Shown here one piece after another: positions 1-64,000 of a stretch of DNA of 64,000 nt. Position numbers and translations under genes: made by a program. Each line of letters starts with the position of its first letter. The stretch's first letter is position 1. The notes below the pieces were generated by a model. That model was given only the letters and a program-made list of their open reading frames with translations, was not told the DNA's origin and did no database searches. The stretch covers positions 594,080 through 658,079 of the forward strand of contig CAVWNY010000001.1 of assembly GCA_963756545.1 (NCBI GenBank). The letters run 5' to 3'. The stretch is from an uncultured Pseudomonadota bacterium. Lineage in GTDB: Bacteria > Pseudomonadota > Alphaproteobacteria > Acetobacterales > Acetobacteraceae.

Positions 1-1
1 G

Positions 2-163
2 GCGGCCGGAGTCGGCAGCGTCGAACTCGGGCGCCGGCTCAACTTGGACGAGGAGGCGGTGCGCCGGCTGCGCGACCCGCTGCATCGCAGCCATATCGAC
101 GCCGTGGCGTCCGCGCTGCGGGCGCTGGGCCGGCGGCTCGAAGTCAGCGATGTGGCGGCGTAG
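2..163 (+). CDS. HicB-family antitoxin, C-terminal fragment (5' end lies outside window)
   Basis: Frame is open from the window edge to TAG at 161-163. The peptide ...VELGRRLNLDEEAVRRLRDPLHRSHIDAVASALRALGRRLEVSDVAA resembles the HTH tail of HicB antitoxins (xLARRLGVxxxxVxRLLDPxHxSKxxxLxxALxALGKRL). Confidence 0.4.
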   Translation, partial: AAGVGSVELGRRLNLDEEAVRRLRDPLHRSHIDAVASALRALGRRLEVSDVAA

Positions 164-447
164 CGGCTCACATCCGCTGGGCGCGGTCCAGACGGTCTCC
201 GTCGGACTAGCAGCGGGGAAGAAGTCCCTCGTGCGGAACTCGCCCTTGTTCATCCTGAACAGCCGGGCCAGTTCGTTGTTCAGCTCGCCCCACGCCGGTT
301 TGTACGCCGATTGGGGCGGGTTCGCGTCTCCCGTCCTCACGTCCCACAGCGCGACCACACGGGCGATCGTGCCAGCCGGATGGCTCAAATTGTTGGACGT
401 TCGCAGGTGTCATGGGCTAAGCGGGGCGCCCCGACCGACTGAAAGAC

Positions 448-1239
448 ATGCCGCTTTTTCTTCCCGAGGAACTGACAGCCTACCCGAATGAGCATGGGGA
501 CTTGATCGAGGCCCACTTCGGCGCCGCCGCCGCCGACCTCGCCGCCATTCCCTCCAATGTGCGGTTCGTCCTGATCTGCTTCACCAACCGATGCGGCTCG
601 CACTTCCTAGCCGACGCGCTGGCCTCGTCCGGCGTGCTGAACCGGGCGGGAGAGATGTTCAACGCCGAAATCGTGGTTGGCGATTCGAAGGCGCATAACC
701 TGCGCGACCTCGGTCAGTTCGTCGGGCATCTGGCGCGCAGCCAGTCGAAGAACGGCATCCTCGTCAGCAAGGCGACGGTGACGCAAATCGCCGTGCTGGC
801 ACGGGCCGGAATCCTGGACCACATCCTGGCGCGCACGTCGTTTTTGGTGCTGGAGCGCGACGACAAGCTCGGCCAGGCGATCTCCTACGCGCTGGCGCTG
901 GGAACGAGCCAGTGGACGAGCGCGCACGAGGCGCGTGCCGCCGCTGATGCCGTGCCGTTCAATCCAGACCTGGTGCGCGACTTCATCAACGGGATCGCTA
1001 ACGAGATGTCGCTGTTTGACCGATTTTTCGGCCTAAACGGGATTACACCGCTGCATATCAGTTACGAGATGCTGGGCGCGATGCCGGATTTGATAGTAGC
1101 GTGGATCGGCACATGGCTGCGGCTGGCTCTTCGTTTTAAGCCTCTAGCTTTGCGCTTCCGTCGTCAGTCTGCCGATGTCAACCAGCGTTGGCGTAAACAG
1201 TACCTTGGTTTAGAGGAAAACTATAGAGGTGGCCGCTGA
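448..1239 (+). CDS. Stf0-family sulfotransferase
   Basis: 263-aa ORF. The N-terminal PAPS-loop-like FVLICFTNRCGSHFLADALASSG, the LVLERDDKLGQAISYALALGTSQW block and the C-terminal RQSADVNQRWRKQY run colinear with my recollection of mycobacterial Stf0 (YVILASQRSGSTLL..., IHRPDVVSQAVSFWRAVQT..., ERQADQRSDEWVQRY). Confidence 0.7.
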   Translation: MPLFLPEELTAYPNEHGDLIEAHFGAAAADLAAIPSNVRFVLICFTNRCGSHFLADALASSGVLNRAGEMFNAEIVVGDSKAHNLRDLGQFVGHLARSQSKNGILVSKATVTQIAVLARAGILDHILARTSFLVLERDDKLGQAISYALALGTSQWTSAHEARAAADAVPFNPDLVRDFINGIANEMSLFDRFFGLNGITPLHISYEMLGAMPDLIVAWIGTWLRLALRFKPLALRFRRQSADVNQRWRKQYLGLEENYRGGR

Positions 1240-1307
1240 ACACATTTACAAAGACGGTCGGGCCTGGTGATGGCTCACACTTCCCAGCCGACGATAAGGG
1301 CCAGACT

Positions 1308-2447
1308 GTGGTAACCAATTTTCCCATGATGAACTCTGCGACCATGCCGCTCGACGAGATCTATACCAAGTTTGAGAGCTTGGGGAATAATTGTGAGCTC
1401 GGCATTGTGCAACGTAGGTCCGGCTATGACGCCCCAGGACTTTTCAGGAATGTTGGCTATCTCAATGTATTGCAAATTGTCAAGGCGCTCACTGTAAATC
1501 TAGATACGATGTTCGACCTTGGCGCGTTTTCGTTTTTGCACCGGGAAGGTTGGCCGGATTGGGTACTTCATTGTGATCGCTTCGGCTTTGCTTTTCATTC
1601 TGGTATTCCCGCGCATATCGACAGGGGTGGGCTAGAATGGGAGCGGTACTCGGGCAAATGCATCGCTTCATTTTTGTTTATGAAGCGAAAGTTTCAGGAA
1701 GACCTTTCGAATGGCACGAAATGTTTTGTCTTTCGATCAAGAGAAGCCCTGGAGGGGGCCGAAATTGATCGCCTCCACTTAGCGATAGGAGCTTGCGGGC
1801 CAGGTTGGCTGCTTTACGTTCGGGAAGACGACTTGATCCCCGCAGGCTCCGTTCGCCTCATCAGGGACAGATTGCTAGTCGCCTCGGTCGCCCGTCTCTC
1901 GAACGAAAATCCGCCTCAAATCGAATTCCTATCCTGGGAAAAAATTGCGCGCAAAGCGCTGGCAATCAGATATGGAGGTCGCGGTTTCCCTGGTATGTGG
2001 CAGTCGCCAAACGCCGAAACAAATCTCGTTTTGGATGTCCCACCACCCTCTGAAGGGTTGGATGTTCTGGAGCATTCAATTTTGCCGCACGCCGACGGGG
2101 AGCCGGTGTTTAATTATCATCGATCGGATGCTCACCCAGACGGAACTTATACGGCGACGTGCTGGGTGCTGGTGCCTGACGAGTTCGATGCGAAAAGCAT
2201 TGGCTTGGCCATGCTTGGCTACCGCTCGCTTCGCTTCAAGGAGATCGACTTGCAGAGGCGCGGGATATGGCAGCGGATTTGGGCAACCACTCGTATACCA
2301 TCCGACCGGCGCGGGCTGGCACCCAGCCTTATAGCTAACGGCACTTCATCGGGGAAGAAAATCTACACGGCAGGATGGGAACTTATCGAAGGGACTAGCT
2401 ACGATTGGGCCTATAACCGCGTTATCCCGCTCGGAGATCGTGTCTGA
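1308..2447 (+). CDS. hypothetical protein (weak DUF1796-like SLGxNCE N-terminal motif)
   Basis: 379-aa ORF in a clearly lower-GC stretch. It starts at GTG 1308, with alternative ATGs at 1326/1329. N-terminal FESLGNNCELGIVQRRSGYDAPGLF resembles the SLGxNCE motif of DUF1796-type proteins. I do not recognise the rest. Confidence 0.55.
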   Translation: MVTNFPMMNSATMPLDEIYTKFESLGNNCELGIVQRRSGYDAPGLFRNVGYLNVLQIVKALTVNLDTMFDLGAFSFLHREGWPDWVLHCDRFGFAFHSGIPAHIDRGGLEWERYSGKCIASFLFMKRKFQEDLSNGTKCFVFRSREALEGAEIDRLHLAIGACGPGWLLYVREDDLIPAGSVRLIRDRLLVASVARLSNENPPQIEFLSWEKIARKALAIRYGGRGFPGMWQSPNAETNLVLDVPPPSEGLDVLEHSILPHADGEPVFNYHRSDAHPDGTYTATCWVLVPDEFDAKSIGLAMLGYRSLRFKEIDLQRRGIWQRIWATTRIPSDRRGLAPSLIANGTSSGKKIYTAGWELIEGTSYDWAYNRVIPLGDRV

Positions 2448-2562
2448 ACCGGACGCGGCCATCGATGGTTGTTGACGCAGGCGTCAGACGGGGAGGCGCT
2501 GATCAAGGTTTGAGTGGGACACCGAGGAGATTTAAGGAGGTAGCAATTCGGCTAGGTGTCAA

Positions 2563-4569
2563 TCAGCCCGCGACGATCAACATATACGGCCTCTCGTCCA
2601 AGGTATTTGTCCCAAAGCCCATCGCCAGCTTGCCGTTCGAGAGATCGGCACCTGTGTAGCCCGCAAGGGTAATAAATGCCGCGCGGCCAGACGCCATTTC
2701 GTGCAAGGTAAGGCCGGAATACGCTGGCACGCCTTGGGTGTCCGCAAAACTGAACTGAGAATCTTGCGGCGTAATCCCCCAGACGACGGCGGCGTCGCCG
2801 GCATGAAAATTCACGAGTGTGTTCCAAGTAACGGGATTGTTTTGTGCGTTCAGAAAGAACGTGTCTGTACCCGACCCTCCGAACAGGAAATTAACCGTTC
2901 CACCGGTGCTATCCAGGACGTTGCTACCGCTTTGTGCAATCAAGATGTCGTTTCCTAAACCGCTTTGGATAAACTCATTCGGTGCTTGTGCCGTGATGCA
3001 GAGGTTATCTGGCGACAAATCGACGAAGGTCTGGCCGTTGCCCGCCACGGTACCAGCGTCGCCAACAATCTGGCCCGTGGTTGTATCCGTGACAAGAAAA
3101 TTCGCAGGTGCTGGTGGGGGGATGTCAACGGGTGATGCACCGCGATCCAGGGAGGACGCCTGAACCGGAATCGTCTGATTTGACTTTGAATTTGACTGCG
3201 GTGCTCCTTGGGCAACCACGTTAGGCGCGCCGGAACTGGTTGTGGTACGCGACGAATAGATAGTGGAAGACACGACCGGCGTAGTCGACATGCCCGATGA
3301 GATCGATCCCGTGACCGAGGCCGCCAACGCAGGGGGCGTCCCGGTGTCAGTTCCAGGAGCCGGGGACGAGCCACTGGCGATAGCGTTGGGAGCGATTGGG
3401 AGCGTGGATCCGGGGGGCGTCCCGGTGTCAGTTCCAGGAGCCGGGGACGAGTCACTCGCGATAACGCCGGGAGCGACAGGAAGCGTGGATGCGGGCGGCG
3501 TGACTGGTGCTACCGACTCGCCTGAAGAAACTGAGATGATGTTGACCATGCCGAGGCTTGCCGCATCGGCCCCGGTTCCATAGCTATATGTTTGCGATCT
3601 ATCCTGAACAACCGATACATTTGCGAACTCGAAGCCTACGGCGAGACTTCCCTGCGGCTCTGGCGTCCCGGCCGGGTTGCCAATTGCCGTTTCCGTTTCG
3701 AGACCAATATACATCGAACCCAGCGTCCAACCGGACATGTTCTGCTCAGCCGCGCCGAGTCCGCTGTGTTCAATTAAGTCGCTGAGATGGGCGTTCAGGC
3801 TGTAGGAGAGGGAGTGCTGAGAGCCGCTGTCTGCCTCGTATGCAAGGGCGGACTCTCCGGGCAAAAGATGACTGTAAGTGATTACCCCGCCGCCACTCGA
3901 CGGTCCTTGCACATTATCATAGAGCGCCCCGGACGCGCCCCCGCCTGAAGCAGAGATCGGTATCTGGATGAACGCAGTCCACGTCGGGAGAGTTGAGTTG
4001 TATGTCGCCGTCGATGGGGCATTGAATGTCGCCACAAATCCAGTGAAGACCTGAGCCAGGACGGCACCGTTGGAAGCTGCGGTCGAGTTGAAATACGCGA
4101 TGTCCGCCTGCGTAATTCTCGCGTCGATCTGGTAGGTGATGGGGCTCGCGAAATTCGCTGTGACGCTTGCCGGAGCGCTGAGAAAAAGGTTCGCCCCTCC
4201 TCTGCTCGACAGGATGCCACCGGATGCGCTGAGATCATAGACCCAGCCGGCATTGTTCACCTGATATGCTTGAAGATGATATGCTTGAAGAGCCGATTCG
4301 CCGTCGCTCGTCGACCATGAGTAGGCGGCGTCGCCGCTAAGTAGATTGTAACTGGAGGGGGCGTTTGTCTGCATCGATGTCGGCTGCAGGTATTGCGCCT
4401 TTGACCACTCGATAACATCCCAGTTTGAGGCATTGCCTGAAATGTCCGGCAAGTTGGGAAAAAACACCGGTTCGTTATTAGCTACTTGCCCAATCCCGAA
4501 GGCCATCTTCGGCCCTTCTACTGAGGGATCAGTGAAGAGTTGGAGACTGGTATCAGACTGGTTTGGCAT
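2563..4569 (-). CDS. large secreted-type repeat protein with RTX-like Ca-binding motifs
   Basis: Long ORF (track 2563..4731, TTG start). I prefer ATG 4569 (MPNQSDTSLQLF...). No N-terminal signal peptide. It has an S/T/P-rich linker with two 27-aa repeats. The C-terminal region carries GLGNDILIA and GGSGTDTFF (GGxGxD nonapeptide-like) motifs. Lower GC than its surroundings. Confidence 0.7.
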   Translation of the reverse strand: MPNQSDTSLQLFTDPSVEGPKMAFGIGQVANNEPVFFPNLPDISGNASNWDVIEWSKAQYLQPTSMQTNAPSSYNLLSGDAAYSWSTSDGESALQAYHLQAYQVNNAGWVYDLSASGGILSSRGGANLFLSAPASVTANFASPITYQIDARITQADIAYFNSTAASNGAVLAQVFTGFVATFNAPSTATYNSTLPTWTAFIQIPISASGGGASGALYDNVQGPSSGGGVITYSHLLPGESALAYEADSGSQHSLSYSLNAHLSDLIEHSGLGAAEQNMSGWTLGSMYIGLETETAIGNPAGTPEPQGSLAVGFEFANVSVVQDRSQTYSYGTGADAASLGMVNIISVSSGESVAPVTPPASTLPVAPGVIASDSSPAPGTDTGTPPGSTLPIAPNAIASGSSPAPGTDTGTPPALAASVTGSISSGMSTTPVVSSTIYSSRTTTSSGAPNVVAQGAPQSNSKSNQTIPVQASSLDRGASPVDIPPPAPANFLVTDTTTGQIVGDAGTVAGNGQTFVDLSPDNLCITAQAPNEFIQSGLGNDILIAQSGSNVLDSTGGTVNFLFGGSGTDTFFLNAQNNPVTWNTLVNFHAGDAAVVWGITPQDSQFSFADTQGVPAYSGLTLHEMASGRAAFITLAGYTGADLSNGKLAMGFGTNTLDERPYMLIVAG
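3332..3493. repeat. 81-bp direct tandem duplication (2 units) inside the repeat-protein CDS
   Basis: ggggcgtcccggtgtcagttccaggagccggggacgag... recurs 81 nt later. The units encode STLPVAPGVIASDSSPAPGTDTGTPPG and STLPIAPNAIASGSSPAPGTDTGTPPA on the minus strand. Confidence 0.85.
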
Positions 4570-4890
4570 GGAAACTTGGTCGCCTTTGAGATTCCTGCCT
4601 TCCAGTGCTAAACAGAGGACTCCTGGGATTTTCCTGGTTCGACAAGCATTAATTGCCTGCGCTCTTTTTTGAGAGAACCTTGTTACTGAACACCGGGTGG
4701 AAAATAGTTCTTTTGTCCTATTTTCCTGCAATTGTGATCTAGAGCTTTTATTGCCCAGACGATGCCGGAGATTTGCGCAGAAACCCTTAACGAATTGTAA
4801 AATTGAATCTAAAATTTATTCTCCTATCCCGATTTTTTGATGGTGAATTGATTTTTTAGAGCGCGCCTTCACCTTCCGTTAGTAACTCGA

Positions 4891-5523
4891 ATGCAACAAA
4901 GTCGAGAGGCGACGAGGATTTTCATGCGGTACAGTCGAACTTTGGTTCTGGCGGCGGCGGCCGTCGCGGCGGTGGCGGCGGACAGGCCAGTGGTCGCTGC
5001 CGATCCGGCTCATTTCGCGGTCATGGGCGTCCGCCTCTACATGAGCGCGCAGGAGGTGCTAGCCGCGCTCTACGCCCAGGGCGTGCGCGAGGATGGGGTG
5101 AGCGAGCATGTCCACCCCTGCGCGCTGCACGCCTCCGCCGCCTGCACCGACAGCATCTCCGCTCGCCTGCCGGACGGGCCGATCACGATCAGGTTCACCG
5201 ACGTGCCCGCCGGCTTCAACGAGGGGCGGGAAGCCGCCGTCAGCGTCGCCTATCGCCTGACCAGTACGCCGAGTACTACCGCCGAAATGCGCGCCGTAGC
5301 TGAACAGCGGTTTGGCCCGCTTTCGGTTGCAACCGATGGCGCCTGGTGCGCCGGCGCGGCGACGACCTGCCCCGAGGACCGTCCGCGGATGGCGTTCCGG
5401 CGTGGCGCTACCGGCGCGGGCGAACTGGCGCTGACCGATCTCGGCCTGCCGGCCCGGCTGACCCTCGGCGCCGGCACGCAATCGGCCCTGGGCGGCCGGC
5501 AGGGCCGCCCAGCGTTGCGTTAA
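4891..5523 (+). CDS. hypothetical exported protein
   Basis: 210-aa ORF. The likely start is ATG 4924 (MRYSRTLVLAAAAVAAVAADRPVVAA..., signal-peptide-like). No recognisable domain. Confidence 0.5.
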   Translation: MQQSREATRIFMRYSRTLVLAAAAVAAVAADRPVVAADPAHFAVMGVRLYMSAQEVLAALYAQGVREDGVSEHVHPCALHASAACTDSISARLPDGPITIRFTDVPAGFNEGREAAVSVAYRLTSTPSTTAEMRAVAEQRFGPLSVATDGAWCAGAATTCPEDRPRMAFRRGATGAGELALTDLGLPARLTLGAGTQSALGGRQGRPALR

Positions 5524-5702
5524 ATGGCGAGAGTTGTGCGAGCCGCTGACCCTGCGGTGCGTTAATCTCAAAATGTTCTGTACGATCTATAATTGCGGAA
5601 GGGGCTGGCCCCTTGGCGGCTGCTAACGGCGAGGCAGTGTTGCCGCCGGGCGGCGGCGATGTGGCAAATCAGCATCCCTCTACCAGAGGTTGCAATTCCC
5701 CA

Positions 5703-5732
5703 TTGACATCGTTGTCAAATCAACTTTAAGTT
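5703..5732 (+). promoter_or_regulatory. candidate sigma70-type promoter with a palindromic -35 region
   Basis: TTGACA (5703-5708), a 17-18 nt spacer, then TTAAGT/TAAGTT (5726-5732). TTGACAtcgtTGTCAA (5703-5718) is a perfect 6-bp inverted repeat. It lies ~30 nt upstream of GGAGGA (5750-5755) and ATG 5763. Confidence 0.3.
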
Positions 5733-5941
5733 GCATCATAACGATGGTCGGAGGACGCCAAAATGGCGGAACAGGTCTTGCCAAGGCTGGTCGCCTTAAT
5801 GATCGAAACAAAAAAGGCGCAAGCGGCTGCGGTGTACGATTTCGGGAAGGTTCGGATCGGCGCATGCGGCAACCCCTCCATCATTCCCTCGTTTGTCCGG
5901 TTCACAATACCTTCGGCCTCTCACATCGCACCGGGCTTACG

Positions 5942-6039
5942 TTCATCGTCATGGCCGGGCTTGGGCCCGGCCACCCACGTCTTCTTCGGGCCGCGAGGAA
6001 AACGTGGGTGCCCGGGCCAAGCCCGGGCATGACGATGAA
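5942..6039. repeat. ~98-nt palindromic intergenic element (REP/MITE-like)
   Basis: Left arm is ttcatcgtcatggccgggcttgggcccggccacccacgt (5942-5980). Right arm is acgtgggtgcccgggccaagcccgggcatgacgatgaa (6002-6039). They form near-perfect inverted repeats of ~38 nt around a 21-nt spacer. Confidence 0.7.
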
Positions 6040-6063
6040 AATTTGCGGTCGGGCAGCCATCCG

Positions 6064-7011
6064 TCATCGCCCGCGCATCGCCTCCACGGCCTCCCGCAGC
6101 CTTGCGGGATCGACCGCGATCTCCACCCCCGCGCGCTCGGTCTGCAACAGCATCGCCGCGCGCGAATCCCGATCCGCCCAGCCGCGGTTCATCGCCTCGG
6201 TCATCTCGGCCAGCACCAGGTTCGCCAGCCGCATCGGCACCCCCATCTCGCGGCCCAGCGCGCAGGCGAGCGAGACGTCCTTGTGGGCGAGGCGCAGCGC
6301 GAAGGCGGGCGGTTCGTAGGTGTTGGACAGGAACTGGTCGGGCAGGGCGTCGAACGCGCCGCGCCGCCCCAGGGCACCCTGGCGCACCGCCTCCCAGATC
6401 GCCAGCGGCTCGATGCCGGCCTTCACCCCCATGCTGAAGACCTCGGCCAAGCCCGTCGTCATTATATAGCCGAACATGTTGTGGACGAGCTTGGCGACCG
6501 ATCCGGCGCCGATCGGGCCGACATGGCTCGCCTGGTCGCTCATCGCGTCCAGAACGGGCTTGCAGCGATCGAACACCGCGCGCTCCCCGCCGACCCAGAT
6601 GGCGAGCTTGCCGGACTCGGCGCCACGCGGCCCGCCGCTCACCGGCGCATCCAGCACATGCGCGCCGCGCTCGGCGAAGATGGCATGGACGCGGCGGACG
6701 ACCGTGGGCGCGTTCGTGCTCAGGTCGAAATACGCGCCGTCGGGGCGCATCCCCGCAAGCAGGCCCTGCTCGCCGAGCGCGACCGCCTCCATCTCGGGCG
6801 GGCCGGGCAGCGAGGTGAACACGACGTCCGCCTGCGCCGCGACCGCGCGCGGCGTGTCGGCCCACGCCGCGCCGCTCGCGACCGCCCGATCCGCCGCCGC
6901 GCGGCGCAAATCGTGGACAACCAGCGCGTGCCCGGCCTTCTGAAGGTTGGCGGCCATGCCGGCCCCCATGGTGCCGAGGCCGATGAAACCGATCCGCATG
7001 GCGCTACTCAT
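6064..7011 (-). CDS. NAD(P)-dependent oxidoreductase, 3-hydroxyisobutyrate dehydrogenase (MmsB/GarR) family
   Basis: The N-terminal Rossmann motif MRIGFIGLGTMGAGMA and full-length colinearity fit the beta-hydroxyacid dehydrogenase family. The start is ATG 7011, or more likely ATG 6999. Confidence 0.85.
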   Translation of the reverse strand: MSSAMRIGFIGLGTMGAGMAANLQKAGHALVVHDLRRAAADRAVASGAAWADTPRAVAAQADVVFTSLPGPPEMEAVALGEQGLLAGMRPDGAYFDLSTNAPTVVRRVHAIFAERGAHVLDAPVSGGPRGAESGKLAIWVGGERAVFDRCKPVLDAMSDQASHVGPIGAGSVAKLVHNMFGYIMTTGLAEVFSMGVKAGIEPLAIWEAVRQGALGRRGAFDALPDQFLSNTYEPPAFALRLAHKDVSLACALGREMGVPMRLANLVLAEMTEAMNRGWADRDSRAAMLLQTERAGVEIAVDPARLREAVEAMRGR

Positions 7012-7331
7012 TCTCCGCGAACACCTCGCGCGCGATGTTCGCCGCCGTCATGGCCGCCGGCCAGCCGGCGTAGAAGGCGACATGGGTGATGAGTTCGGAC
7101 AAGTTCCTCCTTGCTCAGCCCGTTGAACAGGGCGCGGCCGAGATGGCCCCTGAGCTGCTCGGGGCGGTAGGTCGCGACCAGCACGGCGCAGGTGATCAGG
7201 CTGCGGTCGCGCTTCGACAGCTCCGGGCGCTCCCAGATGTCGCCGAACAGCGTCTTCTCGGTCACGTCGATCAGCTTGGGGACGGTGGCGCGAACCCGGT
7301 CGCGCGCTGCCGACGAGGGTGGCTTGGCCAT
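7004..7331 (-). pseudogene. carboxymuconolactone decarboxylase (CMD/AhpD-like) family gene with a 1-nt frameshift near its 3' end
   Basis: ATG 7331 is preceded by GGGAGGAAAG. The product reads MAKPPSS...ELSKRDRSLITCAVLVAT...NGLSKEEL in one frame. The family-typical tail SELITHVAFYAGWPAAMTAANIAREVFAENE* continues in a different frame (stop 7004-7006). The switch lies at about 7095-7101 (cttgtCCgaactc). Confidence 0.7.
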
Positions 7332-7460
7332 GATCTTTCCTCCCGCTTGTTGGAGCTGGCATTGCACACCTCCCGGGATTTCGAGTCCAATCGGCGAGCG
7401 GGGGATGCCGGGCGATCGCGACTTGACCAAAAACACCGTCCCGTTGGGGGAGGACATCGC

Positions 7461-8207
7461 ATGGCTGATCAGGACAAGGCGGCGCTGGTGACGGGGAGCG
7501 CGGGCAATATCGGGCGGGGCATCGCGCTGGCGCTGGCGCGCGACGGCTTCCGCGTCCTGGTGACGGCGCGCGCCTCGCGCGAGGGCTGCGAGGAGACGGC
7601 CCGCCTCGTCGCCGAGGCGGGATCGGAGGCGGCGGTGCATCTGGCCGACATCGCCGACCCGGCGCAGGCGCGTGGGCTGGTCGAGGCGGCGGTCGCGCGC
7701 TTCGGGCGGCTCGATGCGCTGGTCAACAACGCCTCGGTCCGCCGCCAGACGCCGCTGGCGGAGATCGGCGCGGAGGAATGGCGCTGGATTCTCGGCAGCA
7801 CGCTCGATGGGGCCTTCTACTGCGCGCAGGCCGCCGCGCCGCACATCGCGCGGGCCGGCGGGGGCAGCATCGTCAACCTCGGCGGCATCTCGGCGCATGT
7901 GGCGCCCCTGGGGCGCGTGCACGTCGCGGTCGCCAAGGCCGGCATGGTCGGGCTGACGCGCGCGCTGGCCCGCGAGCTGGCGGGCGATCGGATCACCGTC
8001 AACGCCGTCGCGCCGGGCGCGATCGACACGGTGCGCGGCCACGCCGCCGGCGGCAACGCAGGGCGCGCGAAGCTGCCCGACAACCTCGCCGCGCGCCCCG
8101 GCACGATCGAGGAGATCGCCGAGATGGTGCGCTACCTCTGCTCGGCCCCGGCGCGCTTCATCACCGGCCAGGTGATCCACGTGAACGGCGGGGCCTTTAT
8201 GGGCTGA
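7461..8207 (+). CDS. SDR-family oxidoreductase (atypical: no catalytic Tyr visible)
   Basis: ATG 7461 follows GGGGGAGGA. It has the TGSAGNIGRG cofactor motif and an NNAS motif. The expected YxxxK is HVAVAK. Only the last 248 aa of the track ORF 7086..8207 look real. Confidence 0.8.
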   Translation: MADQDKAALVTGSAGNIGRGIALALARDGFRVLVTARASREGCEETARLVAEAGSEAAVHLADIADPAQARGLVEAAVARFGRLDALVNNASVRRQTPLAEIGAEEWRWILGSTLDGAFYCAQAAAPHIARAGGGSIVNLGGISAHVAPLGRVHVAVAKAGMVGLTRALARELAGDRITVNAVAPGAIDTVRGHAAGGNAGRAKLPDNLAARPGTIEEIAEMVRYLCSAPARFITGQVIHVNGGAFMG

Positions 8208-8242
8208 TCCCATCGGCTCGTGGGCTAACCGCTCCTATCCTC

Positions 8243-8293
8243 TCCTCGGCCCCCTCCCCCGCCCCTTCCGCAAGGGAAGGGGAGGAGTCGAGG
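8243..8293. repeat. REP element, solo half-copy (C-rich stem with GCAA loop)
   Basis: cctcggccccctcccccgccccttccGCAAgggaaggggaggagtcgagg. It belongs to the same family as 14877-14978 and 49261-49350. Confidence 0.6.
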
Positions 8294-8415
8294 CGTGGGG
8301 CGCCCATACGAGCTGATCCGAGCGGCCGCCTCCGCAATCTTGATCGCCGGGGCGTTGCTGGGCACCCGTGGCTGCCCGACATCCCGGAGATCGTCCCAGG
8401 CCGAAGGAGGGCCGC

Positions 8416-10296
<1,881 letters not shown>

Positions 10297-10375
10297 TCAC
10301 GTCCTGTTGGATTGACGCGGGGCTCTCGGCGCGTTCGCTTGCCCCTAACGACAAAACCAGGGGAAGGAGACGCCC

Positions 10376-11564
10376 ATGCACGCGCACGCTCTCGCGCTGT
10401 CACGTCGCGGCCTGCTCGGCGGGGTCGCCGCGCTGGCGCCGGCCCTGGCCTGGGGCCAGGCTAAACCGCAACTTGGCGAGCCGCCCACGGTCATCAGCAG
10501 CCCGCCGCGCCAGTGGGGGCGCTTCGCGCCGCCGACAATCTACCCCGACCCCGACATCCTGGTGATCGACCCGTCGTTCAAGCAGTACCTGGTCGGGCTG
10601 ACGGCCATCCGCCGGCTCCACACCGGCTTTCAGTGGGCGGAGGGGCCGGCGTGGTCGGGCGAGGGGCAATACCTCGTGTTCAGCGACGTGAAGGGCAACA
10701 CGCAGTATCGGCATGTCTGGGAGAGCGGCCGGGTCTCGCCCTACCGCAAGCCGTCCTACAACAGCAACGGCAACTCCTTCGACTTCCAGGGCCGGCAGCT
10801 CTCGACGCAGGATTTCTTCCGCCGCGTCGTCCGCTGGGAGCCCGACGGCTCGATGACCGTCATCGCCGATCAGTTCGACGGCAAGCCGCTCAACTCGCCC
10901 AACGACCTCGTGCCGCATCCGGACGGCAGCATCTGGTTCACCGATCCGGCCTATGGCGATTCGATCACCGAGGGCCATCCGGACGTGGCGGGGGGCGAGG
11001 CGAACCCCGACGGCCTCTATGATGCCAACGTGGGCAATGGCGGCGTCGGGCTGATCTGGGGCGTGAAGCGCGAGCTGCCGACGAACACCTATCGCTGGGA
11101 CCCGAGCGGGCGATTGGACGTGGTGGCGCCGGCGAGCCAGGTGCCCGATCCCAACGGGATTCTGCTTCTCGCCCGACTACAAGTCGCTCTATCTCATCAG
11201 CACCGGCCCCGGACCCGGCGAGACGACCGGCGGCAAGGGGGTAATCTTCGTCTTCGACGTGCAGGGCCAGAAGCTCGCGAACATGCGCCAGTTCAGCGAT
11301 TGCATGGTGGACGGCGTGCATTGCGGCCCGGACGGGATGCGCGCGGACCGCGCGGGCAATCTCTGGGTCGGCTCCAACGCGCCGCTCGGTTACTCCGGTG
11401 TGACGGTGTGGAACCCGCAAGGCAAGCTGATCGGGCGCATCCGGCTGCCCGAGGTCTGTGCCAACCTGGCCTTCGGCGGTCCGAAGCGCGACTTCCTGTT
11501 CATGGCGGCGAGCCAGTCCTTGTACGGGCTGCTGCTCAACGTCCAAGGCGCGGCACCCGGCTGA
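10376..11564 (+). pseudogene. SMP-30/gluconolactonase/LRE-family protein (Tat signal) interrupted by a +1 frameshift
   Basis: It has a Tat-like signal, MHAHALALSRRGLLGGVAALAPALAWG. Lactonase-like sequence runs up to ...SQVPDPNGI and then continues in another frame: FSPDYKSLYLISTGPGPGETTGGKGVIFVFDVQGQKLANMRQF...LYGLLLNVQGAAPG* (includes track ORF 11259..11564). The switch is at ~11162-11166 (gggattCTGCttctcg). Confidence 0.75.
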
Positions 11565-11574
11565 GCGACCGGGC

Positions 11575-13416
11575 CTACGCCGCTTTTCGGGGCAATTCCG
11601 AAACCACCTGCTGCTTCAGCGCCTCGATCTGCGGCGTGTTCAAAGTTTCGGCTTCGAGCAATTCCTCCGCCGTGCGGTCAAGGAGGGCGCGATTGCGCTC
11701 CAATATCTTGACCGCACGGACGAAGCTCGATTCCACCAGCGTGCTGACCGATCCATCCACGGCGTTCGCGGTGGCGTCGCCGTAGGCCCGAGCCTCCGGC
11801 ATGGCCGGGACGCCCTGCAGGAAAGGCGAGCGATCGCGGTCATAGGCGACGTTTCCGAGCGCCTCGCTCATGCCATAGCGGAGCACCATCGCGCGGGCGA
11901 TGTCCGTGACACGGGCCAGATCATCCGCTGCGCCGGTGGAAATCTCGCCGAACACGACGTGTTCCGCCGCGCGGCCGCCCAGCAGCACTGCCATCTTGTT
12001 AGCCAGTTCCGTCTTGGTCATCAGGTAGCGATCCTCGGTCGGGCGCTGGATCGTGTAGCCAAGCGCCCCGATCCCACGGGGAATGATCGACACCTTATGC
12101 ACGGTCTCGGTGCCGGGAAGCGCGAGCGAGACGAGGACGTGGCCGAGTTCGTGGAAGGCCACGACCCGGCGCTCGTGCGCATTGATCAGGCGGTTGCGCT
12201 TTTCGAGACCGGCGACGACACGCTCGATGGCGTTGTTGAAATCAACCATGGCCACGGCTTCACCACGGCGGCGCGTGGCGAGCAGCGTCGCCTCGTTGAC
12301 CAGGTTGGCGAGATCGGCTCCCGTGAGTCCCGGCGTCAGTGCGGCGATCTCCTCCGGGTTCACATCGACGTCGAGCTTCACCTTCCTCAGATAGATGGCG
12401 AGGATTTGCTCGCGGCCCTTCTTGTCCGGCCGGTCCACCAGCACCTGGCGGTCGAACCGACCGGCGCGCAGCAGCGCCGGGTCGAGCACCTCCGGACGGT
12501 TGGTGGCGGCCAGCAGCACTATGCCCCCCTTCGGATCGAAGCCGTCGAGTTCGGCAAGCAGCTGGTTCAGCGTCTGCTCCTTCTCATCATGTCCGGCAAT
12601 TCCGTAGGCTCCGCGGGCGCGGCCCAGGGAATCGAGCTCGTCGATGAAGACGATGGCCGGCGCCATCTTGCGCGCCTGCTCGAACAGGTCGCGCACGCGG
12701 GCGGCGCCGACACCGACGAACATCTCGACAAACTCCGAACCCGAGATGGAGAAGAACGGCACGCCGGCTTCGCCCGCCACCGCGCGCGCCAGCAGCGTCT
12801 TGCCCGTGCCCGGCGGGCCGACCAGCAGGATGCCCTTCGGCGCGCGGCCGCCGAGCCGGCTGTACTCTTCAGGGTTCTTCAGGAAGTTGACGATCTCGAC
12901 TAACTCGTCCTTGGCTTCGTCCACGCCGGCCACATCGGCGAACGTAACGTTCGTCGACTTCTCCACGAAGACTTTGGCGCGGCTCTTGCCGATCGCCATC
13001 ATGCCGCCTCCGAGGCCGCCCTGGCCCATGCGTCGGATGAGGAACATCCAGATTCCGACAAAGACCAGCGTCGGCAGGATCCAGGACAGGACATTGCCGA
13101 GCCAGTTGCTCTCGATCACCCCCGCATAGACGACGTTGTGCTTGTCTAATTTGTCCGCCAGGTCGGGCTCGACGCGCGTCGTCACGAAATCCGTCGACCC
13201 GTCCGGCAAGGGCTCCTTGAGCGTGCCGCGAATGCGGTTCTGGGTGATCGCGACCTCGGCGACCTTGTCCTCTTCGAGCAGGTTTTGGAACTGGCTGTAC
13301 GGGATCGGCTTGGGCGCGGTATTCCGGACGTACGCGTTGTGCAGGAACAACAGGCCGAGTACCGCCGCGATCACGTACCAGAAGTTGATATGCGCCTTCT
13401 TGTCCATGGCGGGCAT
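11575..13416 (-). CDS. ftsH: ATP-dependent zinc metalloprotease FtsH (paralog 2)
   Basis: 613 aa. It has an N-terminal [39 protein letters not shown] and HELGHV. It is highly similar to paralog 1 across the AAA+/M41 core. Confidence 0.9.
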
Positions 13417-13438
13417 CCCTGCTGCGACTGCGCGGCGC

Positions 13439-13843
13439 CTATTTCGGTTCCAGCACGAGCTGCGTCTGCACCACGAGCGCGACCAGCCGGCCCTCGGCCG
13501 ATGTGACGCGGGTCTGCCAGACCATGGTGCGCCGGCCGCGATGCAGGGGCACGGCCTCGCCTATTATCGTCGTGCCGACCGGGGCGGGGCCGATGAAGTT
13601 GGTCTTGCTCTCGATCGTGGTGGTGCCGGCGCCATCCGGCAGGTTCAGGATCGTGCCCATCGCCCCGAGCGTGTCGGCGAAGGCCATGACGGCGCCGCCG
13701 TGCAGGACGGCCGGGACGGTGCACAGGTCCGGGCGAACCTCCATCGTGGCTGAGACCCGGTCCCGGTCGGCGGCGGTGAAGGCAATGCCGAGCAACTCGG
13801 CGAAGGGCAGTCTGTGCTGGGCGACGGTGGCGAGCATGTCCAT
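13439..13843 (-). CDS. PaaI-family (hotdog-fold) thioesterase
   Basis: ATG 13843 follows GAGGGGA (track TTG 13858). LHGGAVMAFADTLG and the ~135-aa length fit the PaaI/YbgC-type hotdog family. Confidence 0.75.
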   Translation of the reverse strand: MDMLATVAQHRLPFAELLGIAFTAADRDRVSATMEVRPDLCTVPAVLHGGAVMAFADTLGAMGTILNLPDGAGTTTIESKTNFIGPAPVGTTIIGEAVPLHRGRRTMVWQTRVTSAEGRLVALVVQTQLVLEPK

Positions 13844-13854
13844 GGCTGGTCCCC

Positions 13855-14838
13855 TCAACCGCGGCGCCGCGCGGCCATCTCAGCGGCCAAACGGAGCGCC
13901 GCGATCAGGCTGGACGGGTCGGCGACGCCGGTTCCCGCGATGTCGAAGGCCGTCCCGTGGTCGGGCGAGGTCCGCACGATCGGAAGGCCCAGCGTGACGT
14001 TCACGCCCTGGCGCATGTCGAGCGTCTTGAGCGGGATCAGCGCCTGGTCGTGGTACATGCAGATCGCGGCGTCGTAGCGCGCCCGTGCGGCTTCGGTGAA
14101 CATGGTGTCGGGCGGCCACGGGCCGGCGACATCGAGGCCCCCGGCGCGCAACGCGGCGATCGCCGGCTCGATGATTGTCGCCTCCTCCTGGCCGAGCGCG
14201 CCGTCCTCGCCCGCATGCGGGTTGAGGCCGGCGACGGCGAGGCGCGGGCGCGGCAGTCCGAAGTCGCGGCGGAGCGCGGCGTGCGTGGTGCGGGCGGCCG
14301 CAATGATCGCCTCGGTGGTCAGCATCTCCAGCGCGCGCCGCAGCGGGACATGCACCGTGACCGGCACGACGCGCAAATCGGGGCTCGCCAGCATCATGAC
14401 CTCGCGGCCGGCCACGCCCGTCAGCGACGCGAGAAACTCGGTATGGCCCGGAAAGCCGAAGCCGGCGCCGTACAGCACCGCCTTGCTGATCGGGTTGGTG
14501 ACGACGGCGCTCGCCTCGCCCGCCTGGGCGAGCCGTGTGGCCCGCTCGATGGCGGCGATGATCACCGGTGCGTTCGCTTGATCCGGCCGCCCCGGCCGCG
14601 CCGGCGCCGCCAGTCGGATCGGCAGCACCGGGAGCGCGTCGGGAAAGGCGGCGGACGCGGAGGCGATGTCGGCGATCTCGACGATCGGGGTATCCAGCCG
14701 CAACGCCCGCGCGAGCGCTCGCAGCCGGTCGGGGTCGTCCAGCAGGACGAAGCACGGCGCCCTGGCTTGCCAGGCGCGGAGGGAAAGCTCGCCGCCGATG
14801 CCGGCGGGGTCGCCCATCGTGAGTGCGAGCGGTGTCAT
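13855..14838 (-). CDS. pdxA: 4-hydroxythreonine-4-phosphate dehydrogenase PdxA
   Basis: 327 aa. It has the N-terminal [32 protein letters not shown] and [12 protein letters not shown] motifs. Confidence 0.9.
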
Positions 14839-14876
14839 CGCTGTGGTCCTGACCGTTGGGCGCTCCCTACCGCGCT

Positions 14877-14978
14877 CGACCCCTCCCCCGCCCCCTCCCG
14901 CAAGGGGAGGGGAGGAGGAAGAAAGCGCCGCGCTTTCTGCTCCCCCTCCCCTTGCGGGAGGGGGTCGGGGGGAGGGGC
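14877..14978. repeat. REP element, full nested palindrome (~100 nt)
   Basis: cgacccctcccccgccccctcccGCAAggggaggggaggaggaagaaagcgcc|gcgctttctgctccccctccccTTGCgggagggggtcggggggagggg. The ~48-nt arms are reverse complements of each other, and each arm contains its own hairpin. Confidence 0.8.
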
Positions 14979-15006
14979 CGGCGGAAAGGGCGTGGGAATC
15001 ACATTG

Positions 15007-16398
15007 CTACATGTGCAGCGCGCGCCCCGCGACCGCCAGCGCGGCCTCCTTCACGGCCTCGTTCAGCGTCGGGTGGGCGTGACAGGTGCGGGCGACGTCC
15101 TCGGCGGCGGCGTCGAACTCCATCGCGGTCGCAAGCTCGGCGATCAGCGTGCCGGCGTCGGGGCCGATGATGTGGGCGCCCAGGATGCGATCGGTCGTCG
15201 CGTCGGCGAGGATCTTCACGAAGCCGTCCGTGTCGCCCATCGCGCGGGCGCGGCCGTTGGCGGTGAAGGGGAACTTGCCGATCCGGTAGGCAATCCCGGC
15301 GGCCTTCAGTTCCTCCTCGGTCTGGCCCACGGCGGCGACCTCGGGCCAAGTGTAGACCACGCCGGGAATCACGGCGTAGTTGACGTGACCGGCCTGCCCG
15401 GCCAGCCGCTCGGCCACGGCGACGCCCTCCTCCTCGGCCTTGTGGGCCAGCATCGGGCCGGCGATCACGTCGCCGATCGCGTGGATGCCGGGCACGTTCG
15501 TCGCCCAGTGCGCGTCGGTTTTGACCCGCCCGCGCTCGTCCAGGCCCACGCCGACCGCCTCCAGCCCCAGCCCTTCCGTGTTGGGGCGGCGGCCGACGGC
15601 GACCAGCACCACGTCGGCCACGACCTCCTCGGACGGACCGCCGCGATCGGGCTCCAGCGTCAGAATCACGCCCGCGTTGGTCACGCGCGCGCCGGCGACC
15701 TTGGTGCGGAGGCGGAATTTGAGCCCCTGCTTGCGCAGGATGCGCTCGAACGCCTTGGCGATCTCGGCATCCATCGTGGGGACGATGCGCTCCATGAACT
15801 CGATCACGGTCACCTCGGCGCCGAGCCGGCGCCAGACGCTGCCGAGTTCAAGCCCGATATAGCCGCCCCCGACGACGGCGATCCGCTTCGGAATTTCGGG
15901 CAATGCGAGCGCGCCGGTGGAGGTGACGATGCGCTGCTCGTCGATGTCGAGGCCGGGCAGGTTCACGCTTTCGCTGCCGGTTGCGATGACGATGTTTTTC
16001 GCGGAGTACGTTGTCCCGTCCACCTCCACCGTCCCCGGCGCGGCGATGCGTGCGATGCCCTTGAGCCAGGTGATCTTGTTCTTGCGGAACAGGAATTCGA
16101 CGCCCTTTACGTTGGCCGACACGACCTCGTCCTTGCGCGCCATCATGCGGCCGAGGTCGAGGCTGACCGATCCCACGTCGATGCCGTGCGCGGCGAAGTC
16201 CTGGGTCGCCGCGACGTAGTTCTCCGACGATTGCAGCAGAGCCTTGGACGGGATGCAGCCGATGTTGAGGCAGGTGCCGCCCAGGGTGGCGCGCTTCTCC
16301 ACGCAGGCGACCTTCAAGCCGAGCTGCGCGGCGCGCAGCGCGCACACGTAGCCACCGGGGCCGGCGCCGATGACGATGAGGTCGAACGAGTCGCTCAC
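15007..16398 (-). CDS. lpdA: dihydrolipoyl dehydrogenase (E3)
   Basis: GTG 16398 ([17 protein letters not shown]) overlaps the upstream stop as GTGA. It carries the redox disulfide [10 protein letters not shown]. Length is 463 aa. The track ORF extends to 16497. Confidence 0.9.
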
Positions 16399-16742
16399 GG
16401 AGACCCGTGCATGGCGCGGGAGATCAAGGGGAGATACGCGGCACCCAGGGCAACGGAGGCGACCACCAGAGCGAACAGGGTGATGCCCACGGTCCACATG
16501 GCGCCTATGCTTGGCTTCCCTGCCAAGCCGACCCGCATCTCTCCGCGAAGCTGCTCCATTTTCATGTCAATGTCGCCCCGCAGCTTCTCGAGATCGGCCT
16601 TGGTGGCAAGGTGCGTCATCTGGGCGAGGATGGAGATGATCATGGGTTCCAGACGGCCAAGCGCAGCCTTCATCTCACGGCTGTCCTGCTCAAGCCTCTC
16701 GACCCGCGCCTCCATGCCAGGATCATGCATCGGCTGATCCAT
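16395..16742 (-). CDS. hypothetical tail-anchored coiled-coil membrane protein
   Basis: 115-aa ORF that exactly fills the sucB-lpdA gap. It has a heptad-like N-terminal half ([20 protein letters not shown]...[19 protein letters not shown]) and a single C-terminal TM ([25 protein letters not shown]). Its stop overlaps the lpdA GTG. Confidence 0.5.
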
Positions 16743-16744
16743 GC

Positions 16745-18079
16745 CTACAAATCCAGTAGCAGCCGGCGCGGATCCTCGACGCCCTCCTTCACCCGCACCA
16801 GGAACGACACCGCCTCGCTGCCATCCACGATGCGATGGTCGTAGCTCAGCGCGAGGTACATCATCGGCCGCACCTCCACCTTGCCGCCGATCGCCACCGG
16901 ACGGTCCTGGATCTTGTGCATACCGAGGATGGCCGACTGCGGCGGGTTGAGGATCGGCGTGGACATCAGCGAGCCGTAGACGCCGCCATTGGTGATGCTG
17001 AACGTGCCGCCGGCCAGCTCGTCGAGCTTCAGCGCCCCATCGCGGGCGCGGCGGCCGAAATCGGCGACAGCGCGTTCGATCTCGGCCAGCCCCATGCCGT
17101 CGGCGTCGCGGATCACCGGCACCACCAGGCCGTTCGCGCCGCCGACGGCGATGCCCATGTGGACGAAGTTCTTGTAGACGATCTCGTCGCCGTCGATCTC
17201 GGCGTTGACGGCGGGAAACTCCTTGAGGGCCGACACGCAGGCGCGCACGAAGAAGCCCATGAAGCCCAGGCGCATGCCGTGCTTCTTCTCGAATGCCTCG
17301 CGGTACTCGCGGCGAAGCGCCATCACCGCCGTCATGTCCACCTCGTTGAAGGTGGTGAGCATCGCCGCGGTGTTCTGCGCCTCCTTCAGCCGCGCGGCGA
17401 TGGTGCGGCGCAGCCGCGTCATCCGCACGCGCTCTTCGCGCGGGTCGGTTTCGCGCGCTGGCTTCGGCGCGGGGGGCGTCGGCTGCGGCGCGGGCCGGTT
17501 CAGGAAGGCGAGCACGTCGCCCTTGGTTATGCGGCCTTCCTTGCCGCTGCCCGCGTCAAGGTCGGCGGCGGTCAGATGCTGCTCTTCCATCAGCTTGGCG
17601 GCCGACGGCATCGGCGGATGGGCGGCGATCTCGCCCGGCGGTGCGGCGGGACGGGCCACCGGACCCAGCGGGCGCGGCGGCGGATTGATGCCGGGCGGCG
17701 GGTTGGCGGCGGCGCGCAATCGCGGCGACTGCGGCGCGCTAGCCGGCGCGGCCGCTGGGCGGGGCTGCGCGGCAGGGACAGGAGCGGGCTTGGCGGGCGC
17801 AGGCGCGGCCTTGGCGACCGGCGCTGCCGTGGCGCTCGCCCCCGCGTCCAGCAGGCCGAGCGTCGCGCCCACCGCTACCTCGGCGCCCTCGTCGGCGCTG
17901 ATCATGGACAGCACGCCCGCCTCGGGCGCGTTCACCTCGACCGTCACCTTGTCGGTTTCCAGCTCAACCAGCGGCTCGTCGGCGGCGACCGCCTCGCCCG
18001 CGTGCTTGAGCCAGCGCGCGACGGTGGCCGAGGTGACGCTCTCGCCCAGCGCTGGCACCTTGATCTCGGTTGCCATCAT
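16745..18079 (-). CDS. sucB: 2-oxoglutarate dehydrogenase E2, dihydrolipoyllysine-residue succinyltransferase
   Basis: ATG 18079 follows GAGGGA. It has the lipoyl motif [12 protein letters not shown], an Ala/Pro linker and the catalytic DHRIVDG. Length is 444 aa. The track ORF is over-extended to 18868. Confidence 0.9.
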
Positions 18080-18087
18080 CGGTCCCT

Positions 18088-20934
<2,847 letters not shown>

Positions 20935-21095
20935 GTCCGTTGCCTTCCCATGTATTCAACCCACGCGCAAACCCGCCGCCGGCGAGGGCGGGCGGCTCGC
21001 GCGGTAGATAGTGCGAGTGCCCTGGTTACGAGAGTCTGACGAACAACGCGCTGGGTTGCCGCTTGCGCATGAGCGGGCCTTCGCGGACCTACAAA

Positions 21096-21509
21096 CTACG
21101 GCTGTTCGGTGGCAGGTCGAATGTCGGTCTTGCCGAAATCCTCCCCCTTGAACAGAAGGGACACGCCATGATTCTTCGCCACCGCATAGGCGAAGCAGTC
21201 TCCCAGATTGAGCTTGGCCGGGTGCCCGCGGCCTTTGCCGTACCGCGAAAATGCTTCGAGCGCCGTTTCCGCCTCCTTCCCGGTGACCGCGACGGTGCCG
21301 ACGCCGGCCGTCCTGAGGAATTGCTGAACGTCCCCTTGGGCCTCCGTTATGCTTGCATGGCGTTTGCGGCAAACGCCCAGGGTCGCCTCGAAGACGGCAA
21401 TCGGCGACGTGATCGGCGCGGGAGCATCGTCAAGCACATCGGTGAGCGCGTCGGCCTCGGGCTCGCGGGTCAGGATGGCCACGATGGCGGATGCATCGAC
21501 GAACATCAC
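21096..21509 (-). CDS. vapC: type II toxin, PIN-domain ribonuclease VapC/FitB-like
   Basis: 137 aa. It has the N-terminal MFVDASAIVAIL acidic PIN motif and LNLGDCFAYAVA. Its start overlaps the antitoxin stop by 4 nt. Confidence 0.8.
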   Translation of the reverse strand: MMFVDASAIVAILTREPEADALTDVLDDAPAPITSPIAVFEATLGVCRKRHASITEAQGDVQQFLRTAGVGTVAVTGKEAETALEAFSRYGKGRGHPAKLNLGDCFAYAVAKNHGVSLLFKGEDFGKTDIRPATEQP

Positions 21510-21745
21510 TGCTCACCGCTGAGGGCGTCGTAGAAGGCCTTATCCGCCTCTTGTCCCGTTGCGGGCCGGCTCAGGACGCGGTCTTGCAGCGGGCGAAGCC
21601 GCTCCCGCAGCGGCAATGCCTCGTCGAGGCGCCGCAGTTCGTTCTCCAGCGCCAGCCTCACCGCATCGGTCTTGCTGGTCTGTTTTCGGGCCGCCAGCTT
21701 TTCGGCCAGACGGTTGACGACTTCGCTCCGGATGTTGAGCGGCAT
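21506..21745 (-). CDS. vapB: type II antitoxin VapB (Rv0623/PSK-type)
   Basis: ATG 21745 gives MPLNIRSEVVNRLAEKLAARKQTSKTDAVRLALENELRR (79 aa), typical of antitoxins partnered with PIN toxins. The track ORF starts further upstream. Confidence 0.7.
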   Translation of the reverse strand: MPLNIRSEVVNRLAEKLAARKQTSKTDAVRLALENELRRLDEALPLRERLRPLQDRVLSRPATGQEADKAFYDALSGEQ

Positions 21746-21979
21746 GACTCTGTGTTGGCGTATGGGCGATGGTGTGTTTACGCGAAGGCATCTCCCCATG
21801 CAAGGCGTGAGTAGGGACAACCGACCGCTCTACGACGACCGCTTCCCACGCCGGTCGGCGCAGGCCGACCATCCACGACTAGTGGGGGTCCCGAAGTCGT
21901 GGATGCTCGCATACGCGAACATGAGGGGTAGGGACGTTCCGGACATAAAGGTCGTTGGTATTGCACCTCGGCCGCCAGC

Positions 21980-22855
21980 CTAACCCCGCAGCACCCCGAC
22001 CAACGTGCTCCCCAACCCCGCCGGGCTCTCGGCCACGTAAACCCCCGCCGCTCGCAGCGCCTCCATCTTCGCCGCCGCCGTGTCACGCCCGCCGCTGATG
22101 ACCGCGCCGGCGTGGCCCATGCGGCGGCCGGCGGGCGCGGTCGCGCCGGCGATGAAGCCGACGACGGGCTTCTTCACGTTGGTCCGCGCCAGGAACTCGG
22201 CCGCCTCGATCTCGCTTTGGCCGCCGATCTCGCCGATCATGACGATCTGCTTCGTCTCCTCGTCGGCGAGGAACATCTCCAGCACCTCCACGAAGTCGGT
22301 GCCCTTCACCGGGTCGCCGCCGATGCCGACGCAACTGCTCTGTCCCAGCCCCGCCGCCGTGGTCTGCGCGACCGCCTCGTAGGTGAGCGTGCCGGAGCGC
22401 GAGACGATGCCCACCGACCCCCGCCTATGGATATGGCCCGGCATGATGCCGATCTTGCAGGCGTCGGGCGTGATCACGCCGGGACAGTTCGGGCCGATGA
22501 GGCGCGAGGCCGATCCGCTCAGCGCCCGCTTGACCCGCACCATGTCGAGCACGGGAATGCCTTCGGTGATGCACACGATCAGCGGAATCCCGGCGTCGAT
22601 CGCTTCCAGGATGGCGTCGGCCGCGAAGGCCGGCGGAACGTAGATGCCGGTCGCGGTGGCGCCCGTTGCCTCGCGCGCCTCGGCCACGGTGTCGAACACC
22701 GGCAGGTCGAGGTGCTTCCCCCCGCCCTTGCCGGGGGTGACGCCGCCCATGACCTTGGTTCCGTAGGCGATCGCCTGCTCGGAGTGGAACGTGCCCTGGG
22801 CGCCGGTGAAGCCCTGGGTGATCACGCGCGTATTGGCATCGACCAGGACCGCCAT
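21980..22855 (-). CDS. sucD: succinate--CoA ligase subunit alpha
   Basis: 291 aa. It has VITQGFTG and the phosphohistidine loop [12 protein letters not shown]. Confidence 0.95.
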
Positions 22856-24051
22856 CAGGCAGCCTCCGCCACGGCCTTGACCACCTTCTGGGCAGCGTCG
22901 GCCAGATTGTCGGCGGCGATGATCGGCAAGCCGGATTTCGCGAGGATTTCCTTGCCGAGATCGACGTTGGTGCCCTCCAGCCGCACCACCAAGGGCACCG
23001 AGAGCTTCACCTCGCGTGCCGCGGCCACCACGCCCTCGGCGATCACGTCGCAGCGCATGATGCCACCGAAGATGTTGACCAGGATGCCCTCCACGTTCGG
23101 GTCCGACAGGATGATCTTGAACGCCGCCGTCACCCGCTCCTTGGTGGCGCCGCCGCCGACGTCGAGGAAGTTGGCGGGTGCCGAGCCGTACAGCTTGATG
23201 ATGTCCATGGTCGCCATCGCGAGGCCCGCGCCGTTGACCATGCAGCCGATGGTGCCGTCCAAGGCCACGTAGTTGAGCCCGTGGCGGCCGGCCTCCAGCT
23301 CCTTCGGGTCTTCCTCGGACTCGTCGCGCAGCTTCTCCAGTTCGGGATGGCGGAACAGGGCGCTGTCGTCGAAGCTCACCTTGGTGTCGAGCGCCACCAC
23401 GTCACCCGCGCCGGTCACGACCAGCGGGTTGATCTCGACAATCGCGCAGTCGAGGCCGACGAAGGCGCGGTACATCGCATCGACGAAGCGGCCGAACGGG
23501 CCGATCTGCTTGCCCTTCAGCCCCAGCCCGAAAGCCAGGCGGCGCGCGTGGAATCCCTGGATGCCGGCCGCCGGATCGACGGTGACACGCATGATCTTCT
23601 CGGGGTTGCGCGCCGCGACCTCCTCGATCTCCATGCCGCCCTCGGAGGACGCCATGAGCATGATCCGCCCCGACCCGCGATCGACCAGCAGCGAGAGATA
23701 AAGCTCGCGCGCGATGTCGCAGCCCGCCTCGACATAGATCCGATGCACCTTGCGCCCGGCAGGGCCAGTCTGCTTGGTGACGAGGACGTGCCCGATGATC
23801 GCCTCGGCCGCCGCCCGCGCCTCCTCGACGGAGCGGGTGACGCGCACGCCGCCTTTTCCGTCCGGATCATCGGCAAACCGGCCGGCGCCGCGGCCGCCGG
23901 CGTGGATCTGCGATTTCACCACGAACACCGGGCCGGGGAGCTTCCGCGCCGCCGCGGCCGCCTCATCGGGGGTCCAGGCGACGTGTCCTTCCGGGACCGC
24001 CACGCCGTAGCCGCGCAGGAGGTCCTTCGCCTGGTATTCGTGAATGTTCAT
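22855..24051 (-). CDS. sucC: ADP-forming succinate--CoA ligase subunit beta
   Basis: 398 aa. It starts [12 protein letters not shown]. Its stop overlaps the sucD start by 1 nt. Confidence 0.95.
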
Positions 24052-24052
24052 T

Positions 24053-26125
<2,073 letters not shown>

Positions 26126-26126
26126 G

Positions 26127-27284
26127 TCACGTCAGATGCGGCAGAGCCTGCCACTCGCGGCCCTGCATCTCGGTGAGACGGGAGGCGGTGCGCTCGAACA
26201 TCCGCACGTTCTCGCCGCGCGCGTAGAGCTGGTCCGGCATGGCGTCGGCGGAGGCGAGCAGCTTCACCCTGTGGTCGTACAGCGTGTCGATCAGCATGAT
26301 GAAGCGGCGCGCCTCGTCGAAATTGTCGGGTGACAGGCGCGGGATGTCGTCGAGGACGAGCGTGTGATAGTGGGTCGCGAGCGCGAGATAATCGCCCGGC
26401 CCGAGCGCGGCGGCGCACAGCGTCGCGAAATCGAACCGTGCCACCCCCTCGGCCGCCGCCGGCACCACCAGCCGGCGCCCCATCACCGTCAGGCTCTCGG
26501 GGCGCGGCGCGGCCCCTCCGGTCATCTCGGCGAAGGCGTCGTCCAACTCACGCCGGCTTTGCGCGTCGGCGGGGACGTGCCAGGTCCGCAAGCCTCTCAG
26601 CCGGGCGCGCCGGAAGTCGCGGGCGGCGTTCATCTCCAGCACGTCCAGCCGCTGGTTCAGCAACGCGATGAAGGGCAGGAACGCATCCCGCCCCGGCTGG
26701 CCCTTGAAGAGGTCGTCGGGGCGGATGTTGGAAGTCGTCACCACCACGACGCCGCGCTCGAACAGCGCCTGAAACAGCCGGCCGAGGATCATCGCGTCGG
26801 CGATGTCGTTCACCTGAAATTCGTCGAGGCAGAGCAGCGCGGCCTCGGCGGCGATGGCGTCTGCCAGCGGCGGGATCGGGTCGTCGATCTCGGGGTTGGC
26901 GCGCTTGAAGGCGTGAAAGCGCGCGTGCGCGTCCTGCATGAACTGATGAAAATGGATGCGCCGCTTGCGAGGCACGTCGGCGGCGGCGAAGAACAGGTCC
27001 ATCAGCATCGACTTGCCGCGCCCGACCGCGCCCACGAGGTAGAGGCCGTTCGGCTTGCCCTCCGGCGCGTCGTCCACCGCCCGAAGGCGTAGCAGGCGCG
27101 AGAGCAGCCCGTTCCCCAGCGCCGGCCGGGGCGGCGGGTCGTAGCCGCGCAACTTCGCCCACAGATGCTGGAGCCGTTCGGCCGCCAGCGCCTGGGCCGG
27201 GTCGGGGACCAGCCGACCGGCCGCCACCAGCGCCCGGTAGGCCGGCAACGGCCCGGCGGCGGTGGGGGCGGCTTTTGTGTCCAT
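26127..27284 (-). CDS. zapE: cell division protein ZapE (AFG1-family ATPase)
   Basis: 385 aa. It has Walker A GAVGRGKSMLMD and Walker B LLCLDEFQV. Confidence 0.85.
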   Translation of the reverse strand: MDTKAAPTAAGPLPAYRALVAAGRLVPDPAQALAAERLQHLWAKLRGYDPPPRPALGNGLLSRLLRLRAVDDAPEGKPNGLYLVGAVGRGKSMLMDLFFAAADVPRKRRIHFHQFMQDAHARFHAFKRANPEIDDPIPPLADAIAAEAALLCLDEFQVNDIADAMILGRLFQALFERGVVVVTTSNIRPDDLFKGQPGRDAFLPFIALLNQRLDVLEMNAARDFRRARLRGLRTWHVPADAQSRRELDDAFAEMTGGAAPRPESLTVMGRRLVVPAAAEGVARFDFATLCAAALGPGDYLALATHYHTLVLDDIPRLSPDNFDEARRFIMLIDTLYDHRVKLLASADAMPDQLYARGENVRMFERTASRLTEMQGREWQALPHLT

Positions 27285-27364
27285 TCGCGGCGCCCGATAG
27301 CGCGTAACGCGAAAAGGTTCAACGAGCGGCGATCCGTGCTAAAGCCGCCGGGAGAGGAGCGCCG

Positions 27365-27997
27365 ATGATCGAACTGGATTTCCCCGCCTTGCGCGCCGCC
27401 CCGGTCGCGGCCGAGCCGTTTCCGCACCTGCTGGTGCCCGACTTCGTGCCGCCCGACAGCTTGCGCGCGGTGCTCGCAGACTTGCCGCCGATCGGACAGC
27501 GCGGCTCCTTCCCGGTCGAGGCGCTGCGGCTCGGCCCGGCCGCGCGGGCGCTGATTGCGCAATTGCAGGGAAGCGCGTTGCGCGCGCTCATCACCGAGCG
27601 CTTCGGGCTCGACCTCGACCAGGCACCGACCATGCTCACGCTACGCGGCCGCACCGCCGAGCGCGACGGGCGCATCCATGTCAATTCGACGGCCAAGCGC
27701 GTCACCGCGCTGCTCTACCTCAATCCGGCATCCGACAGCTTTGCCCGGCACGAGGGGTGCCTGCGCCTGCTGCGCGGCCCGCACGACCTGGAGGACTATG
27801 TCGTCGAGGTGCCTCCGGTGAACGGGACGCTCCTGGTATTCCCCAACGCGGCCAACACCTGGCACGGGCACAAGATCTTCGCCGGCCAACGCTACAGCAT
27901 CCAGCTCAACTACATGACGACCGACCAGAAGGCGCGCGCCGAGATGCGGCGCCATCGGCTGTCGGCCTTCGTCAAGCGCCTGACGCGCGCGGCGTGA
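27365..27997 (+). CDS. 2OG-Fe(II) oxygenase-like protein
   Basis: 210 aa. The pattern GRIHVNSTAKRVTALLYLN ... NTWHGHK resembles the small 2OG-oxygenase family (IHTDS...H). Here the HxD position reads H-V-N. Confidence 0.55.
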   Translation: MIELDFPALRAAPVAAEPFPHLLVPDFVPPDSLRAVLADLPPIGQRGSFPVEALRLGPAARALIAQLQGSALRALITERFGLDLDQAPTMLTLRGRTAERDGRIHVNSTAKRVTALLYLNPASDSFARHEGCLRLLRGPHDLEDYVVEVPPVNGTLLVFPNAANTWHGHKIFAGQRYSIQLNYMTTDQKARAEMRRHRLSAFVKRLTRAA

Positions 27998-28019
27998 CTC
28001 CTCCAGCAAGGATCTCCGC

Positions 28020-29444
28020 ATGACCGAGCCGCGCATTATTCCCGTCATCCTCTCCGGCGGCTCGGGCACGCGGCTGTGGCCCGTTTCGCGGGAGAGTTTT
28101 CCCAAGCAGCTCTGGCCGCTCGTCTCCGAGCGCACGATGGTTCAGGAGACGGCGCTGCGCGCGGCAGGCAACGGATTCGCTCCGCCGATCGTCGTCTGCA
28201 ACCAGGAGCATCGCTTCCTGATCGCCGAGCAGCTTCGCGCGGCCGGCATCGAGGGCGCGTGGATCATCCTGGAGCCGGTCGGGCGCAACAGTGCGCCCGC
28301 CATCGCCGCCGCCGCCCTGCTCGCCGCCGAGACCGACCCGGGCGCGGTCCTGTGGATGATGCCGGCCGATCACGCGATCGCCGACCTCGCCGCCCTGCGC
28401 GAGCACGTCGACACGGCGGCCGAGGCGGCGCGCGCGGGGCGGATCGTGCTGTTCGGAATGCGCCCGAACACGCCCGAGACCGGATACGGCTACATCGAGA
28501 CCGGGGCGGAACTGTCGGAAACCGGCGGTGCGCGCGACGTCGCCCGCTTCATCGAGAAGCCGGACGCCGAGACCGCCGCCAAGCTGATCGCCTCCGGCCG
28601 GCATCTGTGGAACTCCGGGATGTTCGTGTTCACCGCGCGGACCCTGCTCGATGAACTGGCTGCCCACGCGCCCGAGGTGCTGGAGGGCGTGCGCCGGGCG
28701 ATGGCGGGCCGGTCGAGCGACCTCGATTTCATCCGCCTCGACCCGGAGGCGTTTCGCGCCACGCCGGCGATCAGCCTCGACCATGCGGTGGCCGAGCGCA
28801 CGACGCGCGCGGCCGTCATCCCGGCCGATCTCGGCTGGTCCGATGTCGGCAGTTGGAACGCGCTGTGGGAGCTGGCGGCCAAGGATCGGCGCGGCAACGC
28901 CACGGTGGGCGACGCGGTACTGGAGAACGCCGACGACTGCTATGTCCGCAGCGACGGCCGGCTGGCCGCGGTGGTCGGCCTGAGGGACGCCGTGTTGGTG
29001 GTGACCGAGGACGCGGTGCTGGCGATGCACCGCGACCACGCGCAGGACGTCAAGGTGCTGGTTGATCGTCTGAAGCGGTCCGGGCGGGCGGAGGCGGTGG
29101 CGCACAACCGCGTCTATCGCCCCTGGGGCTACTACGAAGTGCTGACGCGCGGCGATCGGTTCCAGGTCAAGCGGATCGTGGTCAAGCCCGGCCAGAAGCT
29201 GTCCCTGCAGAAGCACTTTCATCGCGCGGAGCACTGGGTCGTGGTCACCGGCAGCGCGCTGGTCACGCGCGGGGAGCGTTACGAGCTGCTCCAGGAGAAC
29301 GAGAGCGTCTATATCCCGTTGGGCGAAATCCACAGGCTGGAGAATCCCGGCAAGATCCCGCTGGCGCTGATCGAGGTCGGGTCGGGACCGTATCTCGGCG
29401 AGGACGACATCGTGCGGATCGAGGATACCTACGGGCGGTCGTGA
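28020..29444 (+). CDS. manC: mannose-1-phosphate guanylyltransferase/mannose-6-phosphate isomerase
   Basis: 474 aa. It has the N-terminal ILSGGSGTRLWP and a C-terminal cupin region (RPWGYYE...HFHRAEHWVVV). Confidence 0.9.
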   Translation: MTEPRIIPVILSGGSGTRLWPVSRESFPKQLWPLVSERTMVQETALRAAGNGFAPPIVVCNQEHRFLIAEQLRAAGIEGAWIILEPVGRNSAPAIAAAALLAAETDPGAVLWMMPADHAIADLAALREHVDTAAEAARAGRIVLFGMRPNTPETGYGYIETGAELSETGGARDVARFIEKPDAETAAKLIASGRHLWNSGMFVFTARTLLDELAAHAPEVLEGVRRAMAGRSSDLDFIRLDPEAFRATPAISLDHAVAERTTRAAVIPADLGWSDVGSWNALWELAAKDRRGNATVGDAVLENADDCYVRSDGRLAAVVGLRDAVLVVTEDAVLAMHRDHAQDVKVLVDRLKRSGRAEAVAHNRVYRPWGYYEVLTRGDRFQVKRIVVKPGQKLSLQKHFHRAEHWVVVTGSALVTRGERYELLQENESVYIPLGEIHRLENPGKIPLALIEVGSGPYLGEDDIVRIEDTYGRS

Positions 29445-29755
29445 TGGGCGGACGCTCGTGAGGCTGTCCAGCTTCCCACCTCGGCCGCCGGGTGCCGCAG
29501 GTGCCACAGACGCTCGTGCGCCGCGACCAGGCTCTCCATATTGCGTCGACGCCCGCCGTCGGGACTCGTCGGGCGCCTGGCGAGCATCATCTCCAGCACC
29601 TGCAGGAGCTGCTCGGCCACTTCCAGGTCGCGCTGGTCGCAGGCCTGGTGGAACCCGATCAGGATCTTGTCGGACAATCGGCGGCTATAGCGCGGCGCGC
29701 CCATTGGAGGGGAGGCGGGCGGCTCGTGCAAGACATCGTCCTCGGTTTCGCTCAC
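29429..29755 (-). CDS. conserved hypothetical protein
   Basis: GTG 29755 lies 4 nt after GGAGG. The 108-aa product contains ...LSDKILIGFHQACDQRDLEVAEQLLQVLEMMLARRP...NMESLVAAHERLWHLRH. It lies downstream of nrdB on the same strand. Confidence 0.5.
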   Translation of the reverse strand: MSETEDDVLHEPPASPPMGAPRYSRRLSDKILIGFHQACDQRDLEVAEQLLQVLEMMLARRPTSPDGGRRRNMESLVAAHERLWHLRHPAAEVGSWTASRASAHHDRP

Positions 29756-29905
29756 GCTACCTCCGCCGCGCCTGGGAGCAAGCGAATTCTTGCTGTTCTG
29801 GAACGAGCTTGCCACGCCCGGTCCAAGCCGCCGTGAGACTTGGGTCAATGATCCGTTATTTCGTGGAACCAATCGTTCGCCGGTGACGGAAATACAACAG
29901 CACCG

Positions 29906-30901
29906 TCACTCCGCGAACGCCTCCTCCCAGGAGCCGACGGTCGAGGCCTTGCTGTATTCGGTAGACCGGTTCTCGAAGAAGTTGGCGTGCTCCACGGCGT
30001 TCAGCATCTCGTCCAACCAGGGCAGCGGGTTCCGCTCCACGTCGAACAGCGGCTCCAGCCCGAGCTGGATCAGCCGGCGATCGGCGATATAGCGGATATA
30101 TTGCTTCAAGTCTCCCGCGGTCAGCCCCTCGACCGGGCCCTGTTCGAACGCGAGGTCGATGAATGCGTCCTCGTGCTCCACGATGGTCGCGCAGGTGTCG
30201 CGGATCTCGCGCCGCAGCGCCTCCGTCCAGATGTCCGGGTTCTCCTGCACGAAGGTGCGGAACAGGCGGATCATGGAGACGCAGTGCAAGGTCTCGTCGC
30301 GCACCGACCACGAGATGATCTGGCCCATCCCCTTCATCTTCCCGAAGCGCGGGAAATTCAGCAGGACGGCGAACGAGGCGAACAGCTGAAGCCCTTCGGT
30401 GAAGGCGCCGAACGCGGCGAGCGTCTTGGCGATGTCGTGCCGGCTGTCGACCGAGAAGCCCTGCATGTAGTCGTACTTGTCCTTCATCTCCTTGTAGCGG
30501 AGAAAGGCCTGGTACTCGGTCTCCGGCATTCCGATCGTGTCGAGCAGGTGGCTGTAGGCGGCTATGTGGACCGTCTCGATGTTCGAGAAGGCCGACAACA
30601 TCATCAGCACCTCGGTCGGTTTGAAGACCTGGCTGTAGTGCTTCATGTAGCAGTTGTTCACCTCGACGTCGGCCTGGGTGAAGAACCGGAAGATCTGGGA
30701 GAGCAGGTTGCGCTCTCCCTCCGTCAGGTTGCGGTGCCAGTCCTTCACGTCGTCGGCGAGCGGCACCTCCTCGGGCAGCCAATGGACCCGCTGCTGGGTC
30801 AGCCAGGCCTCGTAGGCCCACGGATAGCGGAACGGCTTGTACACCGGATTCGCGGCCAGCAGGCCGGAGGGAGCCGCCGCAACTTGGGAGCCACCGTCCA
30901 T
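29906..30901 (-). CDS. nrdB: ribonucleoside-diphosphate reductase subunit beta (class I)
   Basis: ATG 30901 follows AGAGGA, giving 331 aa. It has the di-iron ligand motifs NIETVHIAAYSH and VRDETLH and a C-terminal acidic tail. The track ORF is over-extended to 31294. Confidence 0.9.
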   Translation of the reverse strand: MDGGSQVAAAPSGLLAANPVYKPFRYPWAYEAWLTQQRVHWLPEEVPLADDVKDWHRNLTEGERNLLSQIFRFFTQADVEVNNCYMKHYSQVFKPTEVLMMLSAFSNIETVHIAAYSHLLDTIGMPETEYQAFLRYKEMKDKYDYMQGFSVDSRHDIAKTLAAFGAFTEGLQLFASFAVLLNFPRFGKMKGMGQIISWSVRDETLHCVSMIRLFRTFVQENPDIWTEALRREIRDTCATIVEHEDAFIDLAFEQGPVEGLTAGDLKQYIRYIADRRLIQLGLEPLFDVERNPLPWLDEMLNAVEHANFFENRSTEYSKASTVGSWEEAFAE

Positions 30902-30950
30902 CGCTCGTCCTCTTCTTTTCGAGGCCGAGTTTAGCACGGCCGCGCCCGCC

Positions 30951-30966
30951 AATCCATATGTTGTGG
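30951..30966 (-). promoter_or_regulatory. weak NrdR-box-like palindrome upstream of nrdB
   Basis: The minus strand reads CCACAACATATGGATT, matching 11 of 16 positions of the recalled NrdR consensus acaCwAtATaTwGtgt. It lies ~50 nt upstream of the nrdB ATG. I found no convincing second box. Confidence 0.25.
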
Positions 30967-31205
30967 CAGACAAGCCGTCTTTCACCAAGGGTATGCCGGT
31001 TCGGGCGTCACCGCACCACGCCACGCACACCACTCGCCCCGACTGGCCGGCATCCAGCCGGTTCGTGTGGCGCCGCGGCCGCCACAGCAGCCAGCCGCGG
31101 CCTGGGTGAAAGGAACCTTCCAGGGTGGTGAGGCGTTCGCCCGACGGGCCGGTCGGGCGCCGGTTCCCTGACTGATGAAACCGGCAAACAGGCAGGAGGC
31201 ACCGA

Positions 31206-31493
31206 ATGAAATCCGTTCTTCTGGCGCTGACGGCTCTATCATGTGGCGTCATTTTCGCGCCGAACGTCAACGCGGCCAACAACGGCGTCACCACCTCGAT
31301 GGGCGCGCCGCAGGGCTCACCTTCCTACTCGGCTCCGCGCTCCGCAGTCGTACCCGGCCTGCCGCAGCAGGAGCGGAGGGCTCAACAGCAGCACGAGGCG
31401 ATGGGTCAGGAGAAGACCGATCAAGGAGTGACCACGCCGGTGCAGGGTCCCAAAAGCCTGAACGGCAAGACACAGACCAACCCCGGGGGCTAG
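31206..31493 (+). CDS. small secreted protein (hypothetical)
   Basis: AGGAGG lies 7 nt upstream of ATG 31206. It has a signal peptide, MKSVLLALTALSCGVIFAPNVNA|ANN, and a low-complexity Q/P/G-rich mature part of 72 aa. Confidence 0.5.
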   Translation: MKSVLLALTALSCGVIFAPNVNAANNGVTTSMGAPQGSPSYSAPRSAVVPGLPQQERRAQQQHEAMGQEKTDQGVTTPVQGPKSLNGKTQTNPGG

Positions 31494-31573
31494 CCAAGAT
31501 CGAGGCGAGCAGCGGCACGATCACCCGATCCCCGCTCTGACAGACTGCTGCGCGTACGGCTCCCCGCCCGGCG

Positions 31574-32497
31574 CTATCCCAATCCGCGCCCCGGCCAGGC
31601 GCCACCCCGGGTGAGTTCGCGTGCCAGTGCGACGATGGTATCGGCCAGTGCCGTCACGATCGGCGGTCGCGGGCCGTGTGCCGGCAGCACCAGCGCGAGC
31701 TGCCAGCTCGCCGCCGGGCGCAGCGGCAGGGCTTCGAGCTGGCCGTCGCGCAGGTCCGCCTCGAACGCGCCCCGGCTGAGCAGGCAGAAGCCCTGCCCCG
31801 CCCGCAGCAACGCGCGGATGATCAGGGGATCATCGACCTCCATCCGCAGGTTCAGGGTCAAACGCTGCTCGGCCATCCACCCGTCGAGCAGGCGGCGCGA
31901 GGCGTTCGGCCGGCTGGGCAGGATCATCGGCAATGTCGCGAGGTCCGCCGTGCAGACCGGCCCGCGCCGACGCGGAAAGCTGCCGGGCCGGCCGACCAGG
32001 AACACCGGCTCCTGCACCAGCGGGACGGCATCGAAGCCGCGCTGCGGCAAGGGATCGTGGAGGCAGGCTAGGTCCACCTGGCCGCGCACAAGCCATTCGT
32101 GGATGTAGCCGCTGTAGCCGCCGGCCACCTTCAGGAACACGTTGGGATAGGCGGCGGCGAAGCGTTCGGCGAGCGCGGGAACCAGGTAGGTGCCGGCGGC
32201 CGGCGGCACGGCCAGGGTCAGCGTGCCCGCCGGCCCGTTGGCGCCGTCGCGGATTTCGGCCCGCGCCTGCTCCATCTGGCGCAGGATCACCTGGCTGCGC
32301 GCCAGCAGCGTGCGGCCGGCGTCGGTCAGCGTGACGCCGTGCCCGTGGCGGATGAACAGCGCCGTCCCTACCTCCTGCTCCAGCCGCTTGATTTGCCGGC
32401 TGAGCGCCGGCTGGGACAGACGCAGGAACTCCGCGCCGCGGCTGTAGCCGCCGAACTCGGCGACGGTCTGGAAGTAGCGCAGCGCCCTGGTGTCCAT
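31574..32497 (-). CDS. LysR-family transcriptional regulator
   Basis: ATG 32497 gives MDTRALRYFQTVAEFGGYSRGAEFLRLSQPALSRQIKRLEQEVG, an HTH followed by a LysR substrate-binding domain. It is divergent from the LLM gene. Confidence 0.85.
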   Translation of the reverse strand: MDTRALRYFQTVAEFGGYSRGAEFLRLSQPALSRQIKRLEQEVGTALFIRHGHGVTLTDAGRTLLARSQVILRQMEQARAEIRDGANGPAGTLTLAVPPAAGTYLVPALAERFAAAYPNVFLKVAGGYSGYIHEWLVRGQVDLACLHDPLPQRGFDAVPLVQEPVFLVGRPGSFPRRRGPVCTADLATLPMILPSRPNASRRLLDGWMAEQRLTLNLRMEVDDPLIIRALLRAGQGFCLLSRGAFEADLRDGQLEALPLRPAASWQLALVLPAHGPRPPIVTALADTIVALARELTRGGAWPGRGLG

Positions 32498-32600
32498 CCC
32501 GCCCGATCCGTCATTCAGGTAATAGCACCTATAGACGTTATGCCTTGGACGCAAAGCCCGGTGCGGTTCCATGCTGGCTCGTCCGGCGCGGGAGCCTGCC

Positions 32601-33680
32601 ATGAAATTCGGTCTGATGACGCAAATCCAGATGCCGCGGCCCTGGGGGGAGAACGCCGAGGTGCTGGCCTATCGGCACGCCATCGACCAGGCGGTGGCGG
32701 CGGAGGCGGCCGGCTTCCGCTACTTCTGGACCACCGAGCAGCACTTTTTCATGGAGATCGGGCACAGCCCCTGCCCCGACATGTTGCTGGCTGCCATCGC
32801 CGAGCGCACGCGCGACATCCGGCTGGGCTTCGCGGTCATGCTGATGACGGTGCATAATCCCTTCATCATCGCCGAGAAGATCGCGACCCTCGACGTCATC
32901 AGCAACGGACGGGTCGAATTTGGCATGGGCCGCGGCTCGACGCAGTACATGGTGGAAGCGCTGGGCGTGGACCCGACCACCGCCCGGGCGCAGGCCGGCG
33001 AGGCGACGGAGGCCGTGCTGCGGATGTTTGCCGAGGAGCACTTTGCCGGTTTCAAGGGAGAGCACTACGACCTGCCTTCCCGCTATGTCGTGCCGCGCCC
33101 GGTGCAGCGGCCGCACCCGCCGCTGTGGGTGGCGGCGTCGAATTTCGAGACCTATGAACACGCCGCCCGGATGGGCGTCGGGGTGATCGGTGTCACCCGC
33201 AACTCGATCACCGAGACCAGGCACGCCATCGCCTGCTATCGGCAGACCATTCGCGGCGACCGCTCCGCGTTTATCGGCCAGTATGCGAACGAGCACGTGG
33301 CGGCGTTCGCCCTGGCGTGCGTACATGAGGACGATCGGATCGGGCGCGATGTCGCCTGCGCGGCGGCGCGGTGGTACAACGGCGACAACGAGGCCGTACT
33401 CAACCATGTCCGCTTCGGGACCGCGGGCGGGATCGACAAGATTCGGGCGAAGTTCCGCGGCCGCACCAACGACGAGCTGATCGAGGACGGCATGGCGATC
33501 GGCGGCAATCCCGATACGGTGTGCCGCGCGGTGGAGAAGTGGCAGGCCGCCGGGCTCGACCAGATGATCTTCGTGCTGCAAGCCGGACGCACGACGCACG
33601 ACCAGGTCATGCGCTCGATCGAGCTGATCGGCGAGCAGGTGATCCCACGCTTCGCCGACCGGCAGGCGGCGGCCGAATAG
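32601..33680 (+). CDS. LLM-class (luciferase-like) flavin-dependent oxidoreductase
   Basis: ATG 32601 gives MKFGLMTQI... The blocks FWTTEQHF, NPFIIAEKIATLDVISNGRVEFGMGRG and PHPPLWVAA fit the luciferase-like monooxygenase fold. Confidence 0.85.
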   Translation: MKFGLMTQIQMPRPWGENAEVLAYRHAIDQAVAAEAAGFRYFWTTEQHFFMEIGHSPCPDMLLAAIAERTRDIRLGFAVMLMTVHNPFIIAEKIATLDVISNGRVEFGMGRGSTQYMVEALGVDPTTARAQAGEATEAVLRMFAEEHFAGFKGEHYDLPSRYVVPRPVQRPHPPLWVAASNFETYEHAARMGVGVIGVTRNSITETRHAIACYRQTIRGDRSAFIGQYANEHVAAFALACVHEDDRIGRDVACAAARWYNGDNEAVLNHVRFGTAGGIDKIRAKFRGRTNDELIEDGMAIGGNPDTVCRAVEKWQAAGLDQMIFVLQAGRTTHDQVMRSIELIGEQVIPRFADRQAAAE

Positions 33681-33734
33681 CGGGGTCGCTCCCATGCCGT
33701 AAGCGCGTCGGGAAAACAAAAAAGGGAGGCACAA

Positions 33735-34733
33735 GTGAAACGAGCGACCTGGATGCTGGCGTTGGCGGCGGCGTTCGCCGCATCCCTTGGCTGTGCCACG
33801 ACCCCGGCCTCGGCGCAGCAGCGCGAGCCGGTCAAGGCCGAGCTGGCGGCCTCGACGACATGGTGGGGCCAGATTCCCCTGATGGTCGCGATCGACAAGG
33901 GCTTTTTCAGGGATGCCGGGGTGGATGTCACGCTGCGCAACATCACCAACTCGTCGGACCGCATCGCCGCCGTTGCGTCCGGCTCGGCGGTGTTCAGCAA
34001 TCTTGGCCGCATCGCGGTGATCAGCAACATGGCGCGCGGCGACACCAGCTTCTGGTATTTCGCCAACATCGACGATTCTCCCGGCAACGAGGGCTGCTGG
34101 GCCCGGCCCGGCTTCACCTCCTGGGCGCAACTGAAGGGTCACAAGGTCGCGGCCAACACCTCCGCTCAGATCACGATGGACGGGCTGCTGCAAAATGCCG
34201 GAATGACCGAAAAGGAAGTGCGGTTCGTAAACCTGCCGCCGGACGAGATGGCGCCCGCGCTTGCGAATGGGGACGTGGACGCCGCCTGCGTCTGGCAGCC
34301 GTTGCTGGCGGGGCTGAAGAAGGCGGCGCCCGGCGGCAAGATGCTCGGCCTCGACAGCGATACGCCGATCGGACAGAAGTTTCATACGATGGCCTCGCCG
34401 GACATCGTCATCATCGCACGGAGCTTTGTCACGCGGTACCCCGAGGCGGCGCGCGACCTGGCCGCCGCGATGTTCAAGGGCGCGGACTACACCAATGCCC
34501 ATCCGGAGGACACGGCGAAGACGGTCGCGCATTATTTCCGCAAGTCGCCGGAGGAGGTTCTCGCGGCGATGAAGACGTTCAAGTATTTCGGCGCGGCCGG
34601 ATGGCCCGAGCACATGCGGATTCAAACCGAGCAGATGCAGTACCTTGCCCACCTGTTGAGCGCGAGCGGTAAGATCCCCACCGAACCTGACGTCAGCAAA
34701 TGGGAGAACGTGAGCTTTGTCCCGAAGCCGTGA
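33735..34733 (+). CDS. ABC transporter substrate-binding protein (NitT/TauT, NMT1-like)
   Basis: 332 aa with a signal peptide, MKRATWMLALAAAFAASLGCATTPASA. It is colinear with NMT1/SsuA-type binding proteins. Confidence 0.8.
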   Translation: MKRATWMLALAAAFAASLGCATTPASAQQREPVKAELAASTTWWGQIPLMVAIDKGFFRDAGVDVTLRNITNSSDRIAAVASGSAVFSNLGRIAVISNMARGDTSFWYFANIDDSPGNEGCWARPGFTSWAQLKGHKVAANTSAQITMDGLLQNAGMTEKEVRFVNLPPDEMAPALANGDVDAACVWQPLLAGLKKAAPGGKMLGLDSDTPIGQKFHTMASPDIVIIARSFVTRYPEAARDLAAAMFKGADYTNAHPEDTAKTVAHYFRKSPEEVLAAMKTFKYFGAAGWPEHMRIQTEQMQYLAHLLSASGKIPTEPDVSKWENVSFVPKP

Positions 34734-35619
34734 GACTGGCGTAGTATCAACAACCGTCCGCGACGACCTGCCCGCGCCGCCCGTCGGGCCGACCGGTGCC
34801 TGGTCGTTGCCGCTCGTCGGAAGGGCCGGTCGGGCTGGACGCCGACCGGGGATGGCGCGTCTCGGCTTGGTCCTCGCCATCAAAGTCGCCGCGATCGCGG
34901 TGTTCCTTCTCGCCTGGCACATGGCGACGTCGCTGGGCTGGGTGTCTCCGGTGTTCCTGCCCTCGCCCGCCGCTGTATTGGGTGCGGCGGGGAAGCTCGC
35001 CGCCAGTGGCGACCTGTTGACCGACGTGGCGATCTCCTCGCAGCGCGTCTTCCTGGGCTTTGGCTTTGCCGCGCTGGTGGCCGTTCCGCTCGGTGTGGTC
35101 ATGGGCGTGTGGTGGCCGGCCAAGGCCGTCATGGACCCGTTCATCTCGCTGCTGCGCCCGCTGCCCTCTATTACCTGGATCCCGCTCACGATCCTCTGGC
35201 TCGGGATCGGGGAATCGGAGAAGGTCGCGATCGTCTTTCTCGGCTCGTGGATTTACATCCTGATCTCCACGGTCGAGAGCACGCGTCGCGTCGACCCTTT
35301 GCTGGTGCGCGCCGCGCGCAATCTTGGCGCGTCCGACCTCGCGGTGATGCGGGAGGTGATCCTTCCCGGCGCCTTGCCCGGCATCATCACCGGCCTCAAG
35401 ATCACGCTCGCGATCGCGTGGTCCTGCGTGCTCACGGCCGAGATGGTGGCAGCACAGGACGGCCTCGGCGCGCTAATCTGGCAGGCCAAAGACTGGGGCA
35501 ACCTGTCGCTCGTGCTGGTGGGCATGGTCTGCATCTCGATCACCGTCCTGCTCGCCGACTTCGCGGCCAACCGCATTGAGCGGCTGCTCCTCCCGTGGGA
35601 ACGCAGCCGGCGCGCCTGA
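34717..35619 (+). CDS. ABC transporter permease (NitT/TauT family)
   Basis: Multi-TM protein with an EAA-like loop, ARNLGASDLAVMREVILPGALPGI. The start is ambiguous: TTG 34717 or ATG 34852 (MARLGLVLAIK...). Confidence 0.8.
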   Translation: MSRSRETGVVSTTVRDDLPAPPVGPTGAWSLPLVGRAGRAGRRPGMARLGLVLAIKVAAIAVFLLAWHMATSLGWVSPVFLPSPAAVLGAAGKLAASGDLLTDVAISSQRVFLGFGFAALVAVPLGVVMGVWWPAKAVMDPFISLLRPLPSITWIPLTILWLGIGESEKVAIVFLGSWIYILISTVESTRRVDPLLVRAARNLGASDLAVMREVILPGALPGIITGLKITLAIAWSCVLTAEMVAAQDGLGALIWQAKDWGNLSLVLVGMVCISITVLLADFAANRIERLLLPWERSRRA

Positions 35620-36422
35620 TGGCAGTCATCCTCGCGGCGCGGCACGTCAGCAAGGCGTTTCCCAGCGGGCGCGGCGTCCCGCTCGTCGTGATCGACGATC
35701 TCTCGTTCGAGGTCGAGGAGGGGGAGCTGATGTGCCTGCTGGGCGCCTCCGGCTGCGGCAAGTCCACCATCCTCAACATGTTCGCCGGCTTTGAGCGGCC
35801 GACCTCGGGCGAGCTCACGCTTCTCGGCCGGCCGATCACCGGCATCGAGCCGCGCTGTGGCATGGTGTTCCAGTCCTATGCGCTGTTCCCATGGAAGACG
35901 GTGCGCGGCAACGTCGAGTTCGGTCTGAAGATGCAGGGCGTGGGTCGCCCCGAACGGCGCCGGCGGACCGACCGCTTCATCGAGATGGTGGATCTCGCGG
36001 GCTTCGAGGACCACTACCCGACGGAGCTTTCCGGCGGGATGCAGCAGCGCGTCACGCTGGCGCGCATCCTCGCCGCCGACCCCGAGGTGCTACTGATGGA
36101 CGAGCCCTTCGCGGCGCTGGACGCGATGACGCGCCAGGTCATGCAGGAGGAGCTGCTGCGCATCCACGCCGCGAGCGGCAAGACCATCTTGTTCATCACC
36201 CACAGCATCGACGAGGCGCTGATCCTGGCCGACCGCATCGTGGTGCTCTCGGCACGGCCGGGGCGGGTGAAGGCGGTGCTGGCGAATCGCCTGCCGGTGC
36301 CGCGCAGCGTCGCGGTCCAGCTCTCGCCCGAATTCGCGGCGCTGAAGGCGCGGGTTTGGGCGGAGGTGGAGGCCGAGGTGCGCCGCCATGCCGCGTCGGC
36401 GCAGATGCAGCAAGGGACCTGA
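35619..36422 (+). CDS. ABC transporter ATP-binding protein
   Basis: ATG 35619 overlaps the permease stop (TGATG). It has Walker A GASGCGKST, the signature LSGGMQQR and Walker B LLMDEP. Confidence 0.85.
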   Translation: MAVILAARHVSKAFPSGRGVPLVVIDDLSFEVEEGELMCLLGASGCGKSTILNMFAGFERPTSGELTLLGRPITGIEPRCGMVFQSYALFPWKTVRGNVEFGLKMQGVGRPERRRRTDRFIEMVDLAGFEDHYPTELSGGMQQRVTLARILAADPEVLLMDEPFAALDAMTRQVMQEELLRIHAASGKTILFITHSIDEALILADRIVVLSARPGRVKAVLANRLPVPRSVAVQLSPEFAALKARVWAEVEAEVRRHAASAQMQQGT

Positions 36423-36426
36423 GCCG

Positions 36427-37584
36427 ATGTCGAAGCACGACTTTCCGGAAGCCGAGTTCCGCGACCGTCAGGAGCGCGTGCGCCGCGCTATCGCCGATGC
36501 GGGGCTGGACTGGCTGCTGGTGATCAATCCGGTGTCGCTGCACTGGCTGATCGGCTCGGACGCCAAGGGCTATACGTCGTTCCAGTGCCTGCCGCTGTCG
36601 GCCAAGCCGGGCAGGCTGGTGATGTTCGCGCGCGAGACCGACCGCAACGAGCTGGAGGACGACACGCTCGCCGACGAGGTGCGCGGCTGGAACGGCCGCG
36701 AGCCGGAGGACCCGATGGAAGCCTTCGGCCGGCTCGTCGCCGATCTCGGACTGCGCAACGCGCGGGTCGGGATGGAGGTGCCCGCCTGGTACCTGCACCC
36801 GCACCACTATCAGCGCATCAAGGCCATGCTGGGCGATGCGCTGGTCGCCGAGCCGAGCACGCTGATCCTCGATCTGAAGCTGGTGAAGTCCGAACGCGAG
36901 CTTGCCTATATCCGGCAGTCCGCGCGGATCGCCGGCGAGGCGCTGGATGCGCTGCTCGGCCGCATCGAGGCGGGGCGCACGGAGCTGGAGCTGGCGGCGG
37001 CGGCCTTCCAGACGCTGTTGTCGGCGGGCAGCGGGCTGCCGGCGAGCACGATGAACCTGGTCACCGGGGAGCGGTGCAGCACCGTCCTCGGCGCCCCCAC
37101 GACGCGGCGCCTGCGCCAGGGCGATCCCGGCCATGTCGAGGTGGCGGCCGCCTGCCGACGCTACACCTCGACCGTCGGCCGCGTCTGGAGCCTGGGCGCG
37201 CCGTCCCGGCGTTTGACCGAGCTACATGGGGTGGTCCGCGCGGCCTCCGACGCCTGCATCGGCGCGATGCGCGACGGCGTCCGGACCACCGTCCCGCACG
37301 AGACGGCGAAGCAGGTGTTCGTGGAGGCCGGGCTCGACCAGTACCGCCAGCACACGACGGGATACGGCATGGCGGCGGGGTTCCCGCCGTCGTGGGGCGA
37401 GCCCGTCAACATGTTCGCCGGCAACGGCTACACGCTGACGGCCGGCATGGTGGTTTCCGTCGAGCCCAACCTGTTCATCCATGCGGAGCGGCTGGGTGTG
37501 CGGCTGATCGACAACGTGCTGATCACCCAGCGCGGCGCCGAGCTGCTCTCGTCGCGCCCCCGCGAGCTTGTCGTCATCTCCTGA
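36427..37584 (+). CDS. M24-fold hydrolase (creatinase / Xaa-Pro peptidase / ectoine-hydrolase-like)
   Basis: ATG 36427 gives MSKHDFPEAEFRDRQERV... It has a creatinase-type N-domain followed by a pita-bread C-domain. The canonical metal-ligand positions appear substituted (see findings). Confidence 0.75.
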   Translation: MSKHDFPEAEFRDRQERVRRAIADAGLDWLLVINPVSLHWLIGSDAKGYTSFQCLPLSAKPGRLVMFARETDRNELEDDTLADEVRGWNGREPEDPMEAFGRLVADLGLRNARVGMEVPAWYLHPHHYQRIKAMLGDALVAEPSTLILDLKLVKSERELAYIRQSARIAGEALDALLGRIEAGRTELELAAAAFQTLLSAGSGLPASTMNLVTGERCSTVLGAPTTRRLRQGDPGHVEVAAACRRYTSTVGRVWSLGAPSRRLTELHGVVRAASDACIGAMRDGVRTTVPHETAKQVFVEAGLDQYRQHTTGYGMAAGFPPSWGEPVNMFAGNGYTLTAGMVVSVEPNLFIHAERLGVRLIDNVLITQRGAELLSSRPRELVVIS

Positions 37585-38882
37585 TGCACACGCCGCAGGA
37601 CGACACGCGCCCGCCACCCGAAGCCTACACGCGCGGCGTCGCCCTGGTTTCCGCCAGCGCTCCCTTGCGCGAGGTCCGCCGGGTCGGGGTCGCGGTGATC
37701 GGCGGCGGTCTGACCGGCCTGTCCGCCGCGCTGCATCTGGCCGAAGCGGGCGCCGACGTTGCCGTGCTGGAAGCCAAGGAGATCGGCTGGGGCGCTTCCG
37801 GCCGGGCCTTCGGGCAGGTCGTGCCGTACCTGAAGCACGACCACGACCGGATCGTCGCGCGCTTCGGCCCGGAGCGTGGGAACCGCCTCATCGATGCCGT
37901 GGCCGCGGGTCCGGACTTCGTGTTCGGGCTGATCGAACGCCACAAGATCGCCTGCGCTGCCGTGCGCACCGGGCTGCTGTTCGCCGCCCACGCGCCGGCC
38001 GGCCGGCGCGCCTTGGAGCGGCGGACGCGCTACTGGGAGGGCCGTGGGGCGCCGGTGCGGATGCTCGACGCCCGCGCCACGCGGGCGGCGATCGGCGGCG
38101 GCGCCTATGAGGCGAGCTGCCTCGACGAGCGCGGCGGCCATATCAATCCGTTCGCCTATACCGCCGGCCTCGCCGGTGCCGCCGCGGCAGCCGGCGCGGC
38201 GATCCACACCGGCAGCCCGGTTCGCTCGGTCGCGCGTGAAAACGGACGATGGCACGTCGAGACCCCGCACGGGGCGCTGCACGCCGAGGCCCTCGTCATC
38301 GGGACCAACGCCTATGCCGATGCGATGTGGCCGGTTATGCGCGAAAGCATTGTCCCGATGCGCGGCCACGCGCTGGTGACCCGGCCGTTGTCCGACAATG
38401 TGCGCGCCGCGATCCTGCCCGGGAGGCAGCCGATGACCGACACGCGCCACCTGTTTTCCGGTGTGCGGCTGCTCGCCGACGGCAGTCTGCACGTCAGCAG
38501 CGACGGACCCGCGTTCGGCCCCGAGGCGGACGCATTCCGGCGCAAGGCGGCCACGCGCGTCGCCAAGCTGTTTCCGTTCGTGGGGACCCCGGACTGGCGG
38601 GAGACATGGAGCGGCTGGGTCGCGATGACTCGCGACCAGTTTCCGCATCTGCACGAGCTCGCCCCCGGGGCGTTCGCGGCCCTCGGCTACAGCGGCCGCG
38701 GCCTGGCGGCGGCATCGCTGGCGGGCCGCGATCTCGCCATGCTGGCCGGCGGTGCCTCCGCGATGACGTTCCCGCTATCCGAGCTGCGCCCAATCCCGGC
38801 GCGCGCGCTCGCGCCAGCATTGCTTGGGGCGGTCCTGCGGTGGTACCGGATTCGGGACCACATGGCGGCACGGCGGGTCTAG
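37584..38882 (+). CDS. FAD-dependent oxidoreductase (DAO/sarcosine-oxidase-beta-like)
   Basis: ATG 37584 overlaps the upstream stop (TGATG). It has the dinucleotide motif VAVIGGGLTGLSAALHLAEAG. Length is 432 aa. The track ORF 36585..38882 is over-extended. Confidence 0.8.
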   Translation: MHTPQDDTRPPPEAYTRGVALVSASAPLREVRRVGVAVIGGGLTGLSAALHLAEAGADVAVLEAKEIGWGASGRAFGQVVPYLKHDHDRIVARFGPERGNRLIDAVAAGPDFVFGLIERHKIACAAVRTGLLFAAHAPAGRRALERRTRYWEGRGAPVRMLDARATRAAIGGGAYEASCLDERGGHINPFAYTAGLAGAAAAAGAAIHTGSPVRSVARENGRWHVETPHGALHAEALVIGTNAYADAMWPVMRESIVPMRGHALVTRPLSDNVRAAILPGRQPMTDTRHLFSGVRLLADGSLHVSSDGPAFGPEADAFRRKAATRVAKLFPFVGTPDWRETWSGWVAMTRDQFPHLHELAPGAFAALGYSGRGLAAASLAGRDLAMLAGGASAMTFPLSELRPIPARALAPALLGAVLRWYRIRDHMAARRV

Positions 38883-38907
38883 TCCAGGGATCGGAGGAGT
38901 CGCCGTC

Positions 38908-39300
38908 TCACCATATCGTTCCGACCCCATAGCCGGCGAACAAGCCGTCATTGGTGATGATCGGCACGCCGAGCCGCTTGGCCTGCGCGATCAACATGCG
39001 GTCCATCGGATCCTTGTGCAGCGCGGGCAGGCGGTTGGCCTCCTCCGCGTCGTCCCAGGTCAGCGGCACCGGCTCGAAGCCTTGCCGCAACAGCGTGCCG
39101 GCAAGCCCCCCGGCGCCCCAGTCATGAGGCAGCTTGCCAATGCTGGTCTTGCGCGCGATTTCCCAGAGAGTGATCGCGGATACTCCGACCGCACCCCGCC
39201 GCATGACCTCGTCCGCCGACCGGCTCATGACGCGCGCCGGGTCCGGCTCGCTCAGGAAAGCGATGACGGCGCAGGCATCCGCGAGGTGGCTGACACTCAC
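38908..39300 (-). CDS. vapC: type II toxin, PIN-domain VapC family
   Basis: GTG 39300 overlaps the antitoxin stop as GTGA, giving 130 aa. Motifs ITLWEIARK and HKDPMDRMLIAQA are typical of PIN toxins. Confidence 0.75.
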   Translation of the reverse strand: MSVSHLADACAVIAFLSEPDPARVMSRSADEVMRRGAVGVSAITLWEIARKTSIGKLPHDWGAGGLAGTLLRQGFEPVPLTWDDAEEANRLPALHKDPMDRMLIAQAKRLGVPIITNDGLFAGYGVGTIW

Positions 39301-39545
39301 TCCCAGCCCTCCTCGGCCATCTCGGCGTCGCTCATGGGCGCGAACACGGCCGGGTCGAACCGAAACTCCCGCCAAGCCGGCAGGCGGCGCAGCACGCCCG
39401 GCTCGCGCCGGACCGGCGGCGCGGCGGATGTCAGCCGCGCGACGTGATGGCCGTTACGGGCGATGATCACGTCCTCGCCTTGCTCGACCAAAGCAAGCAG
39501 GGCCGACAGCCGCGTCTTCGCCTCATGCACGTTGACGGTTTTCAT
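39297..39545 (-). CDS. type II antitoxin, Phd/YefM family
   Basis: 82 aa. It starts MKTVNVHEAKTRLSALLALVEQGEDVIIARNGHHVARL. Confidence 0.8.
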   Translation of the reverse strand: MKTVNVHEAKTRLSALLALVEQGEDVIIARNGHHVARLTSAAPPVRREPGVLRRLPAWREFRFDPAVFAPMSDAEMAEEGWE

Positions 39546-39594
39546 GACCTGATCCAGCCTAGTTTAGCCAAAGCTAGACCATTCCCTATTCTCG

Positions 39595-40434
39595 TCAAGC
39601 CCCTGCCGGCGTCTCCCCCGCCAGGGTGATTCGGTGCATGACGCGGCGGAACCCGTGATAGTCGTTGACCGGATTGTGCTGGGCGCAGCGGTTGTCCCAG
39701 AACGCCAGCGCGCCGGGGCTCCAGCGGAAGCGGCAGGTGAACTCCGGGCGGACCTGGTGGCGGAACAGGAAGCCGAGGATCGGTGCGCTCTCCTCCTCTG
39801 TCATGCCGTCGAAACGGGCGGTATGGGCGACGTTCACATAAAGCGCCTTGCGTCCGGTCTCGGGGTGCGTGCGGACCACCGGATGCGTCGCCTCCAGCGG
39901 CGCGCGCGCGGTGCCATCCGAGCGGAGGCGATCCTCGCGCGTGCGGGTGACGTCCGCCTTGGCTGAACTGCTGACAGCACGGAGCGGCGCGAGCATCGCC
40001 TTCATGCCGTCGGACAATGTCTCCCATGCCAGGTACTGGTTGGCGAACAGCGTGTCCCCGCCGTGCGGCGGCAGCTCGCGGGCGACCAGCATCGAGCCCA
40101 TCGGTGGCTGGGCGAGATAGGTCGTGTCGGAGTGCCAAATCCCGCCGAAGTTGACGGTCTCGTGCTCCAGCTTGGCGACCTGGATCACTTCCGGAAAGCC
40201 GTCGATGCCCCTGATGAAGGGGTATTCGATCGGCTGGCCGAATCGCCGAGCGAAGGCCAGGAAGCGATCGGGCGGCAGGTGCTGGTCGCGAAAGAAGATC
40301 ACAAGGTGATCGAGCAACGCCTGACGGATGGCGCGGACGGTGTCCTCGGGCAGATCGTGGTCGAGGTCAATTCCGTGCAGCTCGGCGCCGATCGCGCCGG
40401 CGATGGGGCGGACCTCGAACGGTGCGTTGCGCAT
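39595..40434 (-). CDS. tauD: TauD/TfdA-family Fe(II)/2OG dioxygenase (taurine dioxygenase-like)
   Basis: ATG 40434 gives 279 aa. It has WHSDTTY (HxD), FWDNRCAQH and RVMHR. The track ORF is over-extended to 40968. Confidence 0.85.
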   Translation of the reverse strand: MRNAPFEVRPIAGAIGAELHGIDLDHDLPEDTVRAIRQALLDHLVIFFRDQHLPPDRFLAFARRFGQPIEYPFIRGIDGFPEVIQVAKLEHETVNFGGIWHSDTTYLAQPPMGSMLVARELPPHGGDTLFANQYLAWETLSDGMKAMLAPLRAVSSSAKADVTRTREDRLRSDGTARAPLEATHPVVRTHPETGRKALYVNVAHTARFDGMTEEESAPILGFLFRHQVRPEFTCRFRWSPGALAFWDNRCAQHNPVNDYHGFRRVMHRITLAGETPAGA

Positions 40435-40460
40435 GGCGCTCTCCTCTGGGTGCGGCGAAC

Positions 40461-41744
40461 CTAGCCCAGCAGCCCGGCCCCGGAGAAGCCGCCGAACACG
40501 CCGAGCGCGCAAGTGACGGCGGCGACCGCGAGCACCACCCAGAGATACGATCCGCGCAGCCGCTGGGCGGCCGGCAGCGTCCGGCAGGCGAGCGCGATGA
40601 GGAACCCGAGCACGAGCGGCAGCAGCAGCGCGTTCATCACCTGCACGCCGACGTTCAGCGACACGAGGTTGGGCCACAGCCCCACCACGACGCAGCCGCC
40701 GACGACCGAGGCCGCATAGACGCCGTAGAACCACCGCGCCTGCAACGGCCGGTACTCGAGCGAGCGGCGATAACCCGTCACCTCGCCCAGCCCCCAGGCG
40801 AAGGCGAGCGAGGCGACGATCGCGGCGACCATGCCGGCGCCGAGCACGCCGGCGCCAAAGACGGCGTTGCCGAAGGCGGTCCCGAGGAACGGCGTCAGCG
40901 CCTGGGCCATCTCGCCCACCGTGGACAGCGTGGCGTTGGGCGAGGTCTGCCCGATGGTCGCGGCGCACGCGACCAGCACGGCCGCCATAACGAGTTGCGT
41001 GACCACGGCGCCGATCGCGGTGTCCCAGCGCGCCGCCGCGACGTGCTCAGGGCGCAGCTTCTTATCGGCGATGGCCGACTGCTGGTAGAACACCATCCAC
41101 GGCATGATGACCGCGCCGATATTGGCCGCCGCGAGATAGAGGTATTCCTTGTTCGCGAAGGGAATGTCCAATGCCCCGGCCAGCATGGCGCGCGGGCCGG
41201 GATGGGCTTCCCAGGCGATGAAGAAGAAGGCCATTTCGAACAGGCCGACCGCGATGGCAGCGCGCTCCACCCGACGATAGGAGCCGGTCAGCACGACGGC
41301 GAGCAGCGCAATTGCCGCGATCGGCAGGCTGCCCCAGCGGGGGATGCCGTACAGCTCCCCCACTCCGGCGACGCCGGAGAACTCGGTCAGCAGCGCGCCG
41401 ATGGTAGCGACCCCGAGGCCAGCCGCCGAGACCCAGGCCCAGAAGCGCCCGAACGTGTCGCGGATCAGCTCGCCGTGCCCGCGCCCGGTGAAGATGCCGA
41501 GGCGGACCGTCAGCTCCTGGACCATGAACAGGATCGGCATGAGCACGAACTGGAGCAGCAGCAGCCGGTAGCCCCACTGCACCCCGGACTGCCCGGCGGT
41601 GATGACGCTGCCAACGTCGGTATCGGCCAGCATGACGACGATGCCCGGTCCGACGACCGCCAGGAAGCGCGCGAGCCGGCCGCCCCGCGGGGTGCGTGCG
41701 GGGCGCCGGTCCGTCTGCGGGGAGGGATTGTGCGCCGCGCTCAT
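40461..41744 (-). CDS. mntH: NRAMP-family divalent metal (Mn2+/Fe2+) transporter
   Basis: Probable ATG 41744 (MSAAHNPS...). It is multi-TM, with VGPGIVVMLADTDVGSV and AANIGAVIMPWMVFYQQS blocks. Confidence 0.85.
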   Translation of the reverse strand: MSAAHNPSPQTDRRPARTPRGGRLARFLAVVGPGIVVMLADTDVGSVITAGQSGVQWGYRLLLLQFVLMPILFMVQELTVRLGIFTGRGHGELIRDTFGRFWAWVSAAGLGVATIGALLTEFSGVAGVGELYGIPRWGSLPIAAIALLAVVLTGSYRRVERAAIAVGLFEMAFFFIAWEAHPGPRAMLAGALDIPFANKEYLYLAAANIGAVIMPWMVFYQQSAIADKKLRPEHVAAARWDTAIGAVVTQLVMAAVLVACAATIGQTSPNATLSTVGEMAQALTPFLGTAFGNAVFGAGVLGAGMVAAIVASLAFAWGLGEVTGYRRSLEYRPLQARWFYGVYAASVVGGCVVVGLWPNLVSLNVGVQVMNALLLPLVLGFLIALACRTLPAAQRLRGSYLWVVLAVAAVTCALGVFGGFSGAGLLG

Positions 41745-41774
41745 GTCGCCGGTGTGCCCTCCGGGTCGAGGCGA

Positions 41775-41791
41775 TTGCGAGGCATTCGCAA
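41775..41791. promoter_or_regulatory. 17-bp palindrome upstream of mntH (candidate Fur/Mur-type operator)
   Basis: TTGCGAggcatTCGCAA is a perfect 6-bp inverted repeat with AT-flanks (gATTGCGA...TCGCAAATc). It lies ~30 nt upstream of the mntH ATG in the mntH/cysS divergent region. Confidence 0.3.
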
Positions 41792-41910
41792 ATCCCGGGG
41801 CGAGATAGCCGGGACGGCTCTCGGATGTCAACGTTCCCGCCAACAACCCTGCCATAACCCCGGTGATAGCCCCTGGCGCAGGAAGGCGTCCCGCGTATAA
41901 CCGGGCGGGT

Positions 41911-43260
41911 ATGCGCGACTTTCATCTGCACAACAGCCTTTCCCGCCGGCGGGAGAGATTCGTCCCGCTCGATCCGGCCCATGTGCGGGTGTACGTGTGC
42001 GGACCGACGGTGTACGACCTCGCCCATGTCGGCAACGCGCGTCCGGTGGTGGTGTTCGACGTCCTGCGGCGGCTGCTGGGCCGGCTGTTCCCGCGCGTCA
42101 CATACGTCCGCAACATCACCGACATCGACGACAAGATCAACGCGCGCGCGCTGGAGTCGGGCGAGCCGATCGGGGCGATCACGGTGCGCACCGCGGCCGA
42201 CTTCCAGGCCGACATGGCGGCCCTCGGCGCATTGCCCCCGGACGAGGAGCCGCGCGCGACCGCGCACATCGGCGAGATGGTTGCGCTGATCGAATCCCTG
42301 GTCGCCTCCGGCCACGCCTACGTGGCCGAGGGCCATGTGCTGTTCGCGGTCGCGAGCTTTGCCGAATACGGACGCCTTTCGGGCCGCAGCCCCGACGAAT
42401 TGCTGGCCGGCGCGCGCATCGACGTGGCGCCCTACAAGCGCGACCCCGGCGACTTCGTGCTGTGGAAGCCCTCGCCGCCCGAGTTGCCGGGCTGGGACAG
42501 CCCCTGGGGGCGCGGCCGGCCGGGCTGGCATATCGAGTGCAGCGCGATGTCCTGGCGCTATCTCGGCACGGATTTCGACATCCACGGCGGCGGGCAGGAT
42601 CTCATCTTCCCGCACCATGAGAACGAGCTGGCGCAGAGCGTCTGCGCCTTCCCCGGCAGCCATTTCGCCCGGTACTGGATGCACAACGGGATGCTGGTGG
42701 TGAACGGCGAGAAGATGTCGAAAAGCCTCGGCAACTTCTTCACCGTCCGCGAGCTGCTGGAAAAGGCGCCGGGCGAGGCGATCCGCCTGCTGCTGCTGCG
42801 CACGCACTACCGCGCCCCGCTCGACTTCACCGACGCCGGACTGGGCGAGGCGCGGCGGGAGCTGGATCGGCTGTATCGCGCGCTGGAGCGCCATCCGGGA
42901 GTGGAAACCGGGGCACCTGATGGCGTGATCGAAGCCTTGTGCGACGATCTAAATACGCCGCTCGCCCTCGCCACGCTGCATGGTCTCGCCGATCGCGCGT
43001 TTGCGGGCGACGCGGCGGCGGCGGCGGACCTGCGCGCCGGCGGCGCCGTGCTCGGGCTGCTTGGCGCCGACCCGGCTTCGTGGTTCCAGGGCGGCGTGCA
43101 GGATACGGCTGCCATTGAGGCCGCCATCGCGGCGCGCCAAGCCGCGCGCCAAGCCCGCGATTTCGCCCGCGCCGATGCAATCCGCGCGGGGTTGGCGGCA
43201 ACGGGGATCGTGCTGGAGGACACCGCCGGCGGCACGACCTGGCGGCGCGCCTCGACGTGA
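41911..43260 (+). CDS. cysS: cysteine--tRNA ligase
   Basis: ATG 41911. It has the HIGH-type motif LAHVGNAR and KMSKSLGN. Length is 449 aa. Confidence 0.95.
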
Positions 43261-44048
43261 CCGGGCGCGACGGCGGGGCCGATCTCGCGCCGATCGGCAA
43301 CGCCCCGGTCGTGGTGCTGGTGCGCCCGCAGCTCGCCGACAACATCGGCGCCTGCGCCCGCGCGATGGCCAATGGCGGGCTGTTCCATCTGCGCCTGGTC
43401 GCCCCGCGCGACGGCTGGCCGCAGGGGAAGGCGTGGCGGACCTCCTCCGGGGCCGACCGCATCCTGGACGCGGCGAGCGTCCACCCGAACGTCGAGGACG
43501 CCGTCGCCGACCTGCACCACGTCCTCGCCACCTGTCCGCGCCCGCGCCACGTCATCAAGCCGGTGCTGACCGCGCGCGGCGCGGCGGCGGAGTTGCGCGC
43601 GATCTGCGACCGCGATCTTCGCGCCGGCATCCTGTTCGGGCCGGAGCGCGCCGGCCTCGACAACGACGACATGGCGCACGCCGACGCGCTCGTGCGCTTC
43701 CCGCTCAACCCCGGCTTCCTGTCGCTCAATCTCGCGCAGGCCGTGATGGTCACGGCCTACGAGTGGTGGATCGCCACCGACGCGACACCGCCGCGCGCGC
43801 TCATGACGAACGAGACGCGGGTGGCGACGAAGGCCGAGCTGGAAAACTTCCTGACGCACCTCATCGGCCAGCTCGACGAATGCGGCTTCCTGCGGAACCC
43901 GCCGAAGCGCCCCGGCATGGTCCGCAACATCCGCCACCTGTTCGAGCGCGGCGAGGTGACGGAGCAGGAGCTGCGGACCTTGCACGGCATCGTCACCGAA
44001 CTGGCGCACGGCCGCCGCCAGCTCGGCCGCCCGGAGGACAGCGCGTGA
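43257..44048 (+). CDS. SpoU/TrmH-family RNA methyltransferase (TrmJ-like)
   Basis: GTG 43257 overlaps the cysS stop as GTGA. It has the blocks [27 protein letters not shown] and SLNLAQAV. Confidence 0.8.
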
Positions 44049-45313
44049 CGCAATCCCACGTCGTCGTCATCGGCGCCGGCATCGTCGGCGCGGCGAGCGC
44101 GGTCGAACTGCTGCGCGACGGGCACCGTGTCAGCATCCTCGACCCCGGCGAGCCGGGGGGCGAGCAGGCGGCGAGCTTCGGCAATGGGTGCTGGCTCTCG
44201 CCCAGCTCGGTCGTGCCGATGTCGGCGCCGGGCATCTGGCGCAAGGTGCCGGGCTGGCTCGCCGATCCGCTCGGGCCGCTCACGATCCGCTGGCGGTATT
44301 TGCCGCGCATGGCGTCCTGGCTCGCGCGCTTCCTCGCCGCCGGCGCGACCGAGGCGAAGGTCGCCGCGACCGCGCGCGCGTTGCGCCCGCTGGTGGCGGG
44401 GGCGCCCGAGCGCCATCTGCGGCTGGCCGAGGAGGCCGGCGTGGGCGAGCTGATCCAGCGCACCGGGCTGCTGTACGTGTTCCCCTCGCGCGCCGACTTC
44501 GAGGCGGAAGCGCTGGCTTGGCGTGTGCGCCAAGACGCGGGCGTGCGCTGGATCGAGCTGGGCGAGGACGAGCTGCGCCAGCGCGAGCCCGCGATCGACC
44601 GGCGCTACCGCTTCGGGCTGCTGGTCGAGGAGGGCGGGCACTGCCGCGACCCCGGCGCCTATGTCGCCGCGCTGGTGCGCCACGCCCAGGCGCTCGGGGC
44701 GGAGCGGCACACCGCGCGCGCCACCGGGTTCCGCATCGAGGCCGGGCGGCTCCGCGCGGTGCGGACCGAGGCCGGCGAGATCGAATGCGACAAGGCGGTG
44801 ATCGCCGCCGGCGCGCGGTCCCGCGCGCTGGCCGCCGCCGCCGGCGATCGGGTGCCGCTGGAGAGCGAGCGCGGCTATCACGCGACGATCAAGCTGCCGG
44901 AGATCGCGCCGCGCCTGCCGGTGATGCCGAGCGACGGCAAGATGTCGATCACCCACATGGCGGGGGGGCTTCGCATCGCCGGGCAGGTAGAGCTGGCGGG
45001 GCTGGAGGCCGCGCCGAATTGGCGCCGGGCGGAGATTTTGCGCGATTTCGCGGTGCGGCTGTTCCCCGGCCTGCCGCGTGAGATTCCCGTTGGACGCGTA
45101 AGCTTCTGGATGGGACATCGCCCGTCGATGCCCGACAGCCTGCCTTGCATCGGCCCCGCGTCCGCCACGGCCGACATCGTCCACGCGTTCGGACACGGCC
45201 ATATCGGCTTGGCGGCGGGCGCGACGACGGGCCGGCTGGTGGCCGATCTCGTCAGCGGCCGGTCGCCCGCCTTCGAGGCGCGCCCGTACCGTGCCCAGCG
45301 GTTCGCTCGGTGA
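44045..45313 (+). CDS. FAD-dependent oxidoreductase (D-amino-acid dehydrogenase-like)
   Basis: GTG 44045 overlaps the upstream stop as GTGA. It has HVVVIGAGIVGAASAVEL. Length is 422 aa. The track ORF 42980..45313 is over-extended. Confidence 0.8.
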   Translation: MTQSHVVVIGAGIVGAASAVELLRDGHRVSILDPGEPGGEQAASFGNGCWLSPSSVVPMSAPGIWRKVPGWLADPLGPLTIRWRYLPRMASWLARFLAAGATEAKVAATARALRPLVAGAPERHLRLAEEAGVGELIQRTGLLYVFPSRADFEAEALAWRVRQDAGVRWIELGEDELRQREPAIDRRYRFGLLVEEGGHCRDPGAYVAALVRHAQALGAERHTARATGFRIEAGRLRAVRTEAGEIECDKAVIAAGARSRALAAAAGDRVPLESERGYHATIKLPEIAPRLPVMPSDGKMSITHMAGGLRIAGQVELAGLEAAPNWRRAEILRDFAVRLFPGLPREIPVGRVSFWMGHRPSMPDSLPCIGPASATADIVHAFGHGHIGLAAGATTGRLVADLVSGRSPAFEARPYRAQRFAR

Positions 45314-45358
45314 CGGGGTTACTGTTCGAGTGACTCGCAATCAACGAAACCCGACCGC

Positions 45359-45826
45359 TCACCCCAACGCCGCCACCGCATCCATCACCTCCGCCGCGTG
45401 CTTCGGCACGCTGACCTTCCGCCACACCTTCGCGATACGGCCGTCCTTGCCGACCAGGAACGTACTCCGCTCCATCCCCATATACGTCCGGCCGTACATC
45501 GACTTCTCGGCCCAGGTGGCGAAGGCATCGGACACCTTACCCTCGGCGTCGGACGCCAGCGGGAACGTCAGCCCGTATTTCGCGGCGAACTTCTCCAGCG
45601 CCGGCATCTTGTCACGGGAGACGCCGACGACGTCGATGCCCAGCTTGCCCAGTTGCGGCAGCGCCTCCTGGAAGGCGCACGCCTCCTTCGTGCAGCCGGG
45701 CGTGTCGGCCTTCGGATAGAAATACAGCACGAACGGCCGGCCGCGCAGCGCCGCGAGGCTGACTTGGCGGCCGCCGGTCGCGTCGATCGTGAAGTCGGGC
45801 GCGAGGTCGCCCTCTTGCAGGCTCAT
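45359..45826 (-). CDS. bcp: thioredoxin-dependent peroxiredoxin Bcp
   Basis: 155 aa. It has FYPKADTPGCTKEAC. Confidence 0.9.
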   Translation of the reverse strand: MSLQEGDLAPDFTIDATGGRQVSLAALRGRPFVLYFYPKADTPGCTKEACAFQEALPQLGKLGIDVVGVSRDKMPALEKFAAKYGLTFPLASDAEGKVSDAFATWAEKSMYGRTYMGMERSTFLVGKDGRIAKVWRKVSVPKHAAEVMDAVAALG

Positions 45827-48774
45827 GCGGTGATCTCTCCGATGTGGCGCGTGAAGACGGCGCGGACCTGTTCGGCCGTCGCGTCGAGACTGCCGCGCAG
45901 CCCCGGCAAGTCAACCGCGTTGGTGGCGCGCAGCAATGGGCGGGCGAAGGCGGCAGGCAGGGCGTCGGGATGCGCACGGCCGAGCGTCAGGCGCAGCATC
46001 CCTTGGACGGTGCGGAACAGATGGTCCGCGCGGATCAGCAGGGCGGCGTCCTCGGCCTGAAGAAGGCCGGCGGCGGCGAGATTGCCGAGCGCCAATCGTG
46101 TCGTGGGGTCGCGCACCTCGGGGGCCTCCCGCGCGTGAAGGAGCTGGAGCGCCTGGGCGATGAACTCCACTTCGACCTGCCCGCCGGCGCGCAGCTTCAC
46201 GTCCCACGGGCCGTCATGCGGCAGGTCGCGGCACATCCGCGCGCGCATCGCGGCGGCGTCCGCGCAGGCGCGCGCCGGGTCGGCCGCTTCGATCGCCTCC
46301 TCAACAGCTTCCTCGGCCCGCGCCCGCAAGGCGGGCGGCCCGGCGACCGCCCGGGCGCGGGTAAGCGCCATGCGCTCCCACGTCCAGGCGGAATCCTGGT
46401 GGTAGCGCCGGAACGCGGCCAGCGAGACTGCGACCGGGCCTTTGTTGCCGGAGGGGCGCAGACGCATGTCCACATCGTACAGCTTGCCGTCCGCGCCCGG
46501 CGCGGTGAGGGCGGCGACGAAGGCGTGCGCCGCGCGGACGAACCATTGCGGAGCCGGCAGGCTGCGCGGACCGCCAAGGGCCTCCGCCGCGTCGGGCGGG
46601 TGATCGTAGATCAGCATGAGGTCGAGGTCGGAGCCCGCCATCATCTCCCGCCCGCCGGCCTTGCCCAGAAGCAGCACCGCCATTTCCCCGCCCGGCACGC
46701 GCCCATTCCGCGCGGCGAAATCGTCCAGGACGGCCGGCAGCAGGGCATCGAGCGCGGCGTCGGCGAGGGTGGAGCGGCACAGCCCGGCCGCGTCGGCGTC
46801 GATCCGACCCTCCAGCGTGGCGGCGGCGATCGCGAAATCCTCCTCCCGTACAGTGCGGCGCGCAATGGCGATCACGTCCTCCAGCCGCCGCGCGTCGCGA
46901 AGCCGGATCCGCAGCAGGCCGGCGGGATCGGCCGCCGCGTCGGGTACCAGCAATCCCTCCAGCGCCGCCGGGTGACGCGCAAGATGGTCGGCCAGCGGCG
47001 GGGCGGCGCCGAGAACGGCGGCAACGCGGTCGAGCAGCCCCGGATTGCGTTGAAAAAGCGACAGGAGCTGCACCCCGGCGGGAAGCCGCGACAACAGCTC
47101 GTCGAACCGGCTGAACGCCGCGTCGGGCTGCGGCTGGCGCGCGAGCGCGGCCAGGATGTCGGGAAGCAGGCCGCCCAGGAGATCGCGGGCCCGTTCGGAG
47201 CGCAGCGCGCGCAGGCGCCCGGCTTGCCAGCCACGCACGGACGCCACGATGCGCCGGGCATCGGCGAAGCCGAGCGCGAGCAGGGCCGCGATGGGGGCGG
47301 CGGGCGCGGGGTCGTCGCCGCGGAAATCGAGATCGACGGCGGCCGCCGGAAGCCCGGAATCGGGCGCGGTCTCGAACACCTCGGCGTAGCGGGCGCGCAC
47401 GGCCGCGCGCTGGTCGAGCAGCACGCCGGCGAAGGAGCGAACGTCGTCGAAGCCGAGGAAGCACGCGATGCCCTCGAGCTCCGCCCGGCGCTCCGGCAAG
47501 ACGTGGGTCTGGCGATCGGCCACCATCTGCAATCGGTGCTCGACCCGGCGCAGGAAGCGGTAGGCGGCCGACAGCGCGTCGGCGGCATCCGCCGTCAGGT
47601 GTCCCGCCTGGGACAGCAGCCGCAGCGCGCCGAGCGTCGTCGGTTCCCGCAGGCCGGGATCGCGTCCGCCCCAGACGAGCTGGAGCGTCTGCGCCAGGAA
47701 CTCGATCTCCCGGATGCCGCCGTCGCCCAGCTTGACGTTGTGCCCGGCGATGCGCCCGATCGGATCGGCGGCATCCGCGAGTGCGCCGCCCCGCTGGCGG
47801 TCAGTCTGGCGGCGGTCGATCCGGCGCTTCATCGCGTCGATGTCGGCAACAGCCGCGAAATCGAGGCCGCGCCGCCAGACGAACGGCCGAATGGCGTCGA
47901 GAAACGCGGCACCCGCGATGCGGTCGCCGGCGACCGGGCGGGCCTTGATCATCGCCGCCCGCTCCCAGTTCTGGCCCATGCTCTCGTAGTAGGTGATGGC
48001 GGCTTGCAGCGCGATCACGGGCGGCGTCACGGCGGGGTCGGGGCGCAGCCGCAGATCGGTGCGGAACACGTAACCCTCGGCGTCGCGCGCCTCCATCAGC
48101 GCGACCAGCCCGCGTCCCAGGCGCGACATGAACGCCTGACAGGCATCGCCCCCCGTGCGCGCGGTGTATATGCCGCTTGCAGGGTCGTGGATCAGGACGA
48201 GGTCGATATCGCTGGAATAGTTCAGCTCGCGCGCGCCGAGCTTTCCCATGCCGAGCACGACGAACCCGCTGCCCGCCCCGGGATCGTCGGGGTCGGGCAG
48301 GCGCAGTTCGCCCGCGTCATGCGCGGCGCGCAGCAGGTGCGCCGCCGCGAGGCAGAGCGCGGTCTCGGCCAGATCGGAGAGCGCCGCCGTCACGCGCTCC
48401 AGCGGCCACATGCCGCCGATGTCGGCGATCGCCGCGACCAGGGCGACCACGCGCTTGGCCCGGCGCATCGCGGCCGAGACATGGGCGCGGGCGGCATCGG
48501 CGGGCACGCTTCGCAGCCGGGCCAGAGCATCCGCCTGCACCGCGTCCGGGCCTACGCCGACCAGCGCGGCCAGCGCCTCGGCCTCGCGCACTGCGAGGTC
48601 GGCCAGGAAAGGGCTGTTTCCGCCCAGCGCGCGGAGCATGGCCTCCGCCTCGGGCCGGGCGGCCAGGCTCGCCATCTCCGGGCCGATCGCGGCGATGCGC
48701 TCGGTCAGCCGGGCGGCGGCGGCCGGGTCGTGGGGGGCCGGCCAGGAGGGTGGGAGCGAGAACGCGGCGATCAT
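45823..48774 (-). CDS. glnE: bifunctional [glutamine synthetase] adenylyltransferase / adenylyl-removing enzyme
   Basis: 983 aa with two nucleotidyltransferase halves (GMGKLGARELNYSSDIDL and LGKAGGREMMAGSDLDL). Its stop overlaps the bcp start. Confidence 0.9.
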   Translation of the reverse strand: MIAAFSLPPSWPAPHDPAAAARLTERIAAIGPEMASLAARPEAEAMLRALGGNSPFLADLAVREAEALAALVGVGPDAVQADALARLRSVPADAARAHVSAAMRRAKRVVALVAAIADIGGMWPLERVTAALSDLAETALCLAAAHLLRAAHDAGELRLPDPDDPGAGSGFVVLGMGKLGARELNYSSDIDLVLIHDPASGIYTARTGGDACQAFMSRLGRGLVALMEARDAEGYVFRTDLRLRPDPAVTPPVIALQAAITYYESMGQNWERAAMIKARPVAGDRIAGAAFLDAIRPFVWRRGLDFAAVADIDAMKRRIDRRQTDRQRGGALADAADPIGRIAGHNVKLGDGGIREIEFLAQTLQLVWGGRDPGLREPTTLGALRLLSQAGHLTADAADALSAAYRFLRRVEHRLQMVADRQTHVLPERRAELEGIACFLGFDDVRSFAGVLLDQRAAVRARYAEVFETAPDSGLPAAAVDLDFRGDDPAPAAPIAALLALGFADARRIVASVRGWQAGRLRALRSERARDLLGGLLPDILAALARQPQPDAAFSRFDELLSRLPAGVQLLSLFQRNPGLLDRVAAVLGAAPPLADHLARHPAALEGLLVPDAAADPAGLLRIRLRDARRLEDVIAIARRTVREEDFAIAAATLEGRIDADAAGLCRSTLADAALDALLPAVLDDFAARNGRVPGGEMAVLLLGKAGGREMMAGSDLDLMLIYDHPPDAAEALGGPRSLPAPQWFVRAAHAFVAALTAPGADGKLYDVDMRLRPSGNKGPVAVSLAAFRRYHQDSAWTWERMALTRARAVAGPPALRARAEEAVEEAIEAADPARACADAAAMRARMCRDLPHDGPWDVKLRAGGQVEVEFIAQALQLLHAREAPEVRDPTTRLALGNLAAAGLLQAEDAALLIRADHLFRTVQGMLRLTLGRAHPDALPAAFARPLLRATNAVDLPGLRGSLDATAEQVRAVFTRHIGEITA

Positions 48775-48791
48775 GCGCGCGCAGGCTGGCC

Positions 48792-51700
48792 GTGAGACGC
48801 CTCGGCGGTCAAGCCGCCCGCAAGATCTATGTCCGCCTATGGGCCGGGCTGCGGCGGCTGCTTGCCGTCGTGCTGGGGTGCGTCGTGGTCGGGGGCGCGG
48901 GATTCGGCGTGCTGGCCTGGTGGCTGGCGCAACGCCCGATCGAGATGCCCTGGCTGGCCGCGCGCATCGAGGCGGCTGGGTCGGACGCCATCGGATCGGG
49001 ACGCGTCAGTGTCGCTGGGGCCGCGCTGGCCTGGGAGGGATTCCGCCAAGGCGTCGGCTCCCCGATCGACATTCGGCTGGCCGACCTCGCGTGGCGCGAC
49101 CCGGCGGACGGGGTGGTCGTCGAGGCGCCGCGCGTGCAGGTGACCTTGGAGCTTGCGTCGCTGCTCCATTTGCGGCTTCGTCCTCGCACGGTGGTTGTCC
49201 GCGGCGCGCTTGTGACGCTGACCCGGCTCATCGCGCCGGCGGAATGGCGAATGCCGGCGGGCGCGACCCCTCCCGGCCCCCTCCCGCCAGGGGAGGGGGA
49301 GAAGGCAGGCGCTGTTTACTTCTCCCCTCCCCTTGCGAGAGCGGTCGCGCGGTTCAGTCAAGCCGCTGGCCTCACCCGATTGGTTGTGAACGGCGCGCGA
49401 ATCGCCACCGCGCCGGGGCAGGGCTGGGCGGTCCCGCGCCTGGACGCGCAGTTTACCCGCAAGCGCGACGGCGCGGCCGACGCCTCCGCCGACGCAGCCC
49501 TGACGCTCGGGGCGGAACCGGCGCACGCGTCGCTGCGCGCGACGATGCCGCCCTCCGGTGATGCGGGGCTGCACGCTTCGTTGGGGCCGGTGCGGCTGGC
49601 GAGCCTGGCCGCGCTCTGGCCGGCGCTCATACGTGTCGCGCCGATCCTGGATGCGCCGATCACCGCCGAGGCGGAGCTGGCTCTCGGGTCCGATCTCGCG
49701 CCGAAGACCGGCCGGCTCGACCTGGACGCCGGCCCCGGCACGCTCCGGGCCGGGGATGCGCCGGTCCAGCTCCTGGGGGCGCATCTGGCCGCCTCCTGGG
49801 TGCCCGGCCGTCTCGCCCTGAAGGGCGCCAGCCTCGATCTGCGTCCCCGGCCGGACCGGCCGGGCACGCGGGTGAGCGCGCGCGGCACCGCCCGGATTGG
49901 CCCGGAGGGGGGCGTCGGCGAAGTGGCGCTCGATCTGGATCGACTGGCGTTCGACGACCTCGCCGCGCTGTGGCCCGCAGGGCTGGGGCGCGATGCCCGG
50001 TCCTGGGTAATGGAGAACGTGACCGCGGGGGATGCCCACGACGGGCACGTCGCGCTGAGCTTCGCCGCGCCCTCGGCTCCGTCCGGGCTGGGACTGTCCG
50101 GCCTGCGCCTGACCGGCGCAACCGGGAGCGTGGCCGGGAGCGATCTGACCGTGCATTGGCTACGTCCGATTCCGCCCGCCGAGCATGGCGAGGCGATGCT
50201 GCGGATCATCGATCCCGACAGTTTGCGGATCGAACTGGGGACGGCGCAGCAATCGGCCCCGACGGCCGGACAGCCGGGGCTGGCTCTGCAAAGCGGCAGC
50301 GTTCTCGTCACCGGGCTGACGCAGCCCGACCAGTTCGGCGCGATCGAGGCCAACGTGGCAGGACCCGTTCCGGCGGCGCTGGCGCTGCTCTCGCATCCCC
50401 GGCTGGAGCTGCTCTCGAAGCATCCGGTCCCGTTAAAGAACCCACACGGAGAGATGTCGGCCGAGATTTCCGTCTCGCTGCCGCTGCTCGCCCGGGTGAC
50501 GATGGATCAGGTGAAGCTTCGGACGCGGGCGCATCTCTCGGCGCTGCACCTCGACGACGTGGTCGCCGGACGCGCCCTGGATGGCGGCGCATTCGACCTT
50601 TCGGCGACAGACGACGGGCTGGGCCTGACCGGGTCCGCAAGTGTGGCCGACATTCCCGCGCGGATCACCGGCGCTCTCGACTTCCGCGCCGGGCCGCCGT
50701 CGCAGGTTCAGCAGAAAATAACGGTATCGGGACGCGCTCGGTCGCGCGACCTGACGGCCGCCGGCCTGGATACGGGCGGGCTGCTGGTGGGATCGACTGA
50801 CCTGACCGCCACCTATACCCAGCGCCGAAGCGGGGATGCCGATATCGAAGTTCACGCCGGCCTGGACGCCGCCGAACTGCAGGTGACCTCCCTCGGCTGG
50901 CGCAAGCCCCCGGGCGATCCGGCGACCGCGCGCGCGAAGCTGGTGCTGGATCGCGCCGGGCGGCTGATCCGGGTCGAGTCGATCGAGGCCGAGGGAAAGG
51001 GGATCGCCCTGCGCGGCGGCGCGATGCTGGGGGCCGGCGGCGATACCACTTTGACCCTTGATCGGCTGGTGCTCGGCGGCACGACCGCCCGGGGCACGAT
51101 ACGGGTGCTCGACGGCGGGCGTACCGTGCGCGCGCGTCTCTCCGGCCCTCGACTGGACCTCTCGGGCCGGCTCGCGCGAGGGGCGGGCCGGACGGGTGCC
51201 GCAAGCCCGGGCGACGAAGCCGCCGGCCCGGAGTCCGACTGGCAGTTGGACGGGAGCTTCGCCCAGGTCGTGCTTGCCCGTGGCCGGCTCGCCAGCGCCC
51301 TCCGGGTGCGCGCCGAGCGCGCGGCGGGCGTGCTGACCTCCGCGCGGCTGTCGGCGCTCACCGGACCGGGCCAGCGGGTGGAGATGTCGGTCACGCCGGA
51401 TCGCGGCGGTCGGGTGGTGCGGATAACGGCCGCCGACGGCGGTGCGCTGCTGCGCGATCTCGGCGCCCTCGACAGCATCGAGGGGGGACGCATGACGGTT
51501 CGCGCCCGTTACCAGGACCGGCGGCCCGGACGGCCATTGGAAGGCTTGGCGGAGATGGACGACTTCAAGGTGCGCGGCGCGCCGGTTCTGGCGAAGGCGC
51601 TCCAGGCTGTCACGCTGTACGGGCTGGTGCAGGCGGTCGAGGGGCCTGGAATGACATTCACCCATCTGGCCGCGCCGTTCGTCTACGACAACGGCGTTAT

Positions 51701-51992
51701 GGAGTTGGACGACGCCCGCGCCTTCAATCCGTCGCTCGGGCTAACCGCCAAGGGTCAAATCGACCTCGTCCGGGACCGGCTCGACCTCGAGGGCACGATC
51801 GTGCCGGCCTACTTGCTCAACACGGCGCTGGGCCGCATTCCGCTGATCGGCCGGCTGTTCAGCCCGGAGAAGGGCGGCGGCGTGATCGCCGCCCGATATT
51901 CCGCCCAAGGGCCCCTCGCCGACCCGGCAATACGGGTGAACCCGCTGAGCGCGCTGACGCCGGGGTTTTTGCGGGGTGTTTTCGGACGCTGA
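48792..51992 (+). CDS. AsmA-like / DUF3971 (YhdP-type) large envelope protein
   Basis: It has an N-terminal TM, LRRLLAVVLGCVVVGGAGFGVLAWWLA. A long beta-rich body follows. The C-terminal block is DLEGTIVPAYLLNTALGRIPLIGRLFSPEKGGGVIAARYSAQGPLADPAIRVNPLSAL. The start is uncertain (GTG 48792). The track's 48177 start would overlap glnE. Confidence 0.75.
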   Translation: MRRLGGQAARKIYVRLWAGLRRLLAVVLGCVVVGGAGFGVLAWWLAQRPIEMPWLAARIEAAGSDAIGSGRVSVAGAALAWEGFRQGVGSPIDIRLADLAWRDPADGVVVEAPRVQVTLELASLLHLRLRPRTVVVRGALVTLTRLIAPAEWRMPAGATPPGPLPPGEGEKAGAVYFSPPLARAVARFSQAAGLTRLVVNGARIATAPGQGWAVPRLDAQFTRKRDGAADASADAALTLGAEPAHASLRATMPPSGDAGLHASLGPVRLASLAALWPALIRVAPILDAPITAEAELALGSDLAPKTGRLDLDAGPGTLRAGDAPVQLLGAHLAASWVPGRLALKGASLDLRPRPDRPGTRVSARGTARIGPEGGVGEVALDLDRLAFDDLAALWPAGLGRDARSWVMENVTAGDAHDGHVALSFAAPSAPSGLGLSGLRLTGATGSVAGSDLTVHWLRPIPPAEHGEAMLRIIDPDSLRIELGTAQQSAPTAGQPGLALQSGSVLVTGLTQPDQFGAIEANVAGPVPAALALLSHPRLELLSKHPVPLKNPHGEMSAEISVSLPLLARVTMDQVKLRTRAHLSALHLDDVVAGRALDGGAFDLSATDDGLGLTGSASVADIPARITGALDFRAGPPSQVQQKITVSGRARSRDLTAAGLDTGGLLVGSTDLTATYTQRRSGDADIEVHAGLDAAELQVTSLGWRKPPGDPATARAKLVLDRAGRLIRVESIEAEGKGIALRGGAMLGAGGDTTLTLDRLVLGGTTARGTIRVLDGGRTVRARLSGPRLDLSGRLARGAGRTGAASPGDEAAGPESDWQLDGSFAQVVLARGRLASALRVRAERAAGVLTSARLSALTGPGQRVEMSVTPDRGGRVVRITAADGGALLRDLGALDSIEGGRMTVRARYQDRRPGRPLEGLAEMDDFKVRGAPVLAKALQAVTLYGLVQAVEGPGMTFTHLAAPFVYDNGVMELDDARAFNPSLGLTAKGQIDLVRDRLDLEGTIVPAYLLNTALGRIPLIGRLFSPEKGGGVIAARYSAQGPLADPAIRVNPLSALTPGFLRGVFGR
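49261..49350. repeat. REP element copy embedded in frame in the AsmA-like CDS (90 nt)
   Basis: gcgcgacccctcccggccccctcccgccaggggagggggagaagg...cttctcccctccccttgcgagagcggtcgcgc. The outer 8-bp inverted repeat is gcgcgacc/ggtcgcgc. It belongs to the same family as 14877-14978. Confidence 0.7.
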
Positions 51993-52045
51993 GCGGCGGA
52001 CCGGCCGAGATCGAGTGCCGCTTCGCGACCGAATTCAGGCCGAAT

Positions 52046-52160
52046 CCCAGCAGCCGGGTCGGGAGACCCGGAGGTCGCCGATCTCGTCGCCTTCATCGCC
52101 AGCCCGCGCGCCGGATACATCAACGGCGCCAATCTGCGGGTCGACGTTCGCGCCGGCGTG
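52046..52160 (+). pseudogene. relic of an SDR gene 3' end
   Basis: One frame reads RIPAAGSGDPEVADLVAFIASPRAGYINGANLRVD, which matches the conserved SDR C-terminal block (iPlgRxGxPeEvAxxvxFLaSxxasyitGxxlxvDGG). There is no N-terminal part, no start codon and no proper stop. Confidence 0.35.
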
Positions 52161-52212
52161 ACGCGAACCGCCGCTGACCCGCAACGTTTGCAAAGCCAGC
52201 AACGAGGGTCCG

Positions 52213-52677
52213 ATGCCGCGCACGCTTCTGACCTGGGTGGCGTCGTTCGCCCTCTATCTGCTCTTCGCCGGGCAGGCGAGCCGGGCCGAGTTGTGCGCGG
52301 GCGCGCTTGTGGCAATCACGGGCGCCGCGTTGGCGCTCTATATTCGCACGGCGAGACATCGGCCGATGCGCCTCGCCGCGCCCTGGATGCTGCTGGCCAG
52401 GCGGGTTGCGACGGCGCTCGGGCGCGATACCCTGACCGTGGGCGGCGCCCTGGCGCGGGCGGTGGCCGGCCGGAAGTTGCGGGGCATCACGCAGCGTCAG
52501 GATTTCGAGCCGGGCGGGGAGACGCCCCAGGCGGCCGGTCGCAGGGCGCTGGTGGTCTGGGCGGGCTCCGTCGCGCCGAACGGCTTCGTTTGGCAGGTGG
52601 GGGACGGGAGCGGCGATCTGCTTGTGCATCGCCTGGTTCCCGTGCCGGCGTCGGAGGACAAATCGTGGCCGGTCTGA
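52213..52677 (+). CDS. mrpE: Mrp/Mnh/Pha cation:proton antiporter subunit E
   Basis: ATG 52213 follows GAGGG. The blocks LLTWVASFALYLLFAG and ALVVWAGSVAPNGFVWQVGDGSGDLLVHRL match the MnhE pattern (itLTPGT..v......l.vH.l). Confidence 0.75.
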   Translation: MPRTLLTWVASFALYLLFAGQASRAELCAGALVAITGAALALYIRTARHRPMRLAAPWMLLARRVATALGRDTLTVGGALARAVAGRKLRGITQRQDFEPGGETPQAAGRRALVVWAGSVAPNGFVWQVGDGSGDLLVHRLVPVPASEDKSWPV

Positions 52678-52928
52678 ACCTGGCTTGGCTCGTCGCGGCG
52701 GTCGCCACCATCGTGGCCCTGGTCGGCCCGGTTTTCGGGGCGCTGCGCGGCGATTTGGCGCACCGGATCGCCGCGGTGCAGATGGCCTCCGTCGTCGCGG
52801 CCTGGGCGCTGGTCGAGCTGAGCCTGGCGTTCGGCCAGCCCTCATTTCTCGATCTGGCCCTCACGCTGGGGCTGCTGTCGCTGCCCGGCACGCTGGTGAT
52901 GACGCTGTTCCTGGAACGCTGGTTGTGA
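52665..52928 (+). CDS. mrpF: Mrp antiporter subunit F
   Basis: GTG 52665 overlaps the mrpE 3' end. The 87-aa product has three TM segments, with GDLAHRIAAVQMASV in place of DRixAldl. It is MnhF/PhaF-like. Confidence 0.7.
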   Translation: MAGLNLAWLVAAVATIVALVGPVFGALRGDLAHRIAAVQMASVVAAWALVELSLAFGQPSFLDLALTLGLLSLPGTLVMTLFLERWL

Positions 52929-53215
52929 CGGCTATAACGGACCTGCTGCTCGCCTTCGCGACACTCTGTGTCTGGCTAGGCTGCCTCGGCTTCGTGCGGC
53001 TGCGCGGCGCGCTCGACCGGCTGCATTGTGCGACCTTCGTCGCCAGCACGGCGGGACCGGCGGTGCTCCTGGCGACGTTCGCCACGCGGGGCGGCTCGGC
53101 GTCCGTGGTCAAGGTGGTATTCTTGATGGGCAGCCTGCTGCTGTCGGGGGCGGTGCTGGCGCACGCCGTCGCGCGCGCCCTCACCTGGCGCGGCCGGCAG
53201 GGAGCCGAACCATGA
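52925..53215 (+). CDS. mrpG: Mrp antiporter subunit G
   Basis: GTG 52925 overlaps the upstream stop as GTGA. The 96-aa product has CLGFVRLRGALDRLHCATFVASTAGP, matching the MnhG motif lGllRlpDxxtRlHaxxkxxtlG. Confidence 0.7.
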   Translation: MTAITDLLLAFATLCVWLGCLGFVRLRGALDRLHCATFVASTAGPAVLLATFATRGGSASVVKVVFLMGSLLLSGAVLAHAVARALTWRGRQGAEP

Positions 53216-53472
53216 CGGCCCTGCTGATCGTGCTGTTCCTGTTGACCGCGCTGGCCGGGGCGGGGGTCGCGCTGACCCGCGACCCCCGCCGGCAGGTGCT
53301 GGCGCTGGCGGCGAACGGGATGGTGCTGGCGTTGCTGTTCCTGGCGCTCCAGGCCCCCGACGTCGCTTTTTCCGAGCTGGCGGTCGGCACGGCGGCCATC
53401 CCGCTGCTCTTCCTGGTCGTGCTCGCCGCCATCCGCACCGACCGAAAGCCCGCCAGTGGAAAGCGGGACTGA
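53212..53472 (+). CDS. DUF4040 / MbhD-like membrane subunit (corresponds to the MrpA C-terminal domain)
   Basis: ATG 53212 overlaps the upstream stop as ATGA. The 86-aa product carries the motif LQAPDVAFSELAVGTAAIPLLFL (aPDVAlTEaxvG). Confidence 0.7.
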   Translation: MTALLIVLFLLTALAGAGVALTRDPRRQVLALAANGMVLALLFLALQAPDVAFSELAVGTAAIPLLFLVVLAAIRTDRKPASGKRD

Positions 53473-53475
53473 GCG

Positions 53476-54240
53476 ATGCCCCGGACTGTGCGATTGCTGC
53501 TGTTCCTGGTCTCGATGGGGGGAATCGCGGCGGCGCTGCCCTTCGTGGTGGCGGGGATGCCGCCGTTCGGCGCGCATCCCTTGCCGTATGGCGAAATCAT
53601 CAATTACCTGGCGCCGATCCAGCGCCACGTCACCAACATGGTCACGGCGGTGAATTTCGATTACCGCGGCTTCGACACGCTGGGCGAGGAGATGATGCTG
53701 TTCGCCGCCGTCACCGGCACGGCGGTGCTGCTGCGTGGCAGTCGGGAGGACCAGCCCGTCGATCAGCCGGCGAGGGCCCCCGGACGGCCGATTCTGCCGC
53801 GCAGCGATGCGGCGGCGCTCGCCGGACGGCTGTTCGGCCCGGTGACCCTGGTGTTCGGCATCTATGTGGTCTTGCACGCCCAGCTCACGCCCGGCGGCGG
53901 GTTTCAGGGCGGGGCGATCGTCGCCTCGGGGCTCCTGCTGCTCTATCTCGGCGAGGGTTACCCGTGCTGGCGCGCGCTCATGCGAACCGGCCTGCTGGAC
54001 GCGCTGGAGGGCGGCGGGGCGGCGATGTACGCGATCGCGGGACTGGCCCCGATGGCAGCCGGCGCCAGCTATCTGGAGAACGTCCTGCCGCCGGGGCAGC
54101 TCCGCGCGCTGTTGTCGGGCGGATTGATCCTGATCCTGAACTGGGCCGTGGCGCTGGCCGTGGCGGGCGGGTTCGGCATCCTGTTCGTCGACTTCCTGAA
54201 GGAGACGCGCGCGGAGCCGGAGGGGGAGGGCGGGTCCTGA
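53476..54240 (+). CDS. mrpB: Mrp antiporter subunit B (MbhE-like N-part plus MnhB domain)
   Basis: 254 aa. It has VTAVNFDYRGFDTLGEEMMLFAAVTG and HAQLTPGGGFQGGAIVASG (the MnhB signature). Confidence 0.8.
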   Translation: MPRTVRLLLFLVSMGGIAAALPFVVAGMPPFGAHPLPYGEIINYLAPIQRHVTNMVTAVNFDYRGFDTLGEEMMLFAAVTGTAVLLRGSREDQPVDQPARAPGRPILPRSDAAALAGRLFGPVTLVFGIYVVLHAQLTPGGGFQGGAIVASGLLLLYLGEGYPCWRALMRTGLLDALEGGGAAMYAIAGLAPMAAGASYLENVLPPGQLRALLSGGLILILNWAVALAVAGGFGILFVDFLKETRAEPEGEGGS

Positions 54241-54593
54241 ACGCGCTCGTCAACGCGCTCCCCTGGGCCGTGACGGCGTGGCTCTTCGCGGTCGGAATGT
54301 ACGGCGTGGTCACCAGCCGGCACTACGTCCACCTGATCGGGTGCATGTCGGTCGTGCAGTCTTCCACCTACGTCCTGCTGCTGGCGGCCGGGTTCCGTTG
54401 GGGTGCGGGGGCGCCCATCTTCTTCGACCACCCGCCCGGCACGCCGGCCGTCGATCCGGTCGTGCAGGCGCTGGTGCTGACCGACATCGTGGTGGGTGCC
54501 GCCGTCACCGCGCTGCTGCTGGCGCTGGCGTTACAGTTGCATCGCAAGCGGGGGACGCTCGACCCGGACGCGCTGAAGCCGATGCGGCAATGA
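54237..54593 (+). CDS. mrpC: Mrp antiporter subunit C (NuoK-like)
   Basis: The reading frame gives LNALVNALPWAVTAWLFAVGMYGVVTSRHYVHLIGCMSVVQSSTYVLLL..., which is NuoK/MnhC-like. No ATG, GTG or TTG precedes the first TM, so the start is provisionally CTG 54237, overlapping the mrpB stop. Confidence 0.65.
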   Translation: MNALVNALPWAVTAWLFAVGMYGVVTSRHYVHLIGCMSVVQSSTYVLLLAAGFRWGAGAPIFFDHPPGTPAVDPVVQALVLTDIVVGAAVTALLLALALQLHRKRGTLDPDALKPMRQ

Positions 54594-56359
54594 CCGGGTT
54601 CCTGAGCGGCGCGCTGCCGCCGCTGCCGGTCGCGGTGCCGTTGGCCGTGTCCGGCGTGCTGCTGCTATGCAACCGCCTGCTTCCCGGGCGCGTGCCTGAC
54701 GTCGTGGCCCTGCTGGCCGCACTCTTCGCGGCCGGGGCGAGCGCGCTGCTGCTGCGCGACGCCGCCGCCGGGCCGATCACCTACTGGTTCGGCGGCTGGG
54801 CTCCGCATAGGGGCCAGGTGATCGGGATCGCCTTCGTGATCGGCCAGGCGGGCGCGCTGCTCGCGCTGTTCACGGCGGTACTGACCGCGCTGACGCTGAT
54901 ATTCGCATGGGGATTCTTCGCCGAGGTGGGCACGGAGTTCCACGCCATGATGCTCGTCCTCATGGCTGCGATGATCGGCTTCGCCCTGACGCACGATCTT
55001 TTCAACATGTTCGTCTGGTTCGAGGCGATGAGCGTCACCGCCTTCGCGCTGACCGCCTATGCGCTCAACGAATCCTCGCTGGAAGGCGCGCTGACGTTCA
55101 CCGTCACGAACGGGATCGGCAGCTTCCTGATGCTGGGCGGGATCGGCCTGCTGTACGCGCCCGCCGGGGCGCTCGATTTCGGCGCGCTGGAGACCTTCGT
55201 GCGCGGCGCCCCGAATTCGTCAGTCGTCGCGGCCGCCTTCTGCATGATCGCCGCCGCGCTGCTGATCAAGGGCGCGATGGTGCCGCTGCACTTCTGGCTG
55301 TCGGACGCGCACGCGGTGGCGCCGAGCCCGCTGTCGGTCATTTTCTCCGGGATCATGGTCCCGCTCGGGCTGTTCGGGCTAATGCGGCTCGTCTGGACGG
55401 TGTTTTTTCCCGATCCGGCGGTCCAGCGCCTGGTGCATGGGCTTTTGCTGTGGCTGGGCGCGACGACGACGATCGTGGGCGGGCTGGCCGCGCTGGAGCA
55501 GCGACACATCAAGCGGATGCTCGCCTTCTCCACGGTCTCGCATATGGGCGTGCTGGTGATGGCGCTGGCGCTGGTGACGCCGGTCGGGGTCGCCGGGTTT
55601 CTGGCCTATCTCATCGGGCATGGGATGGTTAAGGCGGCGCTGTTCATGATCGCCGGCATCCTCCTGGCACGGTTGGGGAGCGTCGATGCCATCGTGCTCC
55701 GGGGCAAGGGCCGGGCGCTATGGCCGGCGGGCTTGGCGTGCGCCCTCGGCGGGCTGCTGCTGGGCGGGCTTCCGGTGGGCGTGATGGACCAGGGCGCCGG
55801 CCTGATCGATGCCGGCGCGACCGCGGCGGGGCACGCTTGGACCGCGGCACCGCTGGTGTTGGGGACCAGCCTGACCGGCGCCGCGGTGCTGCGGGCGACG
55901 GGGCGGGTCTTCGCGGGCCTGGGGTCCCGACCGGGCGAGGAGGAAGAGGCGCCGCACGAGAACGAGCGGGAGCCGGAAGATCGACCGCTTTGGCTGATGC
56001 TGGCGCCGCCGCTGGTGCTGCTCGGTGCGGCGCTCGTCTGGAGCGAGGGCGTGCGCCACGCCGCCCGCGCGAGCGCGCGCGGATTTCTGGCGGTGGCCGG
56101 ACAGGCGGGGACGGCGGTTCCGCTTCCGGCACCGCCGCACCCGTTCGTGCCGTGGCTGTCGCTCGGCTTGGGCATCACGGTTGCTGCCTACGATCTCTGG
56201 CGGAGCGTTCTGCCCGCCTCGGCCGTGAATGCGGTCGATCGGCTGAGCGCCCCGCTCTTCGCCGCCATGCTGCGGCTGCACAGCGGGATCATCGGCGACT
56301 ACGTCACCTGGATCACCGTCGGGCTGGCGATGTTCGCGGCCGCGTTGGGGCTGGGTTGA
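54590..56359 (+). CDS. mrpD: Mrp antiporter pump subunit (NuoL/M/N-family, MrpD/MrpA-N-like) with C-terminal extension
   Basis: ATG 54590 overlaps the upstream stop as ATGA. The 589-aa product carries the Proton_antipo_M signature PLHFWLSDAHAVAPSPLSVIFSGIMVPLGLFGLMRL. An acidic linker (SRPGEEEEAPHENEREPEDRP) and ~120 extra residues with further hydrophobic helices follow. Confidence 0.85.
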   Translation: MTGFLSGALPPLPVAVPLAVSGVLLLCNRLLPGRVPDVVALLAALFAAGASALLLRDAAAGPITYWFGGWAPHRGQVIGIAFVIGQAGALLALFTAVLTALTLIFAWGFFAEVGTEFHAMMLVLMAAMIGFALTHDLFNMFVWFEAMSVTAFALTAYALNESSLEGALTFTVTNGIGSFLMLGGIGLLYAPAGALDFGALETFVRGAPNSSVVAAAFCMIAAALLIKGAMVPLHFWLSDAHAVAPSPLSVIFSGIMVPLGLFGLMRLVWTVFFPDPAVQRLVHGLLLWLGATTTIVGGLAALEQRHIKRMLAFSTVSHMGVLVMALALVTPVGVAGFLAYLIGHGMVKAALFMIAGILLARLGSVDAIVLRGKGRALWPAGLACALGGLLLGGLPVGVMDQGAGLIDAGATAAGHAWTAAPLVLGTSLTGAAVLRATGRVFAGLGSRPGEEEEAPHENEREPEDRPLWLMLAPPLVLLGAALVWSEGVRHAARASARGFLAVAGQAGTAVPLPAPPHPFVPWLSLGLGITVAAYDLWRSVLPASAVNAVDRLSAPLFAAMLRLHSGIIGDYVTWITVGLAMFAAALGLG

Positions 56360-56433
56360 GCGCGGGGGTGTGATGCAACGCACCCCAGCGGCACCCGTTG
56401 CGCCCCATCGTCGCGTCAAAAAGGGGGTCAGTC

Positions 56434-57285
56434 GTGAGCGATCTTCGCCCGCCTCAGAAGCAAGAGCGCCAGCCCGGGATCGAGGCGGAGATGGAGCCGC
56501 GGCCGAATTCCGCCATGGCGCATTATCGCGGCGCGGGCAAGCTGGACGGCAAAATCGCCCTGATCTCGGGAGGCGATTCCGGCATCGGGCGCGCCGTCGC
56601 GGTCGGCTTCGCCAAGGAGGGCGCCGACGTCGCGATCACCTACCTTGACGAGCACGAGGACGCGCGCGAGACGGTGCGGCTGGTCGAGGCCGAGGGCCGC
56701 CGGGCGCTCGCCGTCCCCGGCGACATCGGCAACTCCGACTTCGCTCGCGAAGTCGTGCGCCAGGTCGTCGCCGCAATGGGACGCATCGACGTTTTGGTGA
56801 ACAACGCCGCCGAGCAGCATCTGGTGGAGAGGCTGGAGGATCTGAGCGACGATCAGATCGAGCGGACGTTCCGCACCAACATCTTCGGCCAGTTTTTCCT
56901 GACGCGCGCGGCGTTGCCGGAGATGCCGGAGGGTTCCGCGATCATCAACACCGCATCCGTCACCGCGTATCACGGCAACCCGCAGCTTTTGGATTACGCG
57001 AGCACCAAGGGCGCGATCGTCGCCTTCACCCGGTCGCTGTCGAAGCAGCTTGAGAAGCGCAAGATCCGCGTGAACGCCGTCGCGCCCGGACCGATCTGGA
57101 CGCCGCTGATCCCGGCGAGCTATCCGGCAGAGAAATCGGCCAAGCACGGAGAGCAGACGCCGATGGGGCGGGCGGGCGAGCCGGACGAGGTGGCGCCGAG
57201 CTACATCTTCCTGGCCTCGCGCGACGCGGCCTATTTCTCCGGCCAGGTCCTGCATCCGAACGGCGGCGAGGTGGTCAACGGCTGA
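56434..57285 (+). CDS. SDR-family oxidoreductase (YghA / general-stress-protein-39-like)
   Basis: GTG 56434 follows AAGGGGG. The N-terminus QKQERQPGIEAEMEPRP matches YghA-type proteins. It has ISGGDSGIGRA and YASTKGA (YxxxK). Confidence 0.85.
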   Translation: MSDLRPPQKQERQPGIEAEMEPRPNSAMAHYRGAGKLDGKIALISGGDSGIGRAVAVGFAKEGADVAITYLDEHEDARETVRLVEAEGRRALAVPGDIGNSDFAREVVRQVVAAMGRIDVLVNNAAEQHLVERLEDLSDDQIERTFRTNIFGQFFLTRAALPEMPEGSAIINTASVTAYHGNPQLLDYASTKGAIVAFTRSLSKQLEKRKIRVNAVAPGPIWTPLIPASYPAEKSAKHGEQTPMGRAGEPDEVAPSYIFLASRDAAYFSGQVLHPNGGEVVNG

Positions 57286-57336
57286 GGCTAGACCGCCAAG
57301 TCTTGACCCCGAGCGCGGGTTCGGCTTGCTGCGCGC

Positions 57337-58635
57337 GTGGATCAGGACACGATCTTTGCCGTCGCGAGCGGCGCGGGGAGGGCGGCCATCACGGTGATGC
57401 GGATCAGCGGTCCGGGAAGCCGGGCGCTGGTGGCAGGATTGTGCCGATCCGTGCCTGCGGCGCGCCGGGTATCGTTGCGGCGATTGCGGGACGGCGGCGG
57501 CGCGGAGATCGACCGGGCGGTGGTCCTCTGGATGCCCGCGCCGGGCAGCTACACCGGCGAGGACTCGGCCGAACTGCACCTGCATGGGGGGCACGCGGTG
57601 CAGGAAGCGGCGGCCTCGGCGCTGGTGGCCCTCGGAGCGCGTCCGGCCGAGCCGGGGGAGTTCACCCGACGCGCCTTCCTGAACGGCCGGCTCGACTTGC
57701 TGGCGGCGGAGGCGGTTGCCGATCTGGTAAATGCCGAAACGTCCGTCCAGCGCGAGCAGGCGCTGCGCCAGCTCGCGGGCGAGTTGGGTGCGCTCTACGG
57801 CGGCTGGTCGGATCGGCTGCTGCGCCTGATGGCCCGGCAGGAGGCGCTGATCGACTTTCCGGAAGAGGATATCCCCGACGAGATGGAGGGCGCCGTCGTG
57901 GCGGAAATAGCGCTTCTCCGGGCGGAGTTGGCGGCGCATCTCGCCGACGATCGGCGGGGCGAGCGGGTTCGGGAGGGCTTGGTGTTCGCCGTCGTCGGCC
58001 CGCCCAATGTCGGGAAATCGTCGTTGGTCAACGCGCTGACGGGCCGCGACGTCGCGATCGTCTCCGCGCAGCCGGGAACCACGCGCGATGCGCTGGAAGC
58101 GCGCGTGGTGCTGGGCGGCGTTCCAGTGACGCTGGTGGACACGGCGGGACTGCGCGAGCCGATCGATCCGGTGGAGGGGGAGGGCGTGCGGCGGGCTCGG
58201 GCGAGGGCGGCAGGCGCCGATCTGGTCATCGCCGTCGAGGCGTGCGGCGAGGCGCGCCCGGATCAGGGCGATCAGACCGCGCGCGTCTTGCGGGTCGTCA
58301 ACAAGATCGATCTAGGCGGCGCGGTGCTGCCGCCGGACACGCTCGCCGTCAGCGCGCGCACCGGCCAGGGTTTGCCCGGGCTCACGGAGCGCCTGGGCGT
58401 CATCGCCACCGACCTCACGGCACGCGTCGGGCCGCCGCCGCTCACGCGCGCGCGACACCGGGCGGCTCTACACGAGGCCGAGGCCCGGCTGGCTGGGGCG
58501 CGTGATGCGCCCTTGCCCGAGCTGCGGGCCGAGGACCTCCGGCTGGCGTTGCGCGCGATTGGTCGGGTAACCGGGCGGGTCGGGGTGGAGGCGATCCTCG
58601 ACACGCTGTTCGCGGAATTCTGCATCGGGAAGTGA
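57337..58635 (+). CDS. mnmE: tRNA modification GTPase MnmE
   Basis: 432 aa. It starts DTIFAVASGAG, has the G1 motif GPPNVGKSS and DTAG, and ends in the C-terminal FCIGK. Confidence 0.95.
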   Translation: MDQDTIFAVASGAGRAAITVMRISGPGSRALVAGLCRSVPAARRVSLRRLRDGGGAEIDRAVVLWMPAPGSYTGEDSAELHLHGGHAVQEAAASALVALGARPAEPGEFTRRAFLNGRLDLLAAEAVADLVNAETSVQREQALRQLAGELGALYGGWSDRLLRLMARQEALIDFPEEDIPDEMEGAVVAEIALLRAELAAHLADDRRGERVREGLVFAVVGPPNVGKSSLVNALTGRDVAIVSAQPGTTRDALEARVVLGGVPVTLVDTAGLREPIDPVEGEGVRRARARAAGADLVIAVEACGEARPDQGDQTARVLRVVNKIDLGGAVLPPDTLAVSARTGQGLPGLTERLGVIATDLTARVGPPPLTRARHRAALHEAEARLAGARDAPLPELRAEDLRLALRAIGRVTGRVGVEAILDTLFAEFCIGK

Positions 58636-58744
58636 CTTCCTGGCGCGCGCCGGGGTGCGGCATTCTGCAGGCTTCGGATGTCTTTTGACTTGGGCGTCGC
58701 CGTAGCCTAGCCGGCGATTTCCAACACTCTGAGCAGAGGATCGC

Positions 58745-60610
58745 ATGGGGCCGGGCTATGACGTGGTGGTGGTCGGGGGCGGACACGCCGGCTGCGAGGC
58801 GGCCGCCGCGGCGGCGCGCATGGGCGCGCGCACGCTGCTGCTGACACACCGGCTGGAGGCGATCGGCGAAATGTCCTGCAATCCGGCGATCGGCGGGATC
58901 GGCAAGGGCCATCTGGTGCGCGAGATCGATGCCCTTGACGGGCTGATGGCCCGGGCGGCGGATCTGGCGGGCATCCATTTCAAGGTTCTCAACCGGCGCA
59001 AGGGCCCCGCCGTGCGCGGGCCGCGCGCCCAGATCGATCGTGCGCTTTACCTGCGCGCCGTGCGCATGCTGCTCGATGAGCAGCCGAATCTGGAACTTCG
59101 GGCCGGCTCGATCGAGGATGTGGAGATCGGTGCCGACGGGGCGTTGGCGGCCGTGCTGTGCGCCGACGGGCACCGCATTCCGTGCAACGCGGCCGTGCTT
59201 ACCGCCGGGACGTTTCTGCGAGGAATGATCCACGTTGGCGACCGCCGGACCGAAGCCGGGCGCATGGGGGACCCGCCCTCGCTCGGGCTGGCGGGGACGT
59301 TGCGACGGCTCGGACTTCCGACCGGGCGGCTGAAGACGGGCACGCCGCCTCGGCTGGACGGGCGTAGCGTCGACTACCGGGGATTGGCGGCCGACCCCGG
59401 CGAGGACCCGCCCGAGCCGTTCAGCACGATGACCGCGCGCATCCGCAACCCCCAGGTGGCGTGCCATTGCACCGCAACCACGCCGGCGACGCATGCGATC
59501 GTACGGGCCAGCCTGCACCGCTCGGCGCTTCACGCCGGGCACATCTCCGGGCCGGGGCCCCGCTACTGCCCGTCACTGGAAGACAAGGTGGCGCGTTTCG
59601 CGGAGCGCGAGCGGCACACGATCTTTCTCGAACCCGAGGGGCTGACGGACCACACGGTGTATCCGAACGGTATCTCGATGAGCCTGCCCGAGGAAGTGCA
59701 GCGCGCCGTGCTGGCCACCATTCCAGGGCTCGAGAGGGCGCGCATGATCCGCCCCGGGTATGCGGTCGAGTATGACTTCGTCGATCCCCGCGCCTTGTCG
59801 CCAGGGCTGGAGCTGCGCGCCGTTCCGCGCTTTTTCCTTGCCGGGCAGGTCAACGGCACGACCGGCTACGAGGAGGCGGCGGCGCAGGGCATTCTGGCGG
59901 GGATCAACGCCGCTCGGCTCGCGGGCGGGCGGGAGACGATCGGCCTCGACCGGAGCGAGGCGTACATCGGCGTCCTCGTGGACGATCTCGTCGGCAGGGG
60001 CGTGACGGAGCCATATCGAATGCTGACCTCGCGCGCCGAGTACCGGCTCAGCCTGCGGGCCGACAACGCCGACCTCCGGCTGACGCGGAAGGGCATGGAG
60101 TGGGGGTGTGTCGGAGGTGCGCGCGCCGCTTCCTTCCTCGCCCATGAGCGACGGACAGCCGACGCACTCGCGCGATCCCGCGCCGAGGGCGAGGCACCGG
60201 CGGAATTGCGGCGGCTGGGGCTCGAGGTGCGCGCCGATGGGCGCTGGCGGTCGGTGTTCGAACTGCTGGGCGGCATGTCGGAGCGCACGGAAGCGGCCTT
60301 TCCGTGGATCGTGGAATTGCCGAGCCGCGTGCGCGAGCAGCTCCGGATCACCGCGCTCTATGCCGCTTATTTGCCTCGACAGAACGCCGACATCGGCCTT
60401 TTTCAACGCGAGGAGGCCGTATCGCTGCGGGGGCTGGACTTCGCCAGCATTCCGGGGTTGTCGACAGAGGCGCGCCAGCGACTCACGCGAAGCTCGCCAG
60501 ACTCCCTGGGCGCTGCGGCGCGGCTGGAAGGGATCACGCCGGCCGCGCTCGCCGTGATCGTTGCGCAGCTGCGGCGAGGTCGCGGGATCTCAGACGAACG
60601 CTTCACATGA
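58745..60610 (+). CDS. mnmG: tRNA uridine 5-carboxymethylaminomethyl modification enzyme MnmG
   Basis: 621 aa. It has [14 protein letters not shown] and [16 protein letters not shown]. Confidence 0.95.
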
Positions 60611-61209
60611 AGCAATCTTCGATGCTGAACGATGTTTCACGGGAAGCACTGGACCGCTTCGCCGCGCTACTGCTGCGGTGGAACCGGAATATCAACCTGA
60701 TGGCCCGCGGTGACGAGCCCCATGTGTGGCCGCGCCATATCGCGGACTCGCTCCAGCTTGCTCCGCTCATTCCAGCAGAGGCCGGGCGCTGCGTCGATCT
60801 CGGGTCCGGCGCCGGATTTCCAGGACTGGTCCTGGCGCTCGTGACAGGACGGCCATTCGACTTGATCGAGTCGGACCAGCGCAAGGCGGCGTTCTTGCGG
60901 GAAGCCGCCCGTATCACGCGAGCCCCCGTGCGGGTACACGCGATCCGGATAGAGGCGGCGACCATGTCGCCCGCGCCGATCGTGACGGCACGCGGGCTCG
61001 CGCCGCTGCCCGACCTGCTTTGCCTCGCCAATCCGAAGCTTGCCGCGGGCGGGATCGCCCTGCTGCTGAAGGGTGCCGGACACGAGATCGAATTGACGCG
61101 GGCGCGACGCGAGTGGCACATGAAGGTCGAACGAATCCCGAGCCGCACCGCGCCGAGCGCCGTCGTCCTCAAGATCAGCGAGCTTCGCCGTGTCCCATCT
61201 TCCGCCTGA
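60607..61209 (+). CDS. rsmG: 16S rRNA (guanine527-N7)-methyltransferase RsmG
   Basis: ATG 60607 overlaps the mnmG stop as ATGA. The 200-aa product has the SAM motif [15 protein letters not shown]. Confidence 0.9.
60633..60648. promoter_or_regulatory. degenerate parS-like site inside rsmG
   Basis: TGTTTCACGGGAAGCA matches 14 of 16 positions of the canonical TGTTTCACGTGAAACA. It lies ~0.5 kb upstream of parA. Confidence 0.35.
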
Positions 61210-62047
61210 GCCGTCCGGGGCGCCGCGACGTGGACCACGCATCCTGGCCGTGGCGAATCAAAAGGGCGGGGTCGGCAAGACGACGACGGCGGTCAACCTC
61301 GCGACCGCCCTGGCGGCCGGCGGAGAATCCGTTCTGTTGATCGATCTGGACCCCCAAGGCAATGCCTCGACGGGGCTCGGCATCCAACGCGAGGACCGAA
61401 CCCTCGGCAGCTACTGCGTGCTGGTGCTGCATACCCCTCCGGAGGATGCAGCACGGTCAAGCGGCATCCCAAATCTCTCGATCGTCCCGGCGGAACCCGA
61501 TTTAACGGGGGCTGAAGTCGAGCTGGTCGGCTTCGAGCGGCGGGAATACCGGCTGTCCGATGCCCTGGCGTCCCTACGCGGCGCCGTCCACCCGTTCGGT
61601 TTCGTGCTGATCGACTGCCCGCCCAGCCTAGGGCTGCTCACGTTGAACGCCTTGGTGGCGGCCGACGCGGTGCTGGTTCCCCTGCAATGCGAGTACTACG
61701 CCTTGGAGGGCATCAGCGGCCTCGTGCGCACCATCGACGCCGTCAGGCGGACGCTGAACCCCGGCCTGCGGCTGCAGGGTATCGTGCTGACGATGTTCGA
61801 TCGCCGCAACACCCTGTCGACTTTGATCGCCGATGACGCGCGCGGCTTCTTCGGCGCGGCCGTCTATGAGACCGTCATTCCGCGCAACGTGCGCATCACC
61901 GAATCGCCAAGCCACGGCAAGCCGGTCCTGCTCTACGATTTCCGGTCTCCGGGCGCGCAGGCCTATGTTCGCTTCGCGGCCGAGCTGCTCCGGCGCGAGC
62001 GCGCCGTGGACCAAGCTCCTCCCATAAGCGCCGGGGCGCATCCATGA
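61190..62047 (+). CDS. parA: chromosome partitioning ATPase ParA
   Basis: GTG 61190. It has the deviant Walker A NQKGGVGKTTT. Length is 285 aa. Confidence 0.9.
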   Translation: MSHLPPEPSGAPRRGPRILAVANQKGGVGKTTTAVNLATALAAGGESVLLIDLDPQGNASTGLGIQREDRTLGSYCVLVLHTPPEDAARSSGIPNLSIVPAEPDLTGAEVELVGFERREYRLSDALASLRGAVHPFGFVLIDCPPSLGLLTLNALVAADAVLVPLQCEYYALEGISGLVRTIDAVRRTLNPGLRLQGIVLTMFDRRNTLSTLIADDARGFFGAAVYETVIPRNVRITESPSHGKPVLLYDFRSPGAQAYVRFAAELLRRERAVDQAPPISAGAHP

Positions 62048-62895
62048 GCACCCGCGAGACCGGTGCGCGGCTCGGGCGCGGGCTGGCAGCCCTGCTCGGC
62101 GACGGAGCCGGCACGCAATCGGCGAGCGAGGGCGTGCGCTCGTTGCCCCTCGACGTCCTGGCGCCGGGCCCATTTCAGCCGCGCGGCGCGATGGACGAAG
62201 CCGGGTTGGCGGAGCTCGCAGACTCCATCCGCGCGCGCGGGATTCTCCAGCCGCTTCTCGCCCGCCCGCATCCGGACGTTTCCGGCCGCTATCAGATCAT
62301 CGCTGGGGAACGACGGTGGCGCGCCGCGGCACTGGCCGGGCTGCATGAGGTTCCGACCCTGGTGCGCGACTTCGCCGACGCGGATGCGCTCGCCGCCGCG
62401 CTGGTCGAGAATTTGCAGCGCCAGGATCTGAATGCGCTCGAGGAGGCCGAGGGCTATCGCGGATTAATCGAGGAATTCGGGCTGACGCAGGAGCAGCTCG
62501 CCCAGGCTGTGGGCAAGTCCCGCGCCCATATCAGCAATACGCTTCGCCTGTTGAACCTCCCGAGCGCCGTGAAATCGGCGCTGCTGGCCGGGACGGTCAC
62601 CGCAGGCCATGCGCGGGCGCTGCTCGCGCATCCCACGCCGGAACACGCACTCACCGCCGTCATCGCGAACGGGCTTTCCGTGCGCGCGACGGAGGCGCTG
62701 GCGTCCGAGCCGGGCCGCGATCGCGCGCCGCGTCCTCCGCGCGATCCCGACATGGTCGCGATCGAGCGGGAGCTGTCCGGGCTTTTGGGATTGCGGCTCG
62801 AAATCGCCGGGTCCTACGCCCGGGGCGCGGTCCGCATCAGTTACGCGAGCGCCGATCAGCTCGAGGGCGTGCTGTCGAAGTTGCGATCCGGGTAA
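62044..62895 (+). CDS. parB: chromosome partitioning protein ParB
   Basis: 283 aa. It has GRGLAALLG, the arginine patch IIAGERRWRAA and the HTH region QEQLAQAVGKSRAHISNTLRLL. Confidence 0.9.
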   Translation: MSTRETGARLGRGLAALLGDGAGTQSASEGVRSLPLDVLAPGPFQPRGAMDEAGLAELADSIRARGILQPLLARPHPDVSGRYQIIAGERRWRAAALAGLHEVPTLVRDFADADALAAALVENLQRQDLNALEEAEGYRGLIEEFGLTQEQLAQAVGKSRAHISNTLRLLNLPSAVKSALLAGTVTAGHARALLAHPTPEHALTAVIANGLSVRATEALASEPGRDRAPRPPRDPDMVAIERELSGLLGLRLEIAGSYARGAVRISYASADQLEGVLSKLRSG

Positions 62896-62924
62896 CGGCC
62901 CAGCGAAAGCGCCCGCCGCTCGGG

Positions 62925-63044
62925 TCAGATGTGCTTCAGCCTGACCAGCGTGATCGCGAAGAACAGCGCCGCCAGCCCGAGTAGTACGACCAGCATCGCC
63001 ACATTGCGCGCCCGTCGACGGCGCTCTCGCTCTTCCGGCAGCAC
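62925..63044 (-). CDS. small membrane protein downstream of ctaB (CoxF-like position)
   Basis: GTG 63044 lies 8 nt after the ctaB stop. The 39-aa product has a basic N-terminus (EERERRRRARN) and one TM (VAMLVVLLGLAALFFAITLV). Confidence 0.4.
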   Translation of the reverse strand: MLPEERERRRRARNVAMLVVLLGLAALFFAITLVRLKHI

Positions 63045-63052
63045 GGGGGCCC

Positions 63053-63928
63053 CTATCCGATCAGCCGGTCGATCGCCAGGGCGGCGAACAGCACGAACAG
63101 GTAGGCGATGGAGAACTTGAAGGCAGCCTTCGCCGGGGCGTCGCCTGTCAGGCTGACGCCAGCGCTGTCCTGGTGGTCGCGCAGCACACGCCAGGCATGA
63201 ACGAGAAAGCCGAGCCCGAGGACAAGCGCCGCCGCCGCGTAGGCCCGCCCGGAAAAGCCGATCGCCCAGGGGACGAGCGACAGGGGCACCAAGATCAGGG
63301 TGTAGAGCAGGATTTGGCGGCGTGTCTCGCGCGCGCCCGCCGCCACCGGCAGCATCGGAATGCCCGCGCGCCGATAATCGTCGTTCGCCCACAGGGCGAG
63401 CGACCAGAAATGCGGCGGCGTCCAGAAGAAGATGACGGCGAACAGGATGAGCGGAACGAGGTCGACGGACCCGGTCACGGCGGCCCAGCCGATCACCGGC
63501 GGAAAGGCGCCGGCGGCCCCGCCGATGACGATGTTCTGCGGCGTGCGGCGCTTCAGCCACACCGTGTAGACGAACACATAGAACAGGATCGACAGGGCGA
63601 GCAGCCCCGCGGCTGTGGCGTTGGTTGCGAGAAACATGACGATCACCGCCGCCGCCGCGAGCACGATCCCGTAGCCCAACGCCGTACCGGGCGGGAAGCG
63701 ACCTCCGGGAATCGGCCGATTGCGGGTCCGGCGCATCACGGCGTCGATGTCGCGGTCGTACCACATGTTGATCGCACCGCACGCGCCGGCTGCCACAGCA
63801 ATGCACAGCACGGCCGTGAACCGTAGAACCGGGTTCAGACGGCCGGGGGCGATCACCATTCCGATCAGTCCGGTGAAAACCACCAGCGACATGACGCGCG
63901 GCTTGAGAAGCGCGATCCAGTCGCGCAA
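63053..63928 (-). CDS. ctaB: heme o synthase (protoheme IX farnesyltransferase)
   Basis: It has DWIALLKPRVMSLVVFT and the polyprenyl-transferase blocks MWYDRDIDAVMRRTRNRP. The track start is TTG 63928. The frame stays open to the window end, so the true start may lie at or beyond 64000. Confidence 0.85.
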   Translation of the reverse strand: MRDWIALLKPRVMSLVVFTGLIGMVIAPGRLNPVLRFTAVLCIAVAAGACGAINMWYDRDIDAVMRRTRNRPIPGGRFPPGTALGYGIVLAAAAVIVMFLATNATAAGLLALSILFYVFVYTVWLKRRTPQNIVIGGAAGAFPPVIGWAAVTGSVDLVPLILFAVIFFWTPPHFWSLALWANDDYRRAGIPMLPVAAGARETRRQILLYTLILVPLSLVPWAIGFSGRAYAAAALVLGLGFLVHAWRVLRDHQDSAGVSLTGDAPAKAAFKFSIAYLFVLFAALAIDRLIG

Positions 63929-64000
63929 CTCGGTCTCCTGTTCCCGAAACTCGATGATCGGCGGGGGAACCGGCAGGAGAGCGGACTGTACCTCCCCCCT

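Follow-up and report, generated by a model that had tools for sequence, protein, structure and literature searches.

Positions 52213-56359 (+ strand) of the window, by which we mean the whole 64-kb stretch of DNA that was analysed, hold seven intact reading frames translationally coupled by overlapping stop and start codons. An mrpE-like gene resembling mbsA and mbhA (52213..52677; ATG start; 154 aa) overlaps by 13 nt with mrpF (52665..52928; GTG start; 87 aa) and is followed by mrpG (52925..53215; 96 aa; GTGA overlap) and a free MbhD/MbsD-like DUF4040 gene (53212..53472; 86 aa; ATGA overlap). After a 3-nt gap come an MbsE-like fusion of MbhE and MnhB/MrpB (53476..54240; 254 aa), the NuoK-like mrpC (54237..54593; CTGA overlap; 118 aa if the start is CTG at 54237) and a single Proton_antipo_M pump (54590..56359; 589 aa), which joins mrpC by an ATGA overlap. 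No ATG, GTG or TTG occurs at the expected start of mrpC; the homologous start codon is the CTG at 54237, where the closest relative, L003, has ATG. An earlier note on this DNA had listed 13-nt, GTGA and ATGA junctions, all of which are present; the CTGA overlap and the 3-nt gap at the mrpC and fusion junctions are to be added.

The same note had read the genes as an E-F-G-DUF4040-B-C-D set with one pump, and Pfam and profile matches together with reading of the sequence confirm this. When the HMM searches that it proposed were run, PF04066, PF03334, PF13244, PF04039, PF00420 and PF00361 all matched, PF20501 matched weakly, and the mrpE-like protein found no match in Pfam or NCBIfam. NCBIfam matches concur with the Pfam identities, all scoring below their equivalog cut-offs. 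The mrpE family profile matches MbsA (6u8y_A, E = 1.5e-6), MbhA (0.009) and Anoxybacillus MrpE (0.016), and across the family P122 is invariant and H139 nearly so. For MrpF (PF04066, 31.9 bits) the family profile matches MbhB (4e-13) and also MbsB and MrpF; H33-R34 occupy the place of MbsB D30-R31, D63 corresponds to MbsB D60, and Q39 stands in place of MbsB D36, a residue called 'absolutely conserved'. The family profile of MrpG (PF03334, 35.8 bits) matches Anoxybacillus MrpG (5e-12), MbsC and MbhC; R32, H34, K63, H80 and R84 are conserved, and A76 occupies the place of the helix-breaking MbsC P83. The free DUF4040 protein (PF13244, 46.8 bits) matches MbhD (6cfw_D, 1.9e-6) and MbsD (1.2e-5), with its E55 aligned to MbsD E58 and a QAPDV motif kept across the family.

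The gene that had been taken for MnhB does encode an MnhB/MrpB domain (~residues 116-233), but it is really a fusion with an MbhE domain (~residues 1-95), scoring 77 bits against PF04039. An alignment with MbsE (6u8y_E; residues 29-242 against 25-230, E = 2.3e-20) spans its full length, MbhF and MbhE align with it separately, and it has the conserved motifs NFDxRGFDTLGEE and TPGGGFQGG. MrpC (PF00420, 67.9 bits) is the most conserved subunit, with a mean column identity of 69%; its family profile ranks MbsG (5e-25) above MbhG and then MrpC, and two of its residues never vary across the family, D83 and Q41, the latter at the position of MbsG E37.

Among solved structures the pump (PF00361, 167 bits) is matched by MbsH (151 bits), MbhH (136) and MrpD (120/110), with far lower scores for MrpA (74) and NuoL (63). 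In Foldseek searches with its AlphaFold2 model (pLDDT 88.5, pTM 0.92), MrpD chains rank top, and NuoL chains align over ~630 columns versus ~505 for MrpD. Conserved residues comprise E145 and K227, which form the TM5/TM7 pair, and H241, K308, H344 and K348; P258 and A403 sit at the TM8 and TM12 charged positions. The protein exceeds MrpD and MbhH in length by ~100 aa owing to a conserved ~135-aa extension at its C-terminus (residues ~455-589; 55952..56356), present in all full-length family members and made up of an acidic linker and helices at 467-483, 485-502, 520-536, 543-563 and 568-588, with the motif LHSGxxGDYVxW. No Pfam family matches the extension. Its profile has one natural match among solved structures, a weak one (E = 0.11-0.2) that covers 36 residues of MbhI (6cfw_I, residues 78-113). 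A lateral helix is universal in the superfamily, and in MBH it is supplied by MbhI (PMC8165549); the possible, weak likeness of the extension to this lateral-helix subunit is a new point.

Upstream of the cluster lie GlnE and a YhdP/AsmA-like gene and downstream an SDR, MnmE, MnmG and ParA, so that the AsmA-like gene and SDR reported earlier are both in place; redox module genes, also reported as missing, are absent from the 52 kb upstream and the 7.6 kb downstream in the window. Neither Pfam nor family HMMs found an MrpA pump domain within the 64 kb, as the earlier note had held, and family-built HMMs detected no second pump or further Mrp subunit there. A survey for this exact gene order, which had been suggested, recovered the identical seven genes with exactly one pump in 82 of 82 related loci, and this recurrence means that the arrangement is not due to chance. 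None of the 82 has another Mrp gene within 10 kb on either side. The loci span Alpha-, Beta- and Gammaproteobacteria, Actinomycetota, Planctomycetota, Chloroflexota, Acidobacteriota, Eremiobacterota and Dormibacterota, at least seven phyla, and about 70 of them have no conserved neighbour. Because neighbours differ among loci, the seven genes behave as a unit. Measured against L003, an 87%-identical relative, dN/dS is 0.06-0.27 for six genes (0.06 for mrpC) and 0.53 for mrpE, values that point to purifying selection on all seven.

The cluster is a stand-alone 'group 3' Mrp, a named class of mrpA-less operon defined by the absence of mrpA (PMC8415708), and its type is common, being present in numerous bacterial species across several phyla. 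The description of a one-pump Mrp as poorly characterised is to be corrected in so far as the type is named and common; the earlier reading survives because this common type is not a biochemically characterised antiporter. Its proposed likeness to MbhA-H is upheld by gene order plus sequence, and to judge from the latter the subunits are nearer to the Pyrococcus MBS/MBH membrane arm than to canonical Mrp: the top solved-structure matches are MbsH for the pump, MbsG for C, MbsE for the B fusion, MbhD/MbsD for DUF4040, MbhB for F and MbsA for E. MBS (MbsA-E, G, H; PDB 6U8Y) and MBH (MbhA-I; PDB 6CFW) provide best or near-best structural matches for six of the seven subunits, and the subunit boundaries are those of MbsA, B, C, D, E (fused), G and H. 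The C-terminal motif of the pump weakly matches the C-terminus of MbhI, a separate gene in MBH, whereas the MbhI-like element here is fused to the pump. Unlike MBS and MBH, the cluster has no MbhM/MbsM (NuoH-like) anchor, NiFe-hydrogenase-like subunits or second pump (MbsH'), and the Lys that those complexes have at the TM8 position is Glu in the window's family and neutral in its clade.

Canonical Mrp/Mnh/Pha/Sha systems of groups 1 and 2 (mrpABCDEFG or mrpA'CDEFG; PDB 6Z16, 7QRU, 7D3U) belong with the cluster to the CPA3 superfamily and contain homologues of its B, C, D, E, F and G subunits and of its domain equivalent to the MrpA C-terminus, but their gene order is different, their sequence similarity to the window's subunits is below that of Mbs/Mbh, and their essential MrpF Asp and MrpG Pro are both replaced in the window. 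As it lacks the MrpA pump domain (TM1-16), the window's cluster has one antiporter-like subunit compared with two in canonical Mrp. The stand-alone mrpEFGBB'CD of P. furiosus (PF1147-1153), deletion of which causes acidification sensitivity and a Na+-linked phenotype (Haja et al. 2021, PMC8415708), shares with the cluster the order E-F-G, MrpA-C-terminal plus MrpB domains, C, D, a single MrpD-type pump, every other Mrp domain, and the lack of mrpA and of an adjacent redox module. The window's cluster differs in coming from a bacterial, mesophilic, high-GC aerobic-type genome; in having MbhD free and MbhE fused to MnhB, where P. furiosus has MbhD fused to MbhE (MrpB) and MbhF free (MrpB'); in the ~135-aa extension of its pump, the homology table of PMC8415708 giving P. 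furiosus Mrp no counterpart of MbhI; and in the replacement of several canonical residues in its clade. Group 3 clusters of bacteria and cyanobacteria that have multiple mrpD genes (for example Aphanothece mrpCD1D2EFGAB, Solemya symbiont MrpEFGBBCDD, Verruconatronum MrpEFGBCD1D2D3) also lack full-length MrpA, have free MbhD/B-type genes and in some cases follow the E-F-G-B-C-D order, but contain two or three pumps, whereas each locus examined in the window's family contains a single pump. Among those clusters, only that of Aphanothece has been shown to be a Na+/H+ antiporter.

On balance we favour, with some reserve, the view that the seven genes form a complete, functional stand-alone Mbs/Mbh-type group 3 Mrp, most likely a minimal cation/proton exchanger. 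The identities and completeness of the subunits, the single pump, the conservation and the selection are shown by the data; we infer that the products assemble with MrpE, MrpF, MrpG and the MnhB domain as the cation module, with MbhD, the MbhE domain and MrpC as a small composite proton path, and with the MbsH/MrpD-like subunit as the sole full antiporter-like proton path. The pump extension, in which amphipathic helices lie between two transmembrane helices, would probably act as a lateral-helix clamp, the counterpart of MbhI in MBH and of the MrpA or NuoL tail in Mrp and complex I. Since neither a redox nor an MrpA input module accompanies it, the complex would most likely be a secondary monovalent-cation/proton exchanger driven by gradients already present; the ions carried and the direction of exchange belong to the same inference. 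It would contribute to the homeostasis of pH or ions, the role suggested for the stand-alone Mrp of P. furiosus. Counting against this view are the residue replacements described below, the weak and short MbhI match, the non-canonical start of mrpC and the NCBIfam scores below cut-off.

A neighbour-joining tree groups all 24 proteobacterial pumps, the window's included, in a single clade, and a new point is that this clade has replaced four residues held essential for Na+/H+ exchange (PMC8165549). The TM8 Lys position (MbsH K250) carries no charged residue in any of the 24, being Pro, Ala, Ser or Gly, compared with Glu in 41/41 actinobacterial members, and the TM12 Lys position (MbsH K393) is neutral in 23 of 24, compared with Lys in 33/41. 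Likewise, the MrpF Asp site (MbsB D36) is Gln in 20/23 proteobacterial loci and Glu in 31/37 actinobacterial ones, and the MrpG Pro site (MbsC P83) is Ala in 21/24 and Pro in 34/36, respectively.

The ion chemistry in the proteobacterial clade is uncertain. Its complex could have acquired a derived function, assembling without exchanging Na+ for H+ after losing protonatable or ion-binding residues both from the exit half-channel of its pump and from the cation path of MrpF/MrpG, and serving another ion or route (for instance K+, or H+ only via D400/D407), a passive conductance or a sensor. We consider this unlikely, though it has several points in its favour: the four changes co-occur and are specific to one clade, 14 of 23 proteobacterial members have an Asp (D400) three positions ahead of the missing Lys, and the genes are still under purifying selection within the clade. 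However, Gln can still ligate Na+, and a TM12 carboxylate has a precedent in E. coli NuoM E407. The TM5 Glu/TM7 Lys and TM11 His/Lys are also retained, in a kept core of pump E145, K227, H344 and K348, MbhD E55, MrpE H139, the MrpB motif PGGGFQGG, MrpF R34 and D63, and MrpG R32, H34 and K63. Replacing the Asp at the equivalent MrpF site by Leu abolishes antiport in canonical Mrp, which speaks for a derived function, but three structural models disagree over the Na+ path in Mrp, MBH and MBS (PMC8165549).

Another possibility, which the earlier note had set beside a minimal antiporter and to which we give little credence, is that the cluster encodes an ion-translocating membrane arm energised by a partner encoded elsewhere, either a redox enzyme with a membrane anchor of its own or an MrpA/NuoL-like orphan. 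By analogy, homologous modules are energised by MbhM/MbhI-JKLN or MbsH'-M; the cluster matches the MBS/MBH membrane arm subunit by subunit, and its possible MbhI-like element recalls a protein that sits at the redox-module interface in MBH. The suggested survey for peripheral-arm genes, which found none flanking the cluster in the window, did find an actinobacterial-type formate dehydrogenase operon directly adjoining it in about 10 of the 82 loci (a raw count). This operon, comprising an alpha subunit (NF041513, 1918 bits; cut-off 1400), a 4Fe-4S subunit and an NrfD-like membrane subunit, is downstream and co-directional in L070, L046 and L063, and upstream and divergent in L066, L065, L051, L057, L038 and L050. 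Its adjacency in these non-proteobacterial loci, from Actinomycetota, Eremiobacterota and Planctomycetota, is a further new point, and in L027 (Chloroflexota) a molybdopterin enzyme lies further downstream. Against an external partner, however, stand the absence of redox genes near the cluster in the window, the absence of the formate dehydrogenase link from proteobacterial loci (L007 has only a weak match, to a different molybdoenzyme) and the ~70 loci without any conserved neighbour; nor was a NuoH/MbhM-like gene beside the cluster noticed in passing in any locus.

That the genes are the decaying, non-functional residue of a once larger operon of Mrp or respiratory type, as the absence of mrpA, the non-canonical CTG start of mrpC, the divergent mrpE with no Pfam match and the highest dN/dS, and a pseudogene fragment just upstream might suggest, is effectively refuted by the intact and coupled frames, the same architecture in every locus across phyla, the low dN/dS of the other six genes and the many invariant membrane-embedded charged residues. 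The upstream fragment, which the earlier note had called an SDR relic, is real and matches positions 197-232 of the 236 in the adh_short_C2 profile (E = 2e-4).

The cluster consists of seven reading frames on the + strand (52213-56359), linked by overlaps or one tiny gap. An mrpE-like gene (52213-52677, ATG start) shares 13 nt with mrpF (52665-52928, GTG start), which is joined by a GTGA overlap to mrpG (52925-53215). An ATGA overlap leads into the MbhD/DUF4040 gene (53212-53472), a 3-nt gap precedes the gene first read as 'MnhB' (53476-54240), and CTGA and ATGA overlaps connect this to mrpC (54237-54593, CTG start) and mrpC to the gene for the Proton_antipo_M pump (54590-56359). Frames, junctions and Pfam matches bear out the earlier note, which had described seven coupled genes in the order E-F-G-DUF4040-B-C-D, with the refinement that 'MnhB' is an MbhE+MnhB fusion. 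Six of the proposed subunit identities, F, G, MbhD, MnhB, C (Oxidored_q2) and D, were confirmed by Pfam, and the N-terminal part of the MnhB gene gave a weak MbhE match. NCBIfam names agreed with Pfam, but all scores lay far under the equivalog cut-offs, which shows that the family is divergent. The mrpE-like protein had no Pfam or NCBIfam match and was identified by profile search: a profile of 26 family members, used against solved structures, matched MbsA (E = 1.5e-6) and also MbhA and Anoxybacillus MrpE.

Family HMMs built by three iterations from the family detected every subunit a single time in the window, and across the 64 kb neither another pump nor any further Mrp gene. The earlier claim of a single pump without MrpA holds, as one Proton_antipo_M gene was detected; this is of mrpD type, and the operon contains no mrpA (NuoL-like pump domain, TM1-16). 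The single cluster thus encodes MrpB, C, D, E, F and G together with the C-terminal domains of MrpA (MbhD, MbhE). At the expected mrpC start the codon is CTG (54237-54239), whereas the same codon is ATG in the closest relative, locus L003 (GTCCTGAAC in the window, GTCATGACC in L003), so that the ATGA stop/start overlap has become CTGA. Reading from GTG at 54270, which is the next canonical start, would cost the protein 11 residues and cut into the first transmembrane helix. A rare CTG start or translational coupling could account for the CTG, as could an error in the sequencing. A promoter scan found none, Rfam gave no match in the window, and terminator-like sites lay within genes at a frequency not above that in shuffled sequence.

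Compared with solved structures, the pump scored 151 bits against MbsH, 136 against MbhH and 120 and 110 against MrpD, far above MrpA (74) or NuoL (63). Matches to mrpC ranked MbsG over MbhG over MrpC, those to mrpF ranked MbhB over MbsB over MrpF, and the DUF4040 protein matched MbhD and MbsD. The 254-aa 'MnhB' protein aligned end to end with MbsE, itself MbhE fused to MbhF (PMC8415708). From these subunit matches and the full-length MbsE alignment, the gene boundaries equal those of MbsA, B, C, D, E, G and H, in keeping with the suggestion that the module is of the Mbh membrane-arm type; its subunits show greater likeness to the membrane arm of Pyrococcus MBS/MBH than to canonical Mrp. Canonical Mrp of groups 1 and 2 has two antiporter-like subunits (MrpA and MrpD) in the order A(B)CDEFG, whereas the window cluster has one pump and the order E-F-G-MbhD-(MbhE+B)-C-D. 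In MBH and MBS complexes, a NuoH-like anchor and NiFe-hydrogenase-like subunits are encoded along with the Mrp module, and none of these lies in the flanks of the window cluster. As judged from sequence, it is a group 3 (MrpA-less, Mbh/Mbs-type) Mrp of the CPA3 superfamily, group 3 being the already named class of Mrp operons without mrpA (PMC8415708, PMC5703873).

The pump is longer than its relatives, at 589 aa compared with about 490-510 aa for MrpD, MbhH and MbsH. In a confident AlphaFold2 model (pLDDT 88.5, pTM 0.92), the C-terminal extension begins with an acidic linker, after which three hydrophobic helices (467-483, 520-536 and, at the end, 568-588) alternate with two amphipathic ones (485-502, which is basic, and 543-563); this predicted secondary structure is compatible with a TM-amphipathic-TM layout. 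The extension is kept family-wide, with the motif LHSGxxGDYVxW, and corresponds to no Pfam family in the 34 members examined. Among 177,635 distinct solved-structure sequences, its profile, or the last 58 positions, had a single natural match, which was weak (E = 0.11-0.2): the C-terminal 36 residues of MbhI (6cfw_I, 78-113; DHTGLLPDYVSYL). A padded-query search for MbhI homologues returned no candidates, the link to MbhI coming from the extension-profile matches. In MBH, MbhH is held by a lateral helix and two transmembrane helices of MbhI, and a lateral helix is universal in the superfamily (PMC8165549); the MbsH' tail is the other such clamping element in MBH/MBS-type complexes. Foldseek alignments extended over about 630 columns for NuoL chains compared with about 505 for MrpD. 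The pump probably contains a lateral-helix-like element, and from the profile match and the structural model we infer that the pump may carry its own lateral-helix clamp; if so, the operon would encode equivalents of MbhA-I.

We considered and rejected the possibility that the extension also occurs as a separate MbhI-like gene. Searching a 50%-identity cluster library with the extension only retrieved many proteins of about 119 aa, all beginning at an identical conserved Met. In related locus L083 (2595-4360), the pump is called as two genes of 468 aa and 119 aa, and a frameshift precedes the conserved LWLMM by about 25 codons, with the other frame giving back the family consensus. The split is thus an assembly or gene-calling artefact, the frameshift probably being an assembly error; the other entries of about 119 aa are probably similar artefacts, L083 being the one whose context was checked. 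PF10125, listed for the homologue P0025, was likewise discarded as an extension domain, since it maps to the pump core (121-237).

Pump homologues number in the thousands. Nearly all of the best 120 have a length of 575-623 aa and hence carry the extension; these 120 belong to Acetobacteraceae, Stellaceae, Rhodopila, Acidiphilium, Steroidobacteraceae and others. A scan of one genome per species yielded at least 595 confirmed relatives, the best 80 of which came from Alpha-, Beta- and Gammaproteobacteria, Actinomycetota (including Streptomyces and Embleya), Planctomycetota, Chloroflexota, Acidobacteriota, Eremiobacterota and Dormibacterota. Culturable mesophiles that carry an equivalent operon include Roseomonas, Methylobacterium/Methylorubrum and Streptomyces. 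A survey of the exact gene order found it in 82 of 82 fetched loci wherever the contig allows; in each, the cluster and the 10 kb to both sides of it contain a single pump gene. Cluster neighbours differed and were unrelated across loci. Relative to the syntenic L003 (87% pump identity), dN/dS was 0.06 for C, 0.11 for MbhD, 0.13 for D, 0.15 for MbhE+B, 0.21 for F, 0.27 for G and 0.53 for E. The seven genes form a self-contained unit under selection, not a remnant. Three Streptomyces loci (L072, L077 and L082) have short mrpE matches and a gap of about 240-300 bp between mrpF and MbhD that lacks a match to the family mrpG HMM; in Streptomyces these two subunits may be strongly diverged, or the cluster itself altered.

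We mapped the MBS residues whose roles are named in PMC8165549 by pairwise HMMER alignment. Conserved positions include pump E145 (MbsH E138), K227 (TM7), H344 and K348 (TM11), MbhD E55 (MbsD E58), MrpE H139, MrpF R34 and D63 (MbsB R31 and D60), MrpG R32 and K63 (MbsC R35 and K70) and the MrpB motif PGGGFQGG. Along the canonical antiporter-like axis, the TM5 Glu, TM7 Lys and TM11 His/Lys positions are filled, but the TM8 position (canonically Lys/His) and the TM12 Lys position (canonically Lys/Glu) are neutral in the window: P258 replaces the TM8 Lys (MbsH K250) and A403 the TM12 Lys (MbsH K393). A conserved Asp, D400, lies three residues ahead of A403. Nor are the hallmarks of the cation path matched, as in MrpF Q39 occupies the position of the 'absolutely conserved' MbsB D36 and H33 (H33-R34) that of D30 in the D30/R31 pair, and in MrpG A76 occupies that of MbsC P83. 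These hallmarks, the MrpF Asp, the MrpG Pro and the D30/R31 pair, define function and not class (roles from PMC8165549).

The replacements are shared by proteobacterial relatives. TM8 is neutral in 24/24 proteobacterial pumps and Glu in 41/41 from Actinomycetota, and the TM12 Lys position is neutral in 23/24 and Lys in 33/41, respectively. Similarly, the MbsB D36 position of MrpF is Gln in 20 of 23 proteobacterial loci and Glu in 31 of 37 actinomycetotal ones, and the MbsC P83 position of MrpG is Ala (21/24) as opposed to Pro (34/36); most non-proteobacterial members have Glu and Pro at these two sites. In a neighbour-joining tree with midpoint rooting, the 24 proteobacterial pumps formed one clade, and at TM12 the proteobacterial state is derived because canonical MbhH and MbsH have Lys there. 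The residue changes track phylogeny, with a coordinated loss of 'essential' residues in one clade.

With moderate confidence, we favour the reading that the window cluster acts as a minimal secondary cation/proton exchanger. E, F, G and B would form the cation module and MbhD, MbhE and C a composite proton path, next to the one antiporter-like path of the pump, whose own lateral element would hold the complex together. Existing gradients would drive the exchange, and its role would lie in pH or ion homeostasis, which has also been proposed for P. furiosus Mrp. The main alternative is that the proteobacterial clade has altered its ion chemistry and has perhaps lost Na+/H+ exchange; we regard this as unlikely.

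In about 10 of the 82 loci, all non-proteobacterial (Actinomycetota, Eremiobacterota and Planctomycetota), an actinobacterial-type formate dehydrogenase operon lies directly beside the cluster (L070, 12195-17175; L063, 3226-8710; L066, 1722-6953; also L046, L065, L051, L057, L038 and L050). It contains an alpha subunit (NF041513, over cut-off), a 4Fe-4S subunit and an NrfD-like membrane subunit, and is arranged in either of two ways, co-directional downstream or divergent upstream of the cluster. An in-frame TGA often splits the alpha subunit, the pattern that a selenocysteine codon would produce. In L066, a gene for a GPR1/FUN34/YaaH-family channel (6901-7662) lies between the formate dehydrogenase operon and the cluster, just before mrpE.

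This neighbourhood bears on two further readings. It is rather improbable, in our estimate, that the family holds two functionally different states. An ancestral-like state with the full charged-residue set, in Actinomycetota, Planctomycetota, Eremiobacterota and others, could in the lineages where it adjoins a formate dehydrogenase operon with an NrfD-like subunit couple to the enzyme, and such coupling would amount to a so-far undescribed formate-linked ion-translocating complex. The derived proteobacterial state, including the window, in which the TM8/TM12 charges and the MrpF/MrpG cation-path hallmarks were lost together, would then be a repurposed ion-translocating or sensing complex and not a Na+/H+ antiporter. 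That the module docks to a partner encoded elsewhere, as the adjoining enzyme operons might suggest, is a second and less probable alternative; nothing resembling a formate dehydrogenase operon lies near the window cluster. A relic of a larger operon is rejected because of the conservation in 82 loci and the dN/dS values.

The exchanger that we favour has one studied counterpart. The only studied MrpA-less, redox-free, one-pump complex comes from a hyperthermophilic archaeon: deletion of the stand-alone mrpEFGBB'CD of P. furiosus made cells more sensitive to acidification and altered Na+-dependent H2 production, the evidence consists of deletion phenotypes only and, as the authors stress, the driving force is not known (PMC8415708). 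Bacterial clusters in E-F-G-B-C-D order receive passing mentions in genome papers, and those carry two or three D genes; we found no paper describing or testing the bacterial one-pump variant. The interpretation given in the earlier note is supported; the class already has a name and the arrangement is common. The cluster is a bacterial variant of group 3 Mrp and not a categorical novelty. In genome annotation it can be entered as an intact, probably functional, Mrp-like ion-homeostasis system.

Features of specialist interest are the fused MbhI-like extension, the clade-specific residue loss and the formate dehydrogenase neighbourhood elsewhere. With one pump, no redox input and no MrpA, this is the smallest natural version of the machine, and the lateral-helix-like element, probably part of the pump itself, should let the complex stand on its own in expression and structural studies. 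Structures have given rise to three mutually incompatible proposals for the Na+ path (PMC8165549). The family offers a natural mutagenesis experiment in which a monophyletic clade has neutralised four 'essential' positions in genes still under selection, and comparing both residue states could reveal which residues exchange truly needs.

The cluster is flanked upstream by GlnE and a YhdP/AsmA-like gene and downstream by an SDR, MnmE, MnmG and ParA. No redox module occurs in these flanks, and hydrogenase, sulfane-reductase and Nuo peripheral genes are not attached, in agreement with the earlier description of the module as stand-alone. A NuoH-like anchor (MbhM/MbsM) and NiFe-hydrogenase-like J, K, L and N are likewise absent from the flanks, and the 82 loci have no conserved neighbour of such kind. 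The AsmA-like gene, SDR relic and downstream SDR previously reported were all recovered. The relic occupies the roughly 150 bp between the YhdP/AsmA-like stop and mrpE (51993-52144) and encodes the C-terminal end of an SDR (DPEVADLVAFIASPRAGYINGANLRVD; adh_short_C2 positions 197-232, E = 2e-4); it is missing from L003, which is syntenic in other respects and in which the two blastn blocks meet without a gap. An SDR was discarded as a conserved neighbour: one lies downstream here and in related locus L001, but just 9 of the 82 loci show an SDR within 5 kb, on mixed sides and in mixed orientations, which by a rough estimate is about chance for so large a family.

After the cluster and SDR, the stretch 57337-62895 holds mnmE, mnmG (gidA), an rsmG-sized frame, parA and a parB-sized frame; MnmE, MnmG and ParA were confirmed by Pfam, and the rsmG and parB candidates were assigned by position and size only. 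Such a set typically adjoins the chromosomal replication origin. At the other end of the window, Rfam detected no RNA gene in positions 1-6000, where GC content is 0.58-0.59 compared with about 0.66-0.75 elsewhere in the window; this segment may be foreign or otherwise atypical.
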